Sequence record: NC_019500.1 | Direction: 5' to 3' (one strand) | Origin: Escherichia phage Bp7 | Length of the DNA: 64,000 bases | Part shown: piece by piece, positions 1-64,000 of the stretch | How the letters are laid out: the number at the start of each line of letters is the position of its first letter | Numbering within the stretch: position 1 is the stretch's first letter | The notes under the pieces: model-generated | The model's database searches: none | What the model saw: the letters and a program-made list of their open reading frames with translations, nothing else | What the model was told of the DNA's origin: nothing | Translations under genes and position numbers: made by a program

Positions 1-1
1 T

Positions 2-226
2 GCTGTAAAGCCGGAACCTAAGCCAGTAAAAGCTACAGCCGATTGGAAAGTGCTTATTGTTAAAAATGGTAAGATTGAAGTTCATTCTCGCCATAACACA
101 AAGGAACAAGCCGATCGTCAGGCTGAAGAGCTTTTGACTAAGTCGTTCCAACAAGTGTGTTATATTGTTAAAGGCGACATTACCCAAGCTACCACTACCA
201 AACAACTTAAGTTGGAGAGCATCTAA
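2..226 (+). CDS. 3' end of an upstream early ORF (partial, function unknown)
   Basis: Open frame entering from window edge, stop TAA at 224-226 overlapping next ATG (TAATG). Confidence 0.4.
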   Translation, partial: AVKPEPKPVKATADWKVLIVKNGKIEVHSRHNTKEQADRQAEELLTKSFQQVCYIVKGDITQATTTKQLKLESI

Positions 227-459
227 TGCTGAGCGAACAACCTATTACTGTAGAGCAGTTCCAAGTTAAAGTTAAAGAATTTGCTCAGGCCCTGATTAAT
301 AAGGTTTCTGTACGTTTTCCTGACGCAACTCTGCGAGTAATTCAGGAATCACCACGTGCGGTATTGGTTATCGTTAATCCTAAAAATGGCGGCCAGATTA
401 CCCAGTTGAAACTTGGTTCTGATGGTCTGGTCGAAGCGCAGCGAGTGTTCATAGAATGA
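226..459 (+). CDS. hypothetical early protein upstream of cd
   Basis: 77-aa ORF, stop overlaps cd start; position matches T4 cd-adjacent small genes. Confidence 0.5.
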   Translation: MLSEQPITVEQFQVKVKEFAQALINKVSVRFPDATLRVIQESPRAVLVIVNPKNGGQITQLKLGSDGLVEAQRVFIE

Positions 460-1001
460 AAGCAAGCACATACCTTCAGATTGCATATCTGATTTCTCAG
501 GAATCAAAATGTTGTTCATGGAAAGTGGGCGCGGTTATTGAAAAGAATGGCCGCATTATTTCTACAGGGTATAACGGTTCACCATCCGGTGGTGTTAACT
601 GTTGTGACCACGCTGTGGAACAAGACTGGACCCGTGTTGTGTATGACCCAGCGCGGATGTCGCACAAATCCGTTCTTCTTAAAGAACACCGTATGGCTCA
701 TGCAGCATGGTCATCCAAAAATGAAATCCATGCTGAACTGAATGCCATTTTGTTTGCAGCTCGTACCGGAAGTTCTATTGACGGCGCTACGATGTACGTG
801 ACGTTATCTCCATGTGCAGATTGTGCTAAGTCTATTGCGCAGTCTGGAATTAAAACATTGGTTTATGCTGAGCTATATGACCGAAATCCTGAAGGATGGG
901 ACGATATCCTCCGTGAATCAGGCATAGAAGTTATCCAGTATAATCGTACAGGTCTCCGTTCTCTGAACTGGGAATCAATTCAAAACTATTGTGGTGAATA
1001 A
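456..1001 (+). CDS. cd: dCMP deaminase
   Basis: 181 aa; cytidine/deoxycytidylate deaminase zinc motifs (HAE ... PCxxC: HAELNAILFA, SPCADCAK); close to remembered T4 Cd N-terminus. Confidence 0.93.
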   Translation: MKASTYLQIAYLISQESKCCSWKVGAVIEKNGRIISTGYNGSPSGGVNCCDHAVEQDWTRVVYDPARMSHKSVLLKEHRMAHAAWSSKNEIHAELNAILFAARTGSSIDGATMYVTLSPCADCAKSIAQSGIKTLVYAELYDRNPEGWDDILRESGIEVIQYNRTGLRSLNWESIQNYCGE

Positions 1002-1273
1002 TGAAATTTCGTCTAGTTAAATTTTCAGGTCTGAACTCAAAAGGTGAAAGCTTAGTAGCCTATTCAGTAGAATATAAAAAGTACTTTTTCTCTCGATGGA
1101 AATCGTACTATAAATCTGATTGGGTTTATGCCAACATGAATTACAAAACAGTACCTATTCTTGATAATTGCCATAGCCTATTAAGAGCTCTAAAAGAGCG
1201 TAACGCAACCACTATCAAAACTATCTGGAATAATTATGATTTTAACCGAACAAGAAACAATTCGTCTCCGTGA
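1001..1273 (+). CDS. hypothetical protein
   Basis: 90-aa ORF start-coupled to cd stop; no recognisable domain. Confidence 0.4.
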   Translation: MKFRLVKFSGLNSKGESLVAYSVEYKKYFFSRWKSYYKSDWVYANMNYKTVPILDNCHSLLRALKERNATTIKTIWNNYDFNRTRNNSSP

Positions 1274-1535
1274 AAAAGTCAAGACTATTTTGTCTGTGGG
1301 TACTCACGAAGTCCTGTTTGAAAAGGCCGACGGTAGTGCACGTCGTATGACTTGTACACGTGACTTAGACCTGCTTCCATATAAAGAAGTCCAGGCCCCT
1401 GGGCCTGAAGCCAATAAAGAACCTGTTAATTATATCAGAGTATTTGATACCAAGGTTAATGAATGGCGTTCATTCCGTTTCGATAAGCTGATTTCCGTTA
1501 ATGGGCTTCAGACTGAAACTCTGCTTGTCATGTAA
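1236..1535 (+). CDS. hypothetical protein
   Basis: 99-aa ORF between cd and gene 31. Confidence 0.45.
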   Translation: MILTEQETIRLREKVKTILSVGTHEVLFEKADGSARRMTCTRDLDLLPYKEVQAPGPEANKEPVNYIRVFDTKVNEWRSFRFDKLISVNGLQTETLLVM

Positions 1536-1562
1536 TATGCTTTAAGAATAGCGTGTTATTAT
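1535..1562 (+). promoter_or_regulatory. candidate T4 middle promoter (MotA box TGCTTTA, 12-nt gap, -10 TATTAT) upstream of gene 31
   Basis: atatGCTTTAagaatagcgtgtTATTAT read directly. Confidence 0.45.
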
Positions 1563-1593
1563 TAATCTATCAACAAAACAATATGGATTAAAT

Positions 1594-1917
1594 ATGGAAC
1601 TTCCTATTAAAGCGGTCGGAGAATATGTTATTCTCGTTTCCGAACCAAAACAAGCTGGTGATGAAGAAACTACTGCATCTGGTATCGTTATTGGCAAACT
1701 TCATCAAGGTGAAATCCCTGAACTTTGTGAAATTTATTCTGTAGGACCTGATGTCCCTGAAGATTTTTGTGAAGTAGGCGATTTGACTCCACTTCCTGTT
1801 GGTAAGATTGCTAACGTGCCTCATCCTTTGGTTGCATTGGGTATTAAACAACCTAAAGAAATTAAACAAAAATTCGTTACCTGTCACTATAAAGCTATTC
1901 CTTGTCTTTATAAGTGA
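1594..1917 (+). CDS. 31: co-chaperonin for GroEL (GroES-like, capsid folding)
   Basis: 107 aa; near-identical in stretches to remembered T4 gp31 ([12 protein letters not shown]...[17 protein letters not shown]). Confidence 0.92.
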
Positions 1918-2063
1918 TATAAATAATAATATGGATTGGCTGCCGGACTAGTTAGTTAACCGGAGAATCCTAAGCGGTGGACTACAACTGAGAGACTTGC
2001 CGAAAGGAAGTGAAATTCAGAAGAACGTGTCCACCAATCTTTATCTCGAATTGAGAAACTAAA

Positions 2064-2312
2064 ATGAACAAACAATTGAATCACGCTCTTGAACTGCAAC
2101 GCAACGCTTGGAACAACGGTCACGAAAACTACGGCGCATCTATTGATGTTGAAGCCGAAGCACTGGAAATCCTGCGTTATTTCAAACATCTGAATCCTGC
2201 TCAGGCTACTCTGGCTGCTGAACTGGAAGCTAAAGATGAACTGAAATTTGCTAAGCCTTTGGCTTCAGCAGCTCGTAAAGCAGTACGTCATTTTATTATT
2301 ACCCTGAAGTAA
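2064..2312 (+). CDS. rIII: probable rIII lysis-inhibition accessory protein
   Basis: 82 aa ORF in the T4 rIII position between gene 31 and the gene 30 region; size matches. Confidence 0.5.
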   Translation: MNKQLNHALELQRNAWNNGHENYGASIDVEAEALEILRYFKHLNPAQATLAAELEAKDELKFAKPLASAARKAVRHFIITLK

Positions 2313-2575
2313 ATTAAATCGAGGAGCCGTCGAACTGTTTGATTAATGATTTGCGAATCATTATAGTTTTAAGACCCCAACAGTTTTACGGTGTACCTCT
2401 TGAATGTATTTTGTACTATCACGCGTCAGAAAAAGGTTATCTGTCTAAGCCGTGGTCGGTATGATGACGAGGTTTATGGTTATCCTGTCGTTAAATATCC
2501 GAAACCTATGTTCCCCTTGAGGGCTTGCGCAGGCAACGCCAATAAGTCCTGCATCCTAATTTAAGAGATTTAAAA

Positions 2576-2737
2576 ATGGCTAAGAAAGAAGTTAAAGTAG
2601 TTGACGGTACCTCTAAACGCGCTGGTTACAAGCGTGCGTCCAACAAGCGTATCAATCAGGTAGTTGATAAGCTTCAAGCTCGTGCTCGTGCAGTATTGCG
2701 TGCAGATGCTGCTTGCTTTGGTAAGCCTCAGGCATAA
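2576..2737 (+). CDS. small basic hypothetical protein (53 aa)
   Basis: Own reading: ATG 2576, TAA 2735-2737; followed immediately by a strong intrinsic terminator. Confidence 0.35.
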   Translation: MAKKEVKVVDGTSKRAGYKRASNKRINQVVDKLQARARAVLRADAACFGKPQA

Positions 2738-2740
2738 GTT

Positions 2741-2772
2741 ATGGGACTCTTCGGAGTCCCATTTTTGTTTCT
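2741..2772 (+). terminator. intrinsic terminator hairpin GGGACTC-TTCG-GAGTCCC plus T-run
   Basis: Perfect 7-bp stem, tetraloop, TTTTTGTTT tail. Confidence 0.65.
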
Positions 2773-2788
2773 AAATCTTTAAAAAAGG

Positions 2789-2858
2789 GTGTACATCTCC
2801 GGTAGGCATGATACTATAGACATGTACCAAATAATACGAAAACAAACTGGAGAATAAA
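2789..2858 (+). promoter_or_regulatory. early promoter and conserved leader/RBS cassette (copy A)
   Basis: TGTACA-N17-TACTAT then tagacatgtaccaaataatacgaaaacaaactggagaataaaATG, shared with copy B. Confidence 0.5.
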
Positions 2859-3191
2859 ATGAAAACTGTAAATCTGAATGCATCTGTTAAAGCTAAATGT
2901 TTCAACGGTGAATATCAAGAAACCATGTGGGTCCTGACTGCAGTTGAAGGTGATATCATCGAAGTTGAAACAACTGAAGGTATGGGTACTGATTTTACAT
3001 TCACCATCGAGCTTCACAACTTCTTTACAGGTTGGATTTATGAACTGAAAACTGTAATTACTGGTCGTATTGAAGAAAACAAAAATGGTGAATTCTATTA
3101 TGTTAATGCCCGTACACGTGCTGAACGTCTGATTGCTCAGATGAAAAAAGTTGGTAAACTTGATATGAAAAATTGGAATGTTGTGAAATAA
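2859..3191 (+). CDS. hypothetical early protein
   Basis: 110-aa ORF directly behind repeated leader. Confidence 0.6.
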   Translation: MKTVNLNASVKAKCFNGEYQETMWVLTAVEGDIIEVETTEGMGTDFTFTIELHNFFTGWIYELKTVITGRIEENKNGEFYYVNARTRAERLIAQMKKVGKLDMKNWNVVK

Positions 3192-3194
3192 ATG

Positions 3195-3264
3195 TTTTAC
3201 TTTGGTACAGGTTGTGTTATTATAGACCTGTACCAAATAATACGAAAACAAACTGGAGAATAAA
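3195..3264 (+). promoter_or_regulatory. early promoter and conserved leader/RBS cassette (copy B)
   Basis: About 44 nt identical to copy A except one base, ending in GGAGAATAAAATG. Confidence 0.5.
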
Positions 3265-3630
3265 ATGAACTACATCAACTTCGAACGTAAATATGTTTCT
3301 AACGGTATCGCTGGTTCTTCTGAAGTTATTTGCCTGTGGAAACACAACAACGGCGCGGTGTGCGAAATCGAACAGTGCATGACTCCTAACTACGTTTATA
3401 TGCGCTTTGAAAATGGTATTACGGTTTCAATCACAATGGAAGGTTCTACTTTTAAAATCGCTTTAGATGATGATTTCCGTCAACGTGATTTAGGTACCCA
3501 TCCTTGCTGGAACGGTTCTAATCGTAAGCTTCTGGTTAAAACCTGGATTCGTCACATCCTGAGCAACCGAGCTAAACCTGAACACCTGGAAGCAATCTTT
3601 GATGTAGTTCTGAATGAATTCGATATCTAA
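3265..3630 (+). CDS. hypothetical early protein
   Basis: 121-aa ORF behind leader copy B; not a paralog of the 2859 ORF. Confidence 0.6.
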   Translation: MNYINFERKYVSNGIAGSSEVICLWKHNNGAVCEIEQCMTPNYVYMRFENGITVSITMEGSTFKIALDDDFRQRDLGTHPCWNGSNRKLLVKTWIRHILSNRAKPEHLEAIFDVVLNEFDI

Positions 3631-3671
3631 TCTTAAAAATGGAGGCTTCGGCCTCCTTTGAGGAAAATATT

Positions 3672-3959
3672 ATGTTTATGACCACTTATTTTGATACTCG
3701 TAAAAATTTCTGTGAAGTTGTTTTCTCTAAAGCAGGTAAAGATGTTCCTGCCGACAAACAACCTACTCGTGAATCTATTAAGGCTTATGCCGATGTTGTA
3801 TGCCCGGTAGAATTCCGTACTGTTAATGGTCGTGATACCCTAGCAATCACTAAGCTAAACCATGATATCAATATCGACCCAAGTGTCGCCCGTGAAGTCA
3901 ATACCTCTGACATCTATGGTGGTAATGTTAAATCACATGGCTTTCAGATGAGGTTCTAA
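3672..3959 (+). CDS. hypothetical protein
   Basis: Start moved to ATG 3672 (GAGGAAAA RBS); the upstream ATG at 3639 lies inside hairpin GGAGGCTTCGGCCTCC. Confidence 0.45.
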   Translation: MFMTTYFDTRKNFCEVVFSKAGKDVPADKQPTRESIKAYADVVCPVEFRTVNGRDTLAITKLNHDINIDPSVAREVNTSDIYGGNVKSHGFQMRF

Positions 3960-4153
3960 TGCAACTATTCTTATCACAAACTGTTCAGCTAAAAGGTGTA
4001 GGTATTCCTGGAATGATTTCAAAGGTTCTACCTGCTTTTAAATTAGGTAATGTTACTATTAAAGAAGCCTACACCGTCCTATGGGTCGATGGAACTGAAG
4101 ATGTTCGCATGGGTGGTGAACTGTCTGTAATCAAATGTTTAAAGCGAGGATAA
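3959..4153 (+). CDS. hypothetical protein
   Basis: 64-aa ORF, overlapping stop/start with neighbours. Confidence 0.4.
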   Translation: MQLFLSQTVQLKGVGIPGMISKVLPAFKLGNVTIKEAYTVLWVDGTEDVRMGGELSVIKCLKRG

Positions 4154-4154
4154 T

Positions 4155-4370
4155 ATGGTTAAGAAATTGATTCAGAAATTATTAGGTACGGAAATGGTCG
4201 AAGTGACTTATCGTGTGACTGATGTTTCTCCTCATACGGCAGACCATTTAGAACCTTATATCATGACAATTAAAATGGCCAAATATGACGGTGGTTTATC
4301 CATTGAAGACCGTCTGCCAGGTTACGGGCATTGGGCTGATGTCGAAATTATAAGTGTCAAAGATGTCTGA
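4155..4370 (+). CDS. hypothetical protein
   Basis: 71-aa ORF. Confidence 0.4.
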   Translation: MVKKLIQKLLGTEMVEVTYRVTDVSPHTADHLEPYIMTIKMAKYDGGLSIEDRLPGYGHWADVEIISVKDV

Positions 4371-4821
4371 GTTAGAAATCAGAAGTAATTTTCCGTGGCC
4401 ATCGTGTGCATTAAGTAACTTTGCTAAATGGCCTTTCGTTATGGATGGTATCCAATTTGGAGGGCTCGAAGGATTCCTCCAAGGGTGTAAGGTGAGAAAT
4501 CATGAACAACAAAAACGTATATTTGGGATGTCCGGTCTGGCCGCACAACAAACTGGAAGAGCTTATGCAAGAGCTGCGGACCGTGGGACGCTTTTCTGGC
4601 TTGGAATTCCCTTTTCAAGATACTCTACATCATGGAAAGAGTTGTATACAAATGCATATTTTGAAGCAGCGCTCCAAAACAAAGGATTCCGCGACGCATT
4701 ACAAGCTACAAAGGGCAAAGTTTTAAAGCATTCGATGGCGAGCCACCTTACAGAATGTGATACAATACTAACTGAAAAAGAGTTTATCGACATCCTAAAC
4801 AAATTGAGAGATTTATTATGA
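4354..4821 (+). CDS. NADAR / YbiA-like (DUF1768) domain protein, putative ADP-ribose-processing N-glycosidase/hydrolase
   Basis: LSNFAKWPFVMDG...EGFLQGCK matches the YbiA-family signature (FSNFAAWP..DG...EHYFQA.K); alternative start ATG 4363. Confidence 0.6.
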   Translation: MSKMSELEIRSNFPWPSCALSNFAKWPFVMDGIQFGGLEGFLQGCKVRNHEQQKRIFGMSGLAAQQTGRAYARAADRGTLFWLGIPFSRYSTSWKELYTNAYFEAALQNKGFRDALQATKGKVLKHSMASHLTECDTILTEKEFIDILNKLRDLL

Positions 4822-5456
4822 AACCAGTTATCTTAACAGATATCGATGGAGTATGTTTAAGTTGGCAGTCCGGCTTGCCTTATTTCGCACAGAAATATAA
4901 TTTGCCTTTAGAACATATTTTGAATATGATTCAGGACGAACGTTTCTTATCTCCTGGTGAGCTGTTTAATTGTGATAATGAATTAGGCGCTCGTTTAATC
5001 GAGAAGTACAATCAGTCAGATTTTATTCGTTATCTGTCTCCTTACATGGACGCATTAAAACATATCAACAAGCTCAAAAAAGACTTCGATTTTGTAGCCG
5101 TGACTGCGCTAGGCGACTCAATTGATGCACTGCTGAATAGACAATTCAATTTGAATGCTTTGTTCCCTGGCGCATTCAAGGAGATTCTGATGTGTGGTCA
5201 TTCAGAATCAAAAGAAGACCTCTTCATAAGAGCTAAAAATACGTACGGTAAACGTATTAAGTTTTATGTTGATGATTTGGCTCACCACTGTGATGCTGCA
5301 TCTAATGTTCTCATGGATATCCAAGTTTATTGGTTAGCTCGTGGTGAACGTGACTTTAAACCTAATTTAGCCGTAAAGGTTAATTCATGGGACGATATCG
5401 CAGCAATCGAATCCCTTCGTAATAATGCCGCAGTTGAATGGATTGCTCGAGGTTAA
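4818..5456 (+). CDS. HAD-superfamily hydrolase-like protein (phosphatase/nucleotidase-like)
   Basis: N-terminal VILTDIDGV resembles HAD motif I (DxDGT/V); ATGA coupling to upstream gene. Confidence 0.5.
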   Translation: MKPVILTDIDGVCLSWQSGLPYFAQKYNLPLEHILNMIQDERFLSPGELFNCDNELGARLIEKYNQSDFIRYLSPYMDALKHINKLKKDFDFVAVTALGDSIDALLNRQFNLNALFPGAFKEILMCGHSESKEDLFIRAKNTYGKRIKFYVDDLAHHCDAASNVLMDIQVYWLARGERDFKPNLAVKVNSWDDIAAIESLRNNAAVEWIARG

Positions 5457-5457
5457 T

Positions 5458-5736
5458 ATGTTTGTAGTTCATACAATTTCAGACTATGGTCCTACCACTA
5501 CAATGGATTATGGTCATGTAAACCAGTTTATTCGTCATGTGAATCATGATTACTCATTTGATGTAAATCCGGCTAAAGACCATCCTGTTTGGCGCGAATG
5601 CGTCGAACAGGGATTCATTTATGTCCACTTTATGTCCAAGTTCAAATCTGATGGGCGAATGAGATTTGTGTTCTCTTATCATAAGCGATTAGACTTGCTT
5701 TTGGCTGATGTGGCTTATAATAGAATCCATGACTAA
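5458..5736 (+). CDS. hypothetical protein
   Basis: 92-aa ORF starting just after previous stop. Confidence 0.4.
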   Translation: MFVVHTISDYGPTTTMDYGHVNQFIRHVNHDYSFDVNPAKDHPVWRECVEQGFIYVHFMSKFKSDGRMRFVFSYHKRLDLLLADVAYNRIHD

Positions 5737-5746
5737 TGAGGTGATT

Positions 5747-7270
5747 ATGATTTTAGATATTTTAAACGAAATTGCTGCTATTGATTCTACTAAAGCTAAA
5801 GAAGCCATTATTGCTCGTGAAAAGGACAATGAGCTTCTGAAACGTGTTTATCGTATGGCTTATACCCGTCGTCTGAACTACGGTATTAAAAAGTGGCCAG
5901 AACCTGGATTTACATCTCAATCCTTTGGTATGATTACTCTTGAAGACCTTCTTGATTTCGCTGAATTCACATTAGCCACACGTAAGATTACGGGTAATGC
6001 GGCTATTGAAGAACTGGCTCAAATCATTGCTGATGCTAAGGCCCCGGATGCCGAGGTATTACGTCGTGTAATGATGCGCGACCTTGAATGTGGTGCATCG
6101 ATTTCTATTGCTAACAAGGTTTGGAAAGGTTTAATCCCTGAACAACCGCAGATGTTGGCGAGTTCTTATGATGAAGCTTTGATTAAGAAAAATATTAAAT
6201 GGCCAGCGTTTGCTCAATTAAAAGCTGATGGCGCTCGTTGTTTTGCTGAAGTTCGTAACGATGGTGTGACATTCCTTACTCGTGGTGGTAATGAATATCA
6301 AGGGCTTAATCTTTTGGCGGCTGAATTAATGGCCATGACCGAAGAAGCTCGCCAGCGCCATCCTAATGGTGTTATGATTGACGGTGAATTAGTTTACCAT
6401 ACTCCTAAGGTAGAACCTAAAGCATCTAATGATTTGTTTAGTATGTTTGATGAGGAACTTCCTGAATTAAGTAAGGCTAAGGAATTCCAAACTGTCGCCG
6501 ATCGTTCTACGTCAAATGGATTGGCTAATAAGGCTCTTCAAGGAACTATTACTCCAGCCGAAGCAGCCGGTATGGTATTACAGGCGTGGGATTATGTCCC
6601 ATTGGATGTCGTATATTCCGAAGGTAAAATTAAAGGCGATAAGTATGATGTACGCTTTACAGCCTTAGAACTTATGGTTGCTCATAATGTCGTATTGCAT
6701 GGTGCAACGCGTGTTGAAGCTATCGAAAACCAGTGGGTTAATAATCTTGAAGAAGCTAAAGTTGTTTATAAGAAATATGTCGACCAGGGCCTGGAAGGCA
6801 TTATCCTTAAGAACATGGACTCCTACTGGGAAAACCGCCGTTCTAAGAATCTTATCAAGTTCAAAGAAGTAATCGATATTGCTTTAGAAGTGGTAGGTTA
6901 TTATGAACACTCGAAGGACCCTAACAAACTTGGTGGTGTCGAGTTGGTATCGCGTTGTCGTCGAATTACAAGTGACTGCGGTTCAGGCTTTAAAGATACC
7001 ACCCATAAGAAAGATAAATCAGGTAAAAAGGTATTAATTCCATTGGAAGACCGTCCTGATTTAGACCGTGAACTTCTTATGAAACAAGCTCGTGAAGGTA
7101 AGTTGATTGGACGTATTGCTGACTGTGAATGTAATGGTTGGGTTCATTCTAAAGGACGTACTGATACTGTAGGTATTTTCCTTCCAATCATTAAAGGTTG
7201 GCGTTTCGATAAAACAGAAGCTGATACATTTGAAGATGTATTCGGTGATTGGTCTCAAACTGGTCTATAA
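5747..7270 (+). CDS. 30: ATP-dependent DNA ligase
   Basis: MILDILNEIAA...; adenylation lysine motif AQLKADGARCF; ...NTFEDVFGDW C-terminus as in T4 gp30; start moved to ATG 5747 with GAGGTG RBS. Confidence 0.95.
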   Translation: MILDILNEIAAIDSTKAKEAIIAREKDNELLKRVYRMAYTRRLNYGIKKWPEPGFTSQSFGMITLEDLLDFAEFTLATRKITGNAAIEELAQIIADAKAPDAEVLRRVMMRDLECGASISIANKVWKGLIPEQPQMLASSYDEALIKKNIKWPAFAQLKADGARCFAEVRNDGVTFLTRGGNEYQGLNLLAAELMAMTEEARQRHPNGVMIDGELVYHTPKVEPKASNDLFSMFDEELPELSKAKEFQTVADRSTSNGLANKALQGTITPAEAAGMVLQAWDYVPLDVVYSEGKIKGDKYDVRFTALELMVAHNVVLHGATRVEAIENQWVNNLEEAKVVYKKYVDQGLEGIILKNMDSYWENRRSKNLIKFKEVIDIALEVVGYYEHSKDPNKLGGVELVSRCRRITSDCGSGFKDTTHKKDKSGKKVLIPLEDRPDLDRELLMKQAREGKLIGRIADCECNGWVHSKGRTDTVGIFLPIIKGWRFDKTEADTFEDVFGDWSQTGL

Positions 7271-7271
7271 T

Positions 7272-7454
7272 ATGAAAGCTTATTTAGAAACCGTGGTTAT
7301 TGGATATAAAGAAGGTGGGGATGTCTCCACTGCAGTGTCCCAAATTGTCCTTGAATTTGAAAATGAAATCGCGTTCGCTGATTTTAAAGATAATTTCGAC
7401 CGCTATGAAAAGGGTCCTAAATTTGAAGTGTACCGTACGCTGTTAGTACTTTAA
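7272..7454 (+). CDS. small hypothetical protein
   Basis: 60-aa ORF between ligase and alt, followed by hairpin terminator. Confidence 0.35.
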   Translation: MKAYLETVVIGYKEGGDVSTAVSQIVLEFENEIAFADFKDNFDRYEKGPKFEVYRTLLVL

Positions 7455-7456
7455 TA

Positions 7457-7476
7457 AAGGCCTTCGGGCCTTTTCT
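7457..7476 (+). terminator. hairpin AAGGCC-TTCG-GGCCTT plus T-run
   Basis: Read directly. Confidence 0.5.
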
Positions 7477-7508
7477 GGCATAAATAAGGTTATTAAAGAG
7501 GAATTATT

Positions 7509-9593
7509 ATGACCGAACAATTAAATGAAGTGTTTGAGTCCGAAGGCACACTGCCTACAGTAAACTTGAACCCAAAACTTAAAGTACCCCAGATTTGGAA
7601 GATTGGTGACGCAGAATCCCAATTAGTGGCGCGTATGGTATCCTACGCTTCTGAAGGTGATGCTATTAAACAGGTTAAGATGGGTGATAAATATGCCCAC
7701 GTTATCCTTATGAGCCTTTCAGCTAAAGGTTCGCCTGCCGAACTTAAAGGTGGCCTAGGCCCTACTCCCGTAGATGCGATTAATACTATTTTTGATGTGG
7801 TTTATGACCAAGTTAAAAAGCTTCGTATGGATGCCGTGATGTTCCGTTTCCCTACTAAGAAAATGAAAGGTCAAGGCCCTATCGTTCAACGGATTATCCA
7901 ACGTTTGGTAGCACAGAAAACAGGTGGACGTTTTAAAGTAGTTCCGGCTATGTACCAATTTACCGGTAAACATACTTATATCCTAGTAGTTCGTAAACAG
8001 GCTGATATCGAAGATATCAAAGGTATGCCAGGAATTAATGCCGAATTATACACTAAGGTAGATTCTGATGTCGGTGAAGTTTATATTTCTAAAAAAGAAG
8101 GCGTGCAGGTTACTAAAGAAACTGCTATTGCCGGCAGTATTGCTAAAGTTGAAGAACGTCGCACTGATAAAATGGTTATAACCAAGACTAAGATTTCTCG
8201 TCGTGCCATTGCAGCAAGTCAATCGTTAGAATCTTATCGTAATGAAAGTGAACTGTTTAAGAAATATGAAGCAAATGCCGTAGATTTTAATAAACCTGCA
8301 ACAGCTCCATTAATCCCTGAGGCCCAGGAAATGGTTACTAATAACAATTCTCCCGCGGCTAAAAATAAGGTTGCTAATATAGTAGCTGAAGGTACTGCTG
8401 AAGAATTGCATTATGATTATAAAATGTTTCCTCTTCACGGTATAGGTGAAATCCAAGAGAAAATTAAAGATAAAATTCTTGCGGCCATCAAAAACGAACC
8501 TTTGACATCTGTTAAAGCTCTAGAAAAATATGCCTCTGCTATTAATACCGTTTTCGAAGAATACAAAGGTGAATGGCTGGCCCGGCATAACAAAACTCGT
8601 AAAGGCCAACCTGACGACCTCTGGAATGAATTGACCGATGCGAAGTGGAAAGCCGCCAAGACCAAGTTCATTAAAAAACGTGTATATAGTTTTGCCGGTG
8701 TAGGTGGCGGTATTATGGTCGATATTACTATTGCTCGTGAGGGCTCTAAATATACCCCATCACAAAAGCGCGGCATCAGAGAATATTGTGGCTCAGGATA
8801 TACAGACATAAATAATCTTCTTTTAGGACGCTATAACCCTCAGAACTATGAGGTTATGGGCGAAAAAGATATCGAATCTGCAGTTAATAATTTGGATTCT
8901 GCTTTTGAAAATGGCGACCGTATACCAGAAGGCATCACAGTTTATCGTGCACAGAGTATGACTGCTCCTATATACGAAGCACTAGTTAAAAATAAAGTGT
9001 TCTATTTCAGAAATTTTGTATCCACTTCATTGACTCCTATCATTTTTGGACGTTTTGGTGTTACACACGCCGGTATCGGTCTTTTAGAACCGGAAGTTCG
9101 CGATGAATTGACAGTCGATAAAAATGAAGAAGGAATAACTATTAATCCTAATGAAATAAGAGCATATAAAGAAAATCCTGATTATGTTAAAGTTCAAATA
9201 GGATGGGCTATTGATGGGGCTCATAAAGTTAATGTCGTATATCCAGGAAATCTCGGAATAGAAACTGAAGCCGAAGTTATTCTACCGCGTGGATTAATGG
9301 TCAAAGTTAATAAAATAACAGATGCTTCTAATAATGATGGAACAACATCTAGTAATACAAAACTCATCCAAGCTGAAGTTATGACAACAGATGAGCTTCA
9401 AGAATCTGTGGTATATGATGGTGACGTACTAATGGAAACCGGCGAGTTGGTCGTATATAAAGATGACTTCGATACTTCCGAAAGCCCTGTATCTTTTGAT
9501 TCATTTGTTAAATCTACACGGTTTGATGTATTGCCTCTTTTGGCTTCATGCATAGACCTCTATGACATCCCAGAAAAATTCATCCAAGGGTAA
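7509..9593 (+). CDS. Alt-like ADP-ribosyltransferase, divergent paralog 1
   Basis: 694 aa; ART R/STS/ExE elements (QKRGIREYCGSGY, FYFRNFVSTS, ETEAEVILPRGL); N-terminal LNE motif consistent with prohead protease processing. Confidence 0.85.
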   Translation: MTEQLNEVFESEGTLPTVNLNPKLKVPQIWKIGDAESQLVARMVSYASEGDAIKQVKMGDKYAHVILMSLSAKGSPAELKGGLGPTPVDAINTIFDVVYDQVKKLRMDAVMFRFPTKKMKGQGPIVQRIIQRLVAQKTGGRFKVVPAMYQFTGKHTYILVVRKQADIEDIKGMPGINAELYTKVDSDVGEVYISKKEGVQVTKETAIAGSIAKVEERRTDKMVITKTKISRRAIAASQSLESYRNESELFKKYEANAVDFNKPATAPLIPEAQEMVTNNNSPAAKNKVANIVAEGTAEELHYDYKMFPLHGIGEIQEKIKDKILAAIKNEPLTSVKALEKYASAINTVFEEYKGEWLARHNKTRKGQPDDLWNELTDAKWKAAKTKFIKKRVYSFAGVGGGIMVDITIAREGSKYTPSQKRGIREYCGSGYTDINNLLLGRYNPQNYEVMGEKDIESAVNNLDSAFENGDRIPEGITVYRAQSMTAPIYEALVKNKVFYFRNFVSTSLTPIIFGRFGVTHAGIGLLEPEVRDELTVDKNEEGITINPNEIRAYKENPDYVKVQIGWAIDGAHKVNVVYPGNLGIETEAEVILPRGLMVKVNKITDASNNDGTTSSNTKLIQAEVMTTDELQESVVYDGDVLMETGELVVYKDDFDTSESPVSFDSFVKSTRFDVLPLLASCIDLYDIPEKFIQG

Positions 9594-11648
9594 ATGATGG
9601 AAAATTTAAACGAAGTTTTTGATAGCGATTCCGCTAAAAACTATCCAGTAATAAATCTTAAACCAGGTTCCGGTATCCCACAGATTTTCTCTATTAAAGC
9701 ACCGGGTAATGATAACCTGGTTGCTCGTATGGTATCTTATGCGTCTCAAGGAGACGCTATTAAAATGGTTAAGCCGGGCGACAAATATGTCCACGTTATT
9801 CTAATGAGTTTGTCAAGCAAGGGTGCTCCGGCTGAACTCAAAGGTGGTCTTGGTTCTGACCCACTCGGTACGCTGAATACCATTTTTGATACTGTATACG
9901 AACAAGTAAACAAACTTAAAATGGATGCGGTTTTATTCCGTTTCCCTACCAAGAAAATGAAAGGTAAGGGCCCTACTGTTCAGCGTGTATTAGCTCGTTT
10001 GGCTATGGCTCGTACTGGTGGTAAGTTTAAAGTTGTTGATGCCATGTACCAATTCACTGGAAAACATACCTATGTTCTTTTAGTACGTCGTGGCACTAAT
10101 ATTGAAGATATCAAGGGTATGCCTGAAATTGATGCCGAACTTTATACTAAGGTTGAGTCCAAAGTTGGCGAAGTTTATGTTTCTAAGGAAACCGGCCAGT
10201 CCGTAAGTAAGGCCGAAGCTGTCTCGGCAAGTATAGCTAAGGTTGAAGAGAAACGTACTGATAAGGCCGTCATTACCAAGACTAAGATTTCTCGTCGTGC
10301 TATTGCTATGTCGCAATCCTTAGAATCGTCACGATTTGAAACTCCTATGTTTAAGAAATTTGATTCTAATGCTGCTGAATTGAATAAACCGGCTACGGCT
10401 CCTTTAATGTCAGAAGCAAATGAAATAAAGGTTATTTCTAATTCTTTCTTGGCTTTAGAAAATACCATTAGTGCTAATACTGGTGGTATGTCGTTTAAAG
10501 ACAACCTTCTTATTCCAGAAGATAAAATGGAAGAAATTAATACCGACATAAAAATGAGAGCTTTTGAGAAATTACATGGATTAAATGTGACTTCAGTAAA
10601 AGCCCTAGAAAATTATGCTTCAGTGGTTGATGACGTCATCGAAGAATATAAAGGTCCTTGGCTTCAAAAGCTAATGGCTCAACATTCACACCTAGGTTAT
10701 CACGAAGCAGTCGAGTTGGCTGAAAATTCTTGGAATGCTATAAAGACCAAAATTATTCAACGTGAGCTGCGTGTTTACGCTCTTACCGCCGGTTGGCAAT
10801 TGCATTCTATTATAGAAAATAAAGACGCGTCTCGTTATACTCCTGCCCAGAAACGTGGTATTCGTGAATATGTTGGCTCCGGTTACGAAGATATGAATAA
10901 TGTTCTTTTAGGTCTCCATGACCCGAATGTAAGAAGCAGTATTCTGACTAATGAAGACATAGAAAAAGCTATCAATAACTTAGATTCTGCTTTTGAAAAT
11001 GGCGAACGTCTACCACCAGGTATTACTCTTTATCGTTCCCAACGAATGATTCCTGATATTTACTTGGCTATGATTAGCAATAAAGTATTCTATTTCAGAA
11101 ACTTTGTTTCAACTGCGATATATCCGAATATTTTTGGTACATGGATGACTGATTCTGGTGTTGGTCTTTTGCCTGACGAAAAACGTCGTGATGTTGCATT
11201 AGACAAATCGGATGAAGGTTTAGTATATTCGAATAAAGATACTTTAGTAGGTATTGGTTGGGCCTTTACCGGTACAGATAAGGTAAATGTCGTTTTACCT
11301 GGTGGAGACTTGGCTCCTTCTAACGAAATGGAAGTAATTCTTCCTAGGGGTTTGATGGTCAAAATCAATAAAATTACAGATGCTTCATACAATAACGGAA
11401 CTACTCGTTCTAACAATAAGTTCGTTCAAGCCGAAGTAATGACTGCAGACGAACTTAATGAAGCCGTGGTGTACGATGGTGATGCTCTGATGGAAACAGG
11501 CGAACTAGTTGTCTATAAAGAGGGTAATGAGCTTTCTTTTGATTCTTTTGTTTCTAATGAGAAGAAAAAGAAATCAGACAGAGGTCTTGGCTTGTTAGCT
11601 TCTTGTATAGATATCGACGCTCTCCAGTATAAATTTGTACAAGGGTAG
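9594..11648 (+). CDS. alt: Alt ADP-ribosyltransferase (packaged, modifies host RNA polymerase), paralog 2
   Basis: 684 aa; QKRGIREYVGSGY, FYFRNFVSTA, NEMEVILPRGL, C-terminal LLASCIDI...KFVQG shared with paralog 1. Confidence 0.88.
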   Translation: MMENLNEVFDSDSAKNYPVINLKPGSGIPQIFSIKAPGNDNLVARMVSYASQGDAIKMVKPGDKYVHVILMSLSSKGAPAELKGGLGSDPLGTLNTIFDTVYEQVNKLKMDAVLFRFPTKKMKGKGPTVQRVLARLAMARTGGKFKVVDAMYQFTGKHTYVLLVRRGTNIEDIKGMPEIDAELYTKVESKVGEVYVSKETGQSVSKAEAVSASIAKVEEKRTDKAVITKTKISRRAIAMSQSLESSRFETPMFKKFDSNAAELNKPATAPLMSEANEIKVISNSFLALENTISANTGGMSFKDNLLIPEDKMEEINTDIKMRAFEKLHGLNVTSVKALENYASVVDDVIEEYKGPWLQKLMAQHSHLGYHEAVELAENSWNAIKTKIIQRELRVYALTAGWQLHSIIENKDASRYTPAQKRGIREYVGSGYEDMNNVLLGLHDPNVRSSILTNEDIEKAINNLDSAFENGERLPPGITLYRSQRMIPDIYLAMISNKVFYFRNFVSTAIYPNIFGTWMTDSGVGLLPDEKRRDVALDKSDEGLVYSNKDTLVGIGWAFTGTDKVNVVLPGGDLAPSNEMEVILPRGLMVKINKITDASYNNGTTRSNNKFVQAEVMTADELNEAVVYDGDALMETGELVVYKEGNELSFDSFVSNEKKKKSDRGLGLLASCIDIDALQYKFVQG

Positions 11649-11677
11649 TTTACAAACGCCAAGGATGGTGGTACTAT
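11648..11677 (+). promoter_or_regulatory. early promoter GTTTACA-N17-TACTAT
   Basis: Same architecture as cassettes at 2789, 28271 and 63854; -35 overlaps alt stop. Confidence 0.45.
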
Positions 11678-11705
11678 TACCTTACACAAACATGAGGAGA
11701 ACATT

Positions 11706-11996
11706 ATGAAATCTGCATTCCGCTTTAACGGTCAAGAACTGGTAGTTGAAAACGTTATCCCTGCTTCCGAAGAGTTTGACAGTGCAGTTGGTAATGAATT
11801 GCGTCGAGTTTTCGGTGAAGATAAGCAATTTGATATCCGTCCTGTTGAGAACTTTTCTCATCCGGAACAAACCGAAAACATTTTTAATGGTGTAGTGACT
11901 GGTCAGCTTGAATCTGAAGCTCCTATTTCAGTTACGGTGTTTGTTAAAAAGCAACCACTAATGACTGCAGCAGGTTTCATTTCGTTCCGTAAATAA
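11706..11996 (+). CDS. hypothetical protein (alt-downstream position)
   Basis: 96-aa ORF with GAGGAG RBS, followed by terminator. Confidence 0.5.
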   Translation: MKSAFRFNGQELVVENVIPASEEFDSAVGNELRRVFGEDKQFDIRPVENFSHPEQTENIFNGVVTGQLESEAPISVTVFVKKQPLMTAAGFISFRK

Positions 11997-12005
11997 ACCC
12001 CTAAA

Positions 12006-12030
12006 GGAGAGCGTACGCTCTCCTTTTTTG
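12006..12030 (+). terminator. hairpin GGAGAGCGTACGCTCTCC plus TTTTTTG
   Basis: Read directly; at the convergence of plus early genes and minus late genes. Confidence 0.6.
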
Positions 12031-12042
12031 TTATAGCAACCT

Positions 12043-12984
12043 CTATATTCCATTATTAATAGCACGCCCGCCGAATGTATTAACTAATCCTGTTAATCCA
12101 CTAGAAGCTCCTGAAAGTCTACTTAATTTGGCCACTGAAGAACTCAGGGAATTGCTCTCACTTATACCCGCCACGCCTTTAAGGACTTTATCTTCCAGCC
12201 ATTCGTAAGCAGCCTGTTTACCGACTGCGCCTGTCTGTACACTTCTATAAGCAAATGTAACATCAAACGAAGCAATTTGGTTATCGCCGTCGTAAGATAA
12301 TTCCGGGGAAGATACGCTCACAGGAACGCAACCATTAAGCATTACTACCGTATGTGGTAATCCATTACGGGAATGAAGGTTGACTTGAATGTCAGCTTCA
12401 ACATCCTCCGGTAATGCTCTTAATTGTGTAATAGGGTCTTGAACACTATTGACCCAATCATTAAAAGCACGGTAGTTAGCAGCTTCAGAATCCATACGGA
12501 AGCTTAATACTAATGGAGAATATTCTCTTCCGGTAATTTTGATGTTAGGTGAGTTGTGGTTCAAATCCATTTCATAGTTCAAAGTATTATCCGGGATTTT
12601 AACGGCGTGGACTAAAAGACCTGCCGTAGGATAGGCCATATTGAAAAAATCCATCAGATATGTACCTACTTCAAACTCCCCTAGTAAGCTCTGCACAACC
12701 CTGGATGACATAGCTCCAATCAAATATTTACTTATGCCTGACTTACGAATCAACTTCTGAGTGCCCGCTGTCACTAATGTCGTAACACCTTGGGTCAACT
12801 CTCCTTGTGTAATACCAAACAAATCGCTATTCAATGGGATATTGTTAAATAAAGCTCCACCGAACTGGTCGAGGAGCGTCTGAGATTTAGAAGAAGGAAC
12901 TGTGGCAAATACCACACTAAACAGGTTATTCCTTTGTAGGTCAATATTAATTGCCTGATTCTGAAATTCTTGTAAAGTATACAT
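12043..12984 (-). CDS. 54: baseplate tail-tube initiator
   Basis: 313 aa; size and position as T4 gp54, end of hub operon. Confidence 0.85.
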   Translation of the reverse strand: MYTLQEFQNQAINIDLQRNNLFSVVFATVPSSKSQTLLDQFGGALFNNIPLNSDLFGITQGELTQGVTTLVTAGTQKLIRKSGISKYLIGAMSSRVVQSLLGEFEVGTYLMDFFNMAYPTAGLLVHAVKIPDNTLNYEMDLNHNSPNIKITGREYSPLVLSFRMDSEAANYRAFNDWVNSVQDPITQLRALPEDVEADIQVNLHSRNGLPHTVVMLNGCVPVSVSSPELSYDGDNQIASFDVTFAYRSVQTGAVGKQAAYEWLEDKVLKGVAGISESNSLSSSVAKLSRLSGASSGLTGLVNTFGGRAINNGI

Positions 12985-14072
12985 TAGAATCCTTCCGTAT
13001 AAAGTGAGCCACGGTTCAGAGTAATAATTTCACGGAAAGTAACTTCTAAACTAAACGTAGATGGTAAGTTAGGAGCAATAGCCAATCCGTTAAAATGGCC
13101 GTCCGGAGTTTTATCAAAACGGATACTCTGGATTTGGCATGGGCCAAAAATATCTTCACGACCATCATATGAACTGCTATCACCAAAGTTTCGGATATAC
13201 CAAATGGTTGGGTTACTTACCACAATAACATTAGAAAGGAAGCTTGTAATACTTTCCCCTAATAGCTTACCATCAAACTTGTCAATAGCTTCTTTTTTAA
13301 ATGTAGAACGATACCAAGTATCAATCTTCTCTTTTAATTCACCTGCGAAAGCCGAATTACCCGTTTCGCCGTAAGAATAATAGTTGAAGATTTCGTATAT
13401 TTTAATAATCTGGATAAGGTCTTGGGCATTTCGTGGAGTCATTTCCCAAGTGAATACCTTAGTACGGTTATCCGGACCGGCGTACATACTACGAGCTGTA
13501 GTGTATATCTGTTCGCCTGAATCAGCCATTACGCCGTTAGTCACAGATTCTAATGCACCAAATACCGCGGTACTAGCAACGTTACTTAAAATACCTGTAG
13601 CAGTACCACCGCCTTTAGTAATTAAGGACTCACCAACATCATTAAATTTGTGTGATACGGAATCCACATCAGATTTAGAACGAGGTAAAAGGATATTAGC
13701 TAAGGCTTGGGTATCAAATTTAACGCCCTTAGTATTTCCACCAAATAAGTTTTTAACAGCACTATATGTTCCACTATTGCCTGTTAATTTGCTGGCTGCA
13801 CTTGAGAACTTTTTAGTCATTTGACTCGAACGGTCGTTACGCAAATCCGGAGATACACGAGAACTAAAATTATATGCGGTAAAAAGCAATCCATTTTTAT
13901 AGAGGTCGTTTAATACCATATCGGTTGAGGTATCATTACCTGAAGCACGCTCAGCTGGATACTGAGCGGTTACCGTGGTTTTTATTGCTGGTGTTTTAGA
14001 TTGACCTGCGGAGGTCTTTGAACCTCCTTTAAACAAGGAGGCTACATCAAAGTCAAGTTCTTTTACTTTCAT
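12984..14072 (-). CDS. 48: baseplate tail-tube cap
   Basis: 362 aa; synteny and size as T4 gp48. Confidence 0.85.
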   Translation of the reverse strand: MKVKELDFDVASLFKGGSKTSAGQSKTPAIKTTVTAQYPAERASGNDTSTDMVLNDLYKNGLLFTAYNFSSRVSPDLRNDRSSQMTKKFSSAASKLTGNSGTYSAVKNLFGGNTKGVKFDTQALANILLPRSKSDVDSVSHKFNDVGESLITKGGGTATGILSNVASTAVFGALESVTNGVMADSGEQIYTTARSMYAGPDNRTKVFTWEMTPRNAQDLIQIIKIYEIFNYYSYGETGNSAFAGELKEKIDTWYRSTFKKEAIDKFDGKLLGESITSFLSNVIVVSNPTIWYIRNFGDSSSYDGREDIFGPCQIQSIRFDKTPDGHFNGLAIAPNLPSTFSLEVTFREIITLNRGSLYTEGF

Positions 14073-14080
14073 TATTAATC

Positions 14081-15817
14081 CTAATTAACTTTAGTAGCTT
14101 GACGCATACCAGGGGCCGGAGTAGAGGACTGTGGAGGTAAATTATAGCTTGTCTTACTCGTTTTCTTGATATTCGTTTGCTGATTTATTTGAGTTGGAGC
14201 TTGCTGACTATATTTAGCATTTTCCTTTGCTCTCATTTGCTCATCAACCTTTTTAACCTGGGTATTTTCAGGAGATTCCGCTACAGAAGCAGGTTTAGGC
14301 TTTTCAGCTTCATTAAATTTCTCTAAAGATTTATTCATCTTATCAAGTAATTGCTGGATATTAAGGTCCTTCGGTGCTCCGCCTTTAGCCATAATAGGGT
14401 CGGCCAATTGTTTCTCGATATCAGCTTTAAATGCTTTGGCATTTTCGATATCTTTAGAATCAGGCTTCATTATATTATCGGCAGTTTGAGTCAAACGAAT
14501 AATATCAGCCTGGGCTTTATCACGTTTCTTGAAATACTCTAAACGTTCTTCTTCAGGGAGGTCACGGAAGCTTGTGTCAATTCCACCTGCGCGTAATTGG
14601 TCAGCTTGTTCTTTAGTAAGATTACCGTATTTCTCTGCCTGGTTTATAAGCTCAGGTTTATCCTTATACTTCTTATTCATTTTCTCGGCTGTTTCTAAAG
14701 CCTCAGCAGAACGTCTATCATGGTACTTGGCTACTTTAGTTTGGTCTTCGACATCCAAAGTGGCTCCGGTATTTTGTTGATACGACATTAAAGCAGAAGC
14801 CTCTACGTTTTCAGCCAACTCACCCATACCAGGTATTTTGCTTAAAATAGCAGAAATCAACTTAGAAATACCGAGCATTAAAAGCTGGGCCATATTTTTA
14901 GTAAGATTAACCATACCACGAATAATGGCTTCAGCCAGACCTAACCAGTTCCCTTCACTAAACATAGCTTCGGCATTCTTGGCCCATGTCATTAATCCTT
15001 CAAGTAACGGGCCCCACTCTTTAAACTTATCATTAAATTCTTTCCACCCTGACTCAAATTGGTCCATGAAATATTGGAAGTACACACGAATGGCATCTAT
15101 ACCAAATATTAAAAGGACTAAACCTGCGGCGAGTTTAGCAGCTTCAGCGGCAGCGGTAATGGTATACTTAAAAAGCATGCCTGAAATTCTATCAGCGACG
15201 CCTATAGAAGCTTTAAATCCCTTTTCAGTTATTTTAGTAAGGGCTTCAATTTTATCAGAAAGAGAAGTCTTATCACCTTCTTTACCTTCATCTGAATTTT
15301 TAGGAGGCTCGGGCATAAATTCAGCGTCAGGTTTATTATCTTCAGGCGGAAGAATATCTTCAACAACAGCAGGAACTTTAGGAGTTTCGGCCTTAGGTTC
15401 TTCTGGAATAGAGTCTTCAATAACCTTTAATGAACTCCCTTCCGGTGGAATAGAAATACCAGAAAATTTAGCCTCTAACATATTAGAAAGCTTATTAATC
15501 TTTTCGTTTAGTGCATCCGAAAGAGCTTTAGATTGTTGAGTTTGTTCTGATATAGCTTCAGCCGTTAATTCTGTCCCAGCAACAACATCTTGGACGCTTT
15601 TATCTACTCGGTCTACAGAACTAATAATCTGATTGGACTTTGTCTCAACCACTTCAGAGAGCAATTCAGACGCCGCCTGGGAATCGGATAAAACATCTGA
15701 TATATTTCCTAATTCGTCGTTCTGAGTTTGGGCTAGCGCCTCAGCACGACGCTGAGGAGCCATTTCTTCAATCAGTTTATTGCGACGAAAACTATTCTGA
15801 TTAGATTCGTTCTTCAT
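14081..15817 (-). CDS. 29: baseplate hub / tail length tape-measure protein
   Basis: 578 aa; size and position as T4 gp29. Confidence 0.85.
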   Translation of the reverse strand: MKNESNQNSFRRNKLIEEMAPQRRAEALAQTQNDELGNISDVLSDSQAASELLSEVVETKSNQIISSVDRVDKSVQDVVAGTELTAEAISEQTQQSKALSDALNEKINKLSNMLEAKFSGISIPPEGSSLKVIEDSIPEEPKAETPKVPAVVEDILPPEDNKPDAEFMPEPPKNSDEGKEGDKTSLSDKIEALTKITEKGFKASIGVADRISGMLFKYTITAAAEAAKLAAGLVLLIFGIDAIRVYFQYFMDQFESGWKEFNDKFKEWGPLLEGLMTWAKNAEAMFSEGNWLGLAEAIIRGMVNLTKNMAQLLMLGISKLISAILSKIPGMGELAENVEASALMSYQQNTGATLDVEDQTKVAKYHDRRSAEALETAEKMNKKYKDKPELINQAEKYGNLTKEQADQLRAGGIDTSFRDLPEEERLEYFKKRDKAQADIIRLTQTADNIMKPDSKDIENAKAFKADIEKQLADPIMAKGGAPKDLNIQQLLDKMNKSLEKFNEAEKPKPASVAESPENTQVKKVDEQMRAKENAKYSQQAPTQINQQTNIKKTSKTSYNLPPQSSTPAPGMRQATKVN

Positions 15818-16328
15818 TTAAGATATCCATGATTTTAAGCAATCCTTTGATAGGACCATTAGGACCAGGGATAGCTATAGTAGAAGTTATATCGTCGGCC
15901 CATGTAGCAACAAAGGCAGGCATATCCAGAAAATCTGGTACATCATCACCAAGGTAAAGGGACTGTAATACACTATCAACAGGTCCAAATGTTTGAAATG
16001 GTTCATGTGATTTAAATTTAAATGTTTTACCTTGGAATTGGAATTCAAGTCGTTGGCAGATATAAAGGTCATTTAAGTTATAAGTAAACCCGTCTTTGGT
16101 TACTTTACTTTTTAATCTTCCGTTGAATTCTAAAAGGTGAAGAGCGGCAAAATCGGTCTCTGCCGCGGATAAATCTTTATAAATGGAATTCATTAATATG
16201 TGAAGAGCCTTGTAAGGGTCTTTTTCATCTTTAACCAATTTCTGGTGTTTAAGACCCAATTTAGGAATAGAAATCTCTTTATCACCCAGCGTTATTTTCT
16301 TGATCGGGAGTATCAGTTTTAAGTTCAT
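15801..16328 (-). CDS. 28: baseplate hub distal subunit
   Basis: Start placed at [11 protein letters not shown] matching remembered T4 gp28 N-terminus. Confidence 0.8.
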
Positions 16329-17451
16329 TTTTAACCTTCGGTGGTTCTTCAATCTTAATAGGCTTACCATTAGTAAACATATAAAGGTTTGTAATTGATG
16401 TATTGTTACTCACTTCATGAATAACTTCGTCTACATAAAAATCGTATTGGAATTGGTTTTTAGGGTCATAGAAATTAATCTTATCGCCTGGAGTTAGTTC
16501 AAAGTTACCGTATACCTTACAATGCGCGTAGCCGTCGTATTGGGCCATAGTAACTAATCTATCGGCTTCTTCAAATCCGTTTCGGTAGGTATAATCAGAA
16601 TATCCACCAGAGCGAGAAACCAATATACTGTTTTGCCCATCGCCAAAAGTAATTCGTGTGGCGTTTTTGTCTAAGAAAGAGTGGGCGTATATAGTAGCGT
16701 TTTCATATGGCTTTCTGGAATGCTGGTTGGCTTTAGTTAACCATTCAAAATCAAATGCGATAGGAGTATCCATATCTTGAACGTATTGGCCTATTAAACG
16801 CGGCTCACCCACCACAAAATTAATTGGCTCTTGATTAACCATAAATTCATAGTCCATAATAGAAATACCATCTATATCTTCCCAGACAAATACAAATTTA
16901 TCAGATTCAACGGCCATACCTACTTCTCGTACAAATTCCATATAACGGTCCATTGAATCGCACCAAGGGACATTAGGAACATAAACGTTTATCCCGTTCA
17001 ATGGAGGTGCAAGAAGTGGACGGTCTTGGTAAATAACACCAATCATTTCTGTTAATGTTTCTTGAACACTAGGGAAGAACATACGCCCGAATTTAAGATT
17101 TTCTAAAAAGTGGATTGGGGCGAGTTGTATTGTTATGATATTGTCGCCCTTCGAATCCACTCCTACAGCAAAGTGTTTGCTTCCATAAATTCTTGACTGG
17201 GTACGCTCGGAGTTAGCGTTCTTAACAGAAATTTGGATAATCTGCTCACCGTCCATTTTAGTATGAAGGTTCTTTGCATCATAAAACTGGAGCAGCCCTT
17301 CATTACTACCGTAAAGCCCATCTCGCATTGTTAGAGTAGTAAATGTTGCGCCTAGTTCAACAAAACGATGCTCTAACCAGGCGTCATAATCTTCGTAAAG
17401 GCGTATACTGATATTAGGAAAGCCTTCACGTTGCATAGTTTTTGAACTCAT
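16282..17451 (-). CDS. 27: baseplate hub subunit
   Basis: 389 aa; synteny and size. Confidence 0.88.
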
Positions 17452-18200
17452 TTCTTAAGGTCCTTTTCAACCAAAGACAAAGCAATACCGCGTTCGATTG
17501 GAATCATCTGCATAATGCTTTCTAATGAATAATTGTTCTTTACCAATAAATGGTTTATTTGGTAAAATAAAAATATCTCATCCGGATTGACTATAAGCTT
17601 AAACACCTCTAAAATATCGGTATACGTAATTGTTCTACGATTACAGCACCCATATTTGAGTTCGAAATGAATAGGGCTAGTTTGTTTAACTATATCCTCT
17701 AAAGTGGATAAGTCAATAGCATCTATTACGGCTAATTGGTCCTCTTCTGAAAGGTCTGACCAATTATATTTTCCGTTTTCATCTTCTACGGTTTGGAGGG
17801 TGTTCAAAATCAATTCAGATTTATCGTGATATTCTATTTCCGGAAATTTGAATGTTAGCTTCAAGCCTGCCACTTCAATTGTAGGGTTATCTAACTTGGC
17901 CTGTTTCAAATTGAATAAGACTTGTCTATCCTTTTCACACTTACTGCAAGTGTATCGGATAGGAATTTTTGTCTTGCCGAGTGATGACGTGTAAAGTTCA
18001 ATGAACATATACGGGCGCCATGACATAGGATATTCACCGAAGTATTCTTCCAGTAACTCATCTAAAATTTGTTTTTGCTCTTCAGGCGATTTATTATTCA
18101 TGTCATTTCGAATCAAAATAAAATCACGATAATCAGCTACTGTAAAAGGTTTAAATCGGTGGACTCCATCAGGCATTTCACAACGTACTATATTAGCCAT
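17448..18200 (-). CDS. 51: baseplate hub assembly catalyst
   Basis: Start placed at [19 protein letters not shown] matching remembered T4 gp51. Confidence 0.85.
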
Positions 18201-18220
18201 AGGGTGTCCTCTTATTGATG

Positions 18221-18232
18221 TATTTATAAATA
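18221..18232. promoter_or_regulatory. divergent overlapping late promoters (TATAAATA on both strands) for 51 and 26
   Basis: tatttataaata gives TATAAATA on each strand. Confidence 0.5.
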
Positions 18233-18250
18233 AGCTTAAAGGAGAAGACA

Positions 18251-18874
18251 ATGAATTATACTTTTGACGTAAAAATTAAAAACAAAACCATAAAATGCAG
18301 AGCATTTACCCTCAGAGAGTATAAGGACTTGCTCCAAGCTAAATTAGAAGGCAGAATAGAGTCCTTTATCAATGAACTCATTTCGAATTGCACAGATGCT
18401 CGTGATTTAAACAAGCAAGAATCTGAGCTCCTGGTGATAAACCTGTGGGCCCATTCATTAGCTGAAGTGAATATAGAACGTGAGTGGAGTTGTAGTTGTG
18501 GTCGCTCACAGGTTGTCCCTATGACACTAACTCGAGCAACATTGGGTAAAGAGCCGGATGTTATTAAAGACTTTGGCAACTTTAAAATTGTTTTCAGATA
18601 TCCTAAACTCTTTGAAGATAAAAATAGAGCTATGATGGTCGCCGGGTGTATCGATTATATTTTAACTTCTGCAGGCGAAAAGCTTTTTCTTTCCGATTTA
18701 AGCGATGCGGAACTTGATGACCTTTATTCTGTGATAACAGAAAAAGATATAAAAGAAGTTTATGATGCACTAGTCGCCCCTAAGCCTATTTTGGCTATAC
18801 CTATTTCTTGTGAATGTGGTGAACACACCGTCCACGTTATTGAGGGACTTAAAGAGTTCTTTAAGGTGATGTAA
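18251..18874 (+). CDS. 26: baseplate hub subunit
   Basis: 207 aa; position and size as T4 gp26. Confidence 0.85.
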   Translation: MNYTFDVKIKNKTIKCRAFTLREYKDLLQAKLEGRIESFINELISNCTDARDLNKQESELLVINLWAHSLAEVNIEREWSCSCGRSQVVPMTLTRATLGKEPDVIKDFGNFKIVFRYPKLFEDKNRAMMVAGCIDYILTSAGEKLFLSDLSDAELDDLYSVITEKDIKEVYDALVAPKPILAIPISCECGEHTVHVIEGLKEFFKVM

Positions 18875-19263
18875 TGAATATCAATAAAATGTATTCAGAT
18901 TTAGACCCTGAAATGAGGACGTCTTGGAATAGAGACGTCGCTAAAGCTACAGGTGCTCGCGCAGTAAAAAATAGTTTGTTAGGCATTATTACTACTCGCA
19001 AAGGTTCACGCCCTTTTATGCCAGAATTCGGTTGTGATATCAGTAACCAACTGTTTGAGAATATTACTCCACTAATCACGGATACCATTAAGCGTAATAT
19101 AGTTTCCGCTGTGCGGAACTTCGAACCCAGAATTTCTACCCTGGCTGTAGGTGTGACACCTGTGTACGATGATAACTCGATTATAGTGACGGTTCAGTTT
19201 AGTATAGTTGATGACCCTGATACATTAGAGCAAATTAGAATCCAACTCTCACAGAGTGGTTAA
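18874..19263 (+). CDS. 25: baseplate wedge subunit (lysozyme-like fold)
   Basis: 129 aa; SLLGIITTRKGSRPF...EFGCD strongly matches remembered T4 gp25. Confidence 0.92.
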   Translation: MNINKMYSDLDPEMRTSWNRDVAKATGARAVKNSLLGIITTRKGSRPFMPEFGCDISNQLFENITPLITDTIKRNIVSAVRNFEPRISTLAVGVTPVYDDNSIIVTVQFSIVDDPDTLEQIRIQLSQSG

Positions 19264-19321
19264 TTGCTGTTCAATTGAATAGTGTATAATGGTCCTATGG
19301 TTATTACACAGGAAACATGCG

Positions 19322-19756
19322 ATGAGTAAAGAGATTGAATATAAATTAGAGTCGTTTCAAGATGCTTTGGATGAAGATTTAAAGATTGATGGGACTCGTT
19401 TACAGTACGAAGTACAGAACAACGTTTTGCTGCACAGCAAATGGCTAAGGCTGTATACGAATTGTAAGAAAGAAATAATGAGATTAGAAATCCAGAAAAA
19501 GACCTCACTTAAGAAGCGATTAGATTTCTACACGGGCCGTGGAGAGCCTGGTGATGAGGTTTGTATGGACCAATATGAGAAGTCTGAATTAAAGACCGTT
19601 ATGGCTGCGGATTCTAGTGTAATTAAAATCGACACATCAATTCAGTATTGGGCTTTATTACAAGACTTTTGTAGTTCAGCACTTGATGCTATTAAGGCGC
19701 GTGGTTTTAACCTTAAGACCATGCATGAGATGAGACAATTTGAGGCAGGTAAATAA
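19322..19756 (+). CDS. uvsY: recombination mediator protein UvsY
   Basis: Start at MSKEIEYK; LQYEVQNN...RLD.Y.GRG...YEKSE.KTV matches remembered T4 UvsY. Confidence 0.9.
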   Translation: MSKEIEYKLESFQDALDEDLKIDGTRLQYEVQNNVLLHSKWLRLYTNCKKEIMRLEIQKKTSLKKRLDFYTGRGEPGDEVCMDQYEKSELKTVMAADSSVIKIDTSIQYWALLQDFCSSALDAIKARGFNLKTMHEMRQFEAGK

Positions 19757-19854
19757 TGAGACGTACTAAAAATACCAAACCCATTAAAGTAGATGCCGAT
19801 AAAATGAAACTTCTTCAAGAATTCATTAATGCCGCTTTATCAAGTAATAAATAG
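19756..19854 (+). CDS. small ORF in uvsY.-1 position (32 aa)
   Basis: TAATG coupling to uvsY stop. Confidence 0.35.
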   Translation: MRRTKNTKPIKVDADKMKLLQEFINAALSSNK

Positions 19855-19882
19855 ATATGTAAGTTAAACTAAGGAGACAATC

Positions 19883-20050
19883 ATGTCAGATAAGATTTGC
19901 GTTGTCTGTAAAACTCCAATCGATGCTGCATTGGTTGTTGAAACAGAAAAAGGTCCGGTTCATCCGGGTTCATGTTATAATTACGTTCAAAGCCTGCCTG
20001 TTACGGAAAACACTGAAGAACAGCTGAACGAAACCCAATTACTACTTTAG
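19883..20050 (+). CDS. small Cys-containing protein in uvsY.-2 position (55 aa)
   Basis: AAGGAG RBS; CVVCK...HPGSC. Confidence 0.5.
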   Translation: MSDKICVVCKTPIDAALVVETEKGPVHPGSCYNYVQSLPVTENTEEQLNETQLLL

Positions 20051-20077
20051 TCTAGTGAGTCTAGCCCTTTAGGGTTA

Positions 20078-20108
20078 CCGGCCCTTCCGAAAGGTTGGGC
20101 CTTTTTTG
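20078..20108 (+). terminator. GC-rich hairpin followed by TTTTTTG
   Basis: ccggcccttccgaaaggttgggcc then T-run. Confidence 0.5.
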
Positions 20109-20109
20109 T

Positions 20110-20337
20110 TTAGAAATCTTCCTCTTCCTCGTCGTCCATCGACTCCAATTCAGCTCTCTTACCAGCCAATGCATCACGCACGCTAATATCATCCGAATCA
20201 CGAAGTTCGGCTTCCTTACTACGAGTTTTGTAATACTTTTCCAATTCCTTCAGACCATCCATAGTCTGACAAGAACCAATTTTAGCCATGAAGCTTTCAA
20301 TAGATGCTTCCTGAATAACTTCTTTAAAGGTTTTCAT
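20110..20337 (-). CDS. UvsW.1-like small acidic protein
   Basis: 75 aa with acidic tail DDEEEEDF; position relative to uvsW. Confidence 0.55.
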   Translation of the reverse strand: MKTFKEVIQEASIESFMAKIGSCQTMDGLKELEKYYKTRSKEAELRDSDDISVRDALAGKRAELESMDDEEEEDF

Positions 20338-21116
20338 AATATTTCCTCGAAAAATTTGGTAACCATTTTACCGTAATGCACATTAGGATAACCGGCTTTA
20401 ATGGCTTCTTTTGTAAATTTACCAACTTTAAGCTTTCCTGTATTTATCCAAAGCTCTTTAAGCTCATCATACATTAACCAGTGTGGATATTTCTTAGCCA
20501 AAGTAGCTTGCCAATTTTTAGAATGGTCCTCAGACCTAAACGATTTCTTTACACCTTTATTGGCTTTGCCAGCTTTTGAACACGTTTCATAATCTCCGGC
20601 TTTAATAGGTGTAAATCCTTTCATTGCTTTAGACCTTTTGGCTATGGTCTCTTTGGATTGCTTGGAGCCTTTATTTTTGGTCCAAGCCTTTTCTAAAGCT
20701 TTTAATTTGGCTTCTGTTAATCCAACTTTAGCCATAGCTTTTCGGTGTATTTCTCTTCGTTCATCAGTCCATTCATAAGAACCGTTTGTATTACCAATCA
20801 TGGCTTCGCTTATTAATCTAGAAGCATTTTCTTTTAAAATGGAAATAGACCTAGAGCTTATCTCATTTAATCTTTTGCCACATGTCATACCAAATGCGGC
20901 ACGCCATAATTTTCCACCTTGAGCTTTAGCCAAGATTATATGGCCCAAAATATGTTCCCTAATAGTCAATGCAACTAAATTGTTAGGGTCATCGGAACCA
21001 CCTATCGACTTAGGAATAATATGATGAATTTCGATTTTACAGGGCGCAGTAGCTTTGGTCCATCCTCTGGACCTAGCATTCTCTATTAAATCATCGTAAA
21101 TTTTCTGATAATTCAA
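20334..21116 (-). CDS. HNH homing endonuclease (free-standing, Mob-like)
   Basis: HNH motif IEIHHIIPKSIGGSDDPNNLVALTIREH; apparent TTG start overlapping uvsW stop and TGA stop overlapping uvsW.1 ATG. Confidence 0.8.
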   Translation of the reverse strand: MNYQKIYDDLIENARSRGWTKATAPCKIEIHHIIPKSIGGSDDPNNLVALTIREHILGHIILAKAQGGKLWRAAFGMTCGKRLNEISSRSISILKENASRLISEAMIGNTNGSYEWTDERREIHRKAMAKVGLTEAKLKALEKAWTKNKGSKQSKETIAKRSKAMKGFTPIKAGDYETCSKAGKANKGVKKSFRSEDHSKNWQATLAKKYPHWLMYDELKELWINTGKLKVGKFTKEAIKAGYPNVHYGKMVTKFFEEIL

Positions 21117-22616
21117 AGCTGCACCTCTTTCATAACATAATTAAATTTCTCGTCGGCGTATCGTTGTATACGTTCCAATCCATGTTTCAGGCAATAATTT
21201 AAATGAACATATTTCTTTTTAGAATCTTTAGATTTAGGGCGGACTCCCATATCATCCACGAGGTCCCAGACTTGGGCCACTTGTTTGCTATCGTGCTTAC
21301 GTAGAACACGCCCAATTGTTTGCAGAACAATGATTTTAGATTTTACGCCGTGAGCAAATACAACGTGGTGAAGGTTCTTAACGGAAATACCAGTAGAGAA
21401 CACACCATAACTTGCCACAACAATAATACCCTTACCATTTTCCGCCATTACTTTCAGAGCATTACGCGTTTCGGTATTAACTTCACCTGATACGTAATAA
21501 ACTTCTTTATGTTGCTCTTTAACCATTTCAAAAAGAGTTTTACCGTGTTCGATGTTTTTAAACATCAGGAATACGTTCTCTTCTTTCTTAGCGAGTTTAA
21601 CAGCTAAATTAGCAACCCATTTATTACGACGAGTAGCCTTAGTAATGACCTTGATTTCTGATTGGTAATCTTTACCTTTCATCTTAACAGTGAATTCGTC
21701 TGGGTATCGAAGGAAAATACTGTTGATTTTAAGGTCGGTAACCTGTCCTTCTTCCATTAACTGGGAAGTGGATACCGGCTTAAACACATCACCAAACAAA
21801 CCCATATATTGCATTAAATTAGCTTTACCATCTTTTAAAGAACCAGACAAACCGAATTTAAACATACAGTTGGTTAGGCCTTCGATGATAGTAGAAATAG
21901 ATTTACCTGTAGCCAAATGGCATTCGTCGTTCATAAACATACCGAACTGAGCAAACCATTCTTTAGGTTGCTTGATAGCAGTTTGATAAGTTGAAACGTA
22001 AATCATTGCATCAGAATCACGAGCAGTACCTGAACGAATACCAAGCATTGCTGCTTTAGGGAACAATCGATAATCGATGAAGTCATTAATCATCTGGTCG
22101 ACAAGTGCAGTAGTAGGAACCAGAATAAGGATTTTACCTTCATAGTTCTCAACGTAATATCGACTCAGGAGCGCCTGGATTAATGATTTACCTGCGGATG
22201 TAGGTAAATTCAGAATTGCACGACGTTTTGTCAGGCCGTTGTATACGGCTTCATTCTGATACCAATGAGGCTCAATCTTGGTAGACCCTGAATAAATTTC
22301 TTGAGAAGCTACCCATGAATCAAAATCTTCACGAGAAATATCTTCCTGTTCAAGAATACGCGGGTCAATCCACAGAGAATATTCAAATTGTTCAGCGAAC
22401 TTTTTAATTTGAGGGACAAGTCCATAAGGGCAAGTTTACGGCAGTTACGTAATCTAGAAGAAGAAGACTTCCATCCCATTGCCCATAACGAAATTTAGGG
22501 TTGAATTTATATCCATCGGCTTCAAAGCTAAAATAGTCTCTGAGTTCGTAGAATGTGGATTCATCACACTCAATACGAACATGACTAAAATTATCGAAAT
22601 GTACTTGAATTTGCAT
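21113..22616 (-). CDS. uvsW: UvsW DNA/RNA helicase with apparent +1 frameshift near 22428-22430
   Basis: N-terminal 55 aa in one frame, rest (Walker A PTSAGKS, DECH, QTIGRVLR) in adjacent frame; switch at a GGG run. Confidence 0.8.
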
Positions 22617-22630
22617 AAGTAATTCTCAGT

Positions 22631-22652
22631 TATAAATATAGTTATATTTATA
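22631..22652. promoter_or_regulatory. divergent late promoters (TATAAATA each strand) for uvsW and the inh/hoc side
   Basis: gtTATAAATAtagttatatttatac read directly. Confidence 0.45.
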
Positions 22653-22671
22653 CACCAACAAGAGACTAATT

Positions 22672-23343
22672 ATGGATACTCAATATATTGAAGAGCTTCG
22701 TGCACTCGAAGATAAAAAAGAAGCTAAAGCTAAGTTAATCGAATACGGCGAACAGTTCGGTTTAAAACTTAAGAAAACCCGTTCGTTTGATAATTTGATT
22801 ATCGATATCTCTGAAGGCCTTAAAGCCCTGGCTGATGAACCACTTCCAGAAACCGAAGGGTTGTCTATTTCTGATTTGATTGATGCTGATAACGAACTCA
22901 CCGGTGGTAATGACTTTATCGAAGGTGTAGAACCAGCTAAAGAAGAAGCCACCCTGTTGTTCGATGCTCCTGAGGCTGTAGTCGAAGTCATTGAGGTAGC
23001 CGAACTTCCTAAGGTCGAGATTATTGAAGAAGATGTCCCATTTGACGAAGAGAAATTCAAAGAGGCTGTAGCCAAGGTTGTTGAATTGGAAAAACCTGTA
23101 TTCTCTTTACCTGAAAACTTCAGCCCTAATCTTTTGCTTATCGGTAAGAACCCTGGCTATTGCACCGTTCCTTGGTGGATTTACCAATGGATTTCTGAGA
23201 CCCCGGATTGGAAAGAACGTCCAACTGCTTTCCAACATCCTTCTGCCCACCAAACATTATTTAGTCTGATTTATTACATTAATCGTAATGGTTCAGTATT
23301 AGTACGTGAAACTCGTAACTCATCTTTTGTCACTTTAAAATAA
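22672..23343 (+). CDS. probable Inh (prohead protease inhibitor)-like acidic protein
   Basis: 223 aa in the position adjacent to hoc; size similar to T4 Inh; assignment positional. Confidence 0.5.
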   Translation: MDTQYIEELRALEDKKEAKAKLIEYGEQFGLKLKKTRSFDNLIIDISEGLKALADEPLPETEGLSISDLIDADNELTGGNDFIEGVEPAKEEATLLFDAPEAVVEVIEVAELPKVEIIEEDVPFDEEKFKEAVAKVVELEKPVFSLPENFSPNLLLIGKNPGYCTVPWWIYQWISETPDWKERPTAFQHPSAHQTLFSLIYYINRNGSVLVRETRNSSFVTLK

Positions 23344-23352
23344 GGGTTTATT

Positions 23353-24201
23353 ATGGCTTATACCGTAGATATGGCTCCTTTGGCGGCTACGGCCGTTATT
23401 GGAGCAACAACCAATTTCACTGCGACCGGTTCCGGTGCTGCAGCTGAAGGTACCGAATCATTTGTCTGGACCGTTGATGGCGTTCCTCAATCTTCTGTGA
23501 CTGCTGCAATGGATTATGTTGCTGTTGGCCCGGCAGGCAGCAAGACTATTAAAGTTGTTGCAACAACTACACCGGCGGACGGCGAACCAGAAACAGCTGA
23601 AGCCGAAACAACTTTAACTATCCAGAATAAAACCATTTCCGGTGTTTCTGTGACATTAACCCCAGCTTCGATTAATGTTCCGGAAGGCACTCCAGCTTCT
23701 TTTAAAGCGGATGTGGTCGGCGCTCCTGCTGGTGCTACTTTTGCCTATTCTTGGAAGAAAGACGGTTCTCCTGTAGTTGGCACCACGGATACTCTAGCAA
23801 TCGATACAAGCACTGAAGGTTCACAGGTTATTGAAGTTTCTGTTGTGGTTTCGGCGACTGATTATAACCCGGCGACTGTCACAAAAACCGGTAATGTAAC
23901 AGTCACGGCTAAAGTCGCACCGGTTCCGGATGGCGAATTACCTTACGTTCATCCACTCCCTGTTCGTAATTCAGCATATATTTGGGTTGGTTGGTGGGTT
24001 ATGGATGAAATCCAGAAAATGACTCTTGAAGGCAAAGACTGGAAAACAGATGACCCGGATAGCCCGTATTATTTGCACCGATATACACTTCAAAAAATGA
24101 TTACCGACTATCCAGAGGTTGATGTACAAGAATCTCGTAATGGTCGAATTATTCATCGCACCGCTTTAGAAGCTGGTATTATATACGATTACGTTTACTA
24201 A
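23353..24201 (+). CDS. hoc: Hoc outer capsid decoration protein (short form)
   Basis: Ig-like Thr/Val-rich repeats plus C-terminal capsid-binding region YVHPLPVRNSAYIWVGWWVMDEIQKM matching remembered T4 Hoc. Confidence 0.85.
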   Translation: MAYTVDMAPLAATAVIGATTNFTATGSGAAAEGTESFVWTVDGVPQSSVTAAMDYVAVGPAGSKTIKVVATTTPADGEPETAEAETTLTIQNKTISGVSVTLTPASINVPEGTPASFKADVVGAPAGATFAYSWKKDGSPVVGTTDTLAIDTSTEGSQVIEVSVVVSATDYNPATVTKTGNVTVTAKVAPVPDGELPYVHPLPVRNSAYIWVGWWVMDEIQKMTLEGKDWKTDDPDSPYYLHRYTLQKMITDYPEVDVQESRNGRIIHRTALEAGIIYDYVY

Positions 24202-24204
24202 TTA

Positions 24205-24224
24205 TGGGCCGCAAGGCCCATTTT
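24205..24224 (+). terminator. hairpin TGGGCCGCAAGGCCCA plus TTTT
   Basis: Read directly. Confidence 0.55.
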
Positions 24225-24517
24225 GCATTAAAGTACAAAATTCCTGTTTACAAGGACTCTAGTCTATGTTAAGATGGGTTTACCAACTCAACGAGAGAAT
24301 TGTTATGGATAAGGTTAAAGTACATTTTTTACACGAATCCGGGTTGAATTTTATAGAAATTGCTAAAAAAATGGGCGGGACCGCTAAGGATATGGCCAAA
24401 GCATGGGTTGATGTAGAACAAGCCTAGAGCCAAATTTAAAGCGAAAGAAAAGGTTGTTTATCGTAAAAGATTGAACAACAAGGTTCGGCGCAAAGCGCGT
24501 TCTGGTTCAAAGTAATA

Positions 24518-24543
24518 TGCTTTAAATTTAGGTGTGATATAAT
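24518..24543 (+). promoter_or_regulatory. candidate middle promoter (MotA box TGCTTTA, 13-nt gap, -10 TATAAT) upstream of rnlB
   Basis: atatGCTTTAaatttaggtgtgaTATAAT. Confidence 0.45.
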
Positions 24544-24629
24544 GAGTCTAGGTCCTTCCGTTAAACCATTTGGCTTGGTGACAGAAGACTACTAGCTCTT
24601 CTATTTAATTATATTTATTATGGTGATTT

Positions 24630-25637
24630 ATGTTCAAGAAATATAGCAGTCTCGAAAACCACTACAACAGTAAGTTTATCGAAAAACTCCGTACTAATGG
24701 TTTGACTGGTGGTGAATGGGTAGCACGTGAGAAGATTCATGGAACCAACTTTAGTTTAATCATAGAACGTGACGCAGTCACATGCGCCAAGCGCACTGGC
24801 CCTATCCTCCCTGCTGAAGATTTCTATGGTTATGAAATTGTACTTAAGAACTACGCTGATTCTATTAAATCAGTTCAACATCTAATTGAATCGATTAATT
24901 ATCAGTCATACCAGATTTATGGCGAATTCGCTGGGACAGGTATCCAGAAGAATGTGGACTACGGCGATAAAGACTTTTATGTGTTCGATATCCGAGTTAC
25001 TAAAGAAGATGGCTCAGAATCTGTTCTAACCGATACATTGATGGAAGCCTTCTGTATTATCCATAAGTTTAAGGTAGCTCCATGTCTGGCCACTGGTAGC
25101 TTTGAAGACCTTATTAAACTTCCTAATGATTTTGATTCAGTTGTTCCTGATTATAATTTTGCAGTGGATAACGCAGGCTTAACTATTGCAAACTCAACCG
25201 ATTTTATTCCTAAGGTAGAAGGTAAGGTATTCACGGCTGAAGGCTTTGTATTGAAACCTGATGTTCCTACCTGGCTTCCAAACGGAAATCGTGTGGCGAT
25301 TAAATGTAAGAACTCTAAATTCAGCGAGAAGAAAAAGTCTGATAAGCCTATTAAAGTTGCAGTGGTTTTATCCCAAGATGATATGGATTTGATGTGGCAA
25401 TTCACTGATTATGTGACTGTTAACCGCATTAACAATGTCATCAGTAAGATTGGCGAAGTATCGCCGAAGGATTTCGGAAAGGTGATGGGCTTGACAGTCC
25501 AGGATATCCTTGAAGAAGCCGCCCGTGAAGAATTGGAATTAACTGATGCGGAAAATCCCGTTGAAGTTAAAAAGCAGCTCGTTGAGTGTGTAAAAGAAAC
25601 ATTAAGACATGTATGGATTGAACTAGTATCCAAATAA
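24630..25637 (+). CDS. rnlB: RNA ligase 2
   Basis: 335 aa; nucleotidyltransferase lysine motif EKIHGTNF; N-terminus matches remembered T4 Rnl2. Confidence 0.92.
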
Positions 25638-25663
25638 ACGATAAAGGGACCGTAAGGTCCCTT

Positions 25664-26944
25664 TTATTTTTCTAAAGGCGGTAATTTTACGCCGAGATAA
25701 GAACTCAATTGACTTTGATTAGCCATTTTGTCCATATCAGAACCATCAATAATGCGGGCTTCTTTATCGTCCTTAGCGACGGTATAAGGGTTTGCAGTCA
25801 ATGCATAACGAGCAAGCAATGCTACTGTAGGTTGTAAGCTTTCCGGGTCAACAATAACCTTAAATTCACCAACTGAAGTATCACCTTCTTCGTCAACCAC
25901 ATTCAAACCTTCCGTATAAGGCGCATAATATAAAGATGCGACCGTCTGTCCTTCACCCATCTGGGCATTTACACCAACAATAACATAATCACATGGACTA
26001 TTCATATCAGCATAAAGTGGTAGGCCATTCTTTAATATACCATAAGCCAATTCGTCCTGGTCTTCCTTTTTCTCAACCCAACCAGAGGCGGCGAGAATAG
26101 CAGCACAACGAGAACTAGCTACTGCATAAGTCCCGGCAAAAGAAGTCTGTCGTTGGACGGCAGAGTTCATCTCACACATATAATAATATAATGTGCGAGC
26201 ACGGTCCTGGGCATTATCGTAGCGAGGGTTGGTAAGGTCTAATACACCCTTTTCAGAAACACCCTGGACTTTAAAACGAGAGCTCACGGTAATTAATGAC
26301 TGTAATACATCCTTATTAATTTCTTCTGCCATTTGAATGCCTAGCAGATTTTCAACGAAATTAGGAGCATTAAACCCGTTAGATTCTAGGTCTTGGGCTA
26401 ATTCGACTGTCAATGAAGTTTTCAGTTTACGTGATTTAACTTCAGATTGCCATTTGTCGATGCGGAATCCGGTTTCAGCAATTTCAGGATGGCCTTGTTC
26501 AAATTTAGAAGTAATAGCAGCATCCGACACCATACGGATATGGCCGGCTGCCACTGCTTCAGAAATAACTTCGCTGAGGTTGGTTTCTGTGGTTCCGGCG
26601 AAAGGAGATGCTTCTAGAACTTTAAACACTACGCTTTCAAACTGGAACATATCACCGACCGCATAAGCTGTAGATGAATCAGTAAATTCTGGAATATTTT
26701 CACGTTCCGTCATACCAATCTGGCCCGCAAATGTTGCTCCACCAAGATAAGTCATTTTGTCGTCAGGGTTCAGTACACGTACCCCATACAGAGCAGCAAC
26801 CGGTTGATTTGTTTTTTGTTCAGCAACTAGGGCTTTAAAGATTCGTTTATTAGTTGCTTGGGTGTATGAAAGAAGAGCAGGACGGCCAACCGAGCTGGCA
26901 GCCGTCAATGTGGATTCTTTAATTAGGTCTACAATCTTAGACAT
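25664..26944 (-). CDS. gp24-like head vertex protein, divergent paralog
   Basis: 426 aa; shares LQSLITVS, VELAQDLESNGF, LARYALTANPYTVAKDDKEARIIDGSDMDKMA with adjacent gp24 at roughly half identity. Confidence 0.85.
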   Translation of the reverse strand: MSKIVDLIKESTLTAASSVGRPALLSYTQATNKRIFKALVAEQKTNQPVAALYGVRVLNPDDKMTYLGGATFAGQIGMTERENIPEFTDSSTAYAVGDMFQFESVVFKVLEASPFAGTTETNLSEVISEAVAAGHIRMVSDAAITSKFEQGHPEIAETGFRIDKWQSEVKSRKLKTSLTVELAQDLESNGFNAPNFVENLLGIQMAEEINKDVLQSLITVSSRFKVQGVSEKGVLDLTNPRYDNAQDRARTLYYYMCEMNSAVQRQTSFAGTYAVASSRCAAILAASGWVEKKEDQDELAYGILKNGLPLYADMNSPCDYVIVGVNAQMGEGQTVASLYYAPYTEGLNVVDEEGDTSVGEFKVIVDPESLQPTVALLARYALTANPYTVAKDDKEARIIDGSDMDKMANQSQLSSYLGVKLPPLEK

Positions 26945-28227
26945 TAATCAGCCTCGTAAATAATTGCCGGAAGTTTAACGCCAACCAGATAAGACATATT
27001 GCTCTGTCCAGCCATTAAATCCATATTGGTTGCATCGATAACACGAGCTTCTTTATCGTCTTTAGCCACGGTGTACGGGTTAGCTGATAGTGCATAACGA
27101 ACCATCAGAGAAATAGAAGGTTGTAATGAATCCGGGTCAACAATAACCTTATAAGCACCGACGTGTTCTTGGTCATCTAAATCTAAGCCTTCGGTATAGG
27201 GAGCGTAGAAAATAGAACCGACAACTTCATTACCGCCGTAATTCTCTTTAACACCAACGGTAACATAATCTAATGGACTGTTAACGTCACAAAACAGAGG
27301 CAGACCATTCAACAAATATCCGTATGCAGTTTCCGGAAGCCAATTATTATCTTCGGGTTTATGTTTTAACCAGCCAGAACCTGCAAGCATTGCAGCCACA
27401 CGACTTGAAGCCACAACAAACGTGCCAGAATAAGAAGTAGTTTTCTGGATTTCAGAATTCATCTCACAAACGAGTTCATAAAGTTTACGTGCAGATTCAG
27501 GAGCACTGTCATAAGACAAATCGATGATGCCGTTATCAGATACACCAGTAACTTTATAACGTTTGGATACGGTTATTAGAGATTGCAGAACGTCTTTATT
27601 AATTTCATCTGCCATTACTGTAGCCAAGAGGTCTTCTAAGAACGCCGGCGCGTCAAAGCCATTTGATTCCATATCCTGCGCTAATTCTACAGTCAAAGCC
27701 GTCTTCAATTTACGGGTCTTAACCGGAGCATTCCATTTATTAACCTGGAATACGGCATCAGAGATTTCTACATCACTCGCTTCAAATTTAGTGGTATGGG
27801 CAGCATCAGGAACCAGACGACATGTTAATGACACTAAACCTTCTTGAAGAGCATCAGCCAATTCTGTGGCGCTAGTGGACGCGAGTGGGCTTGCTTTAAG
27901 AGCCTTATAAACCACATTCTGATACTTGAAATATTCACCCTGAGCAATCGCCTGGGCCTTATCTGTGAGTTCTGGGATAGTTTCACGGTCTTTAGAACCA
28001 ACTTCACCACCATAAGAGGCACCTGTCTGGAAACTAAATTCATTATCAGGGGTAAGATATTTGACACCATACAGTGCAGCAATAGGCTGGCTAGTACGTT
28101 GTTCGGCGATAATATCACGGTAAATCAATTTGGTTGTAGCACGGGTCAAAGCAACAAGATTAGGGCGACCCAATGAGTTGCTGGAAGTAGTTGTTGACTC
28201 GCGCAGTAATTCGTTAATCTTTGCCAT
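26944..28227 (-). CDS. 24: head vertex protein gp24
   Basis: 427 aa; MAKINELLRESTTT... matches remembered T4 gp24. Confidence 0.9.
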   Translation of the reverse strand: MAKINELLRESTTTSSNSLGRPNLVALTRATTKLIYRDIIAEQRTSQPIAALYGVKYLTPDNEFSFQTGASYGGEVGSKDRETIPELTDKAQAIAQGEYFKYQNVVYKALKASPLASTSATELADALQEGLVSLTCRLVPDAAHTTKFEASDVEISDAVFQVNKWNAPVKTRKLKTALTVELAQDMESNGFDAPAFLEDLLATVMADEINKDVLQSLITVSKRYKVTGVSDNGIIDLSYDSAPESARKLYELVCEMNSEIQKTTSYSGTFVVASSRVAAMLAGSGWLKHKPEDNNWLPETAYGYLLNGLPLFCDVNSPLDYVTVGVKENYGGNEVVGSIFYAPYTEGLDLDDQEHVGAYKVIVDPDSLQPSISLMVRYALSANPYTVAKDDKEARVIDATNMDLMAGQSNMSYLVGVKLPAIIYEAD

Positions 28228-28255
28228 TGCGCTTTCCTTATTGAGGGTATATGTT

Positions 28256-28263
28256 TATTTATA
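28256..28263 (-). promoter_or_regulatory. late promoter TATAAATA for gene 24
   Basis: tatttata on plus strand just upstream of gp24 start. Confidence 0.45.
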
Positions 28264-28270
28264 AAAGTTG

Positions 28271-28299
28271 TTTACAGCAAGATTCTCACATGTTACTAT
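28271..28299 (+). promoter_or_regulatory. early promoter TTTACA-N17-TACTAT
   Basis: Read directly; drives the plus-strand ORF at 28329. Confidence 0.5.
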
Positions 28300-28328
28300 A
28301 GACCTATCAAAACATGAGGAGATTAAAA

Positions 28329-28595
28329 ATGAACAAGTTAAACTTTATTCGTACTACTCTTTCCGCTCTTGATAAAGACATCAAAGCTCTGGTAGAAAAA
28401 TTCGGTAACAATCCTAATGGTAATGCAGTGAATGCCTTAGTTAAGAAATACGAAGCCATGGCTTATGCTACCGACTTCTGGTGGAACGGTGAATACTCTA
28501 CCCATACCAAAGACAAATCTGGTAACTGGCTGAAAATCCAAGAAAATCGTATTGACTTCCGTGATATCATCAACCGCCGAGTTAAGATTGCATAA
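28329..28595 (+). CDS. hypothetical early protein inserted between late genes 23 and 24
   Basis: 88-aa ORF with GAGGAG RBS behind early promoter; opposite strand to flanking capsid genes. Confidence 0.5.
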   Translation: MNKLNFIRTTLSALDKDIKALVEKFGNNPNGNAVNALVKKYEAMAYATDFWWNGEYSTHTKDKSGNWLKIQENRIDFRDIINRRVKIA

Positions 28596-28608
28596 TACAG
28601 AAACAAGA

Positions 28609-28628
28609 ATGGGAGACCGAAGTCTCCC
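28609..28628. terminator. hairpin GGGAGAC-CGAA-GTCTCCC between convergent gene 23 and the small ORF
   Basis: Read directly; T-richer tail on minus side. Confidence 0.45.
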
Positions 28629-28644
28629 ATAATAAGGTTATATC

Positions 28645-30204
28645 TTAGATACCTTTAACATATACGCGACGGAAGTAACCATTCAGACCAAGGCTGTTAA
28701 CGATGTCAGGCATACCATTCTGGATACGTTTGGTAGGAGCCTGAGCAGCAGGGTCAGCGAACGGGTTGATACCGATACCGTAACGAGTTTTGAAGCCCAT
28801 TACCGGTTGGAAGTTCTTCGGATCGGAACCACGCAGCGGGGTCAGTGCAACGTACGGAGCATAGTAGATACCTGCGTCCATTTCGTTAGCGCCTTTATAA
28901 CCAATGGTGAAGTAATCGGAACGTGCATACTGGTCGATGTAAACGCGATATTTACCACCAAGAACACCGGCAAATACTGCTTTGGTTGTGTCAACGTTGA
29001 AACCTTGACCCAGACCTTGAGCTGCATAACTTACAGAAGTATCAACTGCAGCCAGTACGTTAACTACGTTACGGGAAGCGATGATGAAGTTACCAGCACC
29101 ACGACCGGTCTGACGAGCGATTTCCGCTGCTTCTTTATCAATCTGGAACAGAAGGGCTTTAAAGCTCTCACCGGCCCAACGAGCACCACGGATATCAATC
29201 GGGTCCTGGAAGTCAAACACACCAGCTTTAGCGCCGACGGTGTTAGTCATACCAGATTTACCAACCTGTGCAGAGTAGTTAATCCAATCGATAACTTCAC
29301 GGTTGATTTCGAGCATAATTTCGGTAGCAAGGATACCGGACAGTTCAGCATCTGCATCCATACCGTGTACTGCACGAAGGTCCTGTGCCAGTTCGATAGA
29401 GTAGCTTGCTTTCAGCTGACGGGATTTAGCTTCGATAACTTGTTTGTCGATGCGGAAGCCCATTTCGTTCCACGGGTTATCGGTAGAACCGTTAAAGCCT
29501 TCCTGAAGTTCAGCGATAGAAGTAGCCATACCTTCAGCCAATTCAGCCAACTTACCAGCTTCAATCAAAGCGGTAACAGCAGCATCCAGTTTAGCGGCAT
29601 CAGTAGCAGCAGCATCAACGGTTACAGCTTCAACAGCCTGGAAGTGTGCAGCACCGGTAGCTTCGAAGAAGTGGGAATAAATTTTACCAACTTCCAGAAC
29701 TTTGCTTGCAGCCAGTGCTTCGAAAGATTTAGCAGCACCCTGACCAGAGAACATAGCGTCCGGAGAATACATCGGATGGAAAGCTTCTTTAGCGCCAGCA
29801 GCGATAGGGTCTTTACCATAAACTGCACGAAGGGCAAATACCTGGCCGGTAGGGTTATTCAGAGGCTGAACACCACAAATGTCAAAAGCAATCAGATGAG
29901 GAATAGCACGACGAACCATACCCATTACTGCCGGCCCAATCTGAGTTACAGCACCAGAAGTCTGGCCAGCTGCGATATTGGTAGCATCATAACCGTGGTC
30001 ACCACCGATTTCAGCTTCGGTCAGGAAAGAACCAAATGCTTCAGAGATTTTTTCGTCACGATATTCCGGAGCAGTCAGGATGTCTTGTTCCTGGTTTTCG
30101 AAAATTTTAGCGATGATAGCTTGTTTAGAAGCACCAACGATTTCAGGAAGAGCTTCGTTTTCCAGCAGAGCGGACCATTTTTGAACTAATGCATTCTTTT
30201 TCAT
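28645..30204 (-). CDS. 23: major capsid protein
   Basis: 519 aa; long stretches identical to remembered T4 gp23. Confidence 0.97.
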   Translation of the reverse strand: MKKNALVQKWSALLENEALPEIVGASKQAIIAKIFENQEQDILTAPEYRDEKISEAFGSFLTEAEIGGDHGYDATNIAAGQTSGAVTQIGPAVMGMVRRAIPHLIAFDICGVQPLNNPTGQVFALRAVYGKDPIAAGAKEAFHPMYSPDAMFSGQGAAKSFEALAASKVLEVGKIYSHFFEATGAAHFQAVEAVTVDAAATDAAKLDAAVTALIEAGKLAELAEGMATSIAELQEGFNGSTDNPWNEMGFRIDKQVIEAKSRQLKASYSIELAQDLRAVHGMDADAELSGILATEIMLEINREVIDWINYSAQVGKSGMTNTVGAKAGVFDFQDPIDIRGARWAGESFKALLFQIDKEAAEIARQTGRGAGNFIIASRNVVNVLAAVDTSVSYAAQGLGQGFNVDTTKAVFAGVLGGKYRVYIDQYARSDYFTIGYKGANEMDAGIYYAPYVALTPLRGSDPKNFQPVMGFKTRYGIGINPFADPAAQAPTKRIQNGMPDIVNSLGLNGYFRRVYVKGI

Positions 30205-30225
30205 GTGTTGTATAACCTTATTAAA

Positions 30226-31041
30226 TTAAGAAATTCGTGATGCTGCGATTGCAGACAGGTCCGCGAAGGACAGGGTAGGCTTAGCGCCTTTTTCTTCAAC
30301 TGCTTCTGAAATGTAATTCAGTGCCGCAGCATCGTCTACATTTTTATTTATAGCGGCTTCGGTGATTGGGTTTTCAACGTCAGACTGACCTTTAACCATT
30401 TCAACAATAGCGCCAATTTTTTTACCGAATGCATCGGAATAATCCATGCCTTCTACCAGAGAACTAACTTTTTCTTTTTGAGATTCAGTCAGGTCTTTAG
30501 TTGCTTCCGTAACAGCAACTTCACGCTGCACGTAATTAATATACGCATCGCGCATACCAACTTCTTCGAACAGACGAGCGGTTTCATCTTTCTGCTCTTG
30601 GAGCTCTTCTTCCATTTCAGCAACAACATCTACTGCTTCTTCTGGAACAACCACATTGTGTTCAACAAACAGTTCTTTCATACCCATCAACATGGATTCG
30701 AACAGTTCGGCTTTAATACCTTTATCAACAGCCAGCTGGTTTTCAGCCATCCATTCTTTAGCAACGTGGTCAAGGAAACGACCGGCAGCTTCTTGGATTT
30801 TCTTATCGGCTTTTTCTTCAGCTTCTTCTTTATTTTTCTCGACTTCTTCTTCCGCTTTTTCAGCGATTTTAGCGATGTGAGATTCAGCCAGTTTCACGGC
30901 GTGTTGCTTGACGGTAGCTTCGAATACAGTGCCGAAAGTTTCTTTTGCTTCCGGAGAAATATTAACTGATTCGAAAATACTATCAAGAGCAACGGAAGCA
31001 TCAATATTCTGTGCTTCGGCGATCAGTTGTTCTTTAAGCAT
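30226..31041 (-). CDS. 22: prohead core scaffold protein
   Basis: 271 aa, acidic coiled-coil composition; synteny. Confidence 0.88.
   Translation of the reverse strand: MLKEQLIAEAQNIDASVALDSIFESVNISPEAKETFGTVFEATVKQHAVKLAESHIAKIAEKAEEEVEKNKEEAEEKADKKIQEAAGRFLDHVAKEWMAENQLAVDKGIKAELFESMLMGMKELFVEHNVVVPEEAVDVVAEMEEELQEQKDETARLFEEVGMRDAYINYVQREVAVTEATKDLTESQKEKVSSLVEGMDYSDAFGKKIGAIVEMVKGQSDVENPITEAAINKNVDDAAALNYISEAVEEKGAKPTLSFADLSAIAASRIS
30346..30353 (-). promoter_or_regulatory. late promoter TATAAATA for gene 23, inside the end of gene 22
   Basis: tatttata on plus strand. Confidence 0.4.
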
Positions 31042-31071
31042 TTTGTAGTCCTGTTGTTTAGATAATAATAT

Positions 31072-31707
31072 TTATAACGCTTTTTTCATGGCCTCTGCGA
31101 GAGCCATAAAGGCGTCATCGGCACTGGTATCGGTTTCTACCGTTTGTGATTCTGTAATTTGCTTTGGAGTTACATAAGCATCAGGAGCAGATGGTCCCCA
31201 TACTGCATCAACACCGACGGTTAATTTATAACCTTCGTTTACACGCTTATATCCTTTGTTGGTTTCGGTTAAAGAACCAAGACCGCGAGAACTAACACCA
31301 GGAACCCAGCCAGCTCGGATATTTGCAGCTAGTTTATCACCCGGGCCATGGTCACCTTCGATGATACGTGCACGTCCATAAACATCATTACCTTTCCACC
31401 ACATATCTTCAATAATGATAGCAGCTTGCATAGGGTCGACGTTAGCACGAGGTGGATGGTTTAATTCTCCTAAAGCTTGTTTAGTAGCAACTTGTTCTGC
31501 CATGTAATCGGCAACGGCTTTTTCCAAAATAGGTTTTGGGTAAAGGCGTTTATTACGGTTAACTACCTCTGCTTGCATGAAAATGCCTTCTATATAAAGG
31601 CCGGGAGCAAGACCAGAATTTTTTCCATCATGAGATTCCAGCATTGGAACCCCATCGATAATTTCACCTGGTTGTCCCCAATGTTCGATGAGCAATTCAG
31701 GTTTCAT
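31072..31707 (-). CDS. 21: prohead core protease
   Basis: 211 aa; synteny and size as T4 gp21. Confidence 0.9.
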   Translation of the reverse strand: MKPELLIEHWGQPGEIIDGVPMLESHDGKNSGLAPGLYIEGIFMQAEVVNRNKRLYPKPILEKAVADYMAEQVATKQALGELNHPPRANVDPMQAAIIIEDMWWKGNDVYGRARIIEGDHGPGDKLAANIRAGWVPGVSSRGLGSLTETNKGYKRVNEGYKLTVGVDAVWGPSAPDAYVTPKQITESQTVETDTSADDAFMALAEAMKKAL

Positions 31708-32135
31708 TAGTTAAGTCCAAAAGCTTTACGTTTAGAACGGGCTTTCTTACGCTTACGTTCGGCACGTACTTGAGTAGACGGATTAGCACGTTTGGTTTTA
31801 GATGCTTTACGAGCAATCTGACGGCGTTTTGCTTTAGATAAACCTGTCGTTTGGAACGCATTACGTTGACGGGTTTTAATATCTTTAGTACGAGTAAGCT
31901 CACCTTTAGAGGAAACGTGTTTAACGATAAATTCGTTAAGAGCCATTGATTCATTTAAAGAACCAAGAGCGATAGCACATTCGATATCGCCTTCAGCAAT
32001 CATGTTCTCTACAAGATTATTTATATCGCTTTTCTCGAGCGCTTCAGAAAGAGCAGCAAAACGTCCCTGTGCTTCTGGAATTTTGGCCTCTACGCTTTCT
32101 AGAGTTAATTCGTAATCATCAGGGATAAGGAACAT
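31707..32135 (-). CDS. 68: prohead core protein
   Basis: 142 aa; basic C-terminus; synteny. Confidence 0.8.
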
Positions 32136-32380
32136 TATTCGTCGTCCTCGTCATCATCCGCATCGTCAGATTCTTTTTTGTCTTTCTTATCTGCTTTATC
32201 GGATTTTTCGTCGTCTTCGTCATCTTCGTCAGCTTCTTCGCCTTCAATCATAACGGAGCGAGCAATTTCTGCTTTACGGGCTTCAATCAAAGCGGTTACT
32301 CGAGATTCGATAAGCGGGGCTGCTGCTTTACGAACTGCTACGAGGTCGTTTGATTTAATAGCTTCGATTAAATCTTCCAT
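32135..32380 (-). CDS. 67: prohead core protein
   Basis: 81 aa, acidic tail; synteny. Confidence 0.8.
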
Positions 32381-33953
32381 TAGAAATCCTCTTCTTCTTC
32401 ATCTGGGTTTTGGAAACGAGCCTCTTTAGACTCTTCTTCAATTTGCTTAGCTTCTTGATTAATTTCTTCGTCGGTCATTTGGAGGAAATCTTTCATAGCC
32501 GTTTGATGTGAAATGTACTTACCAATAAATGGTTCAGCCATCGTTAGCATATTGATTCTGCGTTCCATGATTTCAGCATCTTTCATTTCACTGAAATAGC
32601 TATCACGGTTAAACGTAACTTTAATATTATTTATTTCCTTTTCCCACTCATCTTCTGTAATAATCTTTTTAAGAATGAGGTTTGTTTTTAACGGGTCTAG
32701 GAAAATTTCTTCAAATTTGTTTTGTAGTTGACGAATCCATTTAGAGAATTTTAATTCGTCACGAGTGATTGCTGTACCGGCATCAAACATAACACCAGAA
32801 TTAGACTCGCTAGGGATACGTGATTCAGGAACACGCAACGCACGGTAAAGTGCTGTGCGGAAATAAAGAACGTCATCCATATCACTCATACCAGTAGCAC
32901 CTGGCATTGTATCAACTTCTGTTACCGCTTTACCATCACGACGTTGCAACCAATAGTCTTCAGTCATGGACATATTGTGTTGTTGGTTTTTAATTTTACC
33001 TGTCGAAGCATCATACACCACACGGTTTTTCATCGTGTTCATGATATGTTGCATTTGTGCTGCAGCCTTACGTGAAGGCATATTACCTGTATCGATATAA
33101 AACACACGACGGTCAGGAGCACGTGTAATACGGTAGATGACCATTGCGTCTTCCATCAATTTAAGCTGGTTTGCAGGCTTAATAGCACGTTGCAAATAGC
33201 CAATGATGTTTTTACCACAACAATCTAATAATCCAGAATGAGCATAAACCACTGCAGCACGAGGAATTTTAACTTTAGTCCCGGCTGAATAAATGCGTCC
33301 ATCTGCGCAATAGCTTTCATGACCTGTGTCGTAAACGAAAAACTCGCGATATCCGTCTACAACTTTAACGCCATCTTCCATACGTGTAACGATTTCACGA
33401 ATATATTGGACTTGGCGTGGGTCTAAGCGACGAAGCTCTTGTACGCCATCTTTCATTTTTTTAGGGTTTATAATTTTATGAAAGAAAATTCTTGAGTCTA
33501 CATACCAGCGTTGGAAATGGTCAGTGCCTTTACGTTGGAAATTTAAAAGGTTTAAAACTTCACTGAATTCGGCCAAGATTTTATCTTTAATTGCTTGACT
33601 AAATTCTGTCCCGTCTAAATTCAATGCAACTACTTCTTTATCATCTCATAGACAATAGCGTCAGACACAATTTCCTGTACGGCGTTGTCGACTTCATAGT
33701 TGTTCATTAAATTACGGTAGGTATCAATAAGTTCCCTGGTATTTTTAACTTCAGGCTCATTACTACCAAACATCTGTTGCATAAGAGCATTATAAGGAAT
33801 ATTTTGCTCTTGTGTCTCAATTTCGCGAGCGCCATCATCAAGCTTAGGTGCGGTGACAGACTCTAAATTGTTATTAATTTGTTGTTTGAATTCTTTTTCG
33901 TCTTCATTAGCCCATGGCTTAAGAAAACTTAATATTGTATTAAAGTTTGCCAT
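32380..33953 (-). CDS. 20: portal vertex protein with apparent single-base deletion near 33642-33647
   Basis: N-terminal 107 aa and C-terminal 414 aa lie in adjacent frames and together align to T4 gp20 (about 524 aa). Confidence 0.88.
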
Positions 33954-34002
33954 TAGAGTCTCCGATGAATGGGATAAGGAGCCGAAGCTCCTTGATAATT
34001 CT

Positions 34003-34010
34003 ATTTATAC
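34003..34010 (-). promoter_or_regulatory. late promoter TATAAATA upstream of gene 20, followed by leader hairpin
   Basis: ctatttatac plus strand; hairpin AGGAGCCGAAGCTCCT at 33976-33993. Confidence 0.45.
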
Positions 34011-34592
34011 TCATTCATTTTCATGTTTGTGATAACGTGTTATAGCCGAACGAGTTGATTCAACACCACAGATAGGGCAAATCATCCTTGGCTGATTAAT
34101 CTTTTTGCCTTTAGCCGGATGTTCTTTACCAAACATCGGATTACCTTCACCAGACATAGCTTTGGCTTGGTCTGGTCGCTTACGTCCTTTTAGAGCTTTA
34201 GAATGTTCAGGCCTCTTTTTACCTAACCTACAATCTCTTTGTAGCTGTTTGGCATGTTCACTCATTGGAATCCCTTTACGAGACATTCCAAAGAACCCGT
34301 CAGGCTGAGCTAATGACATATTTATATAGTTTTTAGATTTAACTACATTATACTTTATTTGAAGCTCTTTCTCAGCTATACGAGCTTCTTTATCGGTTTC
34401 AAATAAAGATAAAATTCTGGTTTTGAAAAGGTGCGGATTTTCTTTACGTTCTAGATTCCAAATCTTTTTATATGCTTGGGATAATACAGAACCATTATAT
34501 CCTTCTTTGAGAATCCTTTCAACGTATGTTGAGCCAATATAACGACGGGGTAGTTTAGACCCCGTGTATATGGTTAAGTAAGTACAATACAT
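34011..34592 (-). CDS. GIY-YIG (Seg-like) homing endonuclease
   Basis: N-terminal YLTIYTGSKLPRRYIGST, basic C-terminal DNA-binding region; intergenic between 20 and 19. Confidence 0.6.
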   Translation of the reverse strand: MYCTYLTIYTGSKLPRRYIGSTYVERILKEGYNGSVLSQAYKKIWNLERKENPHLFKTRILSLFETDKEARIAEKELQIKYNVVKSKNYINMSLAQPDGFFGMSRKGIPMSEHAKQLQRDCRLGKKRPEHSKALKGRKRPDQAKAMSGEGNPMFGKEHPAKGKKINQPRMICPICGVESTRSAITRYHKHENE

Positions 34593-34659
34593 TCTAAACT
34601 CCTTGACTTCATTGTTTGAATGTATTTATACTATCATAATTTGCTATAAAAGTAAAAAC

Positions 34660-35151
34660 TTATTCCCACCAGTCAATAGCAAATGTGCTTTCAAATGTTT
34701 CTACCTCGTTATTCGAGTCCCAGTCCATCTGGACTTCACCAACGTTAGTAGGCCATAAGCCGTAAATTGTAACTTCTTTGGTCACAGTCTTGCCGTCACG
34801 ATGGAACTGGCGAACTACTGCTTGTTTCTTATATTCTGCAGGTGCTGCACCGGTAATTTCATTGGTCATACCGTGACAGAGATTCTGCCAATCGACAATT
34901 GCTTGACGGGTGTCATGTGCATCATCGTTATAAATGGTAATTGTCCAATCATCAAACGTACGGTCACCAGCTACGTTAATTTTACGGTTCATGTAGCCAA
35001 CCGGTACTTTTTCTACAATGCCTGCCGGCATAGGGGCTGCTTTACATTTAAAGCTAAAGTTTTTACCGAGAAATGGAATTTCCACTTCGAAAAGGTTAGG
35101 GCGTGCAAAGTCACCTGACTCGAAGGCCCTAGTGATATCGGTCAACTCCAT
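34660..35151 (-). CDS. 19: tail tube protein
   Basis: 163 aa; matches remembered T4 gp19 (RAFESGDFARPNLF). Confidence 0.95.
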   Translation of the reverse strand: MELTDITRAFESGDFARPNLFEVEIPFLGKNFSFKCKAAPMPAGIVEKVPVGYMNRKINVAGDRTFDDWTITIYNDDAHDTRQAIVDWQNLCHGMTNEITGAAPAEYKKQAVVRQFHRDGKTVTKEVTIYGLWPTNVGEVQMDWDSNNEVETFESTFAIDWWE

Positions 35152-35188
35152 TGGCGACCTCCATCTAAGTTAAATTCTTGATAAGTTT

Positions 35189-35860
35189 TCATGATAGTTT
35201 TCCATTTGGTTGTTTTGATTCAATCATATTTATAAGAGTTTTTAAGCTCATCCCACAGCCATCTGATTTGGAAAGATTTTCTTCCCACGGAATAATTTGC
35301 AAGTTACAAATATGGCCTATATGTTCTGCGGGTATTTTATTATCATAACCAAATTTCTTAGATATTATATGGTCTAATTGATAAGCACCTTTGACTCCGC
35401 ACTTGCCTATTTTAGTAAAATTCTTCATTTTACTTATTTCATTTCTATATTTATACTGATGACGCTTGACATCCATACAATATTTATGATATTTTTTCTT
35501 ATCAATCCAGTGTTCTTTAGATTTGAGACCTTTACCTGTTCTATTTTTGGAAATTTTAGGCCCTTTGGTTTTACGGATTTTTATGCCTTCATCAGAATTC
35601 CAATATTCTTTTCTTGTTTCTGAATAGACTTCCCAGCGATGTTCTTTACAGAACTTAGAATTTGTTTCATTAAGACGTCCTTTTGTTACAGTATAATAAG
35701 TGCCACATTTATCACATTTACATGTAACAGCAATTTTTCCAGGACAATCTTCTAATTTTATTAAATGAGAGCTTCCACTTTTAACTTGATATCCGAGATT
35801 TTTAAAAGCAGAAACATTGCGATTCGTTATAGGTATTTCAAATAGAGTATTAGTAATCAT
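35189..35860 (-). CDS. HNH homing endonuclease with N-terminal Cys cluster
   Basis: QLDHIISKKFGYDNKIPAEHIGHICNLQIIPWEENLSKS; late-promoter-like TATAAATA at 35866-35873. Confidence 0.75.
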   Translation of the reverse strand: MITNTLFEIPITNRNVSAFKNLGYQVKSGSSHLIKLEDCPGKIAVTCKCDKCGTYYTVTKGRLNETNSKFCKEHRWEVYSETRKEYWNSDEGIKIRKTKGPKISKNRTGKGLKSKEHWIDKKKYHKYCMDVKRHQYKYRNEISKMKNFTKIGKCGVKGAYQLDHIISKKFGYDNKIPAEHIGHICNLQIIPWEENLSKSDGCGMSLKTLINMIESKQPNGKLS

Positions 35861-36041
35861 ACTTATATTTATATACCAGAAAGTCGCAGGATTGAGCCTG
35901 CGACGTTTTTAGTTATACAGTTGATAAATCATATTCCTAAAGAATAATCAACCCCAGGCGCAATTCTGCGTGATGTACGCTGTAACCAAACTCATGGTAT
36001 AATGGTTTTAGGTTCTTTATATTACAGCCTGGGATAATAGA

Positions 36042-38024
36042 TTATACTAAAGGTCCAATCAATTCATCAAAGTCAGCACCAGTGCTCGTCGCGACGAAAT
36101 TCAATGTAATATAGTTAATACTGCGAGCAGGTTTAACATAGATATTAGCAATAAACTCGTTACGGTCGATAACCGCAGGGGTGTTCACTGTAGTATCACA
36201 AACCACACGTCCTTCATAAATCCCACCAAGTGCCTTAATACCATCTAAGTACTGAGAAACTTCCATACGGAAGCTTGAACGAGTGAAGTTGTCGTTCAAT
36301 TCAAACAGTTTATATTTAGAGGCATCACCGATATTTTTCTTAAGCATGTTGAACAGACGGCGAACGTTAATGTGGTCCATCGGAGATGGAACTTTGGTTG
36401 CAGTCTTATCACCAAACAATACGAAACCATCGCCACCAGCAAAACCAACAACCGGGTTAATAGCTTCTTGGTACATGCGGTCACGTTGAGCTTGGCGCGG
36501 TTCAATTGCCAATTTCAGAACGTTAAGAATCTGGCCACGGTTATAACCTGCCGGAGACATCCAAGGCTGAGAAACATCATCAGTACGTGCACACAAACCA
36601 GCCATATCAGCGGCCAGAGGCACCCAACGGTTTACGTCATTATATTTGTCATACTGATATTTATAGTTACCATCAATAGCAGCATAAGTGGTGCTAATGT
36701 TCATGTTGTTGGCATCGAAAGTACCTGCACCGGTACGCCAGTCGATAAGATTATCTACTGCACGAGTCAATGGAACGTTAACCAACAGTCCTTTAGGAGG
36801 AGAAATAAATGCCAAGCAATCCTGACGTTCATCAGCAATACTAACAACGTGTTTCTGGACTGTAGAAGCAACTTCATCACCTTCACCAGCAACAGCACCA
36901 GCAATCAAAAGGTTAATATGGAGTGCTTCACGGTCGGCAAACAAATCCCAACCCTGCATCAAATCACCTGCAGTAACCTGGTCGTTAGCAGATACACCAC
37001 CCATAAGATTGATGATACCACTAAAACCGGCCGGCCAGTTCAGAGAGGTAGCGAAGATATAGTTAGAAGTACCTTTAGCGAAATAGTCGTCAAGATAAAT
37101 GTTATTACCGTAAACGTCTTTTTCACCTTCTTTGGTAGAAAGTACGACAGATTCTACGATAGCGCCGTCACGACGAACAATAATCGCGTATTGGTCATCT
37201 GTTTGTGGGCCGTAATTAAATACCGCCTTGGCAATAGAAGCACGAGTACCGCCATTTGGATAAATATCCAACATTTTAGTAGAACCAGCGTCATAAGCCG
37301 CTTTAGAAACAATTTCAACTTCCAGAGTACTACCAATTTCACCAGGATAAAGGGCGACCACACCAGGCATACCAAACTGTTTAAGAGATGCTTGGAATTC
37401 CAGGGAAGTAATAACTTCTTCACTGTTCTCTGCTTCAGTCAACAGAATACCGGAATCGGTTACAATTTTACCGACAGTAATAGTACCAGAAACACCGGAA
37501 GAGGCAGAAGTAACTTCAGCAGTCCACGCAGGGCCTAGGTTCGGATACTGGTTAACAGAACGAGCATAAGAAATAATCTTGCCGGTAGGAATAAACACTG
37601 ATAGAATTTTACCGTCTGTATCGACCGAAGTTACACGACCTTCAGATTCAACAACAGTCTGGTTATATTTGATATTAATTTTATCACCTACCGCATAGTT
37701 AGAACCTGCAGTAGTAATAGTGGTTTGGACGTTACCTGCTACCGGAGACGCGTTTTTAGCGAATTCACGGTTAACAACACGAACAGTACGAAGGTCGTTA
37801 CCATACTGGAGGAAGTTCATACCCGACATGAAGTAATCAGCAACTTCGTTATTAGGACCTCCAAATAAGTCGACCAGTTCAACTTCATTAGTAATCTGAG
37901 TTACCTGGAAAGCAGGGCCCCACTGGAATTTACCAACCAGCGCTGCACGACCCGTTGCGTTACGAACGACAGTACTCTGTACGGACGTTTCTTTGAGCTC
38001 AATGCCCGGTGATAATAAAGACAT
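36042..38024 (-). CDS. 18: contractile tail sheath protein
   Basis: 660 aa; MSLLSPGIELKETSVQSTVV as T4 gp18. Confidence 0.97.
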   Translation of the reverse strand: MSLLSPGIELKETSVQSTVVRNATGRAALVGKFQWGPAFQVTQITNEVELVDLFGGPNNEVADYFMSGMNFLQYGNDLRTVRVVNREFAKNASPVAGNVQTTITTAGSNYAVGDKINIKYNQTVVESEGRVTSVDTDGKILSVFIPTGKIISYARSVNQYPNLGPAWTAEVTSASSGVSGTITVGKIVTDSGILLTEAENSEEVITSLEFQASLKQFGMPGVVALYPGEIGSTLEVEIVSKAAYDAGSTKMLDIYPNGGTRASIAKAVFNYGPQTDDQYAIIVRRDGAIVESVVLSTKEGEKDVYGNNIYLDDYFAKGTSNYIFATSLNWPAGFSGIINLMGGVSANDQVTAGDLMQGWDLFADREALHINLLIAGAVAGEGDEVASTVQKHVVSIADERQDCLAFISPPKGLLVNVPLTRAVDNLIDWRTGAGTFDANNMNISTTYAAIDGNYKYQYDKYNDVNRWVPLAADMAGLCARTDDVSQPWMSPAGYNRGQILNVLKLAIEPRQAQRDRMYQEAINPVVGFAGGDGFVLFGDKTATKVPSPMDHINVRRLFNMLKKNIGDASKYKLFELNDNFTRSSFRMEVSQYLDGIKALGGIYEGRVVCDTTVNTPAVIDRNEFIANIYVKPARSINYITLNFVATSTGADFDELIGPLV

Positions 38025-38056
38025 TTTGAATCCTCTTGGTTATGCTTTATTGTTAT

Positions 38057-40363
<2,307 letters not shown>

Positions 40364-40367
<4 letters not shown>

Positions 40368-41185
40368 GGGTTTCTCCTTGGTGCTGGAGGCGCCGGCTCG
40401 ACAGGCACTGGAATATCTTGTGAATATGTTTGAACGGAACTTCCATCCCATTCTTTTTCTTCTACACCTCTAGGAACCACTTCGCTATCAACCGATTCGA
40501 AATTACCTTCAGGAGCGAGTTCCTTTGAGTTGGCAAAGAAATCAAGATAAATGGTTTTAATTTCGCCTTCCATTTCCTTCACAGGAGGATATAACCAACC
40601 ATTAACCTCAAACATCATAGACCACTCTAAGCGACGTCTAGAAGTGGTATCACCTTCTAATTGTTCATCCATTGCTATAGATTGGAACACAATACGGATA
40701 TCACGGTCAAATTTAATTTCGTTTGTATAGAGTTCAGTGATAGTTGTATTGAAGTGAGGTTGGAAATAAGGCATAATCTGTTCTACAATTTGGAACATAT
40801 CATCTTGGGTTCTAGTGTAAATACCCAGTTCGAAAATCATTTTAACCGGAGTAGGAGAATATTGGCTGACACGCTTACGTGGGTCGCCATTCTCAAATTG
40901 AATTTGTGTTCTGTTTTGAAGGGCTGTTTTATATTGTGAGTTGTAAAGCATATCAACCATTTGGAGGTTCATACGCGGAAGAACTGTTTCCACTTTAGCT
41001 TTTTGTTCGGCCCGTTCTTTAGCTGTCATATTAGGATTTGGAATATTCTGTACTGCCGTCCATTTACCCAAATTTGCCATAAATCTTTCTTTAGAAGCAT
41101 ACGTAATAGGAACCTTAATAAATTTAAGTCCTGTATCTTCTCTTTGGCGCGCTACTTGGACATGGGAAAATAAATCACCCATCAA
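40364..41185 (-). CDS. 15: tail sheath stabiliser / tail completion protein
   Basis: 273 aa; synteny. Confidence 0.88.
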
Positions 41186-41271
41186 AACAATGTAGCGACG
41201 CAGCGATGAATTGTACCAGTGGCCAAAAATAAATCACCTCTCAAAATGGCGCACCATGCGCCATGTATTAT

Positions 41272-42045
41272 TTAATCATCTAAAAAAGCATCATCAAATG
41301 CTGTAGGAGGAGCATCCTCTCCTCGTCCATTAATTACAACATAAGGATGTACGAATTCCGCCGCTTCAGCATTAATCTCATTGACCTCTTCATATTGAAT
41401 GTCGGAGATATCAGCCAATCCGTCGATATTCTTAACAGGCATTAAATCAAGCTCACTAAACTCAGGGATATTAATACCTTCATTTCTCTGTAATTCAGGG
41501 CGAAGTTCTTCACCATTGTAAATGAACTTGGTAGCGGTGATGCGCCGCTGGACGTTAGCTCCTACTTGATAGAATGGGTCGTAAGGTTGTACCCAGTTAA
41601 TTTCGAATAGGCTGTTGTCCATTGGGAAATAAATCAAATCACCTGAAACAGGTTCAGTGCCATTGCATTGATGTTTAAAAAGGTTAGGGTTAATTGTGAT
41701 TGTTACTTCGTCATTAACCATCATACCGAACTTACTGAAATAAGTATTGTCACCGGAATAACCTTCAAAGGAATCCAAATAACCTGCAAATTTCCAGGCT
41801 TTAGTAAATTTGTTCTGAAGGTCTTCGCCAAATAGCTGGTCTGGATTAACGTATTCACGTGGTATATAATAAAGCTCAATACCACGCATTTGAATAGACT
41901 CAGCAACTAAAGCATCAGCCAATGTTTGGGTATTCTCATGCTTGTAGAAGTTGACGAACGGATTCATTATTTCAGTTTCGTTCGTGTTAGCATAGCCAGT
42001 ATTATTTTCCAGCTTGGCAAATAAACTCGAATCGAAAGTAGCCAT
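41272..42045 (-). CDS. 14: neck protein
   Basis: 257 aa; synteny. Confidence 0.88.
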
Positions 42046-42047
42046 AA

Positions 42048-42983
42048 TTATCCAATTAAAATAGGTGTTGGTGGGTCGAGTAAATCTAATTCTTCGCGAA
42101 GGCGTTCTTTTTCTAAACGAGCTTCTTCAATCAATCGAATACCATCTACAGTGGTTCCACCCGCAAGTTGCATGCCTTGGTGTTTGGCCAAAATATTACC
42201 ATTGACTTCTTTAACCAATGCCGTCGCATAATCTTTGACCCAACGGTTATTATATGAACCATCTTGCAAACCAAGGTCTTCACCTGCCCTCATACCTGAA
42301 ATACGACGAGCCGGGTTATCCCAAATAGCTCCGGGGCTCCATTCATTTTCGTCGCACCCACCAGAGGCATATCCATATCCTGCGGTATTTCCTACCATAG
42401 AATCGACCCCATTAAAAGAGCGAGTATAAACTTCAATTACAATAAAATCGCCTTTAACAAAGTTACCCATTACCTTCAACTGTTCAGTGGCATCGTTATA
42501 CCAATAATCAGGCAATGGAACCAAAAGGTCCTGCATCATAGAACGATATTGCATTAATTGTGTAAAATACCCGAGGTCAGCACCAAAGGCATTAGGCCCA
42601 AAGCTGTTACAAGAAGTTCCAAGACCGCCATTAATACCAGCTAGGCCTAATACAAAATCAGTAAACCATGGATAAGTCGCTTGGCCATCCATAGATGTTA
42701 AAGAACCTACATTAGTTCTTAAAATTTGTGTTACTGCAAATATATTACGGCCTTTAAGGTCAAATACGCCGTTACGGAATTTTTCTTCGTCATCATGGCC
42801 TATATAAAAAGCCTGATAACCTTTGTTATAGCCGTTATAATGATACTCACCGTAGAGCTCCAGGGCGCGCTGGATGCAATCGTATACTTGGTCTGTAGTT
42901 ACTTCAATATTCGTAATCGGTGCACCCAGGCGGCGCAGGATTGCGTCCTTGAGTTGCTTAGGGTTATATGATTCACTTGCCAT
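42048..42983 (-). CDS. 13: neck protein
   Basis: 311 aa; synteny; late promoter TATAAATA at 43005-43012. Confidence 0.88.
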
Positions 42984-43014
42984 GGTTTATTCCTCTAATA
43001 ACCGTATTTATAGC

Positions 43015-43036
43015 AAAAAAGGGCCGAAGCCCTTTT
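43015..43036 (-). terminator. hairpin GGGCTTCGGCCC plus T-run downstream of wac
   Basis: Read on minus strand. Confidence 0.55.
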
Positions 43037-43037
43037 A

Positions 43038-44627
43038 TTATGGTGCTGGGTTTAAAGTCACAAAATCTGACAATAGCACCCACGCATTATCAACAAGAAC
43101 ATATGGAAGTCCATCAGCAACTGGAGCCACTGGTGGACGTTTAGCAAGTTCAGTTTCTAATGCAGTGATTTTATCTTCTGCTGTAGTAACTCTAGAAGTT
43201 AAAGCTGCCACATTACCATCGGTAACAACTAAATCAGCTTTAACGGTCCCTATTTCAGTAGAAACGTTAGGAACTTCGGTCCACGTAGCATTACGACGAG
43301 CATAAAGCTTACCATCGGAAGGGGCATCATTCAACTTACCTAACATCCGGGTTTCTAAAGAAGTAACCGCGTTAATAAGACCACGTTCTTCTACAGTAGT
43401 ACCGTTAGGGTTTGTCCCGTCAACCTTATTGGTGAGTTTAAGTAAAGTACCCTTAATACCGGATTGGTTATTTCCAATTTCTACTTGAATATCCTGGATA
43501 GATGAAGTAGATTGGTTTGCTTGGATAATAACGTCATTTAAACGCTTATTAATGGTCCCAGCTGCCGGAGATACTTCACTACCTAAACGGCGGTTGATAT
43601 CAGTAACTTGGAAACGTAAGCCATCACTTGAACTAACACCCACTATGGTTTTAAGGTCATTTACATCAGTACGAAGACCGCTTAAACGTCCATTAATAGA
43701 AGTAGGAGTTGATTCAGAACCTATTTGGGTTTCAATTGATGTTACACGAGGTTTTAAATCAACGTTGACTGAATTTTCTAGGGTAAGAGTTTTGCTTTCT
43801 AAAGTAGTTACTCGGTCCTTTATAGGCATACCGGAGAAATCAATATTAGTCTTAATTTCGTCGATAGATGTATTGAAATTAATTGCAGCCGTTTCTAATA
43901 CAGAAATTCGGGTATAAGCCTGTTGTTTACCTACCGTATCGGAATGGGGCCCAAGTTCAGCACGAATTTCATTTAATTTAATACCTAGTTGCCCGACGTC
44001 AGAATCTTCATAATTCCTTTCAAGGGTATCAATGCGAAGACGATGGTCGACCAATTGAGTGGTATTATCAATGATGCGACGTTTCATACCGGTGGCTTCG
44101 CTGGTTTCACCAGGAGGCAACGGATTACCATTTATATCCTGGTTTTCATAATGACCTATTTCGGTTTTAAGAAGAACAATATTTTCACGTACAGTTAAAT
44201 ACGGGCCGTCTTGTAAAGGGTCGTGGTAGCCAACGTCTTCTTTTAGGTGGTCTAAATTTATGGTTAAATTGTTTAGCCCAGTAGTGGTTTCGCCTTCTAC
44301 TCTCTTAAGCTCTACGATATCAACACGGTTTTTCTCAATTTGTTGGATGACGGAAATATCCGTAGCCATTTCTAAGGCATCATTGATATTATTAACGTTT
44401 TCTACCAGTTCGTTAACTTTATCTGCGGTTTTCAAATCATTCGCATCAAGAGCTTCAACGTTTTTCTGAACTCCTAAAGCAGCAGCGTTCAAATTACCTT
44501 CATTGCCGTATTTTGTTTTTGCTGCAGACATACAATCACCCTCGCGTATCCATTGGATACGCTTTTGAGGAGCATCAGGTACGCCGTCAACAAATGGTAA
44601 CTCACTAAGTTCCAATTTGTTAATCAT
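43038..44627 (-). CDS. wac: fibritin (whisker/collar protein) with C-terminal foldon
   Basis: 529 aa; coiled-coil segments; C-terminal ...DGLPYVLVDNAWVLLSDF foldon-like. Confidence 0.88.
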   Translation of the reverse strand: MINKLELSELPFVDGVPDAPQKRIQWIREGDCMSAAKTKYGNEGNLNAAALGVQKNVEALDANDLKTADKVNELVENVNNINDALEMATDISVIQQIEKNRVDIVELKRVEGETTTGLNNLTINLDHLKEDVGYHDPLQDGPYLTVRENIVLLKTEIGHYENQDINGNPLPPGETSEATGMKRRIIDNTTQLVDHRLRIDTLERNYEDSDVGQLGIKLNEIRAELGPHSDTVGKQQAYTRISVLETAAINFNTSIDEIKTNIDFSGMPIKDRVTTLESKTLTLENSVNVDLKPRVTSIETQIGSESTPTSINGRLSGLRTDVNDLKTIVGVSSSDGLRFQVTDINRRLGSEVSPAAGTINKRLNDVIIQANQSTSSIQDIQVEIGNNQSGIKGTLLKLTNKVDGTNPNGTTVEERGLINAVTSLETRMLGKLNDAPSDGKLYARRNATWTEVPNVSTEIGTVKADLVVTDGNVAALTSRVTTAEDKITALETELAKRPPVAPVADGLPYVLVDNAWVLLSDFVTLNPAP

Positions 44628-44636
44628 TTTTTACCC

Positions 44637-46163
44637 TTATTCTACTTTAATAATAAAAAGAACGGACATTGTCCATGGACGTGTTTCGTTGGCAATAAGA
44701 CCTTCACTATTCAATGTGGTATGTCCATCACGGTTCCAAGGATCGGTGGTCTCAAAACCTTCGTTGGTATAATAACTACGGTTATCCCAGTCAAGGCCTT
44801 TACGAGTACCAACATATCCGGAGTTAGCGGTGTTACCAAAAGCGCCATAGTTATCATGTTCACCAAAACCACCAGCATGTTTATGATAACGTAATGCTTG
44901 GGCTTGAACGGAAGATTGTGGGAACGAACCAACACCGTTGCCTAAACGGGCCTTACCTTTACCGTCTTGTCCTCGGTTACCAGCAATATGCGGGTTAACT
45001 TCGCCTTCAGAATATCCACCAACCATGTTAGCGCCACGAGGATATAATCCACGGAAATCTGGAATAGCACCCCACCATCCCCAACGCCCACCAACAGCAT
45101 TTAAATATGCACCACCAGTGTAAGTCCCACCTACACAAGCACGCCATTTACCAGGTATATTACCTTCATTGCCACCCCACATGCAAATAGTACCCACCGG
45201 AACGCTATCTGATAATTGGTCATGGGTAACAACATCAACACCATTACGACGTAATGCTCCATTAACGTTTAAAGTACCCCATATTTCGCCGCCTGAAGTA
45301 GAAATAACGTTAGCATTATAAGCCAGTGCCGTATTACCATCGCCTTGGCCTACAGTAGTAGATAAACGAACCAACCCAATACGTCCAGTATTACCTGTAC
45401 GAGCTAACAAAGAAGCAGGTGTAACAGCGGCAGTGTGGTCGGTACCATTAGATACCATATCCCAACCAGCGAGTTTAATAATACCACTTCTGGCTTCGGT
45501 GGAAGTTAATGTGGCTAATCCGGCTGGAGAAATAGCAATACCCACCGAAAGACTTCCATTACCAACCTCGGCATTGGTCGCTAAACGAACTAAACCTTCA
45601 TTTGTAGTCGTTGCTGTAGAATAAACCGGTAACGCTGCCGTCGCTGCACCAATTGCCTGAGATACTTTAAGTGGGGTCATTGCTGTGGTATCATCGGTAC
45701 CAGCTAATGCGGCAGGTGTAGTTGAAATCTTGATAACGCCTGTAGCGTTCTCTGTTGATAAACGGTTCTCAAATGTATAATCCATTACCGCTTTCAAAGA
45801 GGTTGCTACGATTGCAGCCTGGGGCTCTGTGCCTGCTATAGCTTCAGCGTTAGTAGCATAACGGGTGATACCTACATAAGTTTCTGTTGCCTGAGTAGGA
45901 ATATCTAAACGGGCTTTTAAAGTTGCTGGAGTCACCGCACTATAAGCATCCAATCCATCCATTACTTCTTGTGTGGTTGCAAGACGAATAATACCTTGGG
46001 ATGTTTCTGTGGCTGAAGGAACATTACCTGTGACGCCGATTAATGAAATAGTGGCCAATGCTTCTTGAACATTAGTAATATCAGGCGGGAAATTCGACCC
46101 AGTAGGGTCGAATGATTTGAATTCCGATTTATCACTAATGTGTTTTAGTGTGTTTGTTGACAT
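44637..46163 (-). CDS. 12: short tail fibre protein
   Basis: 508 aa; YHKHAGGFGEHDNYGAFGN, GTRKGLDWDNRSY as T4 gp12. Confidence 0.93.
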   Translation of the reverse strand: MSTNTLKHISDKSEFKSFDPTGSNFPPDITNVQEALATISLIGVTGNVPSATETSQGIIRLATTQEVMDGLDAYSAVTPATLKARLDIPTQATETYVGITRYATNAEAIAGTEPQAAIVATSLKAVMDYTFENRLSTENATGVIKISTTPAALAGTDDTTAMTPLKVSQAIGAATAALPVYSTATTTNEGLVRLATNAEVGNGSLSVGIAISPAGLATLTSTEARSGIIKLAGWDMVSNGTDHTAAVTPASLLARTGNTGRIGLVRLSTTVGQGDGNTALAYNANVISTSGGEIWGTLNVNGALRRNGVDVVTHDQLSDSVPVGTICMWGGNEGNIPGKWRACVGGTYTGGAYLNAVGGRWGWWGAIPDFRGLYPRGANMVGGYSEGEVNPHIAGNRGQDGKGKARLGNGVGSFPQSSVQAQALRYHKHAGGFGEHDNYGAFGNTANSGYVGTRKGLDWDNRSYYTNEGFETTDPWNRDGHTTLNSEGLIANETRPWTMSVLFIIKVE

Positions 46164-46828
46164 TAATATAATCTCTTATAGTAATATAAAGGAATCGTGC
46201 CGTTAACTGTACCACCTGCTAACGATTGGGTAGAGTTACCTAAGTATTCCCACTTACCGTATCCAGCCCTTGGCTGTTGGACTATAGTATGGGAAATTGT
46301 ACAACCCGATTGTTTATATGGTGAAAAAATATGATTCTGATAGTCATTGTATTTAATATTCAAGGTAGATTGGTCTAAGGCATCAATAGCAGTTTCGGCT
46401 AAAATATAGCTATTAGCAATAGCGTCTAAAAACACATCATTTACTTTAGATGCAACCAATACAGATGAATCGCCAACTAAGACCTCTACAGGAAGTCCGA
46501 ACACTTTAATAATAACCGGGTCGCCAAGTTCACCGCCTGAAGAAATAGAACCGGTAAATGTAATTTTATCAGATTGCTGAATAAATCCAGGTGCTCTGTT
46601 TTCTGTGGTAATAATAACAGAGTTCACAGGAAGCTCTGTTCTAAATGCAATATCATCTATTGCACTTTGGACTGTAGGAAAATAAACACCCTTCTGGGTT
46701 TGGTTTGCAGAAGGCCCACCGATAGGACGTTGGTCAGCGACAGCAGTAGGCTTGTCACTAGTGTAAGATAATTCCAAATAATCGGCTAAGCGGGATTTTA
46801 ACCCGCTTTTCATTTCAGTTAAAGTCAT
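46163..46828 (-). CDS. 11: baseplate wedge / short tail fibre attachment protein
   Basis: 221 aa; synteny. Confidence 0.88.
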   Translation of the reverse strand: MTLTEMKSGLKSRLADYLELSYTSDKPTAVADQRPIGGPSANQTQKGVYFPTVQSAIDDIAFRTELPVNSVIITTENRAPGFIQQSDKITFTGSISSGGELGDPVIIKVFGLPVEVLVGDSSVLVASKVNDVFLDAIANSYILAETAIDALDQSTLNIKYNDYQNHIFSPYKQSGCTISHTIVQQPRAGYGKWEYLGNSTQSLAGGTVNGTIPLYYYKRLY

Positions 46829-48639
46829 TATGCAATCCTCATCCAGCGATGAACAGTTAAGTATGGTGGTAGAGTATTAACCGGGATAGGAGTGGTTCCT
46901 TGAGCCTTATTAATACTGGCTTTATCTTCACGATATTTTGTATAAGCCGGTCCTTGTGAATCAGGGTCAACTAAACACCCACCTACAAAAATAGGGCCAT
47001 CGTTATCAGCAATAAGGACTTTATCATCGGTATTAAGTTCAGGGATATTCTCATATTTCAAATTAGCCACATGAGCGCCACCAGTACCGCCAGCAGTTGA
47101 CTGTGGAATACCGGCAGAATCCAGATCGTTGTTATTTGCATTAAACAAAGAACTAGCGTCAGGAGACCAACCTACCAAGAACACATCAGATAAACGCTTC
47201 CATGAACCAAAGCCCATATAAGTTTTAGGGTTATTAGGGTTCACCGTATTCTCATAGATGGTTCCTATTGGGTAAACCAAATCAAAAAACGTTGCTGCTG
47301 TATCTATTGTAATATTGGACGCGGCGACCTGTTCAACGTTAGGTGCAAAAGGATTATCTACATCAGTAATACGAACTTGACCTGTTATATCGATAGAAGG
47401 CCCTTTGGAAATATAGATGTTGTTGGTATAATCCAAAATCTCATCAATTTCCATGGTGGTACCGATATCATTATTGTACCAAATTACTGTAAGAATATCA
47501 CCATGTTCAAAGTTACGTCCAAATTCAATGGATTCAATCTTGTCTTCAGGAGTCAAATTAAAAATATAGTCTGATTTAGATTGGGTCCATTGACCACCAG
47601 CATTAAAACACTCGGTAGCAGTACGACCATCAGCACCTTCACAATAAAACGAAGGAAGTCCTGCTGTACCCGCTTGATGAAGTAATGTGCTATTAAGCAT
47701 GACTTGACAAGCATTTGGGTTGATAGGGCTGTTAACAGAAATATTCAAATCTGCGGCTGATATAACATGCGAAGTATTCAAATCTCCGACGAAAGAAGAA
47801 CCAGGAACAGAAACGTTTTTAGTCAATTCTGAACTTTGGATTGTTATATCACGGCGGTTATAAGAACTACGCCATTGAGCAAGTCCGTCATTATATGATT
47901 TGATAATAACAGTATCACCTGCTTCACAAGGATATTTTAAACGGATGTCCTTACCATTCAAAGCTACCAATTCGCCTGGTTGAGCACCTGGAGAACCGAA
48001 CTCTGCGGTAGCAGCGTCAAAAATATCATCAATACCGTAGAACAAATTGTTACCACGTTGCGAAACGCTTAAACTTGCTACGTTATAAGAAAGCCCTGGG
48101 AAAATGTCTAGAAAATCTGTTTGGCCTTCAGTGGCAATAAACTGCTTAGTTGCTACAGTAGCGAGGTCGTTATTTGGAATACGGTTTACTTGCTTATTTT
48201 CAACGTATTCCCATCGTCCTGGGGCACAATAAACTAATTCAAGGTCCGAGAAGTTGCGAGCAATTTCTACTTGAGTAGCTGAACCCTTAATGGTATCACC
48301 CGTGGCAGGGATTAGGGTTACAGGGTTAGCTTGCCATGAGGAATACACATCACGTACACGGATAACAAAGTTATATTCTTCAGGAGAGCCTTTAGGAAGC
48401 TGAACGTTAATACGCCCACCTTGAGTATTAAGGGTATAGCTATGACCCATTACAGCGTTCAACAAAGCACCATCTGCAGTAGAATGCTGTTTCCAAGCGC
48501 CTGCTGCATGAGGGTTGTTGCCATCACCTAATTGGTAATAAAGCTCATTGAAGTTGTTATTAATTTTAAGACCACCTGCACGCAGGTAATCACCGGACCC
48601 GTCATCAACAGCGGAACCTACTTTTAAGTCTTGTTTCAT
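46828..48639 (-). CDS. 10: baseplate wedge protein
   Basis: 603 aa; synteny. Confidence 0.9.
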   Translation of the reverse strand: MKQDLKVGSAVDDGSGDYLRAGGLKINNNFNELYYQLGDGNNPHAAGAWKQHSTADGALLNAVMGHSYTLNTQGGRINVQLPKGSPEEYNFVIRVRDVYSSWQANPVTLIPATGDTIKGSATQVEIARNFSDLELVYCAPGRWEYVENKQVNRIPNNDLATVATKQFIATEGQTDFLDIFPGLSYNVASLSVSQRGNNLFYGIDDIFDAATAEFGSPGAQPGELVALNGKDIRLKYPCEAGDTVIIKSYNDGLAQWRSSYNRRDITIQSSELTKNVSVPGSSFVGDLNTSHVISAADLNISVNSPINPNACQVMLNSTLLHQAGTAGLPSFYCEGADGRTATECFNAGGQWTQSKSDYIFNLTPEDKIESIEFGRNFEHGDILTVIWYNNDIGTTMEIDEILDYTNNIYISKGPSIDITGQVRITDVDNPFAPNVEQVAASNITIDTAATFFDLVYPIGTIYENTVNPNNPKTYMGFGSWKRLSDVFLVGWSPDASSLFNANNNDLDSAGIPQSTAGGTGGAHVANLKYENIPELNTDDKVLIADNDGPIFVGGCLVDPDSQGPAYTKYREDKASINKAQGTTPIPVNTLPPYLTVHRWMRIA

Positions 48640-49499
48640 TATACTGGAACTCCAATAGTTTGGGTTTCTACGACCTTAATTGCAAGCCTCATAGGATTGA
48701 CAGAAGAAGCGGTCGCGATAATATAGTTTGATGTATCAAATTTAAAATCTAGGGAATAAATTTCGTCATCATCTGAAGTTTGCCCACGTTTAATAACAGC
48801 GTATTCGGTGGAATAAATCTTTTTAGCTTGGTTGTCGATAAACACAAGATATTCTGAAGCTTTGTAAATGGTTTCGTTGGCATTCACTGCCGTAACTAAA
48901 AGTTTGACCAATGAATACTGGCCGGAATAAACCACCGGAATATCACGAGCGACAGAAGATATATTATATGTCTTATTTAATGGAACTCGTTTATCACCAA
49001 ACATACTTTCAATTGAATAATCCCATACTGCAATGCCGTTTGTATCTGATACACACCATAAAAGAACTCGTGTATAAGGTGTTACGATACGCAAAGTCGA
49101 AGTTGAATGGCTTGCAAAAGTATCCAATATACGGATTTCAAGATAATTAGTGGAAGAAATACTCCCGTTAGAGTTGATAATCTCGATTCCTTCACCGACT
49201 GCACCTTTTACAGTGGTTAATACGATAGAACCGGTAGAAGCATCGATATCCACCAAAGAGCCTAAATCTACTGAGCTTGCTTGGTCCATATCACCAAATT
49301 TTTGATAATAACCTGTAGCGTGTAATTTCTGACCGGTTAATTCACCAGTTAAAGCAGTTTTGCGTTGGTCGCCGAAAGTATTATATATGTTGTTTAAGTC
49401 AGTGTTCAGTTTAACACCGCCATCATAAAGAATGTCGCCGGTGCTGGCATTACCAATTTCACCGACGTCAATTAGTTCTTTACCAGTTTGCTTAATCAT
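48639..49499 (-). CDS. 9: baseplate wedge, long tail fibre socket
   Basis: 286 aa; synteny. Confidence 0.88.
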   Translation of the reverse strand: MIKQTGKELIDVGEIGNASTGDILYDGGVKLNTDLNNIYNTFGDQRKTALTGELTGQKLHATGYYQKFGDMDQASSVDLGSLVDIDASTGSIVLTTVKGAVGEGIEIINSNGSISSTNYLEIRILDTFASHSTSTLRIVTPYTRVLLWCVSDTNGIAVWDYSIESMFGDKRVPLNKTYNISSVARDIPVVYSGQYSLVKLLVTAVNANETIYKASEYLVFIDNQAKKIYSTEYAVIKRGQTSDDDEIYSLDFKFDTSNYIIATASSVNPMRLAIKVVETQTIGVPV

Positions 49500-49541
49500 A
49501 GGTATGCCTCATTATTGATATACTGTATTTATTAAACCCGA

Positions 49542-49559
49542 AAGGGCCTTGCGGCCCTT
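49542..49559 (-). terminator. hairpin AAGGGCCGCAAGGCCCTT downstream of gene 8
   Basis: Read directly. Confidence 0.45.
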
Positions 49560-49560
49560 A

Positions 49561-50565
49561 TTAGAATTCGAAGATAATGTTAATTTCTTCTGTTTGGTCC
49601 ATGGAACGAATAACCGGAGGACGGTTTTCCATATAAATCATTTCACCTGAATGGCGGGAGAGGTCTATAACATCATAGTACTCTTTTTCGGCTTTAATGA
49701 TCGGATCGGATGGGTGAGCTTTAGCTTCTAATGGATTAGAAATTATCGAAAGCTGTCTAAATCCTTTGTTACCAGGAAGACTAAATTCAGGGAAGTAAAC
49801 TGAATCTAAGAATGCTTTAAAACGAATGGTATTGCCTTTAATACGATAAATCAATCCATAATCGTCTTGCTGCCAAGTAAGATTATTCTCGTATCCCCAA
49901 CGTTCAGGGTCTTCGGCAATTTCTTCTGGCCATGGTACTACAATATATTCATTAGTGCAACGGTTAATACTTACATCAGGTGGAATCTCATACAAATATT
50001 CCCAGAGATACCCATCACCCGTATCAACCATACCTTCCGTATCACCTTGACCTGCTGGAGCTTTAACCGACTGTACATTTGAGGTCCATTTACCACCAAG
50101 TTTAATACACTCAGTTTTATTATCAAGGGACAAAATAGAACATGTACCTGATTCTGGGATATCTACACAACGATAAACCATCCACCCGGCACCGACATCA
50201 GTACGGTTTTGCGGCTGGCTGTTCGCCACTACAATTTCACCAATCTGGAAAGTAAACGGATTAGGATAAGAGGTATCGCCCCAGTCTTTGCGCGGGACAA
50301 CACAATCCAACATGCTCTTATAAACCTTAACGCATCCCATCATGTTTGTCCAGACGTCTTCTACGCCTTCAGAATCATCTACAGGATATGGCGGGGCAAA
50401 ACCTGGGTCGTTTTCGTTATCTGCCCATGGTCGGGCCCTTCCGAAAGATACATACATGGTGTTCTGGTCTTCACCATCACCTATTGTTCTGTAAAAGTTG
50501 TACATTTTTTCCGTTCTAAATTTTGAAGTAACAATAGAACGATAAACTACTGTAGAATTAATCAT
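49561..50565 (-). CDS. 8: baseplate wedge protein
   Basis: 334 aa, same length as T4 gp8. Confidence 0.9.
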   Translation of the reverse strand: MINSTVVYRSIVTSKFRTEKMYNFYRTIGDGEDQNTMYVSFGRARPWADNENDPGFAPPYPVDDSEGVEDVWTNMMGCVKVYKSMLDCVVPRKDWGDTSYPNPFTFQIGEIVVANSQPQNRTDVGAGWMVYRCVDIPESGTCSILSLDNKTECIKLGGKWTSNVQSVKAPAGQGDTEGMVDTGDGYLWEYLYEIPPDVSINRCTNEYIVVPWPEEIAEDPERWGYENNLTWQQDDYGLIYRIKGNTIRFKAFLDSVYFPEFSLPGNKGFRQLSIISNPLEAKAHPSDPIIKAEKEYYDVIDLSRHSGEMIYMENRPPVIRSMDQTEEINIIFEF

Positions 50566-53500
50566 TAATTTTTACCTGAGTTGGAACTTTAGGGTCTCTA
50601 GGATTTCCAATATCGTCTTTAAGACGCTTATCAACCAGTGCACGCCAATTGGCAAAGGTCGCAGCACTTTGGTCAAACAATGGACTATGCTTTTTAATAC
50701 GTTCGTGTGGTAATTGACCTTGGAATACAGAGAAATCATTTTCCGCATCATAATCTGCAGGGATATCAAACGGTTCTCCTGCTTTAGGTCCAACGTTATA
50801 AACCGGAAGTCCTGTTCTAGGGTCTCGTTCTATATTACCATCAAAACCTATTACAGCAACTCTATCATACCATTCAGATGGCAAACCTGAGTCCCATTTG
50901 TAGTTCTTAAGGATATTAATAATAGTTTCTGTATGTTTTAGCGTTAAACCTACGTTAACGAACATAGAAAGCAAAGTTATACCTACAAAGCCGAAACCTA
51001 CTGGATGAACAAATCTCAAAACATCGTTGCGATAACGAGAAGTAGGGAGATTAGACTTAATGGTCATCACATAATAAGAACGGTTACGGTTGATATAGTC
51101 GATATTGTTACTCAAAAGCTCTTTACCACGTACGCCCTGAACAATCATACCCTTGAACGAAGTACGTTCAGATTTAATTTCCTGTCCGACTATAAAACGA
51201 CCTAAAAGATTATGAATGGTTAAACGCCATTGCAGTTTACCATCTTTGTAATTTCGTTCTATATAAGTAACATTACTACGACCTGTAGGAGTATAAATCG
51301 TTTGGCCTACGATATCTTCACTGATATTATCAGATTCTACGATGATATCATATTCGATAGAGTTCTTGGACTCGATATCAATTTCTACATCTTCATTGTA
51401 AAGCAATTTAAACAGGAATTTATATGAAGCTTCGGTACCTTTTGTAGACCAAAAATCGGTTTGGCGCGCCTGGAAAAAACGAACTACTTCGTCGCGTTTT
51501 TCTTTCGACAAATAGATATTACGCTTATAGATTTCCGACCACAAATATTCCCATGAATCTTCTTCACGTGGGTATTGGTTACGAATAAGATTCAACAAAT
51601 TATTATAGTGTGTACCTGAGCCATCACTAATAAATTGGAGATAGTATTCACAGAATTTTTCAAAGTTGCTATCTTGAAGCAAATAACTATCTGGAATCAT
51701 TTTAACCAGTAAAGGCTGGAGGTCCGGGTCTTGCTCACCAACTTCCTCTTTAGGTTTCCACGGGATTTCATGTTCTTGGTTTTGCAATTCAGCCGTAAAC
51801 ATAATTTCTTTAGGCTTCCAAATAACACGGACTTCATCGCGTACACGATAGTCGAATTCAAAATATCCAACCAATTCACCTGTAGATTTGTGAATCATCA
51901 TTCCAGAAGAATATTTCTTAAAGCCGTTGAACTCTATATTAGGAGATGTGACTTTACAAAAACCTTTATTCCAAATCTCATGAACAATACGTTCAGGTGA
52001 AGAACCACTGTTCAGGTCGATAATTTTCTGGTATAAAGCATCGTTATAAACAACCATCGCATGGTCACCAGTGGTAATCCATGAACGGGTTCCATCGCGT
52101 CGAGACCAACTAAAGAATGGTTCGGCATAATAAGCCATACGCCCAGGTTTAAATTCTTTGAAATCGGATTTAGAGTTAGACCTAAAACTCATCATCAAAT
52201 AATGTTTATCGTGAATCCATTGTTCATCTTTAACATATTTAACGGCGGAGGTGACAATTTCAGGGTATTCCAAAGGAAGCTCAGAATCAACCTCTACTTC
52301 ATATCTAAAGTTGCTTGAACTGAAAAATAATTCCTCTCCATCAGTAGACATGCTGGTATATCCATGCTCTATACGACGACGTTCTTCTTCAGTGTTTCCA
52401 AATACACGGGTCCATGTATCAGTTGAAGTGTCTAACCAATAAACACCTTTGGATTCAGAATCAACCACATTGGATTCGACCGTAGGGTCCATTTTTTCTT
52501 CTTTAACTTCACCTGTAATTAAAGCAAATGTATGGCCTTGGATAGAATCTAATTTATAACAAACTGCTTTAGGGTTCCCTGTGATAGTTGAATATCCGCT
52601 TTCAAATATCTTCTCTCCATAAGTCGGAGAACTAGGGTCGGTGTCTATAGGTGCCTCAGATGTTTTTGCTTTATAAACTCTGTCTCTACCTGCAACATAA
52701 ATGAAATCATCAGAAGCGCATATAGCTTCAGCAATAGTGGAAATAGGCAAAGGAAGTTTTGCATATGACCCAAATATCTCGATTTCAAATGGAAGGTCGA
52801 TATCACTACCTATTTTAGCAAATGTTATATCTTGGGAGCTAAAACGGACATCATCAGCAGACCAACGAATATCACTTGATTTACGTCCGTAAAATATTTG
52901 GTCATAACCTAGAACATACGTAGTAGTTTCAGTTTGGTAATGTGCCGTACGTGAAACAGGGTTACCTACTCGGTCATTAAACAAACGGATATAATGCCAG
53001 TTCTGCCCTTTATCATTAGAAACCTTAGCAGTACTTTGGAACCTTTCTAAAAGGTAAAGTACACCACCAAGTTCCATTAAAATAGAACGTTTAGGGTCTT
53101 TACAAACCGCTTGGATGCTTCCTTGGATTTCATGGAATCGGTCTGCTTTTAAAACATAATTTGATATAGATGACAAATGCGAATACGCTGGCGTAAAGTT
53201 AAAATCTTCCGTCATTAAGGAAGCCATAATGGCATCGGTATTAAAGTTCACATAATTCTGATTATTTTTTGTGAATTTTTCTTCAATAAATTTATTAGAC
53301 AAAGTGAATTCACGCATATGCTCAAATGTATATGCGTTGGTAGAGAAAGTTTCAAATTCTTCAGTGTAAACCCATTCAGACTGCTCAAACCCCTGGGCGG
53401 CCACCGCAACTCGCATTTTATAAAATGAATTAGGAGAAATGAATGCCTCTTCAAACCATTCGTTATTAGGGGTGTAACCTAAATTTCTCCAAAATAATCT

Positions 53501-53653
53501 ATCGTCGGGAATTTCTACACCCGCATCCTTCGTTTGGGCCAGTTCTACGAAATAATAGAAGTTGGCGCCTACGTCATCCCAAAGAATGCTCACATGGTTA
53601 GCCGAGAGTTTATCAATTCTCAGACTAGTAACATAAGGCGCTTGTACAGACAT
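50558..53653 (-). CDS. 7: baseplate wedge initiator
   Basis: 1031 aa vs T4 gp7 1032 aa. Confidence 0.93.
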   Translation of the reverse strand: MSVQAPYVTSLRIDKLSANHVSILWDDVGANFYYFVELAQTKDAGVEIPDDRLFWRNLGYTPNNEWFEEAFISPNSFYKMRVAVAAQGFEQSEWVYTEEFETFSTNAYTFEHMREFTLSNKFIEEKFTKNNQNYVNFNTDAIMASLMTEDFNFTPAYSHLSSISNYVLKADRFHEIQGSIQAVCKDPKRSILMELGGVLYLLERFQSTAKVSNDKGQNWHYIRLFNDRVGNPVSRTAHYQTETTTYVLGYDQIFYGRKSSDIRWSADDVRFSSQDITFAKIGSDIDLPFEIEIFGSYAKLPLPISTIAEAICASDDFIYVAGRDRVYKAKTSEAPIDTDPSSPTYGEKIFESGYSTITGNPKAVCYKLDSIQGHTFALITGEVKEEKMDPTVESNVVDSESKGVYWLDTSTDTWTRVFGNTEEERRRIEHGYTSMSTDGEELFFSSSNFRYEVEVDSELPLEYPEIVTSAVKYVKDEQWIHDKHYLMMSFRSNSKSDFKEFKPGRMAYYAEPFFSWSRRDGTRSWITTGDHAMVVYNDALYQKIIDLNSGSSPERIVHEIWNKGFCKVTSPNIEFNGFKKYSSGMMIHKSTGELVGYFEFDYRVRDEVRVIWKPKEIMFTAELQNQEHEIPWKPKEEVGEQDPDLQPLLVKMIPDSYLLQDSNFEKFCEYYLQFISDGSGTHYNNLLNLIRNQYPREEDSWEYLWSEIYKRNIYLSKEKRDEVVRFFQARQTDFWSTKGTEASYKFLFKLLYNEDVEIDIESKNSIEYDIIVESDNISEDIVGQTIYTPTGRSNVTYIERNYKDGKLQWRLTIHNLLGRFIVGQEIKSERTSFKGMIVQGVRGKELLSNNIDYINRNRSYYVMTIKSNLPTSRYRNDVLRFVHPVGFGFVGITLLSMFVNVGLTLKHTETIINILKNYKWDSGLPSEWYDRVAVIGFDGNIERDPRTGLPVYNVGPKAGEPFDIPADYDAENDFSVFQGQLPHERIKKHSPLFDQSAATFANWRALVDKRLKDDIGNPRDPKVPTQVKIND

Positions 53654-53680
53654 TAAATCTCCTTAAACCTCCGAAGAGGT

Positions 53681-55639
53681 TTATATTGTAATTGGTTCCA
53701 ACTCTATAGTTGTGTACTGAGGACGAAGGTCATCTTCAAATACGATTAAAGAACCGTCTTTGGTAAAGATGTTGTCTTGGTCTGGCCCTGCATAAAGTTC
53801 AATAGACTGGACTTCAAAACGGTCGGAAGTAAGGCCTATTGCGGCGATATCCCAGAAAATAAAGTCCGAGTAATAATCAATTTCGCCAATAACATAGTAG
53901 ACCGATTGGTCTGCAGGCGCTGCCATTTTATCGAAGTCATCTCCGGTGTAAGGTTGGATGTATTGGTTTTCAATTACATCGCCAGGTCGGAAAGGACCTA
54001 TAACCATTTTACCATCGCCTCGTTCGTCTTTATCTGTGGCAACAATACGTACGTTGTAAGATTTAACAACATCAGATACGTTTGTTGGGACGAACTCAAA
54101 TTCACTAGAAGTTACAGAACGGTTGGTGTATTGATTATAGTATTTAATACCCGCTTCAGGTGTTTTGAAGAAGTTTAATACCTCGCGAACCATTGTTACC
54201 GTAGCCGAAGAGCCAAGGATACTGTGGTCTGCATTATCAATATAAGTCAGCATTTTAGACTTGGCAAATCCGTGGTTGAATATTTCAACTTCGTTAATAT
54301 AATAACGGTCTATTTGGGAAAGGATTTGAGCCGTTAACCATTGTTCGGATTCCTGTAATTTGTTCAGTGCATATGAAACCTTAATTTTATGCTTCAAGAA
54401 CAAGTAGTCAGGAGAAATAACCGAAGGGGTAATAGGTGCCAAGTTAAATTCTGAAAGATAATTTTGGATATCTTCGCGTTGAACCGCAGTCAAATACAAT
54501 CCTGATTTAGGTTTAATGGTAACAAAGGCATAACCTGGTTTATTTGGGTCTGTAAAGGTTTGTACTGCTTGTACAATAGAACCAAATCGCTCCGAAACGA
54601 ATGTATCATAATCTGTACCGGTTACAGCACGCATCTGGGCTTCACGTTTAACTACAGCAAGTTCACGAATACGTTCAATATCTTCAGGGTCACCACCACC
54701 GTCAGCACCTACATAATCCGGGTTTTCATCGTAGTTTTCTGTAATTTTTTCAACCGTAATATATGCCAAAGAATCCGCATAACTAAAGTCCACTGCCCCG
54801 TTAGCAACTTCACCATCTGTACGAAGGTATTCTATAACAATGGTAGCATCTTTAACAGGTTTTAAACCACCAATATAATTAGCTTCTAATACCCCACCTG
54901 CAACTGATTTTTCAGCAACACCTTCACCAAAGAAGAATTCAGTATTACCATCTACGGTTTCACGCATATAGTAAATTGTTGATGTACTACCAGCATGAAC
55001 CATGGATTTATTAGTCCAGTTAGTCCATTCTGCGCCATCGACATAAAGTTTAACTTCCTGTCTATCAATATCCGGGTCACGAATAAGAATAGGAGTTTTA
55101 GGGTCATACTTAAGTTCAGTACGGATAATACGACCTTGTGCTAAAGATACGATAGGAAGATATTGGTTATTAACATCACGTACGGCAATAACGTTTTCCG
55201 TGGTAACAAAAGCATACGGGTCTGCTGAAGTATCACGGGCATAGGCCAAGAATTTAGTACCACGTGGGATACGAATATTCTTTTCATTCAGGGCTTGGGT
55301 ACAGGTCAACATGATACTTGTTTTGGCTGCTGATTTAGAACTTGGCAAATAGCCGTTATCCTGTGCAGCCTGGACGACGGAGGAACGCAAGTTAGCAGTA
55401 CCGATGAAAGATTCATATACCGCGGTATTAGCAAACTGCTGCATATACAGGGTGTTGTAAGCTAACATGTCAATCAGGATATTCATTCGCGAACCAACGA
55501 AATCGTAATCCTTAAATTCGTCCTGGCTAGAAAGCCAATCGATAATATTCTTTTTAATCTCTTCAAACGTAGCTCCCACAAATACTTTTGGGATAGCGTT
55601 AACGGTTCTTGTTAATTGGTAATTCGTAGGAGTAGCCAT
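53681..55639 (-). CDS. 6: baseplate wedge protein
   Basis: 652 aa; N-terminus as T4 gp6. Confidence 0.93.
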   Translation of the reverse strand: MATPTNYQLTRTVNAIPKVFVGATFEEIKKNIIDWLSSQDEFKDYDFVGSRMNILIDMLAYNTLYMQQFANTAVYESFIGTANLRSSVVQAAQDNGYLPSSKSAAKTSIMLTCTQALNEKNIRIPRGTKFLAYARDTSADPYAFVTTENVIAVRDVNNQYLPIVSLAQGRIIRTELKYDPKTPILIRDPDIDRQEVKLYVDGAEWTNWTNKSMVHAGSTSTIYYMRETVDGNTEFFFGEGVAEKSVAGGVLEANYIGGLKPVKDATIVIEYLRTDGEVANGAVDFSYADSLAYITVEKITENYDENPDYVGADGGGDPEDIERIRELAVVKREAQMRAVTGTDYDTFVSERFGSIVQAVQTFTDPNKPGYAFVTIKPKSGLYLTAVQREDIQNYLSEFNLAPITPSVISPDYLFLKHKIKVSYALNKLQESEQWLTAQILSQIDRYYINEVEIFNHGFAKSKMLTYIDNADHSILGSSATVTMVREVLNFFKTPEAGIKYYNQYTNRSVTSSEFEFVPTNVSDVVKSYNVRIVATDKDERGDGKMVIGPFRPGDVIENQYIQPYTGDDFDKMAAPADQSVYYVIGEIDYYSDFIFWDIAAIGLTSDRFEVQSIELYAGPDQDNIFTKDGSLIVFEDDLRPQYTTIELEPITI

Positions 55640-55640
55640 T

Positions 55641-57704
55641 TTAATTCCTAGTAGGAGATTCTAAACAAGGTATGCAAATGGAAAGGGATGGAAATGCAAT
55701 CGTTAAACCGAATATTCCCAGCATCTTATTAATCCATTGTACCACCTTACTTAAGGATAATGTTGATATTTGGTTATACATTGATTTGCACAAGTCTTTC
55801 ATTGACCTGGAACCATCAGTAAATTCGTGATATAAAGATTTTGCTTTAGTTACTGAGTTCTCGTATATAACCATGATATCATCTACAGTAGCTCCGAGCA
55901 TACCGAGAAGTTCTTCCATTTGAGCCACAATAGGAAGTTTTTTGAATTCTTCTAAAGCCATATCTAATACATCAGAAACGGAGGTTTGACTTTCGGTAAT
56001 AGAGTTCTTAATCTGATTATATTTATTCTTTAAAAGTTCGAGTGCAGCTTCAGCTTGTGCTAATGCGGCTTCCTTCTGAGCAGTTAGCTCGTCTGTAACT
56101 TTTTCGTACATTCCTGAAAGATATTGTTTAAATTCAATAGCTTGTTTTTGTACTTCTTGCTTTTTGAGCTTAATCTCATTCCACAGATTGAGTGCCTGGG
56201 TTTTAAGAGCCTCAATCATTGCATAAGCTTCGTCTATTTTCTGGTCTACCTTTTCCATAACCATTTGATAAACATCTGATGCTGTGAATCCTGGAAAGTT
56301 ACCGCTCATTATCATGTCCAGTGGTTTAACTTGCTTCATCATTTCCTTGACCGCAGTAATAACGCTCCAAACTGGGTTCGGAACTATAGGAGGCATACTC
56401 CATATTTGAGCGAGGTCTACACACAGTTTTGATAATGCAACACCAGCCATAAGCAATTGAGACCAGGCCCAGTCATACAAGTCTGTAATTGCATCAATAA
56501 GGTCACGCGAATACATCTTGACGCGTTCAACCGAATAATCGTATGCAGACCCAATGGCAGAATAAATCGATTGGATGGTTTCTTCTAAATTAAAGTTTTT
56601 CCATGCTTCTTTTAATTTCTGTACACCATCACCTGAAGTGCAGAGGTCTTCTAGGTCAATAGTCATGCCCATAATAGTAATCGAGGGTAAAAAGCTTTTA
56701 AGTAAGTCCCACCCACCGCCAACAATATTCAAGACCTGTGATATGGCATCTTTAAATGCAAGAAAAGCCATTTGCTGAACATATTGACACATAGCAACAG
56801 CCGAGTTGCCTAGCTCTTCCATTGCGACCGATAGCTTACTATAACCAGAATCGAAGAATTTTTCCCAATCGGTTCCACCAGATGATGGCCATCCAGGGAG
56901 CATATCCCAATATAATTTGAATGAATTCCTAGATGTATTCCATGAAGCCATAATCGCATTGGTCAATCCGTTGTAAGGGAATTCCGCTGTAAAAGGAACA
57001 CAGCTTATTGCCCTGGCTCGCCCGGTTATTTCTGGCGGTAAAGACCCGATGGATACCGGTCCCGGAATCGGAGTTCCTGGGATACTCATATCAACATCTA
57101 GATTTAATACCAGTCCAACATAAGTACAAGGTTTTGTCTCATAGTACTTCAAATAAGCCCTGCGGGAGTCACCAAGGCCGTTAAAGTTGACATACATATG
57201 ATAATCAGCCGTAACTGCAATCATCGTCCTGGGGTCCATTCTGGGGCCTTGTGATGTCCATACACCGCCACAGTTTTCGATGCGATACATATCATATTCA
57301 ATAGATGTTTTATACAATACAGATTTTGATAAATCAGCGCCGTACCAATCATTACCGGGCAAAAGAGTTGCACCAATCGATTCTACATAATTTTCTAAAT
57401 CCAATTGCGTAATAAAGAATATTCCGAGTTTAGCACACCAGATACCTTGACTTGTTCCATCTTCCGGTGGGGGAGGTGCAGGAAAAGTTTCGGACTTATT
57501 ACCAAATGGATTTTGTGTGTATAAATGTGTAGCTAGTGGAATAATCTCGGTATCCCATTCAACGCCATTCCCAGGTTGAATAAAAGCACCTGTTGGGTTA
57601 TATAATTCCCATTTAACCCGGCGATATTCACCGGGTCCTACTGCGTCATCACAGGGACTTGTTACAGTCCCTACCACTTCATCAACTTTATCGTAGTAAT
57701 TCAT
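55641..57704 (-). CDS. large uncharacterised protein (687 aa) between genes 5 and 6
   Basis: Continuous ORF, ATG one nt after gp5 TAA and stop one nt before gp6 ATG; Pro-rich N-terminal region, helical/coiled-coil middle; no recognised family. Confidence 0.7.
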   Translation of the reverse strand: MNYYDKVDEVVGTVTSPCDDAVGPGEYRRVKWELYNPTGAFIQPGNGVEWDTEIIPLATHLYTQNPFGNKSETFPAPPPPEDGTSQGIWCAKLGIFFITQLDLENYVESIGATLLPGNDWYGADLSKSVLYKTSIEYDMYRIENCGGVWTSQGPRMDPRTMIAVTADYHMYVNFNGLGDSRRAYLKYYETKPCTYVGLVLNLDVDMSIPGTPIPGPVSIGSLPPEITGRARAISCVPFTAEFPYNGLTNAIMASWNTSRNSFKLYWDMLPGWPSSGGTDWEKFFDSGYSKLSVAMEELGNSAVAMCQYVQQMAFLAFKDAISQVLNIVGGGWDLLKSFLPSITIMGMTIDLEDLCTSGDGVQKLKEAWKNFNLEETIQSIYSAIGSAYDYSVERVKMYSRDLIDAITDLYDWAWSQLLMAGVALSKLCVDLAQIWSMPPIVPNPVWSVITAVKEMMKQVKPLDMIMSGNFPGFTASDVYQMVMEKVDQKIDEAYAMIEALKTQALNLWNEIKLKKQEVQKQAIEFKQYLSGMYEKVTDELTAQKEAALAQAEAALELLKNKYNQIKNSITESQTSVSDVLDMALEEFKKLPIVAQMEELLGMLGATVDDIMVIYENSVTKAKSLYHEFTDGSRSMKDLCKSMYNQISTLSLSKVVQWINKMLGIFGLTIAFPSLSICIPCLESPTRN

Positions 57705-57705
57705 A

Positions 57706-59493
57706 TTAACCGACCTGTACGTTGCCACCAGATACTTTAGCTAATGAACCGCCATCCATATGCACAGTATTTGATGCGTTTAAATTAATGTTCGTCGCTG
57801 CAAAATTTAAATCTTGTTCGACATTTACATCCATATTTTGAGCATTGATTGTGGCCTTTTGTTTAACGCTTATATCTGCATTCTGGTTGACATTAACTGT
57901 TGTATCTTTTTCAACCGTAATATATGCTTCTTGTTCAACAGTTATATCAGCAGTACCCATAATAACTATTTTAACATTTCCTTTAACAAGCAGAGTCCCA
58001 TCACCTTCTACGGTTTTAGTTTCATTACCACGAATATGGATGCTTTCAGACCCGTCAGTTTGACGACGCACGTTTGCCATATTATAATAGGTTTCATCGC
58101 CACCAACGTTGACTTTATTATTACCACCAACATAAGTATTTGAATCGCCTTGGGTCATATAATAACCATCGGCTACCGTCTTAGAAGTTTTACGTCCATC
58201 AGGAGCAACTTCTTCATAACTACCGGTAGGATGGATTAATCGATAACGCTCTTGCCCTGGGGTGTTATCAAATTCTTGGATATGCCCACCTTCAGTTTGC
58301 ATTGTCTGCACATAAGGATATTCGCCCTTATAACTTGATTCGGGTTCTTTAAAAAGAATCCTTGTATCTTCTGGGGTCCACGGGTCGGCCGGGTCTGAAT
58401 TTGCAGGTGCGGCAAAGGTTTGAATCATTCTATACGAACGCCCTTTAAATGACCTTTCTTTAGGAGCCATAATACCATATGATTCCATATTGCCTGTAAG
58501 GATAACCATTGACACCCTTGAAGCACGCCCTTTAGTTTGGTTAAACCATACAGAGTCGCGAGCATTGTCAAAGGCCGCTTTATAATCACCCGCTAACATA
58601 TCAGTAAGCATGCCCTGGAATTTAGCCAGTCCACCTACACCCATTTGGAAAGCCATATTTTCGAGGGCCATCTGTCTAGAACGGTTTTCTTTGTTGTATA
58701 CTTGCGTTAAAAGGGCATTAGTCTTTACAATATCCTTTTGGACTTTTTTAAGGTCTTCTTGAAATAATTTAGAAGCTTCCTCTATGGATATAGAGCCTGG
58801 ATTACCTTTAACTTCGCGCCCTATTTGTCTGGATAAAGCTTTATTAGCCCCAGTCATATCGCCTTTAGCAAATTCACCAATAAAGTGACCAATGCCGACA
58901 GTATATCCTCTAACGTCCCAATATACTTTAAGACTCAGGCCTTCATCACGTTGAATCATTTTCTCTATTGTAAAATTAGGGTCATTATCGGGTTTAATTT
59001 GGCTAAGGTCCTTTCCGTCTGGATTAAGGCCCAAATCTAGGTTAGAATCCTGGATTACGTTAGAAGTGGCATCATATCCAACTTCACCACCTCGGTTTAG
59101 TGCAGCGGCATCGTTACCTAAATAAAGTGGATATTGGCCTGTTGGGTCGCTAAAACCTTCATTAGGGTTTGCTTTTTGTTTTGAAGCAGAACCGTATGTA
59201 CCTAGGACAAGTCCGTTTAATTTCCACTTATCAAGAAAGTGGCCATAAACTTGTGTACCTGGGACCATACCTGTCATAGCGGTTTGTATACCTGAAACAG
59301 AGGCCGAAGATGTAGGCATTAATACCGACATCCATGGTAAATCTTCTGTACGAAGACCTTTTACAGGGCCTTGTACCTTTTCATAGGGATGCATACCCCA
59401 TACGCGCACGCGTACTCGGCCTTGTTTGAGCGGGTCCATTCGGTCTTCAACTACACCGACGAACCAACTTACATTATCAGACATGTTAATCAT
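57706..59493 (-). CDS. 5: baseplate central spike with tail lysozyme domain
   Basis: 595 aa; WFVGVVEDRMDPLKQGRVRVRVWG, lysozyme segment RDEGLSLKVYWD..GY.TVGIGH, C-terminal beta-helix repeats. Confidence 0.95.
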   Translation of the reverse strand: MINMSDNVSWFVGVVEDRMDPLKQGRVRVRVWGMHPYEKVQGPVKGLRTEDLPWMSVLMPTSSASVSGIQTAMTGMVPGTQVYGHFLDKWKLNGLVLGTYGSASKQKANPNEGFSDPTGQYPLYLGNDAAALNRGGEVGYDATSNVIQDSNLDLGLNPDGKDLSQIKPDNDPNFTIEKMIQRDEGLSLKVYWDVRGYTVGIGHFIGEFAKGDMTGANKALSRQIGREVKGNPGSISIEEASKLFQEDLKKVQKDIVKTNALLTQVYNKENRSRQMALENMAFQMGVGGLAKFQGMLTDMLAGDYKAAFDNARDSVWFNQTKGRASRVSMVILTGNMESYGIMAPKERSFKGRSYRMIQTFAAPANSDPADPWTPEDTRILFKEPESSYKGEYPYVQTMQTEGGHIQEFDNTPGQERYRLIHPTGSYEEVAPDGRKTSKTVADGYYMTQGDSNTYVGGNNKVNVGGDETYYNMANVRRQTDGSESIHIRGNETKTVEGDGTLLVKGNVKIVIMGTADITVEQEAYITVEKDTTVNVNQNADISVKQKATINAQNMDVNVEQDLNFAATNINLNASNTVHMDGGSLAKVSGGNVQVG

Positions 59494-60095
59494 TAGAGGG
59501 CTTTCTCCATTTCGCGAATAAGGGCAGAAATAAAGGACTCAATATCATTAGGGTCTACAATCTTTATTTCGCGCTTATATTCATTTTTACGAATAGCATC
59601 CTCGTAAATATCTACTGCAGCCAAAGGGCCCTCATATTGAGGATAACGTTTTTCTGTATCACCTTTATCATACCAAGTATATGGGTTTTCCGGAGTATTA
59701 ACAAGATTCCAGAATTTCTCACCCTTTTCATTAACATGATAAAGAACTTGATTGCCACCTGCAGTAGAATACCTTTGGATTGCCGCTTGATATGCGACTT
59801 CTTGGCCTGTAATCCAGCCGTAATAAGGGTCATATACGTTATTGCACATCAATAAAACCCAGTATAACTGAACGTTACCGTAAAGTTGATTGGCCAATTC
59901 TTCTGGACGAGGGGCCCCGTTGATATAATAAGTCTTTAGTGTATAGTTTTTAGCCACTTTATCAAAATATTCTTTATAATTTCTAAATATATCAGTCATC
60001 GGCACGCTTAGTACATCGGCATTTGTTAATGAGCCCGAATCCGGCTTGACTGTTTTTGATTCGTAATCGATAGGATCGAAAAATGAGAAGAGCAT
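59493..60095 (-). CDS. 53: baseplate wedge protein
   Basis: 200 aa; synteny. Confidence 0.88.
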   Translation of the reverse strand: MLFSFFDPIDYESKTVKPDSGSLTNADVLSVPMTDIFRNYKEYFDKVAKNYTLKTYYINGAPRPEELANQLYGNVQLYWVLLMCNNVYDPYYGWITGQEVAYQAAIQRYSTAGGNQVLYHVNEKGEKFWNLVNTPENPYTWYDKGDTEKRYPQYEGPLAAVDIYEDAIRKNEYKREIKIVDPNDIESFISALIREMEKAL

Positions 60096-60107
60096 AGGGC
60101 CTCCGAG

Positions 60108-60130
60108 TATAAATAATATTAATATTTATA
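60108..60130. promoter_or_regulatory. back-to-back late promoters (TATAAATA each strand) for 53 and 4
   Basis: gagTATAAATAatattaatatttataagg. Confidence 0.5.
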
Positions 60131-60141
60131 AGGAGGCAACT

Positions 60142-60591
60142 ATGGCTTACTCAGGGAAATTTAAACCTACAAACTTACAAAAATATAAAGGTGATTGGAA
60201 GAAAATCCAATATCGTTCCTCTTGGGAAGCATGGTTTATGCGTTGGCTTGACAACCATCCTAATGTAGTCCAGTGGAATTCAGAAGAGGTGGTTATCCCA
60301 TACTTTTGCAATGCCGAAGGAAAGAAAAGACGATATTTTATGGACTTCTGGGTTAAATTTGATACAGGCCAACAATTCTTTTTTGAAGTCAAACCTTTTA
60401 AAGAAACCCATGCTCCTGCGGTGCCTGTTAAAATGACTACGGCTGCTAAAAAGAGATATATCAACGAACACTATACTTGGTCTGTTAATACTGATAAGTG
60501 GAAAGCAGCTAAAGCTACAGCAGATAAAATGGGTATCACCTTTAGATTGATTACCGAACATTCACTGAAAAAATTAGGATGGAAAGGATGA
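60142..60591 (+). CDS. 4: head completion protein
   Basis: 149 aa; synteny and size. Confidence 0.88.
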
Positions 60592-61415
60592 GTATATTTT
60601 CTTACATCAACGAGGCTACTGAAACTACAAAAGGTTCCAAGCCTACTCGTTCAGAACAACAATGGATAACTTTAGGCGTTGAATATGCCAATGCCAAGGC
60701 TAAAGGTGTCTCGGCTAAGAAATTCGCTGAAGATAAAGGCATCAAGTATTCTAGCTTTACATCTGCGATGTCTCGATACTCGAGTCGAATTAAAACTGCT
60801 GTACAGGTTGAAAAACTTCAGAAGAAACCTGGCAATAAATTAACCAAAGCAGAACGTCAATTAATTTTGGTGAATAGTTTTAGAAAGAGTATTCGTGATA
60901 AGATTGCTAACGAGGGCGCCGCTGTAAACAATAAATCGGCTAAATGGTTTACAGAAACATTAAAGAAAGGAATTCGTGGGCACCAGGTATCTAAACCATC
61001 TCCTGGTAAGCTTTATGCGTATATCTATGATGCCAAACATAAGGATACCCTACCGTACTGGGACAAATACCCTTTAATCATTTATCTTGGGTTAGGTAAG
61101 CATAATTTAATGTACGGGCTGAACTTACACTATATCCCACCTAAAGCGCGACAACAATTTCTGGAAGAATTGCTGAAGCAATACGCGAGTACGCCTACCA
61201 TTACAAACTCGACTAAATTAAAAATCGATTGGAGTAAGGTAAAAGGATTCGCTGGTGCAGACGTGATGATTAAGGCTTATATCCCTGGAAATATTAAGGG
61301 ACCTTTAGTAGAGATAAAACCATCTGATTGGGCTAATGTGGTCATGCTTCCACTTCAGCAATTTATGTCTAAAGGTAAGCGTTACTCAGCTCAGAAAGTA
61401 TGGAAGAATTCTTAA
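60579..61415 (+). CDS. 2: DNA end protector protein
   Basis: 278 aa; synteny. Confidence 0.85.
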
Positions 61416-61497
61416 TCTATTATCCCAGCCAGTTATTGAATGGAACAGACCTAGGACCATTATACACTGTCTGGGACTTAAGCAATATAGGAACCCT

Positions 61498-62088
61498 ATG
61501 AACGGTTTATTTAACCAAACTAACACTACTAACTTTATCTTAGAGGTTAGTGACGCAGGAATGACGCAGGCATTCAAATTGAACGTACAAGATGTAACAC
61601 TACCAGGTATCCATATTCCGGTCTCAGACGTCCCAGGATCGACCCAGGGTATACATCGTGCTAAGCTGCCAGGTTCTACTGTAGAATTCGACCCATTGAT
61701 TGTGAACTTTCTTGTGGACCGTGAATTGAAATCATGGCTTGACGTTTATAAGTGGATGCTGTCATTAAACAACTACGTAACCCATGATTCAGAAGCCTGG
61801 CATCCTAAAGGTCAGCCGGAAGCTATCACCCTCCACATCCTTGATAACAACAAACAGAAAATCGTAATGAGCATTCATTACTACGGTGGTTGGCCATCCG
61901 ACCTCTCGGAAATCCAGTACTCTTATAAAGAGGATTCTGACCCAGCGATAATCGCCACAGCAACATTCAACTTCAAATCGTTTGCTGTAGAAATAGATGG
62001 TACAATAGTTACAGGTCGTCCACAAATTGATTCGTATGCCGAACAACGAGTGGCTCGTATGTCTATGCATCCATCTATGAGAAAATAA
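61498..62088 (+). CDS. 3: tail tube terminator / tail completion protein
   Basis: Start at MNGLFNQ; tube-protein-like sequence; synteny. Confidence 0.8.
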   Translation: MNGLFNQTNTTNFILEVSDAGMTQAFKLNVQDVTLPGIHIPVSDVPGSTQGIHRAKLPGSTVEFDPLIVNFLVDRELKSWLDVYKWMLSLNNYVTHDSEAWHPKGQPEAITLHILDNNKQKIVMSIHYYGGWPSDLSEIQYSYKEDSDPAIIATATFNFKSFAVEIDGTIVTGRPQIDSYAEQRVARMSMHPSMRK

Positions 62089-62841
62089 TGAAACTAATAT
62101 CAATTGTAGGAATCAAACGTAGCGGTAAGGATACCGTTGCTAACTATGTAATCGAAAATATGGATTCGGTAAAATTTCAGCTCGCAGGTCCTATTAAAAA
62201 GTATCTGGCTGAAGCCTATGAATACATCTCTGATGACCCTGTATTCGACCGTAGTTACATGCCTAAACTAGATTTTAACTGTTTTGAAGGTATCGGTTAC
62301 GACCGTGAAGAAATCATTCCTTTAAAACCATATGATGTGATTGATATCTTTGAAAATGCTATTGTCAAACTGAATAATATCCTTCCTATTCCAGGAATGG
62401 ATGTTCGTACCGCATATCATTATGGTCTTACCCCAGTCCAGTATCTGTCTGAAGAAACAAAAGACCAACTGTTTGAAGTAATAAATAAAAATAACAATTG
62501 GTCAGTACGTCGTCTCATGCAGACCCTTGGGACTGATATTATTGTTAACCAATTTGATAAGATGTATTGGGTTAAGTTGTTCGCTTTAGGCGATTTTGAT
62601 AAAATATACTCTGATGCGAAATACTATGTCGTACCTGATGTTCGTCAAACACACGAAATTGATTCGCTCAGAGCGATGGGTGCTACGATTATTCATGTAG
62701 TTCGCGCTGAAACCGGTCAAGTACAAGACTCGCACATCACTGAAGCGGGTCTACCAATTTTACCTGGTGACGTTGTTGTTGAAAATAACGGCACTCTTTC
62801 TGAACTATACACTACTATTGATAAATTATTAGGAAATAAAA

Positions 62842-62849
<8 letters not shown>
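62088..62849 (+). CDS. 1: deoxynucleoside monophosphate kinase
   Basis: P-loop GIKRSGKDT; WSVRRLMQTLGTD; YYVVPDVRQ as T4 gp1. Confidence 0.92.
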
Positions 62850-63494
<645 letters not shown>

Positions 63495-63569
63495 AGAATA
63501 TAAAGAACCCTTGAAGCTCGACTGGGCTGAAGACCTAAAATAATTTAAACCATTCAAACGAAATCAAAA

Positions 63570-63848
63570 ATGAAAACCTATCAAGAATTTAGTAAATCTC
63601 AAGCAGTTGCTCCTATCACTGAAGCTAGTGTTATGAGTGAAGTTATAGCTCTGAACAAAGGCCGCGAAGGTAAACCAGTTATAGGCCTTAATGGTGAAGA
63701 GCTTAAAGGCACTGTTTATCTGGGTGATGGTTATCACGCCAAAAAAGATGGCGGAAGCATTGTTATTTCGCCAGCTCAAGAATCTTCTGTCATGAAAACT
63801 GTTTACATTGCTACTAAACACTTTGATATTTTGAAAAAAGCTCTTTAA
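63570..63848 (+). CDS. internal head protein (IP-family, capsid targeting sequence)
   Basis: N-terminal MKTYQEF matches the T4 IP capsid-targeting leader; I-T-E at residues 16-18 fits the gp21 cleavage consensus. Confidence 0.6.
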   Translation: MKTYQEFSKSQAVAPITEASVMSEVIALNKGREGKPVIGLNGEELKGTVYLGDGYHAKKDGGSIVISPAQESSVMKTVYIATKHFDILKKAL

Positions 63849-63853
63849 AGTTG

Positions 63854-63882
63854 TTTACAACAGGGTTGTAGTGTGATACTAT
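63854..63882 (+). promoter_or_regulatory. early promoter TTTACA-N17-TACTAT
   Basis: Near-copy of the 28271 promoter. Confidence 0.5.
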
Positions 63883-63918
63883 GACCCTATCAAAACAAAT
63901 GAGTGATTGGAGAATAAA

Positions 63919-64000
63919 ATGAAACGTTGTGAATTAATTAGAAATGTTACTGCACTGGCCGCCGTTACTGCTTTTGGCTTTAGTATGTTTGCAGGATTAC
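63919..64000 (+). CDS. 5' end of ORF (partial) with hydrophobic N-terminus
   Basis: MKRCELIRNVTALAAVTAFGFSMFAGL... runs off window. Confidence 0.4.
   Translation, partial: MKRCELIRNVTALAAVTAFGFSMFAGL

Follow-up and report, generated by a model that had tools for sequence, protein, structure and literature searches.

Near-identical early promoter-leader cassettes before genes 30.8 and 30.7 of a JS98-like phage as probable linkers of gene shuffling

Modular gene shuffling by promoter-early stem-loops (PeSLs) was described for the T4-type phages RB49 and phi1 by Arbiol et al. (2010; PMC2839356), who reported promoter/terminator activity and mini-circle experiments and speculated on a recombination protein that binds the stem-loop. 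PeSLs of PST/T4 and nt-1/KVP40 were reported by Comeau et al. (2014; PMC4122927), the T4/PST promoters having the consensus TTTACW...TAYWAT. Promoter-associated repeat elements are also ascribed to the T-even IP loci by Repoila et al. (1994), as cited in PMC2839356 and PMC4122927. The "uber" early promoters of T4 are composed of UP, -35, TGn and -10 elements (Hinton 2010; PMC2988021), the cleavage of T4 early mRNAs by RegB/S1 follows the consensus GG*AGRAYARAA (PMC3014915), and hairpins that silence read-through transcripts are found at the T4 genes e, soc, 49 and I-TevI (Uzan and Miller 2010; PMC3014915).

The window, that is, the whole stretch of 64,000 nucleotides analysed here, comes from a JS98-like (Dhakavirus) T4-type phage in which two cassettes, A and B, precede genes 30.8 and 30.7. 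Very probably these are T-even-type early (sigma-70) promoter-leader cassettes of the PeSL class that serve as recombination linkers, and the locus is a clear new example of the gene-shuffling mechanism published for T4-type phages. The two genes are:

2859..3191, + strand: gene 30.8, 110 aa, Pfam Phage_30_8, flanked by both cassettes
3265..3630, + strand: gene 30.7, 121 aa, Pfam Phage_T4_Gp30_7

Their products belong to separate Pfam families, PF06019 and PF06919, both of unknown function. The comparison of gp30.8 with gp30.7 gave no similarity by BLASTP (E = 25) or by profile-profile hhalign with 8-sequence profiles (probability 0.1%); on these results and the Pfam assignments paralogy was rejected, in agreement with the sequence-only reading.

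The same reading had the ORFs at 2859 and 3265 preceded by about 44 nearly identical nucleotides. Both starts are as claimed, and the copies match in 46 of 47 nt from the -10 through the ATG. The window contains two and only two occurrences of the 47-nt pattern TATAGACNTGTACCAAATAATACGAAAACAAACTGGAGAATAAAATG, 2815-2861 and 3221-3267, each on the + strand, with a chance expectation of 0 (100 dinucleotide shuffles). An unbiased repeat search lengthened the pair to 55 nt of 95% identity with a spacing of 406 bp:

2809..2863, + strand: repeat copy A, containing TGn, -10, initial transcribed region, 30-nt leader, GGAGAATAAAATG and codon 2
3215..3269, + strand: repeat copy B, found by both the pattern count and the repeat search

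The likeness of the main pair is therefore not one of promoter hexamers alone, since the identity spans the -10, the 30-nt leader stretch (caaataatacgaaaacaaact), the ribosome-binding site and codon 2. The description of the cassettes as portable holds in part. Shuffling at the level of the PeSL class is supported, but an IMG/VR search with the exact 38-nt leader returned this locus only, in six Dhakavirus genomes, and the occurrence of that leader ahead of other genes was rejected. Because the exact leader is confined to the 30.8/30.7 locus, "portable" applies to the cassette class and not to the exact sequence.

The anatomy of cassette A and of the region at the end of gene 30.9 is as follows:

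2391..2419, + strand: putative early-type promoter 5' of gene 30.9 (GTGTAC-N17-TACTAT, regex scan)
2741..2768, + strand: intrinsic-terminator-like hairpin after gene 30.9 (GGGACTC-TTCG-GAGTCCC plus T-run; terminator scan; RNA fold z -3.1)
2769..2788, + strand: UP-element-like A/T-rich tract of cassette A, tctaaatctttaaaaaagg, 5' of the -35, likened to the T4 UP/-35/TGn/-10 layout (PMC2988021)
2789..2817, + strand: predicted promoter A (P30.8), with -35 GTGTAC at 2789-2794, 17-nt spacer, TGn at 2809-2811 and -10 TACTAT at 2812-2817
2849..2861, + strand: GGAGAATAAAATG, Shine-Dalgarno and start codon of gene 30.8, fitting the strong RegB/S1 consensus GGAGRAYARAA

The promoter at 2391..2419 is the first in a run of three promoters at the locus. 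The UUCG-loop terminator hairpin (2741-2762) sits immediately 5' of promoter A, and the AT-rich tctaaatctttaaaaaa at 2770-2786 comes after the stop codon of 30.9 and the terminator, an arrangement that cassette A shares with PeSLs. From sigma-70 geometry, transcription from P30.8 would start at about 2824, and no structure is predicted for the transcript 2824-2879 (MFE 0 kcal/mol).

Cassette B comprises these elements:

3195..3223, + strand: predicted promoter B (P30.7), with -35 TTTTAC at 3195-3200, 17-nt spacer, TGn at 3215-3217 and -10 TATTAT at 3218-3223
3201..3237, + strand: cassette B hairpin, with the 5' arm TTTGGTACAGGT (3201-3212) in the spacer, the -10 in the loop and the 3' arm ACCTGTACCAAA (3226-3237) at the predicted start
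3255..3267, + strand: GGAGAATAAAATG, Shine-Dalgarno and start codon of gene 30.7, with the same fit to the RegB consensus

Here the TAA at 3189-3191, followed by atg, abuts the -35 directly, as in the upstream part of a PeSL. The earlier claim of an inverted repeat around each -10 stands as far as presence goes; folding beyond shuffled sequences is seen in B alone. The arms of B (12 nt) are 100% complementary, and the hairpin folds at -20.2 kcal/mol (z -3.8 vs shuffles). In A the repeat, 2791-2799 with 2819-2827, is 9 nt long and 89% complementary; an 8-bp pairing of UCUCCGGU with ACUGGAGA is predicted, with a spacer-shuffle p of 0.004 and a whole-sequence fold z of only -0.7. A hairpin in A on a par with that of B is thus unsupported.

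The start of P30.7 is predicted at about 3230, and the transcript from there folds at just -0.7 kcal/mol. By geometry, the hairpin would form only in read-through transcripts, because its 5' arm lies in the spacer, upstream of the predicted start site. Its service as a classical intrinsic terminator is doubtful, as a U-tract is missing and the terminator scan did not pick it up; the weaker form, in which it may act as an attenuator or 3' stabiliser, was retained. Rfam gave nothing at gathering score over the whole window and chance-level matches only in 2300-3700 at E <= 1.

Equivalents of the P30.7 -10 hairpin were found in seven lineages with differing arm sequences (z -3.5 to -7.1). The L033 group contains three compensatory pairs, with 98.7% of cells paired; column-wise covariation is limited to this group, since the stems lie in differing registers across lineages. 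Complementarity between spacer and leader in 14 cassettes gave a Fisher p of 4e-10, which overstates their independence, as the cassettes are partly orthologous. The structural conservation of the hairpin suggests a regulatory role. In cassette B of the window the Shine-Dalgarno begins at 3255, about 17 nt beyond the end of the 3' arm at 3237, and is not sequestered; in the P30.7 cassettes of lineages L033, L040 and L048 the 3' arm covers the Shine-Dalgarno. Weaker pairing of an arm with the Shine-Dalgarno is predicted for P30.8 of T4, P30.8 of the window and the window promoter of orf173.

The sequence-only reading also listed GTTTACA-N17-TACTAT promoters (equal to GTTTAC-N18-TACTAT) at three further sites. 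All three exist; the position 11648 was right, and 28271 and 63854 were off by one (28270 and 63853):

11648..11708, + strand: promoter and leader 5' of an alt.-3 homolog, GTTTAC-N18-TACTAT with leader taccttacacaaacatGAGGAG and ATG at 11706; part of repeat D20
28264..28331, + strand: promoter and leader 5' of an 88-aa ORFan (JS98 orf173), between late genes 24 and 23
63847..63921, + strand: promoter and leader beside an internal-protein-like ORF and 5' of a trna.4-like membrane protein; a hairpin overlaps the -10 (z -2.4)

Their leaders, which had been called similar, are partially alike mutually and resemble the main pair in a short motif only. Repeat D14 joins 28264-28314 to 63847-63897 (51 nt, 76%) and repeat D20 joins 11669-11700 to 28291-28322 (32 nt, 75%), the common blocks being AAAGTTGTTTACA, TACTAT(A)GACCT and CCTATCAAAACA. 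What ties these sites to the main pair is no more than the extended T-even early-promoter consensus together with a short initial-transcribed motif. A degenerate pattern for the three sites was given no weight, as it was derived from those same sites and its statistics are circular. The 35 nt at 28291-28325 are 97-100% identical to the frd-region leader of Mosigvirus G2469. A 1-kb query with the 63853 cassette matched 589 phage records, mostly over about 40-100 nt centred on the cassette, with a coverage of at least 80% in only four; the adjoining IP-like ORF begins MKTYQEF...

The comparison of the 30.9-30.8-30.7 locus among relatives showed different states of the two leaders. In T4 and its relatives the P30.8 and P30.7 leaders are unrelated and the long shared leader is absent, in Dhakaviruses A and B have 44-55 nt in common, and in one Jiaodavirus they carry a different common block of 27 nt, gttactatagacctgtaccacccaaac. 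The common block is ggtatagtactcttacaccaacaaa in L036-type phages and gtgttatagtataaactcaat in the L033 type. The identity over the last 50 nt before the ATG is 94-96% in Dhakavirus and gives a modest signal in the L033 and L036 types. Since A-rich 50-mers in general already reach 60-75%, homogenisation was judged on exact common blocks. Since the leader identity is lineage-specific, T4 being without it and other genera having their own shared A/B sequence, gene conversion is indicated.

In IME341-type Dhakaviruses a 30.8 allele of 38% identity has been swapped exactly between the cassettes. Aligned with IME341 (L008), the window shows an identity of about 100% as far as 2865, of 40-55% in 2875-3176 and of 98-100% again from 3195, the breakpoints falling in the common ACTGGAGAATAAAATGAAAA block and in TTTACTTTGGTACAGGTT. 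Both 30.8 alleles are present among Dhakaviruses, with locus spans of 1055 and 1092 bp, and the allele type does not track the identity of the flanks to the window. Any homologous exchange would be expected to break at conserved motifs, and the cassettes are not thereby proven to be preferred sites.

Two deletions were found, each in one assembly, so that an assembly error is possible. The Klebsiella-phage contig L047 lacks 30.8 and f13, with the junction inside ACGGAGAATAAA and flanks about 99% identical to the undeleted L045 and L017; in Mosigvirus JM10, gene 30.9 is joined to 30.7 through a chimera of an A-type -35/spacer and a B-type -10/leader. As natural deletion products, these are consistent with excision of the inter-cassette segment, possibly as a mini-circle. 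A deletion of 30.8 inside Dhakavirus was found in none of the roughly 43 best-matching records, the single-piece match to the junction being Mosigvirus JM10. Phage C6 has an extra ORF inserted beside cassette A, and the number of ORFs between 30.9 and 30.7 ranges over 0-3 in 34 loci. The proposal that the cassettes could mediate gene shuffling is supported by these relatives, with a swap, two independent deletions leaving chimeric cassettes, an insertion and homogenisation.

The likely course of events can be set out as follows. Each cassette consists of a stem-loop, a UP-like tract, -35/TGn/-10 and a structure-free A-rich leader followed by GGAGAATAAAATG, which is predicted to serve at once as a strong ribosome-binding site and as a RegB site of consensus type. 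Having its own cassette, each small ORF would thus form an autonomous immediate-early expression unit. Because the cassettes are alike and directly oriented, the efficient homologous recombination system of the phage, with its presumed enzymes, could use them as linkers. Exchange between A and B within one genome would produce gene conversion and homogenised cassettes, and the 46/47-nt identity in the JS98 lineage would be due to such conversion; alternatively, the intervening gene would be deleted and one chimeric cassette would remain. Cassette exchange between co-infecting phages would swap the ORF between them. The hairpin would most likely attenuate, end or stabilise upstream transcripts, and in lineages with the 3' arm on the Shine-Dalgarno the translation of read-through RNA would be blocked.

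Other explanations of the pair were weighed. If the same selection on promoters, leaders and RegB-sensitive sites had produced it by functional convergence alone, with recombination uninvolved, the TGn, the -10, the A-rich unstructured leader and the RegB-fitting GGAGAATAAAATG would be explicable by common function; T4 early promoters are known to have extended consensus regions in common (PMC2988021), and TACTATAGACCTATCAA-like leaders stand ahead of many unrelated ORFs. This is nevertheless very unlikely. caaataatacgaaaacaaact, which contains no known function-specific motif, is the same in A and B in one lineage only and absent from the other five early promoters of the window; other lineages differ in sequence but are again pairwise matched, and the deletion junctions coincide exactly with chimeric cassettes. 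An old tandem duplication of promoter and gene, with 30.8 and 30.7 as diverged paralogs, would suit two adjacent, co-oriented units of similar size (110/121 aa) that both begin ATGAA. It is hardly credible for proteins as unlike as those compared above, the more so as T4 has both genes yet dissimilar promoters and leaders, and as the non-coding identity (98%) far exceeds the coding similarity, the opposite of the pattern of an old duplication.

The inverted repeat might instead act as DNA, either as the operator of a dimeric regulator or as a cruciform whose cutting, for example by endonuclease VII, starts recombination. The symmetrical placement of the arms about the -10, the stem-loop-binding protein speculated on by the PeSL authors (PMC2839356), the IME341 crossover in the 5' arm and the JM10 crossover adjoining the -10 all speak for this reading. 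We consider it improbable, to a lesser degree than convergence. The lineages keep the pairing despite wholly different arms, which disfavours a sequence-specific protein site, and all three wobble positions (L027, L036, L043) are sense-strand G-T, giving G-U in the sense RNA and an A-C mismatch on the opposite strand. The coincidence of the 3' arm with the Shine-Dalgarno in several lineages also points to a logic at the level of RNA.

Within the preferred reading, cassettes as recombination linkers, one attractive speculation is that the promoter-embedded hairpins are general, compensatorily evolving insulators of Tevenvirinae immediate-early cassettes which silence or end read-through RNA, a generalisation that we hold to be possible and on the whole doubtful. 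In such hairpins the spacer between -35 and -10 would supply the 5' arm, and the 3' arm would fall either in the initial transcribed region or on the Shine-Dalgarno. If so, the small ORFs would be expressed solely from their own early promoter and switched off once the early promoters and RegB-sensitive leaders shut down, and the logic of the late genes e, soc and 49 would extend to early genes. Such independence of context would let promoter-ORF units move, swap or vanish without disturbing their neighbours, tying regulatory design to evolutionary plasticity.

At the 30.9-30.8-30.7 locus all the predicted products of shuffling (conversion, swap, deletions and insertion) are visible in sequenced phages, and the crossovers map to functional motifs of 12-20 nt, namely the RegB-type ribosome-binding site, the vicinity of the -10, and the -35 with a hairpin arm. 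Because they map so finely, the locus could be a test bed for accessory-gene exchange in T4-type phages, a question relevant to the evolution of host range and to how stable therapeutic phages are genetically. The picture of T4 biology is unchanged, and a well-resolved case is added to the published model.

The likeness to PeSLs lies in the order of elements: an upstream stop codon, then an AT-rich tract and a sigma-70-type early promoter with its stem-loop, and lastly Shine-Dalgarno and ATG. The stem-loop of a PeSL lies between or overlaps the promoter boxes or stands just 5' of the promoter, as do the hairpin of B and the terminator of A, respectively. The promoter boxes TTTACT/TATTAT of B agree with the PeSL consensus and TGTACA/TACTAT of A does so with one mismatch in TGTACA; TGn precedes both -10s, and the 3' end of a PeSL, Shine-Dalgarno with start codon, is represented by GGAGAATAAAATG at 2849-2861 and 3255-3267. 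The region is hyperplastic, with small ORFs of unknown function and with indels and replacements among close relatives. In contrast to the published elements, the stems of the window contain A/U and have no G-run/C-run arms, and the pair is near-identical over the whole leader and homogenised by lineage, a feature not described in PMC2839356 or PMC4122927, whose texts name neither the 30.9-30.8-30.7 locus nor Dhakavirus. The published experiments on promoter and terminator activity and on mini-circles concern the RB49/phi1 elements.

The papers that cite the IP loci describe them as highly variable small genes lying between conserved segments of T4-type early promoters that carry AT-rich stem-loops; the 63853 cassette, conserved far beyond its flanks, likewise adjoins an IP-like ORF, whereas the main pair sits at another locus. 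With the uber promoters both cassettes share an A-tract, a GTTTAC-like -35, TGn, a TAnnAT -10 and a 17-nt spacer, but PMC2988021 treats promoter strength and not repeated leaders or recombination. As to RegB, GGAGAATAAAATG occurs three times without mismatch in the window, where 0.01 copies would be expected; GGAGAATAAAA, present in both cassettes and at 63909, fits the consensus at 11 of 11 positions and is a predicted site only. The candidate sites lie in a predicted unstructured leader, in the translation initiation region of early genes; the regB gene is absent from the 64-kb window.

The read-through hairpins of e, soc, 49 and I-TevI resemble that of cassette B in that the promoter lies inside the hairpin, so that, by geometry, its own transcripts, which do not contain the 5' arm, would stay open and longer ones would fold. 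Theirs are late (gp55) promoters, TATAAATA, whereas those of the window are sigma-70 early promoters, and the 30.7 hairpin of the window leaves the Shine-Dalgarno free, whereas the orthologs of B in L033, L040 and L048 sequester it.

Over 2400-3900 the window matches two Dhakavirus (Tevenvirinae) genomes, coliphage IME281 at 99.5% identity and JS98 at 97%. The JS98 and T4 annotations identify its genes as 30.9 (ORF at 2576), 30.8 (2859-3191; Pfam Phage_30_8) and 30.7 (3265-3630; Pfam Phage_T4_Gp30_7), placed in the early region with rIII on one side and DNA ligase gene 30 on the other. The sequence-only reading had claimed that 30.8 and 30.7 are preceded by near-identical 5' regions, and this was borne out: a 47-nt string running from TATAGAC to the ATG has exactly two copies, one at 2815 and one at 3221, where chance predicts none. 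An unbiased repeat search of the 64-kb window recovered the same pair (D9) as a 55-nt repeat of 95% identity with a separation of 406 bp, and found no second promoter-region repeat near that identity. The downstream proteins, said not to be paralogs, belong to separate Pfam families, both of unknown function, and gave a BLASTP E of 25 and an hhalign probability of 0.1%.

Among the other pairs of this search were two tandem Alt-like ADP-ribosyltransferase genes of ~74% DNA identity (7509-9593 and ~9600-11650; D1-D6, D8), an arrangement also annotated in JS98, and a direct repeat of 70% identity (25679-25873 and 26968-27162; D3) derived from a tandem duplication of the capsid vertex gene 24, annotated so in JS98.

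Elements of the promoter-leader cassettes before gene 30.8 (A) and gene 30.7 (B)
A, 2741-2768, + strand: UUCG-loop terminator hairpin and T-run, after the 30.9 stop codon
A, 2789-2794, + strand: -35 GTGTAC, after an A-tract
A, 2812-2817, + strand: -10 TACTAT, after a 17-nt spacer and TGn
A, 2849-2861, + strand: GGAGAATAAAATG, after a leader of ~35 nt
B, 3189-3191, + strand: stop codon of 30.8
B, 3195-3200, + strand: -35 TTTTAC
B, 3218-3223, + strand: -10 TATTAT, after a spacer and TGn
B, 3255-3267, + strand: GGAGAATAAAATG, after a leader as in A

Both cassettes have the UP/-35/TGn/-10 layout of T4 early promoters (PMC2988021) and would act as promoters with start sites at ~2824 and ~3230. RNAs from these predicted starts showed essentially no predicted structure (0 and -0.7 kcal/mol). 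The leaders end in a putative processing site, since GGAGAATAAAA agrees at all positions with GG*AGRAYARAA, the published consensus of strong sites for RegB/S1, the T4 early-mRNA cleavage system (PMC3014915). It is present in three copies in the window (2849-2859, 3255-3265 and 63909-63919) against 0.01 expected, and the early mRNAs carrying it are probably RegB targets.

The related promoters at 11648, 28270 and 63853 have in common with one another AAAGTTGTTTACA, TACTAT and a CCTAYCAAAACA-type transcript start (D14, D20) but lack the long leader of A and B. The supposed family thus amounts to the early promoter-leader class of T-even phages, of which the 30.8/30.7 pair is a recently homogenised extreme. 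The three sites lie upstream of an alt.-3 homolog, upstream of an 88-aa ORFan between late genes 24 and 23, and beside an internal-protein-like ORF, upstream of a trna.4-like membrane protein, respectively. The leader at 28291-28325 is 97-100% identical to one that Mosigvirus G2469 carries before an unrelated ORF. In the frd region of that phage (L054:860-1530) a TACTATAGACYTATCAA-type promoter and leader stands before each of three small ORFs in a row, and the first of these leaders matches the window leader at 97% over 35 nt. The 63853 cassette is kept in 589 phage records; because only 4 of them match the flanking kilobase at ≥ 80%, the region is regarded as hyperplastic.

Relatives differ in what lies between genes 24 and 23 (27950-28750): the 88-aa ORFan alone, the ORFan with a segD homing endonuclease (IME08 and LF82 phages) or, as in VR25 and others, no gene at all. 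At 62000-64000, genes 57A and 57B are followed by the internal-protein-like ORF (63570-63848; MKTYQEF...) and the 63853 cassette; the window contains no tRNA genes, whereas three are present in JS98, in the interval from 57B to orf136.

Relatives carry the recombination products that portable cassettes would generate. Gene 30.8 exists as two alleles of 37-40% protein identity, while 30.9, 30.7 and 30.6 remain at 78-99%, and in the best-matching Dhakaviruses the alleles are interleaved when the genomes are ordered by flank identity to the window. The identity of phage IME341 to the window is ~100% as far as 2865, 40-55% over 2875-3176 and 98-100% from 3195, with switch points within ACTGGAGAATAAAATGAAAA (left) and TTTACTTTGGTACAGGTT (right); its 30.8 allele is ~93-95% identical to that of Gaprivervirus VR20, a phage in which the promoter of 30.8 is unrelated. 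A Klebsiella-phage contig (L047) lacks 30.8 and the next ORF and retains a single cassette, A-type as far as ACGGAGAATAAA and B-type beyond; its flanks are ~99% identical to two undeleted loci (L045 and L017). In Mosigvirus JM10 a single cassette links 30.9 directly with 30.7; its -35 and spacer are A-type, its -10 and leader B-type. Dhakavirus C6 (L053:1704-2060, MW679410) has gained a 118-aa proline-rich ORF, without a Pfam match, that lies after the terminator of 30.9 and ahead of cassette A and has its own UUCG-loop terminator. Over 34 loci the 30.9-30.7 interval holds 0-3 ORFs of at least 5 families.

The leader is common to A and B in all JS98-like genomes, and its exact Dhakavirus form had no occurrence elsewhere in IMG/VR. 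T4 and its near relatives show no such likeness: apart from GGAGAATAAA, the promoter and leader of 30.8 are unrelated to their counterparts at 30.7. Other lineages have A/B blocks of their own: gttactatagacctgtaccacccaaac in Klebsiella Jiaodavirus JIPh_Kp122 and relatives, ggtatagtactcttacaccaacaaa in L036-type, gtgttatagtataaactcaat in L033-type and atgtacactcaatca in L043-type loci. Blocks common to the two non-orthologous cassettes of one genome are missing from their orthologs in other lineages, which is the hallmark of gene conversion acting repeatedly on A and B.

The inverted repeats noted around the -10 are present in both cassettes and strong only in B. A stable hairpin occurs at the 30.7 promoter in every lineage (z -3.5 to -7.1), with the 5' arm placed in the spacer of -35 and -10, the 3' arm downstream of the -10, and arm sequences that vary by lineage.

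Hairpin arms at the 30.7 promoter (5' arm / 3' arm)
Window: TTTGGTACAGG / CCTGTACCAAA
Jiaodavirus: GGGTGGT / ACCACCC
L036: TTGGTGTAGGAGTA / TACTCTTACACCAA
L043: CTGATTGGGTGT / ACACTCAATCAG
L033: CTCCGTTGTATGT / ACATACAACGGAG
L048: CTCCGAGGTTT / AAACCTCGGAG

In the L033 group 98.7% of cells are paired, with 3 pairs changed on both sides, all from one lineage. Wobbles were seen at 3 positions of the stems across lineages, each of them G-U when read on the sense strand. Spacer-leader complementarity exceeded that of shuffled spacers at p < 0.05 in 8 of 14 non-redundant cassettes (Fisher 4e-10, the cassettes not being fully independent). Since the predicted start site is downstream of the 5' arm, the hairpin could form in read-through RNA only. 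L033- and L048-type hairpins have the Shine-Dalgarno sequence itself as the 3' arm; the window hairpin stops short of it and has no U-tract, and may serve for attenuation or for stabilising the 3' end of the 30.8 mRNA. That such hairpins act as early-gene insulators and make the cassettes context-independent is a tentative and rather doubtful suggestion. With the promoter inside the hairpin, the geometry recalls that known at four T4 genes (e, soc, 49 and I-TevI), where the enclosed promoter is a late one (PMC3014915); because the known examples are late and the Shine-Dalgarno sequence of the window is not sequestered, the window hairpin is not assigned to that class.

Two further non-coding segments were observed near 30.9. 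A block of ~136 nt (GCGGCAAGTGCATGCTACCCCGAGG...GGTGTGCAACAGATAAGAG) between rIII and 30.9 (L046:2548-2683, L033:1956-2091, L040:1709-1844, L043:1435-1570; also L036 and L045) keeps > 90% identity across genera, against only ~50% for the flanking proteins, and is absent from the window (2419-2455 is unrelated sequence), T4 and L024. RNAalifold gave a consensus of -40 kcal/mol (45 pairs, 6 with compensatory changes), and Rfam gave no match; the block is a candidate for a structured RNA that annotations of T4-like phages lack. Upstream of 30.9, 2455-2545 (ggttatcctgtcgttaaatatccgaaacctatgttccccttgagggcttgcgcaggc) is 95-97% identical to T4, above the adjacent ORFs; it is unlikely to be coding because T4 has a 1-nt indel inside, and its core cccttgagggcttgcg is retained even at Klebsiella- and Enterobacter-type loci.

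Modular shuffling mediated by PeSL, the promoter-early stem-loop cassettes of T4-type phages, is already published (PMC2839356; PMC4122927); the 30.9-30.8-30.7 locus, gene conversion and compensatory change are named in the text of neither paper. Every sequence-level defining feature of a PeSL is present at the A/B locus; on the functional side a PeSL is defined by promoter and terminator activity and by mini-circles. The repeated cassettes are confirmed as an observation, and their interpretation as portable elements for recombinational gene shuffling is supported and agrees with the published model, of which the locus provides an unusually well-resolved new case.

Follow-up and report, generated by a model that had tools for sequence, protein, structure and literature searches.

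The window analyzed here, meaning the whole 64,000-nucleotide stretch of sequence record NC_019500.1, comes from Escherichia phage Bp7, a T4-like phage of the genus Dhakavirus that is 98% identical to phage IME281. Its gene order follows that of T4 one for one (cd, 31, rIII, 30.9 ... 30.4, 30.3, 30.2, 30.1, 30 (DNA ligase), alt), and the region described below corresponds to its 30.4-30.3-30.2-30.1-30 (DNA ligase) block. A 3.7-kb stretch spanning genes 30.3 and 30.2 is 97–98% identical to Dhakavirus phages, e.g., IME281, MX01, WG01, and QL01. The features of the block and its downstream neighbors are as follows.

4155–4370, plus strand: orthologue of 30.4, 71 amino acids, hypothetical protein (PHROG 2042, E 2.5e-35; arrangement as in T4).
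4363–4821, plus strand: orthologue of 30.3 (adfN), 152 amino acids, NADAR fold, predicted DNA ADP-ribosylglycohydrolase (PF08010, alignment with T4, fold).
4818–5456, plus strand: orthologue of 30.2, 212 amino acids, predicted HAD-superfamily (DxD) phosphatase-type protein with a C1 helical cap, short form.
4818–4821, plus strand: ATGA shared by the end of 30.3 and the beginning of 30.2 (translational coupling), read from the sequence; a −4 overlap is also present in T4.
5458–5736, plus strand: orthologue of 30.1 (DUF3045; PF11243, E 5.9e-16), with the boundaries of the IME281 CDS.
5747–7270, plus strand: gene 30, ATP-dependent DNA ligase (PF01068, E 4.2e-23).
7509–11648, plus strand: two tandem full-length Alt-like ADP-ribosyltransferase genes (7509–9593 and 9594–11648; PF03496, E 4.7e-35 and 5.4e-26), Alt in IME281.

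The start of 30.1 lies 1 nt past the 30.2 stop, and its PF11243 match begins at residue 12 of a longer ORF. When positions 1900–7600 were scanned for transcription signals, promoter-like sites did not exceed the shuffled expectation (13 found versus 15 expected), and no convincing terminator was found between 30.4 and the ligase gene; this lack of signal fits co-transcription from 30.4 to the ligase gene and is uninformative.

An initial annotation of this DNA had described, within 4354–5456, a 155-residue ORF with an SNF...DG motif coupled to an ORF with a DIDGV motif, and both are present with these motifs and with the layout expected for translational coupling. The first (4354–4821, plus strand, GTG start, 155 amino acids) includes SNFAKWPFVMDG, and the second (4818–5456, plus strand, ATG start, 212 amino acids) begins MKPVILTDIDGV and carries the motif D8-I-D10-G-V. 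Profile matches to Pfam PF08010 (Phage_30_3; E 3.9e-64, 215 bits against a cutoff of 36) and PHROG 652 (E 4.6e-50) for the 30.3 product, and to PHROG 420 (E 1.5e-70) for the 30.2 product, identify the two ORFs, at the level of sequence, as real genes and not chance ORFs.

The start codon first proposed for 30.3 is probably incorrect. In T4, 30.3 encodes 152 amino acids; its start precedes the 30.4 stop by 8 nt, and its end lies 4 nt past the 30.2 start. Initiation at ATG 4363 in Bp7 likewise yields 152 amino acids, with the very 8-nt overlap between its start and the 30.4 stop that T4 shows, and the product aligns with T4 gp30.3 over 152/152 residues with no gaps (86% identity, 22 substitutions). 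Because of this shared overlap and gap-free alignment, 30.3 probably starts at ATG 4363; the in-frame upstream GTG 4354 would not be used, and the 155-residue reading would be 3 codons too long. Residues are numbered from ATG 4363 throughout, which places the N-terminal motif at S18-N19-F20-A-K-W-P...D28-G29. An identical (100%) protein is encoded in public phage genomes (loci L003 and L004). The protein is usually labelled hypothetical or left uncalled in public genomes, and the closest RefSeq record contains the 30.3 gene without annotation.

The 30.3 product is a member of the NADAR superfamily, as the initial annotation had proposed in calling it NADAR/YbiA-like, and the evidence for this is solid even though Pfam NADAR itself does not recognize the window protein directly. 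No match to Pfam NADAR (PF08719) was found at E≤0.1, PADLOC returned no match, and the only NCBIfam match was to TIGR02464 over the N-terminal motif, at 13 bits against a cutoff of 73.7. PF08010 is a sister family of NADAR; among 36 homologues of the protein, 36/36 matched PF08010 and 6/36 also matched PF08719 (best E 1.5e-7). A family profile searched against PDB sequences gave a weak match to YbiA (E 0.028) over the SNF...E...Q...K motif, and hhalign of the family profile against E. coli YbiA gave a probability of 91% (E 1e-6), with S18-N19-F20, E36, Q40, and K43 aligned. The AF2 model of the protein has a pLDDT of 94.2 and a pTM of 0.89. When this model was compared with the PDB by Foldseek, the top three matches, with probabilities of 0.99–1.00, were YbiA (2b3w), PnNADAR from Phytophthora (8bau), and the DarG1-type GlNADAR from Geobacter (8bat); these are the three solved NADAR structures, and every other PDB match had E>1. 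The model thus has the YbiA fold, in which small β-sheets flank a core of helices.

Residues E36, K43, and H123 are invariant in 37 homologous sequences, down to 36% identity. In NADARs, a Glu and a Lys contact ADP-ribose and an acidic residue of the last strand is catalytic (PMC11543638), this last-strand catalytic residue being Glu in YbiA, Asp in BC4488 and the DarT-linked NADARs, and His in the phage gp30.3 subtype (PMC11125620, PMC11543638). The ADP-ribose-contacting equivalents are E43/K50 in PnNADAR, E88/K95 in C7 NADAR, and E36/K43 in T4 AdfN, and E36 and K43 of the Bp7 protein align by hhalign to the Glu and Lys of YbiA. H123 lies in the model strand E120-122/123 at the position of the glutamate of YbiA 'LVE' ('KLVEH'), as placed by eye on the YbiA sequence, the hhalign alignment ending at residue 122. 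A C-terminal helix, residues 138–151, is predicted in the AF2 model, and residues 138–152 are present with no frameshift.

Experiments on function come from the orthologue in T4, where gp30.3 was renamed AdfN (anti-DarT factor NADAR; gene adfN) by Johannesman et al. in 2025 (PMC11825919). T4 gp30.3 hydrolyzes guanine-ADP-ribose, but not thymidine-ADP-ribose, in DNA (PMC11125620). Purified AdfN strips ADP-ribose from DarT1-modified DNA, which the E36A variant does not, and E36A and K43A each give only partial rescue (PMC11825919). Without adfN, T4 and T2 no longer form plaques on DarTG1 hosts, and phage RB69, whose own adfN carries a frameshift and is missing the final 15 residues, is DarTG1-sensitive and is rescued by AdfN expression (PMC11825919). 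The initial annotation's suggestion of a role in countering DarT-type toxins thus agrees with what is known of the T4 orthologue, which removes ADP-ribose from DarT1-modified DNA and is necessary for DarTG1 resistance in T4 and T2 (PMC11825919, PMC11125620). The same study reports that AdfN(T4) neither detoxifies DarT1 in uninfected cells nor fully rescues non-T-even phages; it works fully only during T-even infection, and the authors suspect an additional phage protein (PMC11825919). Because AdfN(T4) fails in these settings, the simple picture of one enzyme acting by itself is incomplete.

Bp7 30.3 resembles T4 adfN in its position between 30.4 and 30.2, its 8-nt and 4-nt overlaps, its E36/K43/H123 residues, and its intact C-terminal helix. 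It differs in its 22 substitutions and its Dhakavirus origin, and its activity is taken from T4: we infer by analogy that the 86%-identical Bp7 allele would act as T4 AdfN does. The protein also shares with DarG1 (BC4488 family; Geobacter lovleyi 8bat, E. coli C7 NADAR) the fold (Foldseek 0.99) and the equivalent Glu and Lys, and the literature describes the same reaction on guanine-ADPr DNA for DarG1 and for phage gp30.3. Unlike DarG1, 30.3 is an 'orphan' with no adjacent DarT gene, flanked instead by the phage genes 30.4 and 30.2; it has His123 in place of the catalytic last-strand Asp, it is 152 rather than 219 (8bat) residues long, and AdfN(T4) does not substitute for DarG1 in uninfected cells (PMC11825919). 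E. coli YbiA (2b3w) is the best structural match (E 7e-5, TM 0.69), and the motif SNFAxWP...DG...E..FQ..K occurs in both proteins, but they are only 18% identical and the counterpart of His123 in YbiA is a Glu. The gene for YbiA belongs to a host operon under LexA control, and YbiA does not relieve DarT1 toxicity (PMC11125620).

These comparisons suggest the following course of events. In a host carrying the DarTG1 abortive-infection system, its toxin DarT1 places ADP-ribose on guanine N2 in phage DNA and so blocks replication. AdfN, a small stand-alone NADAR, would, by homology, hydrolyze the N-glycosidic bond between ADP-ribose and guanine N2 in the DNA, with E36 and K43 predicted to hold the ADP-ribose and H123 of the last strand predicted to replace the catalytic Glu/Asp of cellular NADARs. 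Removal of ADP-ribose during infection would then allow the phage to replicate in DarTG1 hosts.

The product of 30.2 is supported by motifs and fold as a predicted HAD-superfamily phosphatase-type enzyme, in line with the HAD identity first suggested for it. It shares 74% identity with residues 1–191 of T4 gp30.2, the part with the HAD core, and like its T4 counterpart it is encoded between 30.3 and 30.1; the T4 protein ('hypothetical protein' in RefSeq) is 278 residues long, whereas the 212-residue Bp7 form is without the Pro/Tyr/Asn-rich C-terminal tail of T4. In 37 sequences, D8 and D10 (motif I, DxD), K132 (motif III), and D152-D153 (motif IV) are invariant, and T96 (motif II) is conserved in ≥90%. 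A DxD motif I is typical of phosphotransferases rather than dehalogenases. The structural model has a Rossmannoid HAD core with a cap. Among curated HMMs, the window protein matched only Pfam NT5C (E 0.074, 13.4 bits against a cutoff of 24.8), and NCBIfam gave none; among 36 homologues, PF00702 was matched by 5/36 (best E 3.5e-4) and NT5C by 1/36. The 30.2 family profile found nothing meaningful among PDB sequences (an amidase at E 0.044 and a nucleotidase at E 0.29).

An HMM search against PF08719 and HAD families had been proposed initially as a check on both identities. Because neither window protein has a significant direct match, NT5C at 13.4 versus 24.8 bits included, this check taken literally would look negative. 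The companion check, conservation of catalytic residues on alignment, came out in favor: E36, K43, and H123 are kept in the NADAR protein, and D8, D10, K132, D152, and D153 in the HAD protein.

Structural neighbors of the 30.2 model at similar scores comprise 5'(3')-deoxyribonucleotidases, sugar phosphatases, a HAD pyrophosphatase, and dehalogenases. Sequence identity is 12–18% to C1-capped phosphatases of HAD subfamily I such as the 5'(3')-deoxyribonucleotidases 2jao, 4mum, 3bwv, and 6g2n. Two candidate assignments were rejected. A substrate cannot be read from these neighbors, since phosphatases, pyrophosphatase, nucleotidases, and dehalogenases score about equally, and a specific identity as a 5'(3')-deoxyribonucleotidase (NT5C, PF06941) fails because the HMM match is below the gathering score and the nucleotidases are not better structural matches than the others. 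In HAD enzymes, a C1 cap favors a small-molecule substrate over a nucleic-acid end. The protein would be a Mg2+-dependent HAD phosphatase with a DxD nucleophile/acid-base pair, and from its C1 cap we infer a small phosphorylated substrate, possibly a (deoxy)nucleotide; any statement on what it acts upon has this conditional standing. Our literature search found no paper on gp30.2. Homologues bear source names such as 'FMN phosphatase YigB' and '5'(3')-deoxyribonucleotidase', which are generic automated labels.

Taken together, we favor, at a probability of about 0.85, the reading that 30.3 encodes AdfN, which would counter DarTG1, and that 30.2 encodes a HAD phosphatase-type enzyme linked to the ligase gene. 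Orthology, catalytic residues, folds, and gene order were computed here, and the activity and the DarTG1 counter-defense come from the T4 orthologue.

The closest competitor of this reading holds that the NADAR and HAD proteins form a two-enzyme unit, gp30.2 being the T-even factor that AdfN needs, which would process ADP-ribose, ribose-5-phosphate, or a phosphorylated lesion intermediate. To examine the pairing, we used two sets of loci: 80 IMG/VR loci found by a search with the NADAR protein and 75 loci found with the HAD protein (30.2), 74 of them with an ORF. The ATGA/−4 overlap is kept in all 13/13 close Tevenvirinae-type loci and in some that are more distant (L141 and also L016), and within the NADAR-found set a 30.2-type HAD gene lies 0.5–1.2 kb downstream of the NADAR gene in KP15 and in five further loci. 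In about 60 more distant loci of the gp30.3 family, no 30.2-type HAD gene occurs within 4 kb. The neighbors in these distant loci are heterogeneous, the 59 non-redundant flanking ORFs falling into 29 Pfam families, none of them present in more than 2 members.

The HAD-found set points to a different partner. In 70/74 loci, 30.2 is followed by a ligase gene in the same orientation, usually within 0.3 kb or overlapping it, whereas only 36/74 have a NADAR gene within 1.3 kb upstream. Judged by where the two genes fall on the contigs of the two locus sets, at least 8 complete genomes carry both genes about 50–60 kb apart; in IMGVR_UViG_2706796796, for example, the NADAR gene is near 68 kb and the HAD gene near 122 kb. 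On the strength of these linkage counts and distant-pair genomes, 30.2 has its stable partner in the ligase gene, the NADAR gene being a mobile neighbor. The ATGA overlap is real, but the pairing is lineage-specific, and because it is not conserved across the family, the joint role that the initial annotation had attached to the NADAR-HAD pair is unsupported.

The sole comparative hint for a partnership is that HAD genes of two unrelated families sit directly beside a NADAR gene, each in its own T4-like lineage. The second case is Vibrio phage Va3, where the HAD gene overlapped by the NADAR gene is of another kind (Pfam NT5C, E 3e-12) and resembles 30.2 around motif I only. A NADAR-HAD fusion, suggested by the 296 positions of the PHROG 652 profile and by the label '32.4 kDa' on the Va3 NADAR, was considered and rejected: Va3 has two overlapping genes and a mislabel. 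Longer forms of the gp30.3 family, of about 200 residues, do exist.

The dependence of AdfN on T-even infection, with the suspected extra phage protein, also favors a partner (PMC11825919), and RB69, in which ectopic AdfN works, carries 30.2 (H75). The missing factor could, however, be any of about 250 other T-even proteins, and purified AdfN by itself strips ADP-ribose from DNA in vitro (PMC11825919). With the loose linkage and heterogeneous neighborhoods described above, we regard the two-enzyme unit as improbable. A similarly low likelihood attaches to gp30.2 being the in vivo T-even factor of AdfN, or, in a looser version, to a 30.3-30.2-30.1-ligase module that would remove ADP-ribose and then repair the DNA; as a cheap first candidate for the dependence of AdfN on T-even infection, gp30.2 may nevertheless merit attention.

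The two ADP-ribosyltransferases that the initial annotation had noted about 3 kb downstream are present (7509–9593 and 9594–11648), at a distance of 3.15 kb when measured from where the pair begins and 2.05 kb from where it ends, but their proximity does not hold up as a functional hint, being the gene order of T4. They might suggest that the NADAR protein reverses or edits the ADP-ribosylation of host proteins or RNA by the phage's own Alt, ModA, or ModB, inasmuch as both Alt-type genes follow the pair on its own strand at 2–3 kb. Alt targets arginine in proteins, a linkage different from guanine-ADPr, which counts against such a reversal. A survey that found NADAR genes of T4-like phages to be early and expressed along with ADP-ribosyltransferases would fit it (PMC9503650). 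Against this, the ligase and other genes separate NADAR from Alt, in a T4 order that is inherited, and in many T4-like genomes the NADAR gene is elsewhere, with no Alt homologue found within 4 kb. All reported gp30.3 activity concerns guanine-ADPr in DNA, and the phenotype of the deletion is specific to DarTG1 (PMC11825919, PMC11125620); our literature search found no test of NADARs on Arg-ADPr. Given the ancestral T4 order, the relatives with no nearby Alt gene, and the activity on guanine-ADPr in DNA, the proximity of NADAR and Alt is synteny and not evidence of a functional link or of Alt reversal, which we consider very unlikely.

A metabolic role, whether as a YbiA-like N-glycosidase in riboflavin-intermediate damage control or as a destroyer of soluble ADP-ribose-derived immune signals (an idea proposed for phage NADARs in PMC9503650), with the HAD protein as the matching salvage phosphatase, is equally remote: the match to TIGR02464 (riboflavin-intermediate N-glycosidase) over the N-terminal motif and the phosphatase and nucleotidase names of 30.2 homologues speak for it, but that match is far below its cutoff, those names are automated, the Glu that defines the YbiA family is an invariant His in the 30.3 family (also PMC11125620), and the T4 protein acts on DNA with a loss phenotype specific to DarTG1 (PMC11825919). 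The riboflavin metabolism or nucleotide salvage that the initial annotation had also entertained for the NADAR protein is disfavored on these same grounds.

The reading of 30.3 as AdfN and of 30.2 as a ligase-linked HAD enzyme places Bp7 within biology that is not new, the NADAR/DarTG1 relationship having been published for the T4 orthologue in 2024–2025. To this the present analysis adds that the Dhakavirus 30.3 allele has kept all residues and elements of known importance, that the 30.3 gene is missing or mislabelled in reference annotations, and that 30.2 is a genuine enzyme gene conserved across its family, whose stable genomic partner is the ligase gene and not the NADAR gene. It predicts that Bp7 would be resistant to E. 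coli carrying DarTG1, a property that would bear on host range and on the choice of phages for therapy.

The product of gene 30.2, a HAD-type protein, occurs in a short and a long form, both of which are found within the Tevenvirinae. In the window (4818-5456) it is the short form of 212 residues, while the T4 protein (L002, 4475-5311) and those of many relatives comprise 270-316 residues, the long forms carrying a poorly conserved C-terminal tail rich in Pro, Tyr, and Asn. Of the 74 loci scored after a search with gp30.2 (L086-L160), 70 carry the DNA ligase gene after the 30.2-type HAD gene in the same orientation, often with the two overlapping; across these loci, the linkage of 30.2 to the ligase gene is much tighter than its linkage to the NADAR gene. 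We found no discussion of the 30.2-DNA ligase gene linkage in the literature. The Schizotequatrovirus Vibrio phage Va3 (L084, 3007-3955) has a NADAR gene of the gp30.3 type that shares 14 nt with a HAD gene other than 30.2, a member of the NT5C family; downstream of this HAD gene lie the exonuclease subunit genes rather than the ligase gene.

The starts of the mechanically called ORFs at window positions 5425-5736 and 5708-7270 are probably placed too far 5'. The most likely start of gene 30.1 (DUF3045) is the ATG at 5458, and that of the ligase gene is 5747, both as annotated in the closest phage, IME281. A scan of window positions 1900-7600 for terminators identified a strong candidate, located directly 3' of the 30.9 gene:

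2741-2762, + strand, strong terminator-like hairpin with a 9-bp stem (5 G-C pairs), a TTCG loop, and a T-run

From 30.7 to the ligase gene, the same scan found nothing comparable, consistent with a single transcript running from 30.7 through gene 30.

In reference records, the NADAR gene is absent or wrongly labeled. The IME281 RefSeq record has no CDS for it at the equivalent of window 4363-4821 (L001, 5769-6215; NC_055740, 43534-43980), and its notes on the neighboring genes are off by one, with 'gp30.3' placed on the HAD gene and 'gp30.2' on the DUF3045 gene. In Va3, the NADAR gene is labeled 'putative 32.4 kDa protein', the old name of gp30.2. The methods of PMC11125620 give the T4 gp30.3 construct as 'residues 1-208'; T4 gene 30.3 encodes 152 residues. 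Forms of the gp30.3 family of approximately 200 residues are present in metagenomes (P0040, P0046, P0056, and P0113).

Gene 30.3 also contains a counterpart of the internal ORF annotated in T4 as 30.3':

4502-4726, + strand, 30.3' counterpart, in the +1 frame inside gene 30.3

This 76-codon frame is open with the same boundaries in the window, T4, and nine other Tevenvirinae loci, and is closed in locus L017 and in KP15. Its amino acid divergence far exceeds that of the 30.3 frame, and, judged from these sequences, 30.3' is probably under no selection of its own.

Beyond the ligase gene, the window contains tandem paralogues:

7509-9593, + strand, full-length Alt-like ADP-ribosyltransferase, 694 residues
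9594-11648, + strand, full-length Alt-like ADP-ribosyltransferase, 684 residues

In contrast to these two full-length copies, T4 has a single alt gene together with alt.-1 and alt.-2, which are remnants of an old duplication.

Follow-up and report, generated by a model that had tools for sequence, protein, structure and literature searches.

Escherichia phage Bp7 (Straboviridae, Dhakavirus) has an alt locus in which two alt genes stand side by side. Do they encode two functional enzymes that are both delivered with the phage DNA, and would the two have the same targets? We considered these questions in a window of 64,000 nucleotides of record NC_019500.1. The preliminary description of this DNA had placed two open reading frames at 7509-9593 (694 aa) and 9594-11648 (684 aa) on the + strand, and both coordinates and lengths are exact: the genes are co-oriented and abut, with the TAA stop of the first followed directly by an ATG. 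The locus comprises the following elements:

7272-7454, + strand: alt.1 homologue upstream of the alt pair, 60 aa, in the T4 position (PF24647 Phage_blade, 4.5e-29; 65% identical to T4 Alt.1)
7456-7473, + strand: GGCC-UUCG-GGCC hairpin after alt.1, terminator-like, read from the sequence
7479-7486, + strand: CATAAATA, a late-promoter-like element, located where T4 has TATAAATA upstream of alt
7496-7502, + strand: Shine-Dalgarno AAGAGGA for copy 1, read from the sequence
7509-9593, + strand: alt copy 1, "alta" type, 694 aa, a full-length Alt-like ART
9594-11648, + strand: alt copy 2, 684 aa if read from its first ATG, "type B" N-domain with a T4-Alt-type linker and ART
11706-11996, + strand: alt.-3 homologue, 96 aa, DUF5498 (PF17602, 3.1e-34), closing the locus in synteny with T4
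12003-12026, + strand: terminator-like hairpin with a T-run, separating the alt operon from the convergent gene 54

The tandem pair is a correct observation, but it is not a discovery, because it had been annotated previously in Bp7 and its genus. Both proteins are 100% identical to the NCBI entries "ADP-ribosylase [Escherichia phage Bp7]", the pair is annotated as alta/altb in JS98, JS10 and IME08, and three-copy loci are present in QL01, KIT01, AnYang, C6 and MX01; close relatives have two, three or more copies. Tandem duplication of alt, of the whole gene or of a part of it, has been reported for T4-like phages of other genera (Nolan et al. 2006, PMC1524935), namely ORF187c with alt of Aeromonas phage 44RR and the partial copies RB49 ORF183c and 44RR ORF188c. 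What the present analysis adds is the reading of the C-terminal tail as a propeptide, the mosaic nature of copy 2, the purifying selection on both copies, and the combinations of modules across the genus.

The setting of the pair is that of T4, in which the order is gene 30 - alt.1 - alt - alt.-3 - gene 54; both Bp7 copies lie between gene 30/alt.1 and alt.-3/gene 54. T4, however, retains one full-length alt with alt.-1/alt.-2 as the relic of a second copy, whereas Bp7 has two full-length genes. In both phages a hairpin upstream of alt is followed by a late-promoter-like box. The identical hairpin precedes alt in T4 and in every Dhakavirus locus examined, and a conserved terminator at this place has been reported (PMC1524935). 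The element CATAAATA is kept in all eight Dhakavirus loci compared and from its position may be a late promoter, but its departure from the T4 late consensus TATAAATA counts against this role. We found no separate promoter or terminator between the two copies. The junction between them ("...QG TAA ATA ATG GAA AAT") is conserved in the alta/altb and three-copy relatives, and in FB and QL01, the relatives in which it was read, ATA stands in place of the first copy-2 ATG (9594) and the second ATG (9597) serves as the start. Therefore, copy 2 of Bp7 probably starts at 9597 and has a true length of 683 aa, beginning with the six residues MENLNE (compare MELITE in T4); residue numbers below count from the first ATG.

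The elements within the two copies that the argument requires are:

7521-7529, + strand: copy 1 L-N-E, residues 5-7; gp21 cut predicted after E7; aligns with ITE-6 of T4 Alt
8190-8213, + strand: copy 1 KISRRAIA, conserved module junction from N-domain to linker/ART
8946-8948, + strand: copy 1 catalytic Arg480 (VYRAQ), nearly invariant in alignment A1
9021-9029, + strand: copy 1 S505-T506-S507 (STS), S505 invariant
9267-9275, + strand: copy 1 E587-A-E589 (E-x-E), both Glu invariant
9396-9404, + strand: copy 1 L-Q-E, residues 630-632; predicted C-terminal gp21 site; aligns with LTE-619 of T4
9405-9590, + strand: copy 1 C-terminal tail, 62 aa, predicted C-terminal propeptide, low-confidence in the model
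9606-9614, + strand: copy 2 L-N-E, predicted N-terminal gp21 site
10284-10307, + strand: copy 2 KISRRAIA module junction, where DNA homology to most other Dhakaviruses ends
11034-11036, + strand: copy 2 catalytic Arg481 (LYRSQ, the same in T4 Alt)
11109-11117, + strand: copy 2 S506-T507-A508 (STA, a variant of STS)
11325-11333, + strand: copy 2 E578-M-E580 (E-x-E); ARTT loop PGGDLAPSNEME, in T4 Alt PGGSLAPSNEME
11454-11462, + strand: copy 2 L-N-E, residues 621-623, predicted C-terminal gp21 site
11463-11645, + strand: copy 2 C-terminal tail, 61 aa, predicted C-terminal propeptide

Both copies belong by family to the Alt-type mono-ADP-ribosyltransferases of the R-S-ExE class. Their matches to the profile phrog_802 ("Alt-like RNA polymerase ADP-ribosyltransferase") cover its whole length, positions 1-674 of 674, with E-values of 2.6e-263 (copy 1) and 5.3e-254 (copy 2), and both carry the C-terminal Pfam domain PF03496 ADPrib_exo_Tox (4.7e-35 and 121.1 bits in copy 1, 5.4e-26 and 91.6 bits in copy 2, with a gathering cut-off of 23.4). 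The Alt-specific N-terminal domain PF26846 Tevenvirinae_ADPRT is matched, in precomputed annotation, by the identical database proteins (P0121 and P0001); its homologues are N-terminal without exception and almost all fused to an ART domain. It may have a GNAT-like (acyltransferase) fold, of which the acyl-CoA-binding motif [QR]-x-x-G-x-[GA] is a mark, and possibly an activity of its own, which is a speculative suggestion. According to the AlphaFold model of copy 1 (mean pLDDT 80), from which its domain limits were taken, the protein consists of an N-terminal propeptide (1-7), the N-domain (~12-236), a hinge (237-243), a helical linker (248-410), the ART domain (411-632, pLDDT mostly 80-95) and the tail (633-694). 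Comparison of this predicted model with the PDB using Foldseek retrieved the toxins Vis, CDTa, iota Ia, VIP2 and C3 (E 3e-8 to 1e-3), Vis (4xzj) with E 2.9e-8 and a target TM-score of 0.68, and phmmer matched CDTa and iota Ia over the region-1 segment. These C2/C3/VIP2-like R-S-E toxins share the catalytic fold and motifs at 15-22% sequence identity. In the phage Alts, by contrast, a large insertion separates STS from the ARTT loop, a phage-specific N-domain and helical linker are present, and delivery would be by the phage head, by homology with T4, rather than by a toxin B component.

The suggestion that both proteins carry the catalytic elements holds on alignment: R480/R481, STS/STA and E-x-E are intact, and neither copy has lost catalytic residues. 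Among 237 homologues E-x-E is universal and [YW]R is present in 236. Substitution of the second Glu of E-x-E inactivates T4 Alt (E577A, PMC11404850). Both genes are under strong purifying selection between Bp7 and vB_EcoM_FB, a Dhakavirus with 93.7% DNA identity over the locus, where copy 1 has a dN/dS of 0.058 and copy 2 one of 0.078 (0.06 and 0.08 when rounded). Both copies look functional.

How similar, then, are the two enzymes to each other? They are 56% identical over the full length (BLASTP), and the strong divergence that had been noticed in their centre is borne out, with 35% identity over copy-2 residues 246-410, whereas the N-domain (68-69%), the ART domain (60%) and the tail (63%) are better conserved. 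This divergence is modular rather than diffuse, with copy 2 changing partner at residue ~235. Megablast matches of the locus to IME08, JS10, QL01 and others stop at query base 2790, i.e. at window position 10298, which corresponds to this residue, and the identity of copy 2 to T4 Alt rises there from ~42-46% to 60-78% (60% in the linker and 78% in the ART domain; the flanking orthologues are mostly 58-72% identical, and gp29 37%). The longest exact nucleotide run common to the two copies (26 nt) lies at the KISRRAIA junction, where the crossover of metagenome contig L005 also maps, and the model of copy 1 falls below pLDDT 50 at residues 237-243, i.e. at the module junction or hinge. Judged by these identities, copy 2 is a mosaic, in which a Dhakavirus-specific N-domain is joined at ~235 to a linker and ART orthologous to those of T4 Alt. 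In comparison with T4 Alt, the N-domains of Bp7 are 42-47% identical, the linker of copy 1 is 33% identical, and the ARTT loop of copy 1, PGN-LGIET just before E-x-E, is different. The layout is otherwise shared: length, four-part architecture, R / S-T-S / E-x-E and both gp21 columns.

In the R-S-E class of ARTs the ARTT loop determines the substrate. It is plausible, therefore, that the copies have different targets, as had been proposed, since their loops differ in sequence and length and that of copy 2 is near-identical to the loop of T4 Alt; likeness of loops points to common targets without proving them. The strongest competitor to this reading is that the copies are redundant, with identical targets, serve for dosage or backup, and have drifted neutrally in the linker. 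Their ART domains are 60% identical with all catalytic motifs in common, a single Alt suffices for T4, where it is non-essential, and the copy number varies among close relatives. However, apart from the substrate-determining loops, the linker that is 35% identical between the copies is predicted to be a well-folded helical domain (pLDDT >90) and is conserved between orthologues (dN/dS 0.05-0.10), which argues against neutral drift. Moreover, the eight Dhakavirus loci contain at least six ART module types that are 22-50% identical to each other (the more distant T4-like module of VR5 excepted), yet phages with the same type conserve it at 93-100%, i.e. divergence of 50-78% between types coexists with constancy within them. 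We consider redundancy unlikely.

The motif difference reported in the preliminary description is real, STS at 505-507 in copy 1 and STA at 506-508 in copy 2, as opposed to STS in T4 Alt, and it raises the possibility that copy 2 is attenuated or inactive and has been retained as a structural head component or a decoy. The third position of the motif, which the consensus [YF]-x-S-T-[SQT] fills with Ser, Thr or Gln, helps to orient the ARTT loop in iota toxin; the equivalent iota toxin mutant S340A has ~25% of the activity left (table in PMC3000352). STA is rare (4/237 homologues), the A508 codon being GCG in Bp7 where FB has TCA. Dead copies do occur in the genus, as the second copy of vB_EcoM_005 has lost E-x-E to a 33-residue in-frame deletion. 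Nonetheless, the first Ser, the Arg and both Glu residues of copy 2 are intact, its ART domain is under strong purifying selection (dN/dS 0.09), and an enzyme with 25% residual activity is still an active enzyme. The recurrence of STA in an independently sampled metagenome sequence (P0002/L005), with an ART module 99% identical to that of copy 2, marks the motif as a stable variant of the lineage rather than an error of sequencing. This reading of copy 2 seems quite improbable.

The presence of L-N-E near both N-termini had been taken to indicate processing by the prohead protease and packaging. The [LI]-x-E motif alone proves little, because it is short and has further, internal occurrences (11 in copy 1, 8 in copy 2); the case rests on alignment with the sites mapped in T4. 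There, mass spectrometry has shown that gp21 cuts Alt after ITE-6 and LTE-619, removing 63 C-terminal residues and leaving 68.2 kDa (PMC5694885), in agreement with the mass we computed. Residues 5-7 of both Bp7 proteins align exactly with ITE-6, and the predicted sites at the T4 columns are LNE-7 and LQE-632 in copy 1, and LNE-7 and LNE-623 in copy 2. Among the homologues the N-terminal column is [LI]-x-E in 236 of 237 and the C-terminal one [LIM]-x-E in all 237. In the model of copy 1, residues 1-11 are disordered and pLDDT collapses from 631, so that both sites border disordered termini. The C-terminal tail reported as common to the copies can thus be refined: it is most likely a second, C-terminal propeptide, homologous to that of T4 with the site kept, and therefore probably absent from the mature injected enzyme. 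The protease expected to cut both copies is encoded in the window:

31072-31707, - strand: gp21 prohead core protease (Pfam PF03420 Peptidase_S77, 6.4e-103)

About 40 copies of T4 Alt are contained in the head and injected with the DNA (PMC9026906); for Dhakavirus, we found no virion proteomics in the searchable literature. It is by homology with T4 that we infer that the Bp7 copies are expressed late, packaged, cut and injected and that they modify arginines, and what their targets are. T4 has two other ARTs, ModA and ModB, which do not enter with the DNA and are short proteins without the Alt N-domain. That one Bp7 copy alone is packaged and injected and the other acts in the producing cell like ModA/ModB has little to recommend it: the N-domains are 68-69% identical and of two position-specific types, but the Alt N-domain, the two gp21 columns and the C-terminal tail are retained in each copy and fit only a protein that enters the prohead, and no separate promoter or terminator lies between them.

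We therefore favor, with a probability of about 0.8, the reading that Bp7 encodes two packaged, gp21-trimmed and injected Alt-type ARTs; what is established here is the gene structure and family, the integrity of the catalytic and cleavage motifs, the purifying selection on both copies, the mosaic architecture, and a gp21 gene within the window. Most likely, one late transcript would cover both genes, starting at CATAAATA after the alt.1 hairpin, and the prohead core would incorporate both proteins. There, gp21 would cut each protein behind E7 and again behind E632 in copy 1 or E623 in copy 2, leaving mature enzymes of ~69.4 kDa (copy 1) and ~68.2 kDa (copy 2). Once injected together with the DNA, these would modify host proteins by ADP-ribosylation of arginines as the next infection starts. 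The targets of T4 Alt include R265 of the RNA polymerase alpha subunit and other host proteins (PMC8120803). Copy 2 probably keeps the T4 Alt targets, among them RNA polymerase alpha R265, MazF and EF-Tu; copy 1, whose ARTT loop and linker are different, probably acts on a set that differs in part.

The alta/altb and three-copy relatives share with Bp7 the genus, locus, tandem layout and junction, and a copy 1 that is 96-98% identical (96-99% among Dhakaviruses with its module type), whereas the second or third copy of most of them carries other ART module types, 22-30% identical to copy 2 of Bp7 past residue 235. Slot 1 has N-domains of type A, slots 2 and 3 those of type B. Within the phage collection, Bp7, FB, Ec2-ASingh and IME540 are the only members that combine a type-B N-domain with the T4-type module; in VR5 a T4-like module occupies position 1 instead. 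The tails of copy 1 of Bp7 and KIT01 are 97% identical, the ART modules of the same two proteins 49%. From this pattern we tentatively suggest, at somewhat less than even odds, that the Dhakavirus alt locus is an array of polymorphic-effector cassettes, in which constant N-domains and propeptides flank interchangeable linker-plus-ART cassettes; the pattern of identities is computed here, and diversifying selection on targets would be part of the reading. If it is true, the N-domains and C-terminal propeptides would be handles for packaging into the head and processing, and homologous recombination at the KISRRAIA junction and the tail would exchange the cassettes. The arrangement would parallel that of variable internal proteins behind a constant capsid-targeting sequence, and each phage would inject its own set of two or three ARTs against different host or defence targets.

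The tandem alt pair of Bp7 is real but already known. The six-frame ORF list contains the two adjacent ORFs (694 and 684 aa) that were noticed in the sequence, and the TAA stop of copy 1 is followed without a gap by the ATGATG of copy 2.

Features of the alt locus and the gp21 gene
7456-7473: GGCC-UUCG-GGCC hairpin upstream of copy 1
7479-7486: CATAAATA, 3' of the hairpin and followed by a strong Shine-Dalgarno sequence
7509-9593, plus strand: copy 1, 694 aa
9594-11648, plus strand: copy 2, 684 aa
12003-12026: terminator-like hairpin 3' of alt.-3
31072-31707, minus strand: gene for the prohead core protease gp21 (Peptidase_S77, 6.4e-103)

Both products are full-length Alt-like proteins, as the preliminary description held: each matches phrog_802 ("Alt-like RNA polymerase ADP-ribosyltransferase") end to end, and PF03496 (ADPrib_exo_Tox) is found above the Pfam gathering score in copy 1 (4.7e-35) and copy 2 (5.4e-26), with zero NCBIfam matches for either. 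According to BLASTP, the two are 56% identical over their full length. The gene order is that of T4, with gene 30 (ligase), alt.1, alt and alt.-3, followed by the convergent genes 54, 48 and 29. The pair must be regarded as already known because it is annotated in the Bp7 genome itself (both copies are 100% identical to NCBI entries "ADP-ribosylase [Escherichia phage Bp7]") and across Dhakavirus, and because tandem alt duplications, full-length and partial, were published in 2006 for 44RR, RB49 and T4 (Nolan et al., PMC1524935). The tandem genes are called alta and altb in IME08, JS10 and JS98, and QL01, KIT01, AnYang, C6 and MX01 carry alt in three copies; in the GenBank record of T4, alt.-1 and alt.-2 are described as remnants of an ancient duplication that involved the 5' portion of alt. 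A 2010 review of T4 genomes makes no mention of alt. The nearest entry in the phage collection is the Dhakavirus vB_EcoM_FB (FB), with 93.7% identity across all 4,140 bases. Since both genes have been deposited and named, there is no gain in annotation.

The catalytic elements of the ADP-ribosyltransferase (ART) domain are intact in both copies in an alignment of 237 Alt-like sequences, and the reported difference at the NAD-binding motif, STS in copy 1 and STA in copy 2, is also present.

Catalytic residues
Copy 1: R480; S505-T506-S507; E587 and E589
Copy 2: R481; S506-T507-A508; E578 and E580

E-x-E is found in all 237 sequences and [YW]R in 236, whereas the STS column reads STS in 227, STA in four and SAS in three; the first serine is kept in all sequences inspected and is also invariant in a 40-sequence alignment. 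Alanine replacement of the second Glu of E-x-E in T4 Alt (E577A) abolishes catalysis (PMC11404850), while in iota toxin the S340A variant, equivalent to A508 of copy 2, retains about 25% of activity, compared to 5% for the first serine (PMC3000352). Judging from related sequences, the STA of copy 2 is not an error, because its alanine codon is GCG where FB has TCA and because STA also occurs in an independent metagenome sequence. Between Bp7 and FB, dN/dS is 0.058 (copy 1) and 0.078 (copy 2), and 0.09 when only the ART domain of copy 2 is taken; these values indicate that both genes are maintained by selection. Two relatives deviate in the same elements. RB69 Alt (P0190, 695 aa) has KD in the [YW]R column and SET in the STS column of the 237-sequence alignment with EQE kept, and is either locally misaligned or an unusual, possibly inactive, Alt. 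The second copy of vB_EcoM_005 (slot 2; 6504-8528 of that locus, L008), otherwise ~98-100% identical to copy 3 of KIT01, lacks 33 residues of the latter through an in-frame deletion that removes E-x-E and the following strands, and is therefore a catalytically dead paralogue; this record has 155 kb and may be incomplete.

T4 Alt is cut by gp21 at both ends, at ITE-6 and LTE-619 according to mass spectrometry, and loses 63 residues from the C-terminus to leave 68.2 kDa (PMC5694885; review PMC9026906), the mass that we calculate for residues 7-619. The N-terminal L-N-E that was pointed out previously in both Bp7 copies occupies the ITE-6 column (LNE-7 in each), and the tail they share aligns with the 63 residues removed from T4 Alt; in the LTE-619 column copy 1 has LQE-632 and copy 2 has LNE-623. 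Among the homologues, the first site reads [LI]-x-E in 236 of 237 and the second [LIM]-x-E in every one. The two ends of the protein appear to be conserved as propeptides throughout the homologues examined. In the AlphaFold model of copy 1, pLDDT falls below 50 at residues 1-11 and 631-673, with the remaining tail weak, and therefore both gp21 sites border disordered termini. Since the T4 sites are conserved in their columns and lie at the edge of disorder, the most fitting interpretation of the shared tail is a C-terminal propeptide, 62 aa long in copy 1 and 61 aa in copy 2. We infer that gp21 cleaves both, with predicted mature masses of 69.4 kDa (copy 1) and 68.2 kDa (copy 2). The start of copy 2 is probably at 9597, giving the propeptide MENLNE, because FB and QL01 have ATA at the position of 9594 and their gene begins at the next ATG. 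No virion proteomics of any Dhakavirus was found in the searchable literature; virions of Morganella phage MP1 contain only a single Alt homologue.

The model of copy 1 (mean pLDDT 80) consists of five parts, the last of which is the C-terminal tail.

Parts of copy 1 in the AlphaFold model
Residues ~12-236: alpha/beta N-domain
Residues 237-243: hinge, low confidence
Residues 248-410: linker, all-helical, confident
Residues 411-632: ART domain

In the PDB the model matches Vis toxin, CDTa, iota Ia, VIP2 and C3. A sequence search of the same database turned up no solved structure of an Alt protein and, over region 1, weak hits to CDTa and iota Ia only. The central region is indeed more diverged between the copies than the ends, and copy 2 is mosaic in its relationships.

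Identity of copy 2 to IME08 altb, copy 1 and T4 Alt
N-domain: 90%, 69% and 46%
Linker: 17%, 35% and 60%
ART domain: 37%, 60% and 78%

DNA homology with most Dhakaviruses ends at residue ~235 of copy 2, within the conserved segment KISRRAIA that joins the N-domain to the linker and ART domain; the N-domain itself shares 92% identity with the one in QL01 copy 2. Recent horizontal import of the C-terminal module from a Tequatrovirus was considered and rejected: a handful of records reach 80-95% DNA identity to it (best IME540, 90.7%), most DNA matches are Tequatrovirus-like at ~71%, and the protein identities to T4 are 60-78%. The module looks like a vertically inherited T4 Alt orthologue, because its identity to T4 is in line with that of most flanking genes (mostly 58-72%; gp29 37%) and because of the ~71% identity at the DNA level.

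Comparison of eight Dhakavirus alt loci suggests a more general pattern. N-domains in slot 1 belong to one type (92-100% identical) and those in slots 2 and 3 to a second (87-98%), whereas at least six types of linker+ART module can be distinguished, 22-50% identical to each other except for the T4-like slot-1 module of VR5 (64-66% identical to the T4-type module), with 93-100% conservation of each type in the phages that have it. Copy 1 of KIT01 is 95% identical to copy 1 of Bp7 in the N-domain, 49% in linker+ART and 97% in the tail, which indicates exchange of an internal cassette flanked by conserved ends. Clusters of N-domains and of ART domains likewise occur in many combinations among the 237 sequences. 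We therefore consider a model, to which we assign a probability of about 0.45, in which the Dhakavirus locus may be an array of constant N-domains and C-terminal propeptides flanking interchangeable linker+ART cassettes, swapped at KISRRAIA and at the tail. No description of such a pattern was found in the searchable literature, which left out the JS98 genome paper (PMC2168658), and we regard the pattern as extending a feature that is already known.

The longest exact run between the two copies (26 nt) lies within the KISRRAIA segment. A metagenome contig (ENA ERZ17811656 NODE_16185, 2685 bp) contains one alt gene (325-2370), located between alt.1 and the gene that follows. Over its first ~660 nt this alt gene mostly has ~90% identity to copy 1, and over the remainder mostly 98-100% identity to copy 2, as expected for the product of unequal crossover between tandem copies at KISRRAIA, although at 2.5x coverage an assembly chimera is conceivable. 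The boundary between copies, ...AAATTCATCCAAGGGTAAATAATGGAAAATTTAAA..., is nearly identical in three phages, and its repetition could promote gain and loss of alt copies.

Occurrences of the boundary repeat
6062-6107 and 8111-8156 of the QL01 locus: 1|2 and 2|3 junctions
6062-6107 of the FB locus
9570-9615 of the window: Bp7

The window has another tandem duplication of a head gene, on the minus strand at 25664-26944 (426 aa) and 26944-28227 (427 aa), where neighbouring genes encode gp24-like vertex protein paralogues that each match Pfam Gp23 (~1e-96 to 1e-98).

It is a reasonable guess that the N-domain may be a head-targeting or delivery module. Its strong matches among predicted viral structures are Alt homologues, and the weaker ones (E 1e-3 to 1e-8) fall on portions of large phage proteins that are uncharacterised, of which some have zeta-toxin, deaminase or ParB annotations. 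Sequence searches show the domain to be rare (70 clusters among 1.84 billion representatives), it is N-terminal in all matches except the weakest, and six of the ten atypical proteins checked have an ART domain. P0289 (1142 aa), P0293 (541 aa), P0288 (485 aa) and P0290 (347 aa) begin with an Alt-type N-domain, downstream of which Pfam recognises neither ART nor another domain; these proteins may represent effectors other than ARTs that share the delivery module. There is a weak hint from modelling of a GNAT-like fold, for which a profile search of PDB sequences found nothing and Pfam, to E 10, no acetyltransferase family.

Upstream of alt, T4 has the identical hairpin and, after it, the late-promoter consensus TATAAATA, from which Bp7 differs by one mismatch, in a form common to all Dhakavirus loci examined; exact TATAAATA is absent upstream of either copy. 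In the window (1-64000) the exact consensus occurs 21 times versus 7.2 expected, clustered on the minus strand in the block of head and tail genes (28-43 kb), and this excess and location fit T4-type late transcription. A scan of 7000-12200 revealed no excess of sigma-70-like sites (14 versus 14.3 in shuffled sequence) and no promoter- or terminator-like element between the copies; a separate promoter for copy 2 is therefore not proposed.

By close homology to T4 Alt and conserved motifs, the two Bp7 proteins would be co-expressed late, incorporated into the prohead core, trimmed by gp21 at both termini and injected as mature enzymes that ADP-ribosylate host proteins on arginine. At the level of sequence, the preliminary description was correct in both observation and interpretation, and its suggestion of different targets is plausible. 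In the ARTT loop, the substrate-determining element in this class of ARTs, copy 2 has PGGDLAPSNEME, T4 Alt PGGSLAPSNEME and copy 1 PGN-LGIETEAE, which suggests that copy 2 probably keeps the specificity of T4 Alt and that copy 1 probably differs from it.

The apparent propeptides at both termini extend the 2017 observation on T4 across the Alt family. They make the tail and N-domain candidates for head targeting, which is of use where T4-like capsids are to be engineered as vehicles for proteins. A phage that carries a T4 Alt orthologous catalytic module beside a diverged paralogue, while in close relatives that N-terminal domain precedes different modules, represents a clean natural experiment, in which comparing the targets of the mature enzymes could separate the core take-over of the host (for example RNA polymerase) from strain-specific counter-defence (for example MazF-like toxins).

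Follow-up and report, generated by a model that had tools for sequence, protein, structure and literature searches.

A probable free-standing Mob-type HNH homing endonuclease gene at the uvsW/uvsW.1 junction of Escherichia phage Bp7

In phage T4, nothing lies between the genes uvsW and uvsW.1, and the RefSeq record shows both as one 1764-nt ORF (cf. Nolan et al. 2006). The window analyzed here, a stretch of 64,000 nt from Escherichia phage Bp7 (NC_019500.1), carries an additional ORF exactly between these two genes, which raises the question of whether this ORF is a mobile element or a long-standing resident of the locus, and of how it is accommodated without disturbing its neighbours. The window comes from a T4-type coliphage that is JS98-like and belongs to Dhakavirus, and the best match to the region is Escherichia phage UGJNEcP3, with 96.9% identity over the region. 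A sequence-only reading of this DNA had proposed a scarless insertion of an HNH homing endonuclease gene between two genes that are contiguous in T4. The contiguity in T4 was borne out, and comparison with relatives indicates that the ORF at 20334..21116 is very likely a free-standing Mob-type HNH homing endonuclease gene that forms part of the late uvsW operon as a promoter-less cassette. The features of the locus are collected in Table 1.

Table 1. Features of the uvsW–uvsW.1 region (positions in the 64,000-nt window)
Feature	Position	Strand	Details
Endonuclease gene	20334..21116	minus	260 aa, TTG start, TGA stop; one ORF in the ORF listing
TTGA overlap	21113..21116	minus	endonuclease TTG 21116..21114 and uvsW TGA 21115..21113
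Shine-Dalgarno GAGGT	21123..21127	minus	6 nt before endonuclease TTG, within last uvsW codons
uvsW helicase gene	21113..22616	minus	UvsW_N 1.6e-29, Helicase_C, ResIII
Diverged uvsW 3' end	21113..21328	minus	~215 nt, last 72 UvsW residues, co-conversion-type tract
uvsW.1	20110..20337	minus	75 aa; Pfam UvsW-1 PF11637, 2.5e-24
uvsW.1 Shine-Dalgarno GAGGA	20344..20348	minus	6 nt before ATG, inside last endonuclease codons
T4-type late promoter motif TATAAATA	22645..22652	minus	upstream of uvsW; motif search
GC-rich hairpin and T-run	20080..20107	.	strand not assigned; between convergent uvsW.1 and uvsY.-2; read from sequence

The encoded protein matches the Pfam HNH family PF01844 with 26.7 bits against a cut-off of 21.4 (6e-6, residues 28–50) and the family PHROG 655 ‘homing endonuclease’ over residues 1–257 (3e-47). 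Among 26 homologues, there is little or no variation at H31/H32, N46, and H55 of the motif EIHHIIPKSIGGSDDPNNLVALTIREH and at H59, and both the PF01844 score above cut-off and these conserved H-N-H residues place the protein in the HNH superfamily. The nearest T4 protein is MobD of T4/RB3 (28.7% identity over 99% of the length, E 1e-21). This homology to Mob sequences, and a layout in which the HNH domain is N-terminal and the C-terminal part is distinct from it, identify the protein as Mob-type, while existing records label its orthologues ‘homing endonuclease’ or ‘putative Mob-like HNH homing endonuclease’. The AF2 model has a mean pLDDT of 76.5, exceeding 90 for residues 1–70 and 210–250, and predicts a beta-beta-alpha fold at residues 28–66 with a pLDDT around 90. 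According to the model, the protein would consist of an HNH nuclease domain (~1–100), a low-confidence linker with weak NUMOD3-like repeats (~100–200), and a helical domain (~200–260) that is probably DNA-binding. Comparison of the endonuclease gene with three relatives yields dN/dS values of 0.035, 0.045, and 0.084; therefore, the protein has been kept by selection. The proposed identity as an HNH homing endonuclease is thus supported by the Pfam and PHROG matches, the homology to MobD, and purifying selection, and the enzyme is an ordinary member of a well-known class, although this particular protein is uncharacterised. No paralogue was found elsewhere in the window by tblastn.

The gene is tightly fitted between its neighbours. 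The TTG start overlapping the uvsW stop, which the sequence-only reading had described with the strand left unstated, was confirmed as TTGA at 21116..21113 on the minus strand. On the same strand, the overlap that it had claimed between the endonuclease TGA (20336..20334) and the uvsW.1 ATG (20337..20335) was found as ATGA. Since the stretch from the preceding in-frame stop to the HNH motif contains no ATG, GTG, or other TTG, this TTG is the sole canonical start possible upstream of the catalytic motif. Moreover, the TTG codon is where the family alignment begins, and M1, N2, and Y3 hardly vary. A TTG start is recurrent among the endonucleases at the uvsW/uvsW.1 site, being used in five of 11 homologous loci of the present type (ATG in the other six, always within an (A/T)TGA overlap) and in all three loci of a second endonuclease type (see below). 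Tight coupling together with a weak start codon had been regarded as typical of free-standing homing endonucleases; overlap and coupling are indeed typical, but a weak start is not, AUG being used in all but mobA according to the Edgell review. Of the 12 free-standing endonucleases of T4, five overlap the upstream gene, MobE showing UAAUGA, and the sole departure from AUG is the GUG of mobA (Edgell et al. 2010). A masking of the ribosome-binding site or start by RNA structure was also considered and ruled out, since the fold of the start region (-60..+40, -10.7 kcal/mol) does not differ from that of shuffled sequences (z = 0.13).

Regarding transcription, the motif search detected no second TATAAATA on the minus strand between positions 19000 and 23500. 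Because the sole TATAAATA precedes uvsW, the endonuclease looks like a promoter-less cassette of a uvsW–endonuclease–uvsW.1 transcript. An own promoter or an internal terminator was rejected, given that no TATAAATA occurs between the uvsW promoter and uvsW.1 and that scans stayed at shuffle level, with 11 sigma-70-like matches found versus 9.7 expected, and terminator-like matches likewise. The hairpin beyond uvsW.1 was missed by the simple terminator scan and spotted by reading the sequence; it is probably a conserved bidirectional terminator, and Nolan et al. (2006) predicted a bidirectional terminator behind uvsW.1 for T4 and for all five other genomes that they studied. A search of Rfam at E values up to 1 gave a chance S15 match but neither a group I intron nor any further RNA element. 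With complete uvsW and uvsW.1 genes on either side and no intron match in Rfam, the endonuclease gene is free-standing.

The junction was then compared with that of insert-free relatives, as the sequence-only reading had proposed, and the outcome agreed with it: most relatives show a direct ATGA overlap, and the insert is sporadic. In JS98, JS10, WG01, AnYang, LHE83, vB_EcoM_005, and 04086, uvsW ends in ‘...YVMKQVDL*’ with its TGA overlapping the uvsW.1 ATG, and there is no insert. The same direct overlap, with a region ~780 nt shorter, is found in most of the ~91 Dhakavirus-level records (those at least 80% identical to the region), among which only UGJNEcP3 and UGJNEcP4 carry the endonuclease (97.9% nucleotide identity); the uvsW.1 of the window is 100% identical to the UGJNEcP3 copy. 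At least 80% of the region is covered in only four of 670 matching records, two from Dhakavirus and two from Gaprivervirus. Among the 30 Gaprivervirus rows listed, in which some phages are counted twice through their GenBank and RefSeq records, two carry the endonuclease, six carry the second type, and 22 are ~780 nt shorter and, hence, empty. Sporadic presence at a conserved site, as is usual for homing genes, was therefore found in both genera. Furthermore, ~20 metagenomic contigs encode a 96%-identical protein in the same gene context. In the literature searched, no paper on an endonuclease at the uvsW/uvsW.1 junction was found, and the uvsW 3' end at this junction would thus be a homing site not described there.

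Contrary to what had been supposed, the insertion was not scarless, since the last ~215 nt of uvsW (about 21113..21328) have been replaced by a diverged tract. This uvsW tail is only 71–74% identical in nucleotide sequence to insert-free Dhakavirus genomes versus 96–98% for the next 600 nt upstream, and it has a dN of 0.15–0.17 with saturated dS, compared with a dN of 0.003 and a dS of 0.08 in upstream uvsW. Mismatches per 100 nt rise from 0–2 to 10, 34, and 16/65 at the junction and return to background in uvsW.1. With reference to seven insert-free relatives, ~50 insert-specific substitutions fall in the last 215 nt of the window's uvsW and almost none at 216–1226 nt upstream, and ~25 amino-acid-changing differences are present within the 72 codons of the tract. 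In all four endonuclease-bearing Dhakavirus genomes, the last ~200–215 nt of uvsW are dense in substitutions absent from all seven insert-free relatives. The pattern is repeated in Gaprivervirus, where P479, YenP8, and SP18 are 73–90% identical to insert-free VR20 over the last ~200–250 nt and 94–100% identical upstream. The window and UGJNEcP3 share one tract boundary, so that a single ancestral event is enough within that clade, whereas in the metagenomic carrier contig L022 the boundary lies ~50 nt further upstream than in the window, which argues for more than one recombination event.

Co-conversion of flanking sequence is a known feature of homing (Edgell et al. 2010), and nuclease genes are generally associated with exchange boundaries (Barth et al. 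2023). Judged by its comparative signature, that is, the 71–74% versus 96–98% identity, the repeat in Gaprivervirus, and the variable boundary, the diverged tract appears to be a classical footprint of homing with co-conversion. Instead of endonuclease-induced repair, ordinary recombination with a lineage not yet sampled could also have produced the tract. A distant blastn search with the 214-nt tract retrieved no donor closer than 80.6% besides UGJNEcP3/P4, and the uvsW tails of Gaprivervirus carriers are only 70–72% identical to that of the window. As no tail above 80.6% was found outside UGJNEcP3/P4, the endonuclease and the uvsW tail seem to form an old haplotype apart from the insert-free alleles.

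Comparison of the gene ends suggests how the cassette fits into the locus. In carriers from Gaprivervirus and in loci of the second type, the last ~6 endonuclease codons are identical to the insert-free uvsW tail (‘...IKQVEI*’ in P479, ‘...MKQVDL*’ in PSD2002), and in the same genomes uvsW itself has a new but similar ending (‘VKHVEL*’ or ‘MKEVQI*’). Since the endonuclease C-terminus is the old uvsW tail, the element sits ~20 nt inside the former uvsW end. As read from these alignments, the 5' side of the cassette supplies a replacement uvsW tail, a stop, and a Shine-Dalgarno site, while its 3' side re-uses the old uvsW tail both as the endonuclease C-terminus and as the Shine-Dalgarno site and overlapping ATG of uvsW.1. 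In insert-free relatives, AGGTGG in the uvsW tail is the equivalent of the GAGGA before uvsW.1; in the window, the 3' repeat has decayed (‘...KFFEEIL*’), and GAGGA is still supplied 6 nt before the uvsW.1 ATG.

The association between this endonuclease and its site extends well beyond the coliphages. In 10 of 10 orthologous loci with 43–99% amino-acid identity, drawn from Dhakavirus, Gaprivervirus, a Yersinia phage, Acinetobacter Lazarusvirus, Aeromonas phage AsFcp_2, and several metagenomic T4-like phages, a full-length ORF stands directly after uvsW with a 4-nt overlap, followed in most cases by uvsW.1; the overlap with uvsW is the same in P0012, a metagenomic locus with a truncated ORF (220 aa). 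As all full-length homologues examined adjoin uvsW, the lineage is old and faithful to its site. Moreover, the identity of the endonuclease roughly tracks, or lags behind, that of UvsW (76% vs 86% in P479, 53% vs 57% in Acinetobacter, 43% vs 56% in Aeromonas phages), which indicates an ancient association rather than a recent cross-genus jump. The metagenomic contig L020 shows the opposite relation, with an endonuclease gene (78.7% nucleotide identity) more conserved than the uvsW core (72.8%).

A second HNH endonuclease of 231 aa, with a TTG start, occupies the same position in PSD2002, UP19, and six listed Gaprivervirus rows including SP18. Both types share the insertion point, the TTG overlapping the uvsW TGA, a similarly diverged uvsW tail, and an N-terminal HNH head (55% identical over 65 residues). 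The remainder of the second type is, however, unrelated, containing two NUMOD3 domains (5.6e-12) and an I-TevI-like DNA-binding end, and its final 6 codons represent the original tail of uvsW. This recalls a case named in a title cited in Edgell et al. (2010), in which SegH and Hef take the place of mobC and mobE at shared sites.

If the cassette is an active homing element, the endonuclease would be transcribed late, from the uvsW promoter, and translated at a low level from TTG via the GAGGT, by ribosomes terminating on uvsW, or both. During mixed infection, the enzyme would recognise the insert-free uvsW 3' end or the uvsW/uvsW.1 junction; in carriers, sequence comparison shows this presumed target to be split by the insert and heavily substituted. 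The enzyme may then nick or cut the insert-free allele, by analogy with MobA, MobE, and I-HmuI, and recombination-dependent repair would transfer to the recipient both the endonuclease gene and a part, variable in length, of the donor uvsW end. For MobA and MobE, target nicking as well as over-inheritance is known (Edgell et al. 2010).

The main rival reading is that the gene is an ancient, vertically inherited resident that has repeatedly been lost and is kept, not by current homing, but for a benefit to the phage, either by excluding co-infecting relatives or by a role in UvsW-dependent recombination. Such a history would fit the constant place of the gene behind uvsW, whether in coliphages, in phages infecting Yersinia, Acinetobacter, or Aeromonas, or in metagenomic sequences, and likewise the rough parallel between endonuclease and UvsW identities and the strong purifying selection. 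Nevertheless, the gene is present in only ~2 of 91 Dhakavirus-level records and two of 30 listed Gaprivervirus rows, a different endonuclease occupies the exact same site in other members, and an abrupt foreign uvsW tract accompanies the insert in two genera with differing boundaries. In L020, the excess of endonuclease over uvsW-core identity also runs against joint vertical descent, and an exclusion of co-infecting relatives mechanistically equals homing. We therefore consider this reading unlikely. The sequence-only reading had itself named an ancestral, non-mobile resident as the finding that would speak against it: the family is old at the locus, as that alternative supposes, but sporadic presence and flanking tracts argue for mobility.

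Still less probable is an inactive relic, retained because its deletion would disturb the expression of uvsW.1 through loss of the ribosome-binding site and coupling. In favour of this reading, decay is common among phage endonuclease genes, the weak TTG start points to low expression, and the SP18 copy is annotated as if truncated. This copy has been annotated from an internal ATG, losing the first His-His of the HNH motif, although its ORF continues to the TTG overlapping the uvsW stop; the ‘truncation’ is thus an annotation artefact. Furthermore, a dN/dS of 0.035–0.084 over the whole ORF, the invariance of all catalytic residues, and a full-length ORF in each of the 10 orthologous loci are hardly compatible with a relic. 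Finally, a chance ORF or an assembly artefact, to which the indel errors elsewhere in the window might point, is refuted for practical purposes by the 3e-47 family match, the 97.9% copy in the two independent records of UGJNEcP3/P4, and the ~20 metagenomic contigs at 96%.

Homing by a Mob-type cassette, the preferred reading, has several parallels among characterised phage systems. T4 MobD resembles the present protein in its ‘MNY.KIY..LI’ N-terminus, N-terminal HNH domain, presumed C-terminal DNA-binding region, and free-standing gene; it differs in its location at the nrdC.11/mobD.1 site, a presumably different target, and an AUG start. For MobD, activity and target are given as ‘ND’ (Edgell 2010). 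A parallel in organization is offered by T4 MobE, which is also a free-standing HNH enzyme encoded by a promoter-less cassette driven by the promoters of the upstream gene, and whose start overlaps the upstream stop (UAAUGA at the nrdA stop; here UUGA), suggesting translational coupling in either case. MobE sits between two functionally linked genes, nrdA and nrdB, nicks its neighbour, and shows over-inheritance accompanied by co-conversion (Edgell et al. 2010). However, sequence similarity to MobE is confined to the N-terminal HNH region (the Aeh1-type mobE matches ~residues 1–97), MobE has an internal terminator whereas none was found here, and the present gene starts with TTG and has an activity that is predicted. 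T4 SegE, encoded between inh and uvsW, likewise is a free-standing homing endonuclease that uses the uvsW locus and co-converts flanks, but it belongs to the unrelated GIY-YIG family, stands at the 5' side of uvsW, and cuts the hoc.1–uvsW/5' uvsW region; it is absent from the window, where only 55 nt separate inh from uvsW. The enzymes I-HmuI and I-HmuII of Bacillus phages similarly combine an HNH nuclease with an extended DNA-binding region and represent the mechanistic model of nick-initiated homing (Edgell et al. 2010). They are, unlike the present gene, intron-encoded, and sequence and fold comparison gave no significant match to them.

For specialists, the finding carries moderate to low surprise, although the comparative footprint is unusually clear. 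It would add the uvsW 3' end as a homing site to the T4-like repertoire, T4 targeting only the other end of uvsW via SegE. The locus may also provide natural examples of an endonuclease-linked co-conversion tract replicated in two genera, of competition for one site between two endonucleases that have their nuclease head in common but differ in the DNA-binding tail, and of a cassette that preserves the translational coupling of both neighbours. In addition, the SP18 case illustrates that TTG-start endonucleases are easy to mis-annotate. Members of Dhakavirus and Gaprivervirus are phage-therapy candidates, and marker exclusion by such genes has a bearing on how cocktails and crosses are designed. 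A more far-reaching proposal, which we put forward only tentatively, is that the uvsW 3' end is a long-standing battleground, where a deep, site-faithful Mob-like lineage spanning phages of Aeromonas and Acinetobacter to coliphages contends with the second endonuclease for the same few nucleotides. Each would drag its own UvsW C-terminal module between phages, so that endonucleases would drive the modular evolution of a recombination helicase that is plausibly part of the repair exploited by homing, and the TTG would be a selected expression throttle.

Two frameshifts in the window deserve mention. In uvsW, a patch at ~22430–22470 contains clustered substitutions with a net gain of 7 nt (~22430–22448), breaking the frame after codon 70 and splitting the gene into a 70-aa N-terminal ORF (22404..22616) and a remainder in another frame. 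The patch occurs in no other fetched locus, nor in IMG/VR, and an interpretation as a trace of SegE-type cleavage is, accordingly, unsupported. UvsW residues 61–498 are nevertheless 100% identical to those of the UGJNEcP3 protein. The essential portal gene is split as well, by a 1-nt deletion at about 33646, and both lesions are probably local sequence or assembly errors; with a true frameshift in the portal gene, the phage would not be viable. If the uvsW frameshift is real, it is very recent, and the translational coupling of the endonuclease to uvsW would be lost. Another HNH gene of the window, at 34011..34592, belongs to a different PHROG from the endonuclease at the uvsW/uvsW.1 junction.

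The uvsW helicase gene of the window carries a cluster of substitutions with a net gain of 7 nt at 22430-22470 (minus strand; codons ~50-70) that is unique to the window among all the relatives compared and was found neither in IMG/VR nor in any of the fetched loci. This patch breaks the reading frame, leaving an N-terminal ORF of 70 aa (22404..22616) and the remainder of the gene in a different frame. The inserted letters, CGTAACTG, are similar to the neighbouring CGTAAACT, and apart from the patch, UvsW residues 61-498 are 100% identical to those of UGJNEcP3, the Escherichia phage that best matches the uvsW region. The patch reflects either an error in the sequence or a lesion of very recent origin.

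A second frame disruption affects the essential portal gene, which is split into two frames by the deletion of 1 nt relative to UGJNEcP3. Residues 1-103 and 104-524 lie in these separate frames, each being 99-100% identical to the UGJNEcP3 protein, and the deletion, which falls outside any homopolymer, suggests that indel errors are present in the window. A small hypothetical ORF at ~24240-24430, flanked by hoc and the gene for RNA ligase, is split by several 1-nt indels relative to UGJNEcP3, to which it aligns in frame only over residues 1-40.

Apart from these disruptions, the window differs from UGJNEcP3 in gene content at several positions (see table). A second HNH homing endonuclease ORF, unrelated to the one located after uvsW, has the portal gene on one side and the tail-tube gene (34660..35151) on the other; UGJNEcP3 lacks it and has a tail-tube-portal spacing of 57 nt. 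The 223-aa ORF shares just 32% identity with the ORF in the equivalent position of UGJNEcP3, while the flanking genes reach 98-100%, and it looks like a variable cassette. There are two tandem gp24/major-head-like genes where UGJNEcP3 has one, the copy closer to gene 23 being merely 68% identical to the UGJNEcP3 protein. Likewise, the Alt-like ADP-ribosyltransferases of the two phages share no more than 47-70% identity, and their genes form a variable paralogue array.

Features in the window and in the compared loci
Feature	Coordinates	Strand	Details
Portal gene 20	32383..33953	-	split at ~33646
HNH homing endonuclease ORF, 193 aa	34011-34592	-	PHROG 314, 1e-29; PHROG 10820, 2e-28
ORF of unknown function, 223 aa	35189-35860	-	PHROG 5104, 6e-66; between tail sheath and tail tube genes
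gp24/major-head-like tandem paralogues, 426 and 427 aa	25664-26944, 26944-28227	-	both PHROG 138
Alt-like ADP-ribosyltransferase genes	7509-11645	+	two; three in UGJNEcP3
Additional ORF, 232 or 222 aa	L022 4261-4959; L023 1596-2264		between uvsY.-2 and uvsY
SP18_gp197, annotated 'homing endonuclease'	L029 (Shigella phage SP18, NC_014595) 811-1502		annotated start is an internal ATG

The additional ORF of L022 and L023, two metagenomic Dhakavirus-like contigs, has no Pfam match and is absent from both the window and the insert-free Dhakavirus JS98; it may be another mobile cassette. Finally, the annotated start of SP18_gp197 creates a 92-nt 'intergenic' gap and deprives the HNH motif of its first His-His. 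The true ORF reaches a TTG overlapping the uvsW TGA, an arrangement that matches those of the Dhakavirus phages PSD2002 and UP19.

Follow-up and report, generated by a model that had tools for sequence, protein, structure and literature searches.

What does a T4-like phage gain from two genes for the head vertex protein gp24, where T4 has a single gene 24? The question is raised by a locus in Escherichia phage Bp7 (NC_019500.1), of which a stretch of 64,000 nucleotides, hereafter the window, was analysed. The window belongs to a Dhakavirus, a JS98-like relative of T4, and is 99.5% identical to phage LQ5. A first-pass annotation, made from the nucleotide sequence alone, described two adjacent gp24-type ORFs of 426 and 427 aa, interpreted them as a tandem duplication of gene 24, and suggested that a second vertex paralogue could produce heterogeneous or specialised vertices. 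The ORF listing bears out the basic description, including coordinates and lengths, with exactly two gp24-type ORFs, both on the minus strand and here called 24a and 24b (Table 1). The pair is real, old, common to several genera and already annotated; its age, its expression and the role of its second member are considered below.

Table 1. Features of the 24a-24b locus, numbered from the first letter of the window
Feature	Position	Strand	Description
Gene 24a	26944..28227	-	427 aa; orthologue of T4 gp24, head vertex, 70% identity; PF07068 330.2 bits
Gene 24b	25664..26944	-	426 aa; diverged gp24 paralogue of the b clade; PF07068 323.8 bits
Gene 23, major capsid protein	28645..30204	-	519 aa; upstream neighbour; distant paralogue of both gp24 copies
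gp21 homologue	31072-31707		
Late promoter TATAAATA, T4-type	28256..28263	-	Exact match, 28 nt upstream of the 24a start codon
TAATG junction	26942..26946	-	Stop codon of 24a and start codon of 24b overlap by one base (last of the stop, first of the start)
Bidirectional terminator	25643..25664	both	9-bp GC-rich hairpin with a T-run on both strands
Terminator-like hairpin	28609..28630	-	Directly after gene 23; sets the end of the g23 transcript apart from the 24a-24b unit

The two proteins share 235 of 428 aligned positions (55% identity, 77% positives; BLASTP, E=7e-177), which is far above chance and in keeping with the half identity first reported. Both lie well beyond the 24.4-bit cut-off of PF07068 (Pfam family Gp23) and match PHROG 138, as does T4 gp24 (1yue; gp24* in 5vf3, 7vs5 and 8gmo), with which they are colinear over approximately 423 residues. 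Alignment to T4 gp24 (PDB 1yue) runs from end to end, with E=8e-198 for 24a and E=1.4e-150 for 24b (residues 1-423/424), and identity to T4 gp24 in the MAFFT alignment is 70% for 24a and 57% for 24b (55.9% for 24b by tblastn). By comparison, each copy is only 27-28% identical to the gp23 encoded in the window, and gp23 chains match either one with only ~1e-11. The two are also gp24-like in being colinear over their full length (~427 aa) and in having no long gp23 propeptide.

Processing signals and fold are preserved in both copies. 24a begins with MAKINELLRE and 24b with MSKIVDLIKE, each followed by S, so that both possess a ten-residue propeptide ending in (L/I)-x-E. Mature gp24* chains (5vf3, 8gmo) start at residue 11 of both 24a and 24b, so that LLRE and LIKE, correctly singled out as processing motifs at the outset, coincide with the site at which gp21 cuts the T4 protein. 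An alignment of 60 a-type, b-type and single-copy gp24 sequences shows no variation at E10 or S11; cleavage after Glu10 is predicted for 24a and the same Glu10-Ser11 site, also found in T4 gp24, for 24b. The role of the T4 N-arm, cleavage at Glu10 and the activation of the protease by gp24 are covered elsewhere (PMC9958956); on expansion the T4 N-arm moves to the capsid exterior and clamps neighbouring subunits (PMC9958956). The fold of 24a is assigned from its 70% identity to T4 gp24. For 24b, an AF2 model of moderate confidence (pLDDT 75, pTM 0.73) has the HK97-type fold with the gp24 insertion domain, and its best PDB match is T4 gp24* (5vf3_a; TM 0.86/0.88, rmsd 3.4 over 416 columns), whereas TM to gp23 chains is only ~0.6. 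Conservation common to the a and b types extends to 142 alignment columns, including the C-terminal half, and neither the alignment with T4 gp24 nor the 24b model revealed a disrupted fold-critical region in either copy.

Genes of the head cluster are ordered 20-67-68-21-22-23-(orf)-24a-24b; T4 gene 24 likewise lies downstream of g23 and behind a late promoter. The motif TATAAATA occurs 21 times in the window against 7.2 expected, and the match upstream of 24a is the sole late-promoter motif serving the pair, there being no match between the two genes. The terminator beyond 24b begins at the last base of its stop codon and is common to the convergent rnlB gene. A search for internal signals that might divide 24a from 24b produced only one terminator candidate, a weak 7-bp hairpin within 24a (27238-27219) that is within chance expectation. 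One promoter, one terminator and a one-base TAATG overlap imply that, judged by these signals, 24a and 24b are cotranscribed on one late mRNA. A GAGG Shine-Dalgarno-like motif lies within 24a, 7 nt upstream of the junction, and translation of 24b is probably coupled to that of 24a.

The arrangement recurs widely. Two matching places were found in approximately 117 of 1415 phage records (~8% of gp24-bearing records), and at least four groups of cultured phages, together with several lineages known from metagenomes, retain the pair as an a-type gene followed by a b-clade gene, with a stop/start overlap, between g23 and rnlB. It is found in JS98, VR5, S16 and PWKp16. In every locus checked, among them Dhakavirus, Gelderlandvirus, Marfavirus, an Erwinia FBB1-type contig and four metagenomic contigs, the b gene follows an a-type gene immediately, and the two overlap as TAATG or ATGA; S16, PWKp16 and loci L017, L018, L020, L022 and L023 are among those with this overlap. 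Five sequencing-run contigs carry the pair, each with the stop/start overlap, and one of them encodes a b protein identical to that of FBB1. Two matching places also occur in Erwinia phages IT22 and Cronus, Salmonella CGG4-1, other Gelderlandvirus records and one Proteus-labelled record, while the FBB1 record has three, since the start of the record splits its b gene.

How old is the pair? A recent, lineage-specific duplication of gene 24 with fast divergence of the downstream copy would account for two adjacent genes of the same orientation and length, and the b stem did gain changes, since 11 of the 17 fixed differences between the types are derived in b. Such an origin is nevertheless very improbable. 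In neighbour-joining trees on Kimura distances, b-type proteins form their own clade (26 sequences, 100% bootstrap) outside an a/T4-type clade (83 sequences, 100% bootstrap) that contains T4 gp24 and every 24a and unites 24a with the gp24 proteins of T4, Mosigvirus, Karamvirus, Moonvirus and Kanagawavirus, although the b clade, with its long stem, might be drawn artificially toward the base of the tree. A single clean site independently favours a position of b outside the a/T4-type clade, being D208 in the a/T4-type and E in b and 97% of outgroups. Identity between a and b is 55%, against 70% between a and T4, and b is no further than a from distant outgroups (42-45% for both). Besides the presence of the pair in several groups, the a and b subtrees share the topology PWKp16,(S16,(Dhakavirus)), with the FBB1 group basal in both, and distances among a orthologues correlate with those among b orthologues (r=0.83 for 16 pairs, the values not being independent). 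Synonymous sites between 24a and 24b are saturated (pS 0.73). The phylogenetic comparison proposed in the first-pass annotation thus identifies 24a as the T4 orthologue and 24b as a separate clade; 'tandem duplication' is apt for two adjacent gp24-type genes and misleading if it is taken to mean a recent or lineage-specific event, 24a being nearer to T4 and the pair being present in at least four cultured groups.

Other histories were also considered. Distances between a and b are equal within genomes (0.445) and between genomes (0.448), which excludes gene conversion between the copies and indicates that there has been no concerted evolution. Since GC, GC3 and codon usage are alike in 24a and 24b and the trees of the two types largely agree, a recent foreign gain of 24b is unsupported; the 24a-24b cassette may have spread laterally long ago. 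On this phylogeny, 24b is an old, monophyletic and separately evolving gp24 lineage.

Both copies have been retained under constraint. Among Dhakavirus orthologues dN/dS is 0.04-0.06 for 24a, and it is 0.05-0.07 for 24b; by this measure strong purifying selection is acting on both copies and has done so since before Dhakavirus, Gelderlandvirus and Marfavirus split. The window does contain frameshifts elsewhere, in g20 and uvsW, so decay or sequence error exists nearby, but the probability that one copy of gene 24 is a decaying or unexpressed pseudogene is negligible: both ORFs are intact in the window and in every relative examined, both have dN/dS values of 0.04-0.07, the Shine-Dalgarno motif and overlap favour translation of 24b, and over deep divergences the b proteins have changed less on average than the a proteins (mean difference 0.233 vs 0.276). 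Eight of the 17 fixed a/b differences fall within T4 residues 25-68, the N-arm, and at 11 of the 17 most outgroup sequences agree with the a-type residue. In the first 60 columns of the alignment, T4 has 80-90% identity with 24a and 43-58% with 24b. Positions that tell the paralogues apart include 34 (L in a, R in b), 57 (Y/V), 68 (T/G) and 415 (L/Y) in T4 numbering. Compared with T4 gp24, 24b is distinguished by the b-clade N-arm substitutions T32N, L34R, Y36F, K56R, Y57V and T68G (T4 numbering) and by a distinct C-terminal tail with the signature VKLPPLEK.

Comparison with close relatives indicates that the module is an exchangeable cassette in its behaviour. Identity of the window gp23 to the JS98 and KIT01 proteins is 98%, yet KIT01 has a single, foreign gp24; L023, conversely, encodes a gp23 97% identical to that of the single-copy phage Roth68, yet has the pair. 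Since the Dhakavirus gp23 lattice of KIT01 works with a single gp24, the shell has no structural need for 24b. KIT01 gives overlapping blastn matches to both window copies, and a fusion of a and b by unequal crossing-over was considered; sliding-window protein identity contained no switch point. The KIT01 protein belongs to a distinct lineage, closest to the Serratia 4S-type gp24 (75%), and cassette replacement is the favoured explanation. For some b genes (P0058, P0087) the accompanying a protein clusters among gp24s of the single-copy kind, so that tight co-adaptation of a and b, as heteropentamers would suggest, is not evident.

What, then, does the second protein contribute to the capsid? 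That 24a and 24b are both processed shell proteins is most likely, to judge from their common cleavage site and fold, and we consider it moderately probable that they constitute a conserved two-gene vertex module, both acting at the capsid corners and 24b being specialised. Both proteins would enter the shell of the prohead and lose their propeptides to gp21, and the mature forms would occupy the eleven pentameric corners other than the portal vertex; 24b would be specialised rather than redundant, as the clustering of clade-specific fixed changes in the N-arm (residues 25-68) suggests. Specialised vertices are plausible on this evidence, the likeliest outcomes being that each paralogue would occupy a different class of prolate-head corner or that pentamers would be of mixed composition. 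The presence and location of 24b in virions are what we infer from its sequence; virion proteomics, a knockout or a structure for any two-copy phage was not found in the searchable literature. A bolder version, which we regard as unlikely but worth stating, is that the two-gene module was ancestral to the T-even-like crown group, that the single gene 24 of T4 reflects a secondary loss, and that 24b with its remodelled N-arm fills a distinct subset of corners, perhaps the apex at the end away from the portal or one of the two rings of five, with 24a filling the rest. If true, this would represent a case of position-specific pentons in a tailed phage.

Two other roles for 24b compete with a specialised corner protein. 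The two might be interchangeable or conditional vertex proteins, each able to build all eleven corners alone and the second kept as an alternative, which may serve under the varied physical conditions of the gut or in evading a host factor or defence directed at one of the vertex proteins. The replacement in KIT01 and the reverse swap between L023 and Roth68 agree with this, as does the pairing of b with a-types of different a lineages, which suggests that b depends on no particular a, and gp24 aids the resistance of the T4 capsid to low pH and digestive factors (PMC10580926). Pure redundancy, however, is hard to square with dN/dS of ~0.05 on both copies across several genera, and the strictly kept order and overlap enforce co-expression rather than alternative expression, 24b having no separate promoter. 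We also know of no defence system that is triggered by gp24, and consider interchangeability a minority possibility. Alternatively, 24b might have kept the shell fold and left the corners, as a transient prohead or assembly factor (for example, a trigger of gp21 activation) or as a subunit at special, non-pentameric positions such as those beside the portal. Binding of gp24 is thought to trigger activation of the T4 protease (PMC9958956), and the concentration of derived b changes in the N-arm could reflect different neighbours; but in sequence 24b resembles gp24 far more than gp23 (57% vs 28%), its modelled fold is also nearer to gp24, the columns conserved in both types extend into the C-terminal half, and nothing points to lost assembly interfaces. 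A non-corner role is quite improbable.

The specialised vertex module would have a precedent in the older duplication that separated gp24 from gp23, which is alike in principle in that one copy of a duplicated capsid-fold gene became adapted to a particular place in the lattice; which protein forms hexamers and which pentamers is known from structures for gp23 and gp24, whereas different positions for 24a and 24b are proposed here. Mutants of T4 that bypass gp24 show that corner occupancy is evolutionarily flexible (PMC9958956; PMC10580926). The interest of the pair lies in two vertex paralogues co-inherited under strong constraint across genera, yet swappable for a single gp24 without a change of gp23. 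If the paralogues hold different corner classes, they would provide a natural system for studying what determines the identity of a corner in a prolate capsid and would also show how far the vertex protein tunes capsid stability, which is relevant to T4-based display and delivery platforms and to the use of JS98- and S16-type phages in therapy and biocontrol.

As a sequence feature the pair is ordinary, having been annotated for years in JS98-type genomes. Its existence is known at annotation level through GenBank labels, namely '24a/24b' in JS98, JS10 and IME08 (used since the JS98 record), 'capsid vertex protein I/II' in VR5 and VR20, and 'head vertex protein I/II' in CGG4-1, and the S16 pair is gp108/gp109. 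The JS98 papers of Zuber (2007) and Chibani-Chennoufi (2004) reportedly mention a g24 duplication. No discussion of the pair was found in the papers returned by our literature search and checked, and the LQ5 paper simply lists two 'head vertex protein' genes. The annotated pairs of JS98, JS10, IME08, VR5, VR20, CGG4-1 and S16 have the same genes, order, overlap and neighbours (g23 upstream, convergent rnlB downstream) and do not differ essentially from that of the window, which represents another Dhakavirus isolate. Over the 24a-24b region its closest relatives are LQ5, vB_EcoM_FB and WG01, at 99.0-99.5% identity, and identity between the JS98 and window copies is 95% for a and 91% for b.

The gp24-type genes 24a (upstream) and 24b (downstream) of phage Bp7 form a known, conserved module, a reading that is solidly supported. 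They follow the major capsid protein gene, itself preceded by ORFs for gp20, gp67, gp68, gp21 and gp22 (coordinates are tabulated below). Both products match Pfam PF07068 and PHROG 138, and T4 gp24, the head vertex protein, aligns end to end with each (PDB sequence; 24a E=8e-198, 24b E=1.4e-150). They are 55% identical and 77% similar to one another over 428 columns (E=7e-177), and each is 27–28% identical to gp23, no more. The first-pass annotation had reported a tandem duplication here, with correct coordinates and lengths, identity of roughly one half and LLRE/LIKE processing motifs; its observation is real and was described precisely. The first residue of mature gp24* chains in capsid maps aligns with residue 11 of either protein, and E10 and S11 do not vary across an alignment of 60 sequences.

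Positions of features in the window and in related loci (L-numbers)
Feature	Position	Strand	Remarks
24a	26944..28227	minus	ORF, 427 aa
24b	25664..26944	minus	ORF, 426 aa, abutting 24a
gp23	28645..30204		ORF, 519 aa
T4 late promoter motif TATAAATA	28256-28263	minus	28 nt 5' of 24a ATG
TAATG junction	26946-26942	minus	24a stop overlaps 24b start; GAGG 7 nt upstream
Hairpin	25664-25643		9 bp, GC-rich, T-runs on both strands; starts at last base of 24b stop
93-aa ORF	28314-28595	plus	between g23 and 24a
g20 (portal)	32380-33953	minus	ORFs of 107 and 414 aa
g20 break	about 33645		one base missing vs LQ5
uvsW (helicase)	21113-22616	minus	pieces of 326 and 70 aa
uvsW indels	22428-22448		seven bases more than LQ5, scattered across about 20 nt
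260-aa ORF	20334-21116	minus	just downstream of uvsW
KIT01 single gp24 (L011)	2501-3781		
Roth68 single gp24 (L004)	4001-5281		
Extra ORF 3' of last gp24, L003	5308-6042		
Extra ORF 3' of last gp24, L018	4890-5930		
Extra ORF 3' of last gp24, L017	2676-3674		
Extra ORF 3' of last gp24, L023	5327-6046		
Extra ORF 3' of last gp24, L004	5326-6129		

The pair is ordinary within this phage group and already known at the level of annotation. It is labelled 24a and 24b, 'gp24 head vertex protein', in the GenBank record of JS98, capsid vertex protein I and II in VR5 and VR20, and head vertex protein I and II in CGG4-1; in the LQ5 paper two genes appear as 'head vertex protein', with nothing further said of them (PMC12895675). 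Fetched records or UniRef names assign JS98, IME281, IME341 and VR5 to Dhakavirus. When window positions 25000-30300 were used as a megablast query, 76 phage records covered at least 80% of it, led by Escherichia phages LQ5 and vB_EcoM_FB (99.5%), E33 (99.4%), PSD2002 (99.2%) and WG01 (99.0%), followed by JS10 (93.4%) and JS98 (90.2%). Among the open-access papers retrieved and checked, none takes up how the pair evolved or what it does.

A tblastn search of 50,697 phage records with 24b found gp24 at 1532 places in 1415 records, and hence two copies in about 117. Pairs were confirmed in Salmonella S16 (Gelderlandvirus), Klebsiella PWKp16 (Marfavirus) and VR5; two matching places each occur in Erwinia phages IT22 and Cronus, several further Salmonella phages and one Proteus-labelled record, and three in the FBB1 record, because its b gene is cut at the record start. 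In a large protein search, b-type proteins grade from 90% to 66% identity, below which there is a step to single-copy Jiaodavirus-like proteins at 62%. Five b-type proteins on sequencing-run contigs (P0014, P0015, P0016, P0020 and P0019, the last named by NCBI as an Erwinia phage FBB1 vertex protein) all lie directly downstream of an a-type gene; P0024 (61% identical) and the deep-branching P0030 are single genes. Representatives of T4, as the first-pass annotation stated, and of Mosigvirus, Karamvirus, Winklervirus, Moonvirus, Serratia 4S, Acinetobacter, Krischvirus, Pseudotevenvirus and Tulanevirus carry one gp24 gene.

A recent duplication is very improbable on phylogenetic grounds. Neighbour-joining of 22 sequences (200 bootstraps) placed the a copies in one clade (99–100%) and the b copies in another (100%), both with the topology PWKp16,(S16,(Dhakavirus)), and the pair is therefore older than the split of these genera. 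Alignment and phylogeny, the check originally suggested, were extended to 142 sequences (100 bootstraps) and gave two clades, each at 100%: b (n=26), and 83 sequences excluding b that comprise T4, Mosigvirus, Karamvirus, Moonvirus, KIT01, PEi20 and all a partners, although both trees are distance-based and may place b too near the base on account of its long stem. A single clean character also supports a position of b outside: D208 in all a/T4-type proteins, as against E in b and 97% of outgroups. The Erwinia FBB1 group is basal within both subtrees. With T4 gp24, 24a shares 70% identity, as against 55% with 24b, and distant outgroups are 42–45% identical to both; that 24a is the orthologue of T4 gp24, and 24b an old paralogue under separate constraint, is solidly supported. 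Across 16 genome pairs, a- and b-orthologue distances correlate (r=0.83), with a slightly lower mean for b (0.233 vs 0.276). Gene conversion between the copies was ruled out by equal a–b distances within (0.445) and between (0.448) genomes. The a partners of P0014 and P0015 group with otherwise single-copy lineages, which implies that either b must have been lost repeatedly or the cassette must have moved laterally. Nor is there any real prospect that one copy is dead. In place of an unexpressed copy or a broken fold, which the first-pass annotation had held would undo its claim, we found Nei-Gojobori dN/dS among Dhakavirus orthologues of 0.04–0.06 (24a) and 0.05–0.07 (24b), 142 alignment columns in which the two groups share a residue conserved at ≥90%, and an AlphaFold2 model of 24b (pLDDT 75, pTM 0.73; disorder mainly at residues 1-32 and 348-368) whose best PDB match is 5vf3_a, T4 gp24* in the mature capsid (TM 0.86/0.88).

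The sequence layout solidly supports late co-expression, and is that of a single late transcription unit in which translation of the two genes is coupled. A ribosome-binding site, AAGGAAAG, lies between the late promoter motif and the 24a start, and a motif search of the window found no late promoter motif ahead of 24b. TAATG or ATGA overlaps occur in all seven other pairs whose junction was read. The hairpin is common to 24b and the convergent rnlB, and g23 is followed by a similar one. The octamer TATAAATA occurs 21 times in the whole window against 7.2 expected, mostly on the minus strand from 28256 to 43012, 5' of head and tail genes, in agreement with a T4-type late transcription programme.

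What remains of interest is a structural question rather than a sequence feature. Both keep all features required of processed shell subunits, again with solid support, and both are likely to be present in the virion, at its pentameric corners; their assignment to different corner classes, or to mixed pentamers, would be speculative. A non-corner role for 24b is improbable; gp23 chains match its model at TM about 0.6, below gp24*. Interchangeable or conditional use of the two is somewhat less improbable, yet still unlikely. In seventeen columns the a/T4-type clade has one fixed residue and the b clade another; eight of these columns lie at T4 residues 25-68, and at 11 of the 17 the a state is the outgroup majority, making b the derived copy (for example T32N, L34R, Y36F, K56R, Y57V and T68G). 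Within alignment columns 1-60, identity to T4 is 80–90% for 24a but 43–58% for 24b. In T4 this region of gp24 is disordered in the prohead interior and after expansion lies on the outer surface as an N-arm, which holds neighbouring subunits; gp24 binding is thought to trigger activation of the protease gp21 (PMC9958956). We infer that the remodelled N-arm of 24b is what would be expected of a subunit with different neighbours.

24b is not strictly needed by a Dhakavirus lattice. Escherichia phage KIT01, listed under Dhakavirus, has a gp23 98% identical to that of the window and a single gp24 in place of the pair, 68% identical to 24a, 55% to 24b and closest to the Serratia 4S type; the pair has here undergone a natural cassette replacement by a different gp24 lineage. 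Metagenomic phage L023 has the pair with a gp23 97% identical to that of single-copy Roth68, and from these two mismatches it follows that the vertex module can be swapped without the major capsid protein changing with it. The single gp24 of Klebsiella phage Roth68 (Jiaodavirus-like) looks mosaic: residues 1-60 are 80–90% identical to 24a and T4, and columns 120-340 are 55–74% identical to 24b, above the 34–64% to 24a.

Several neighbouring genes also deserve mention. The 93-aa ORF, antisense to the late genes and lacking a Pfam match, has annotated equivalents in JS98 (orf173), VR5, KIT01 and Mosigvirus TU01, and is thus conserved with one or two gp24 genes alike. The split of g20, an essential gene, has the look of an error in sequencing or assembly, not of biology (TTTATCAT-CTCATAGA vs TTTATCATCCTCATAGA in LQ5). 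uvsW, a single 1497-nt gene in LQ5, is broken by seven additional bases. The 260-aa ORF has an HNH-type motif (EIHHIIPKSIGGSDDPNNLV...), lies inside about 780 bp that LQ5 lacks, and probably represents the insertion of a free-standing homing endonuclease. Several relatives have an additional ORF (239-346 aa) on the same strand right after the last gp24 gene, one with a faint collagen-repeat match; the window has no such ORF, and the terminator and rnlB come straight after 24b.
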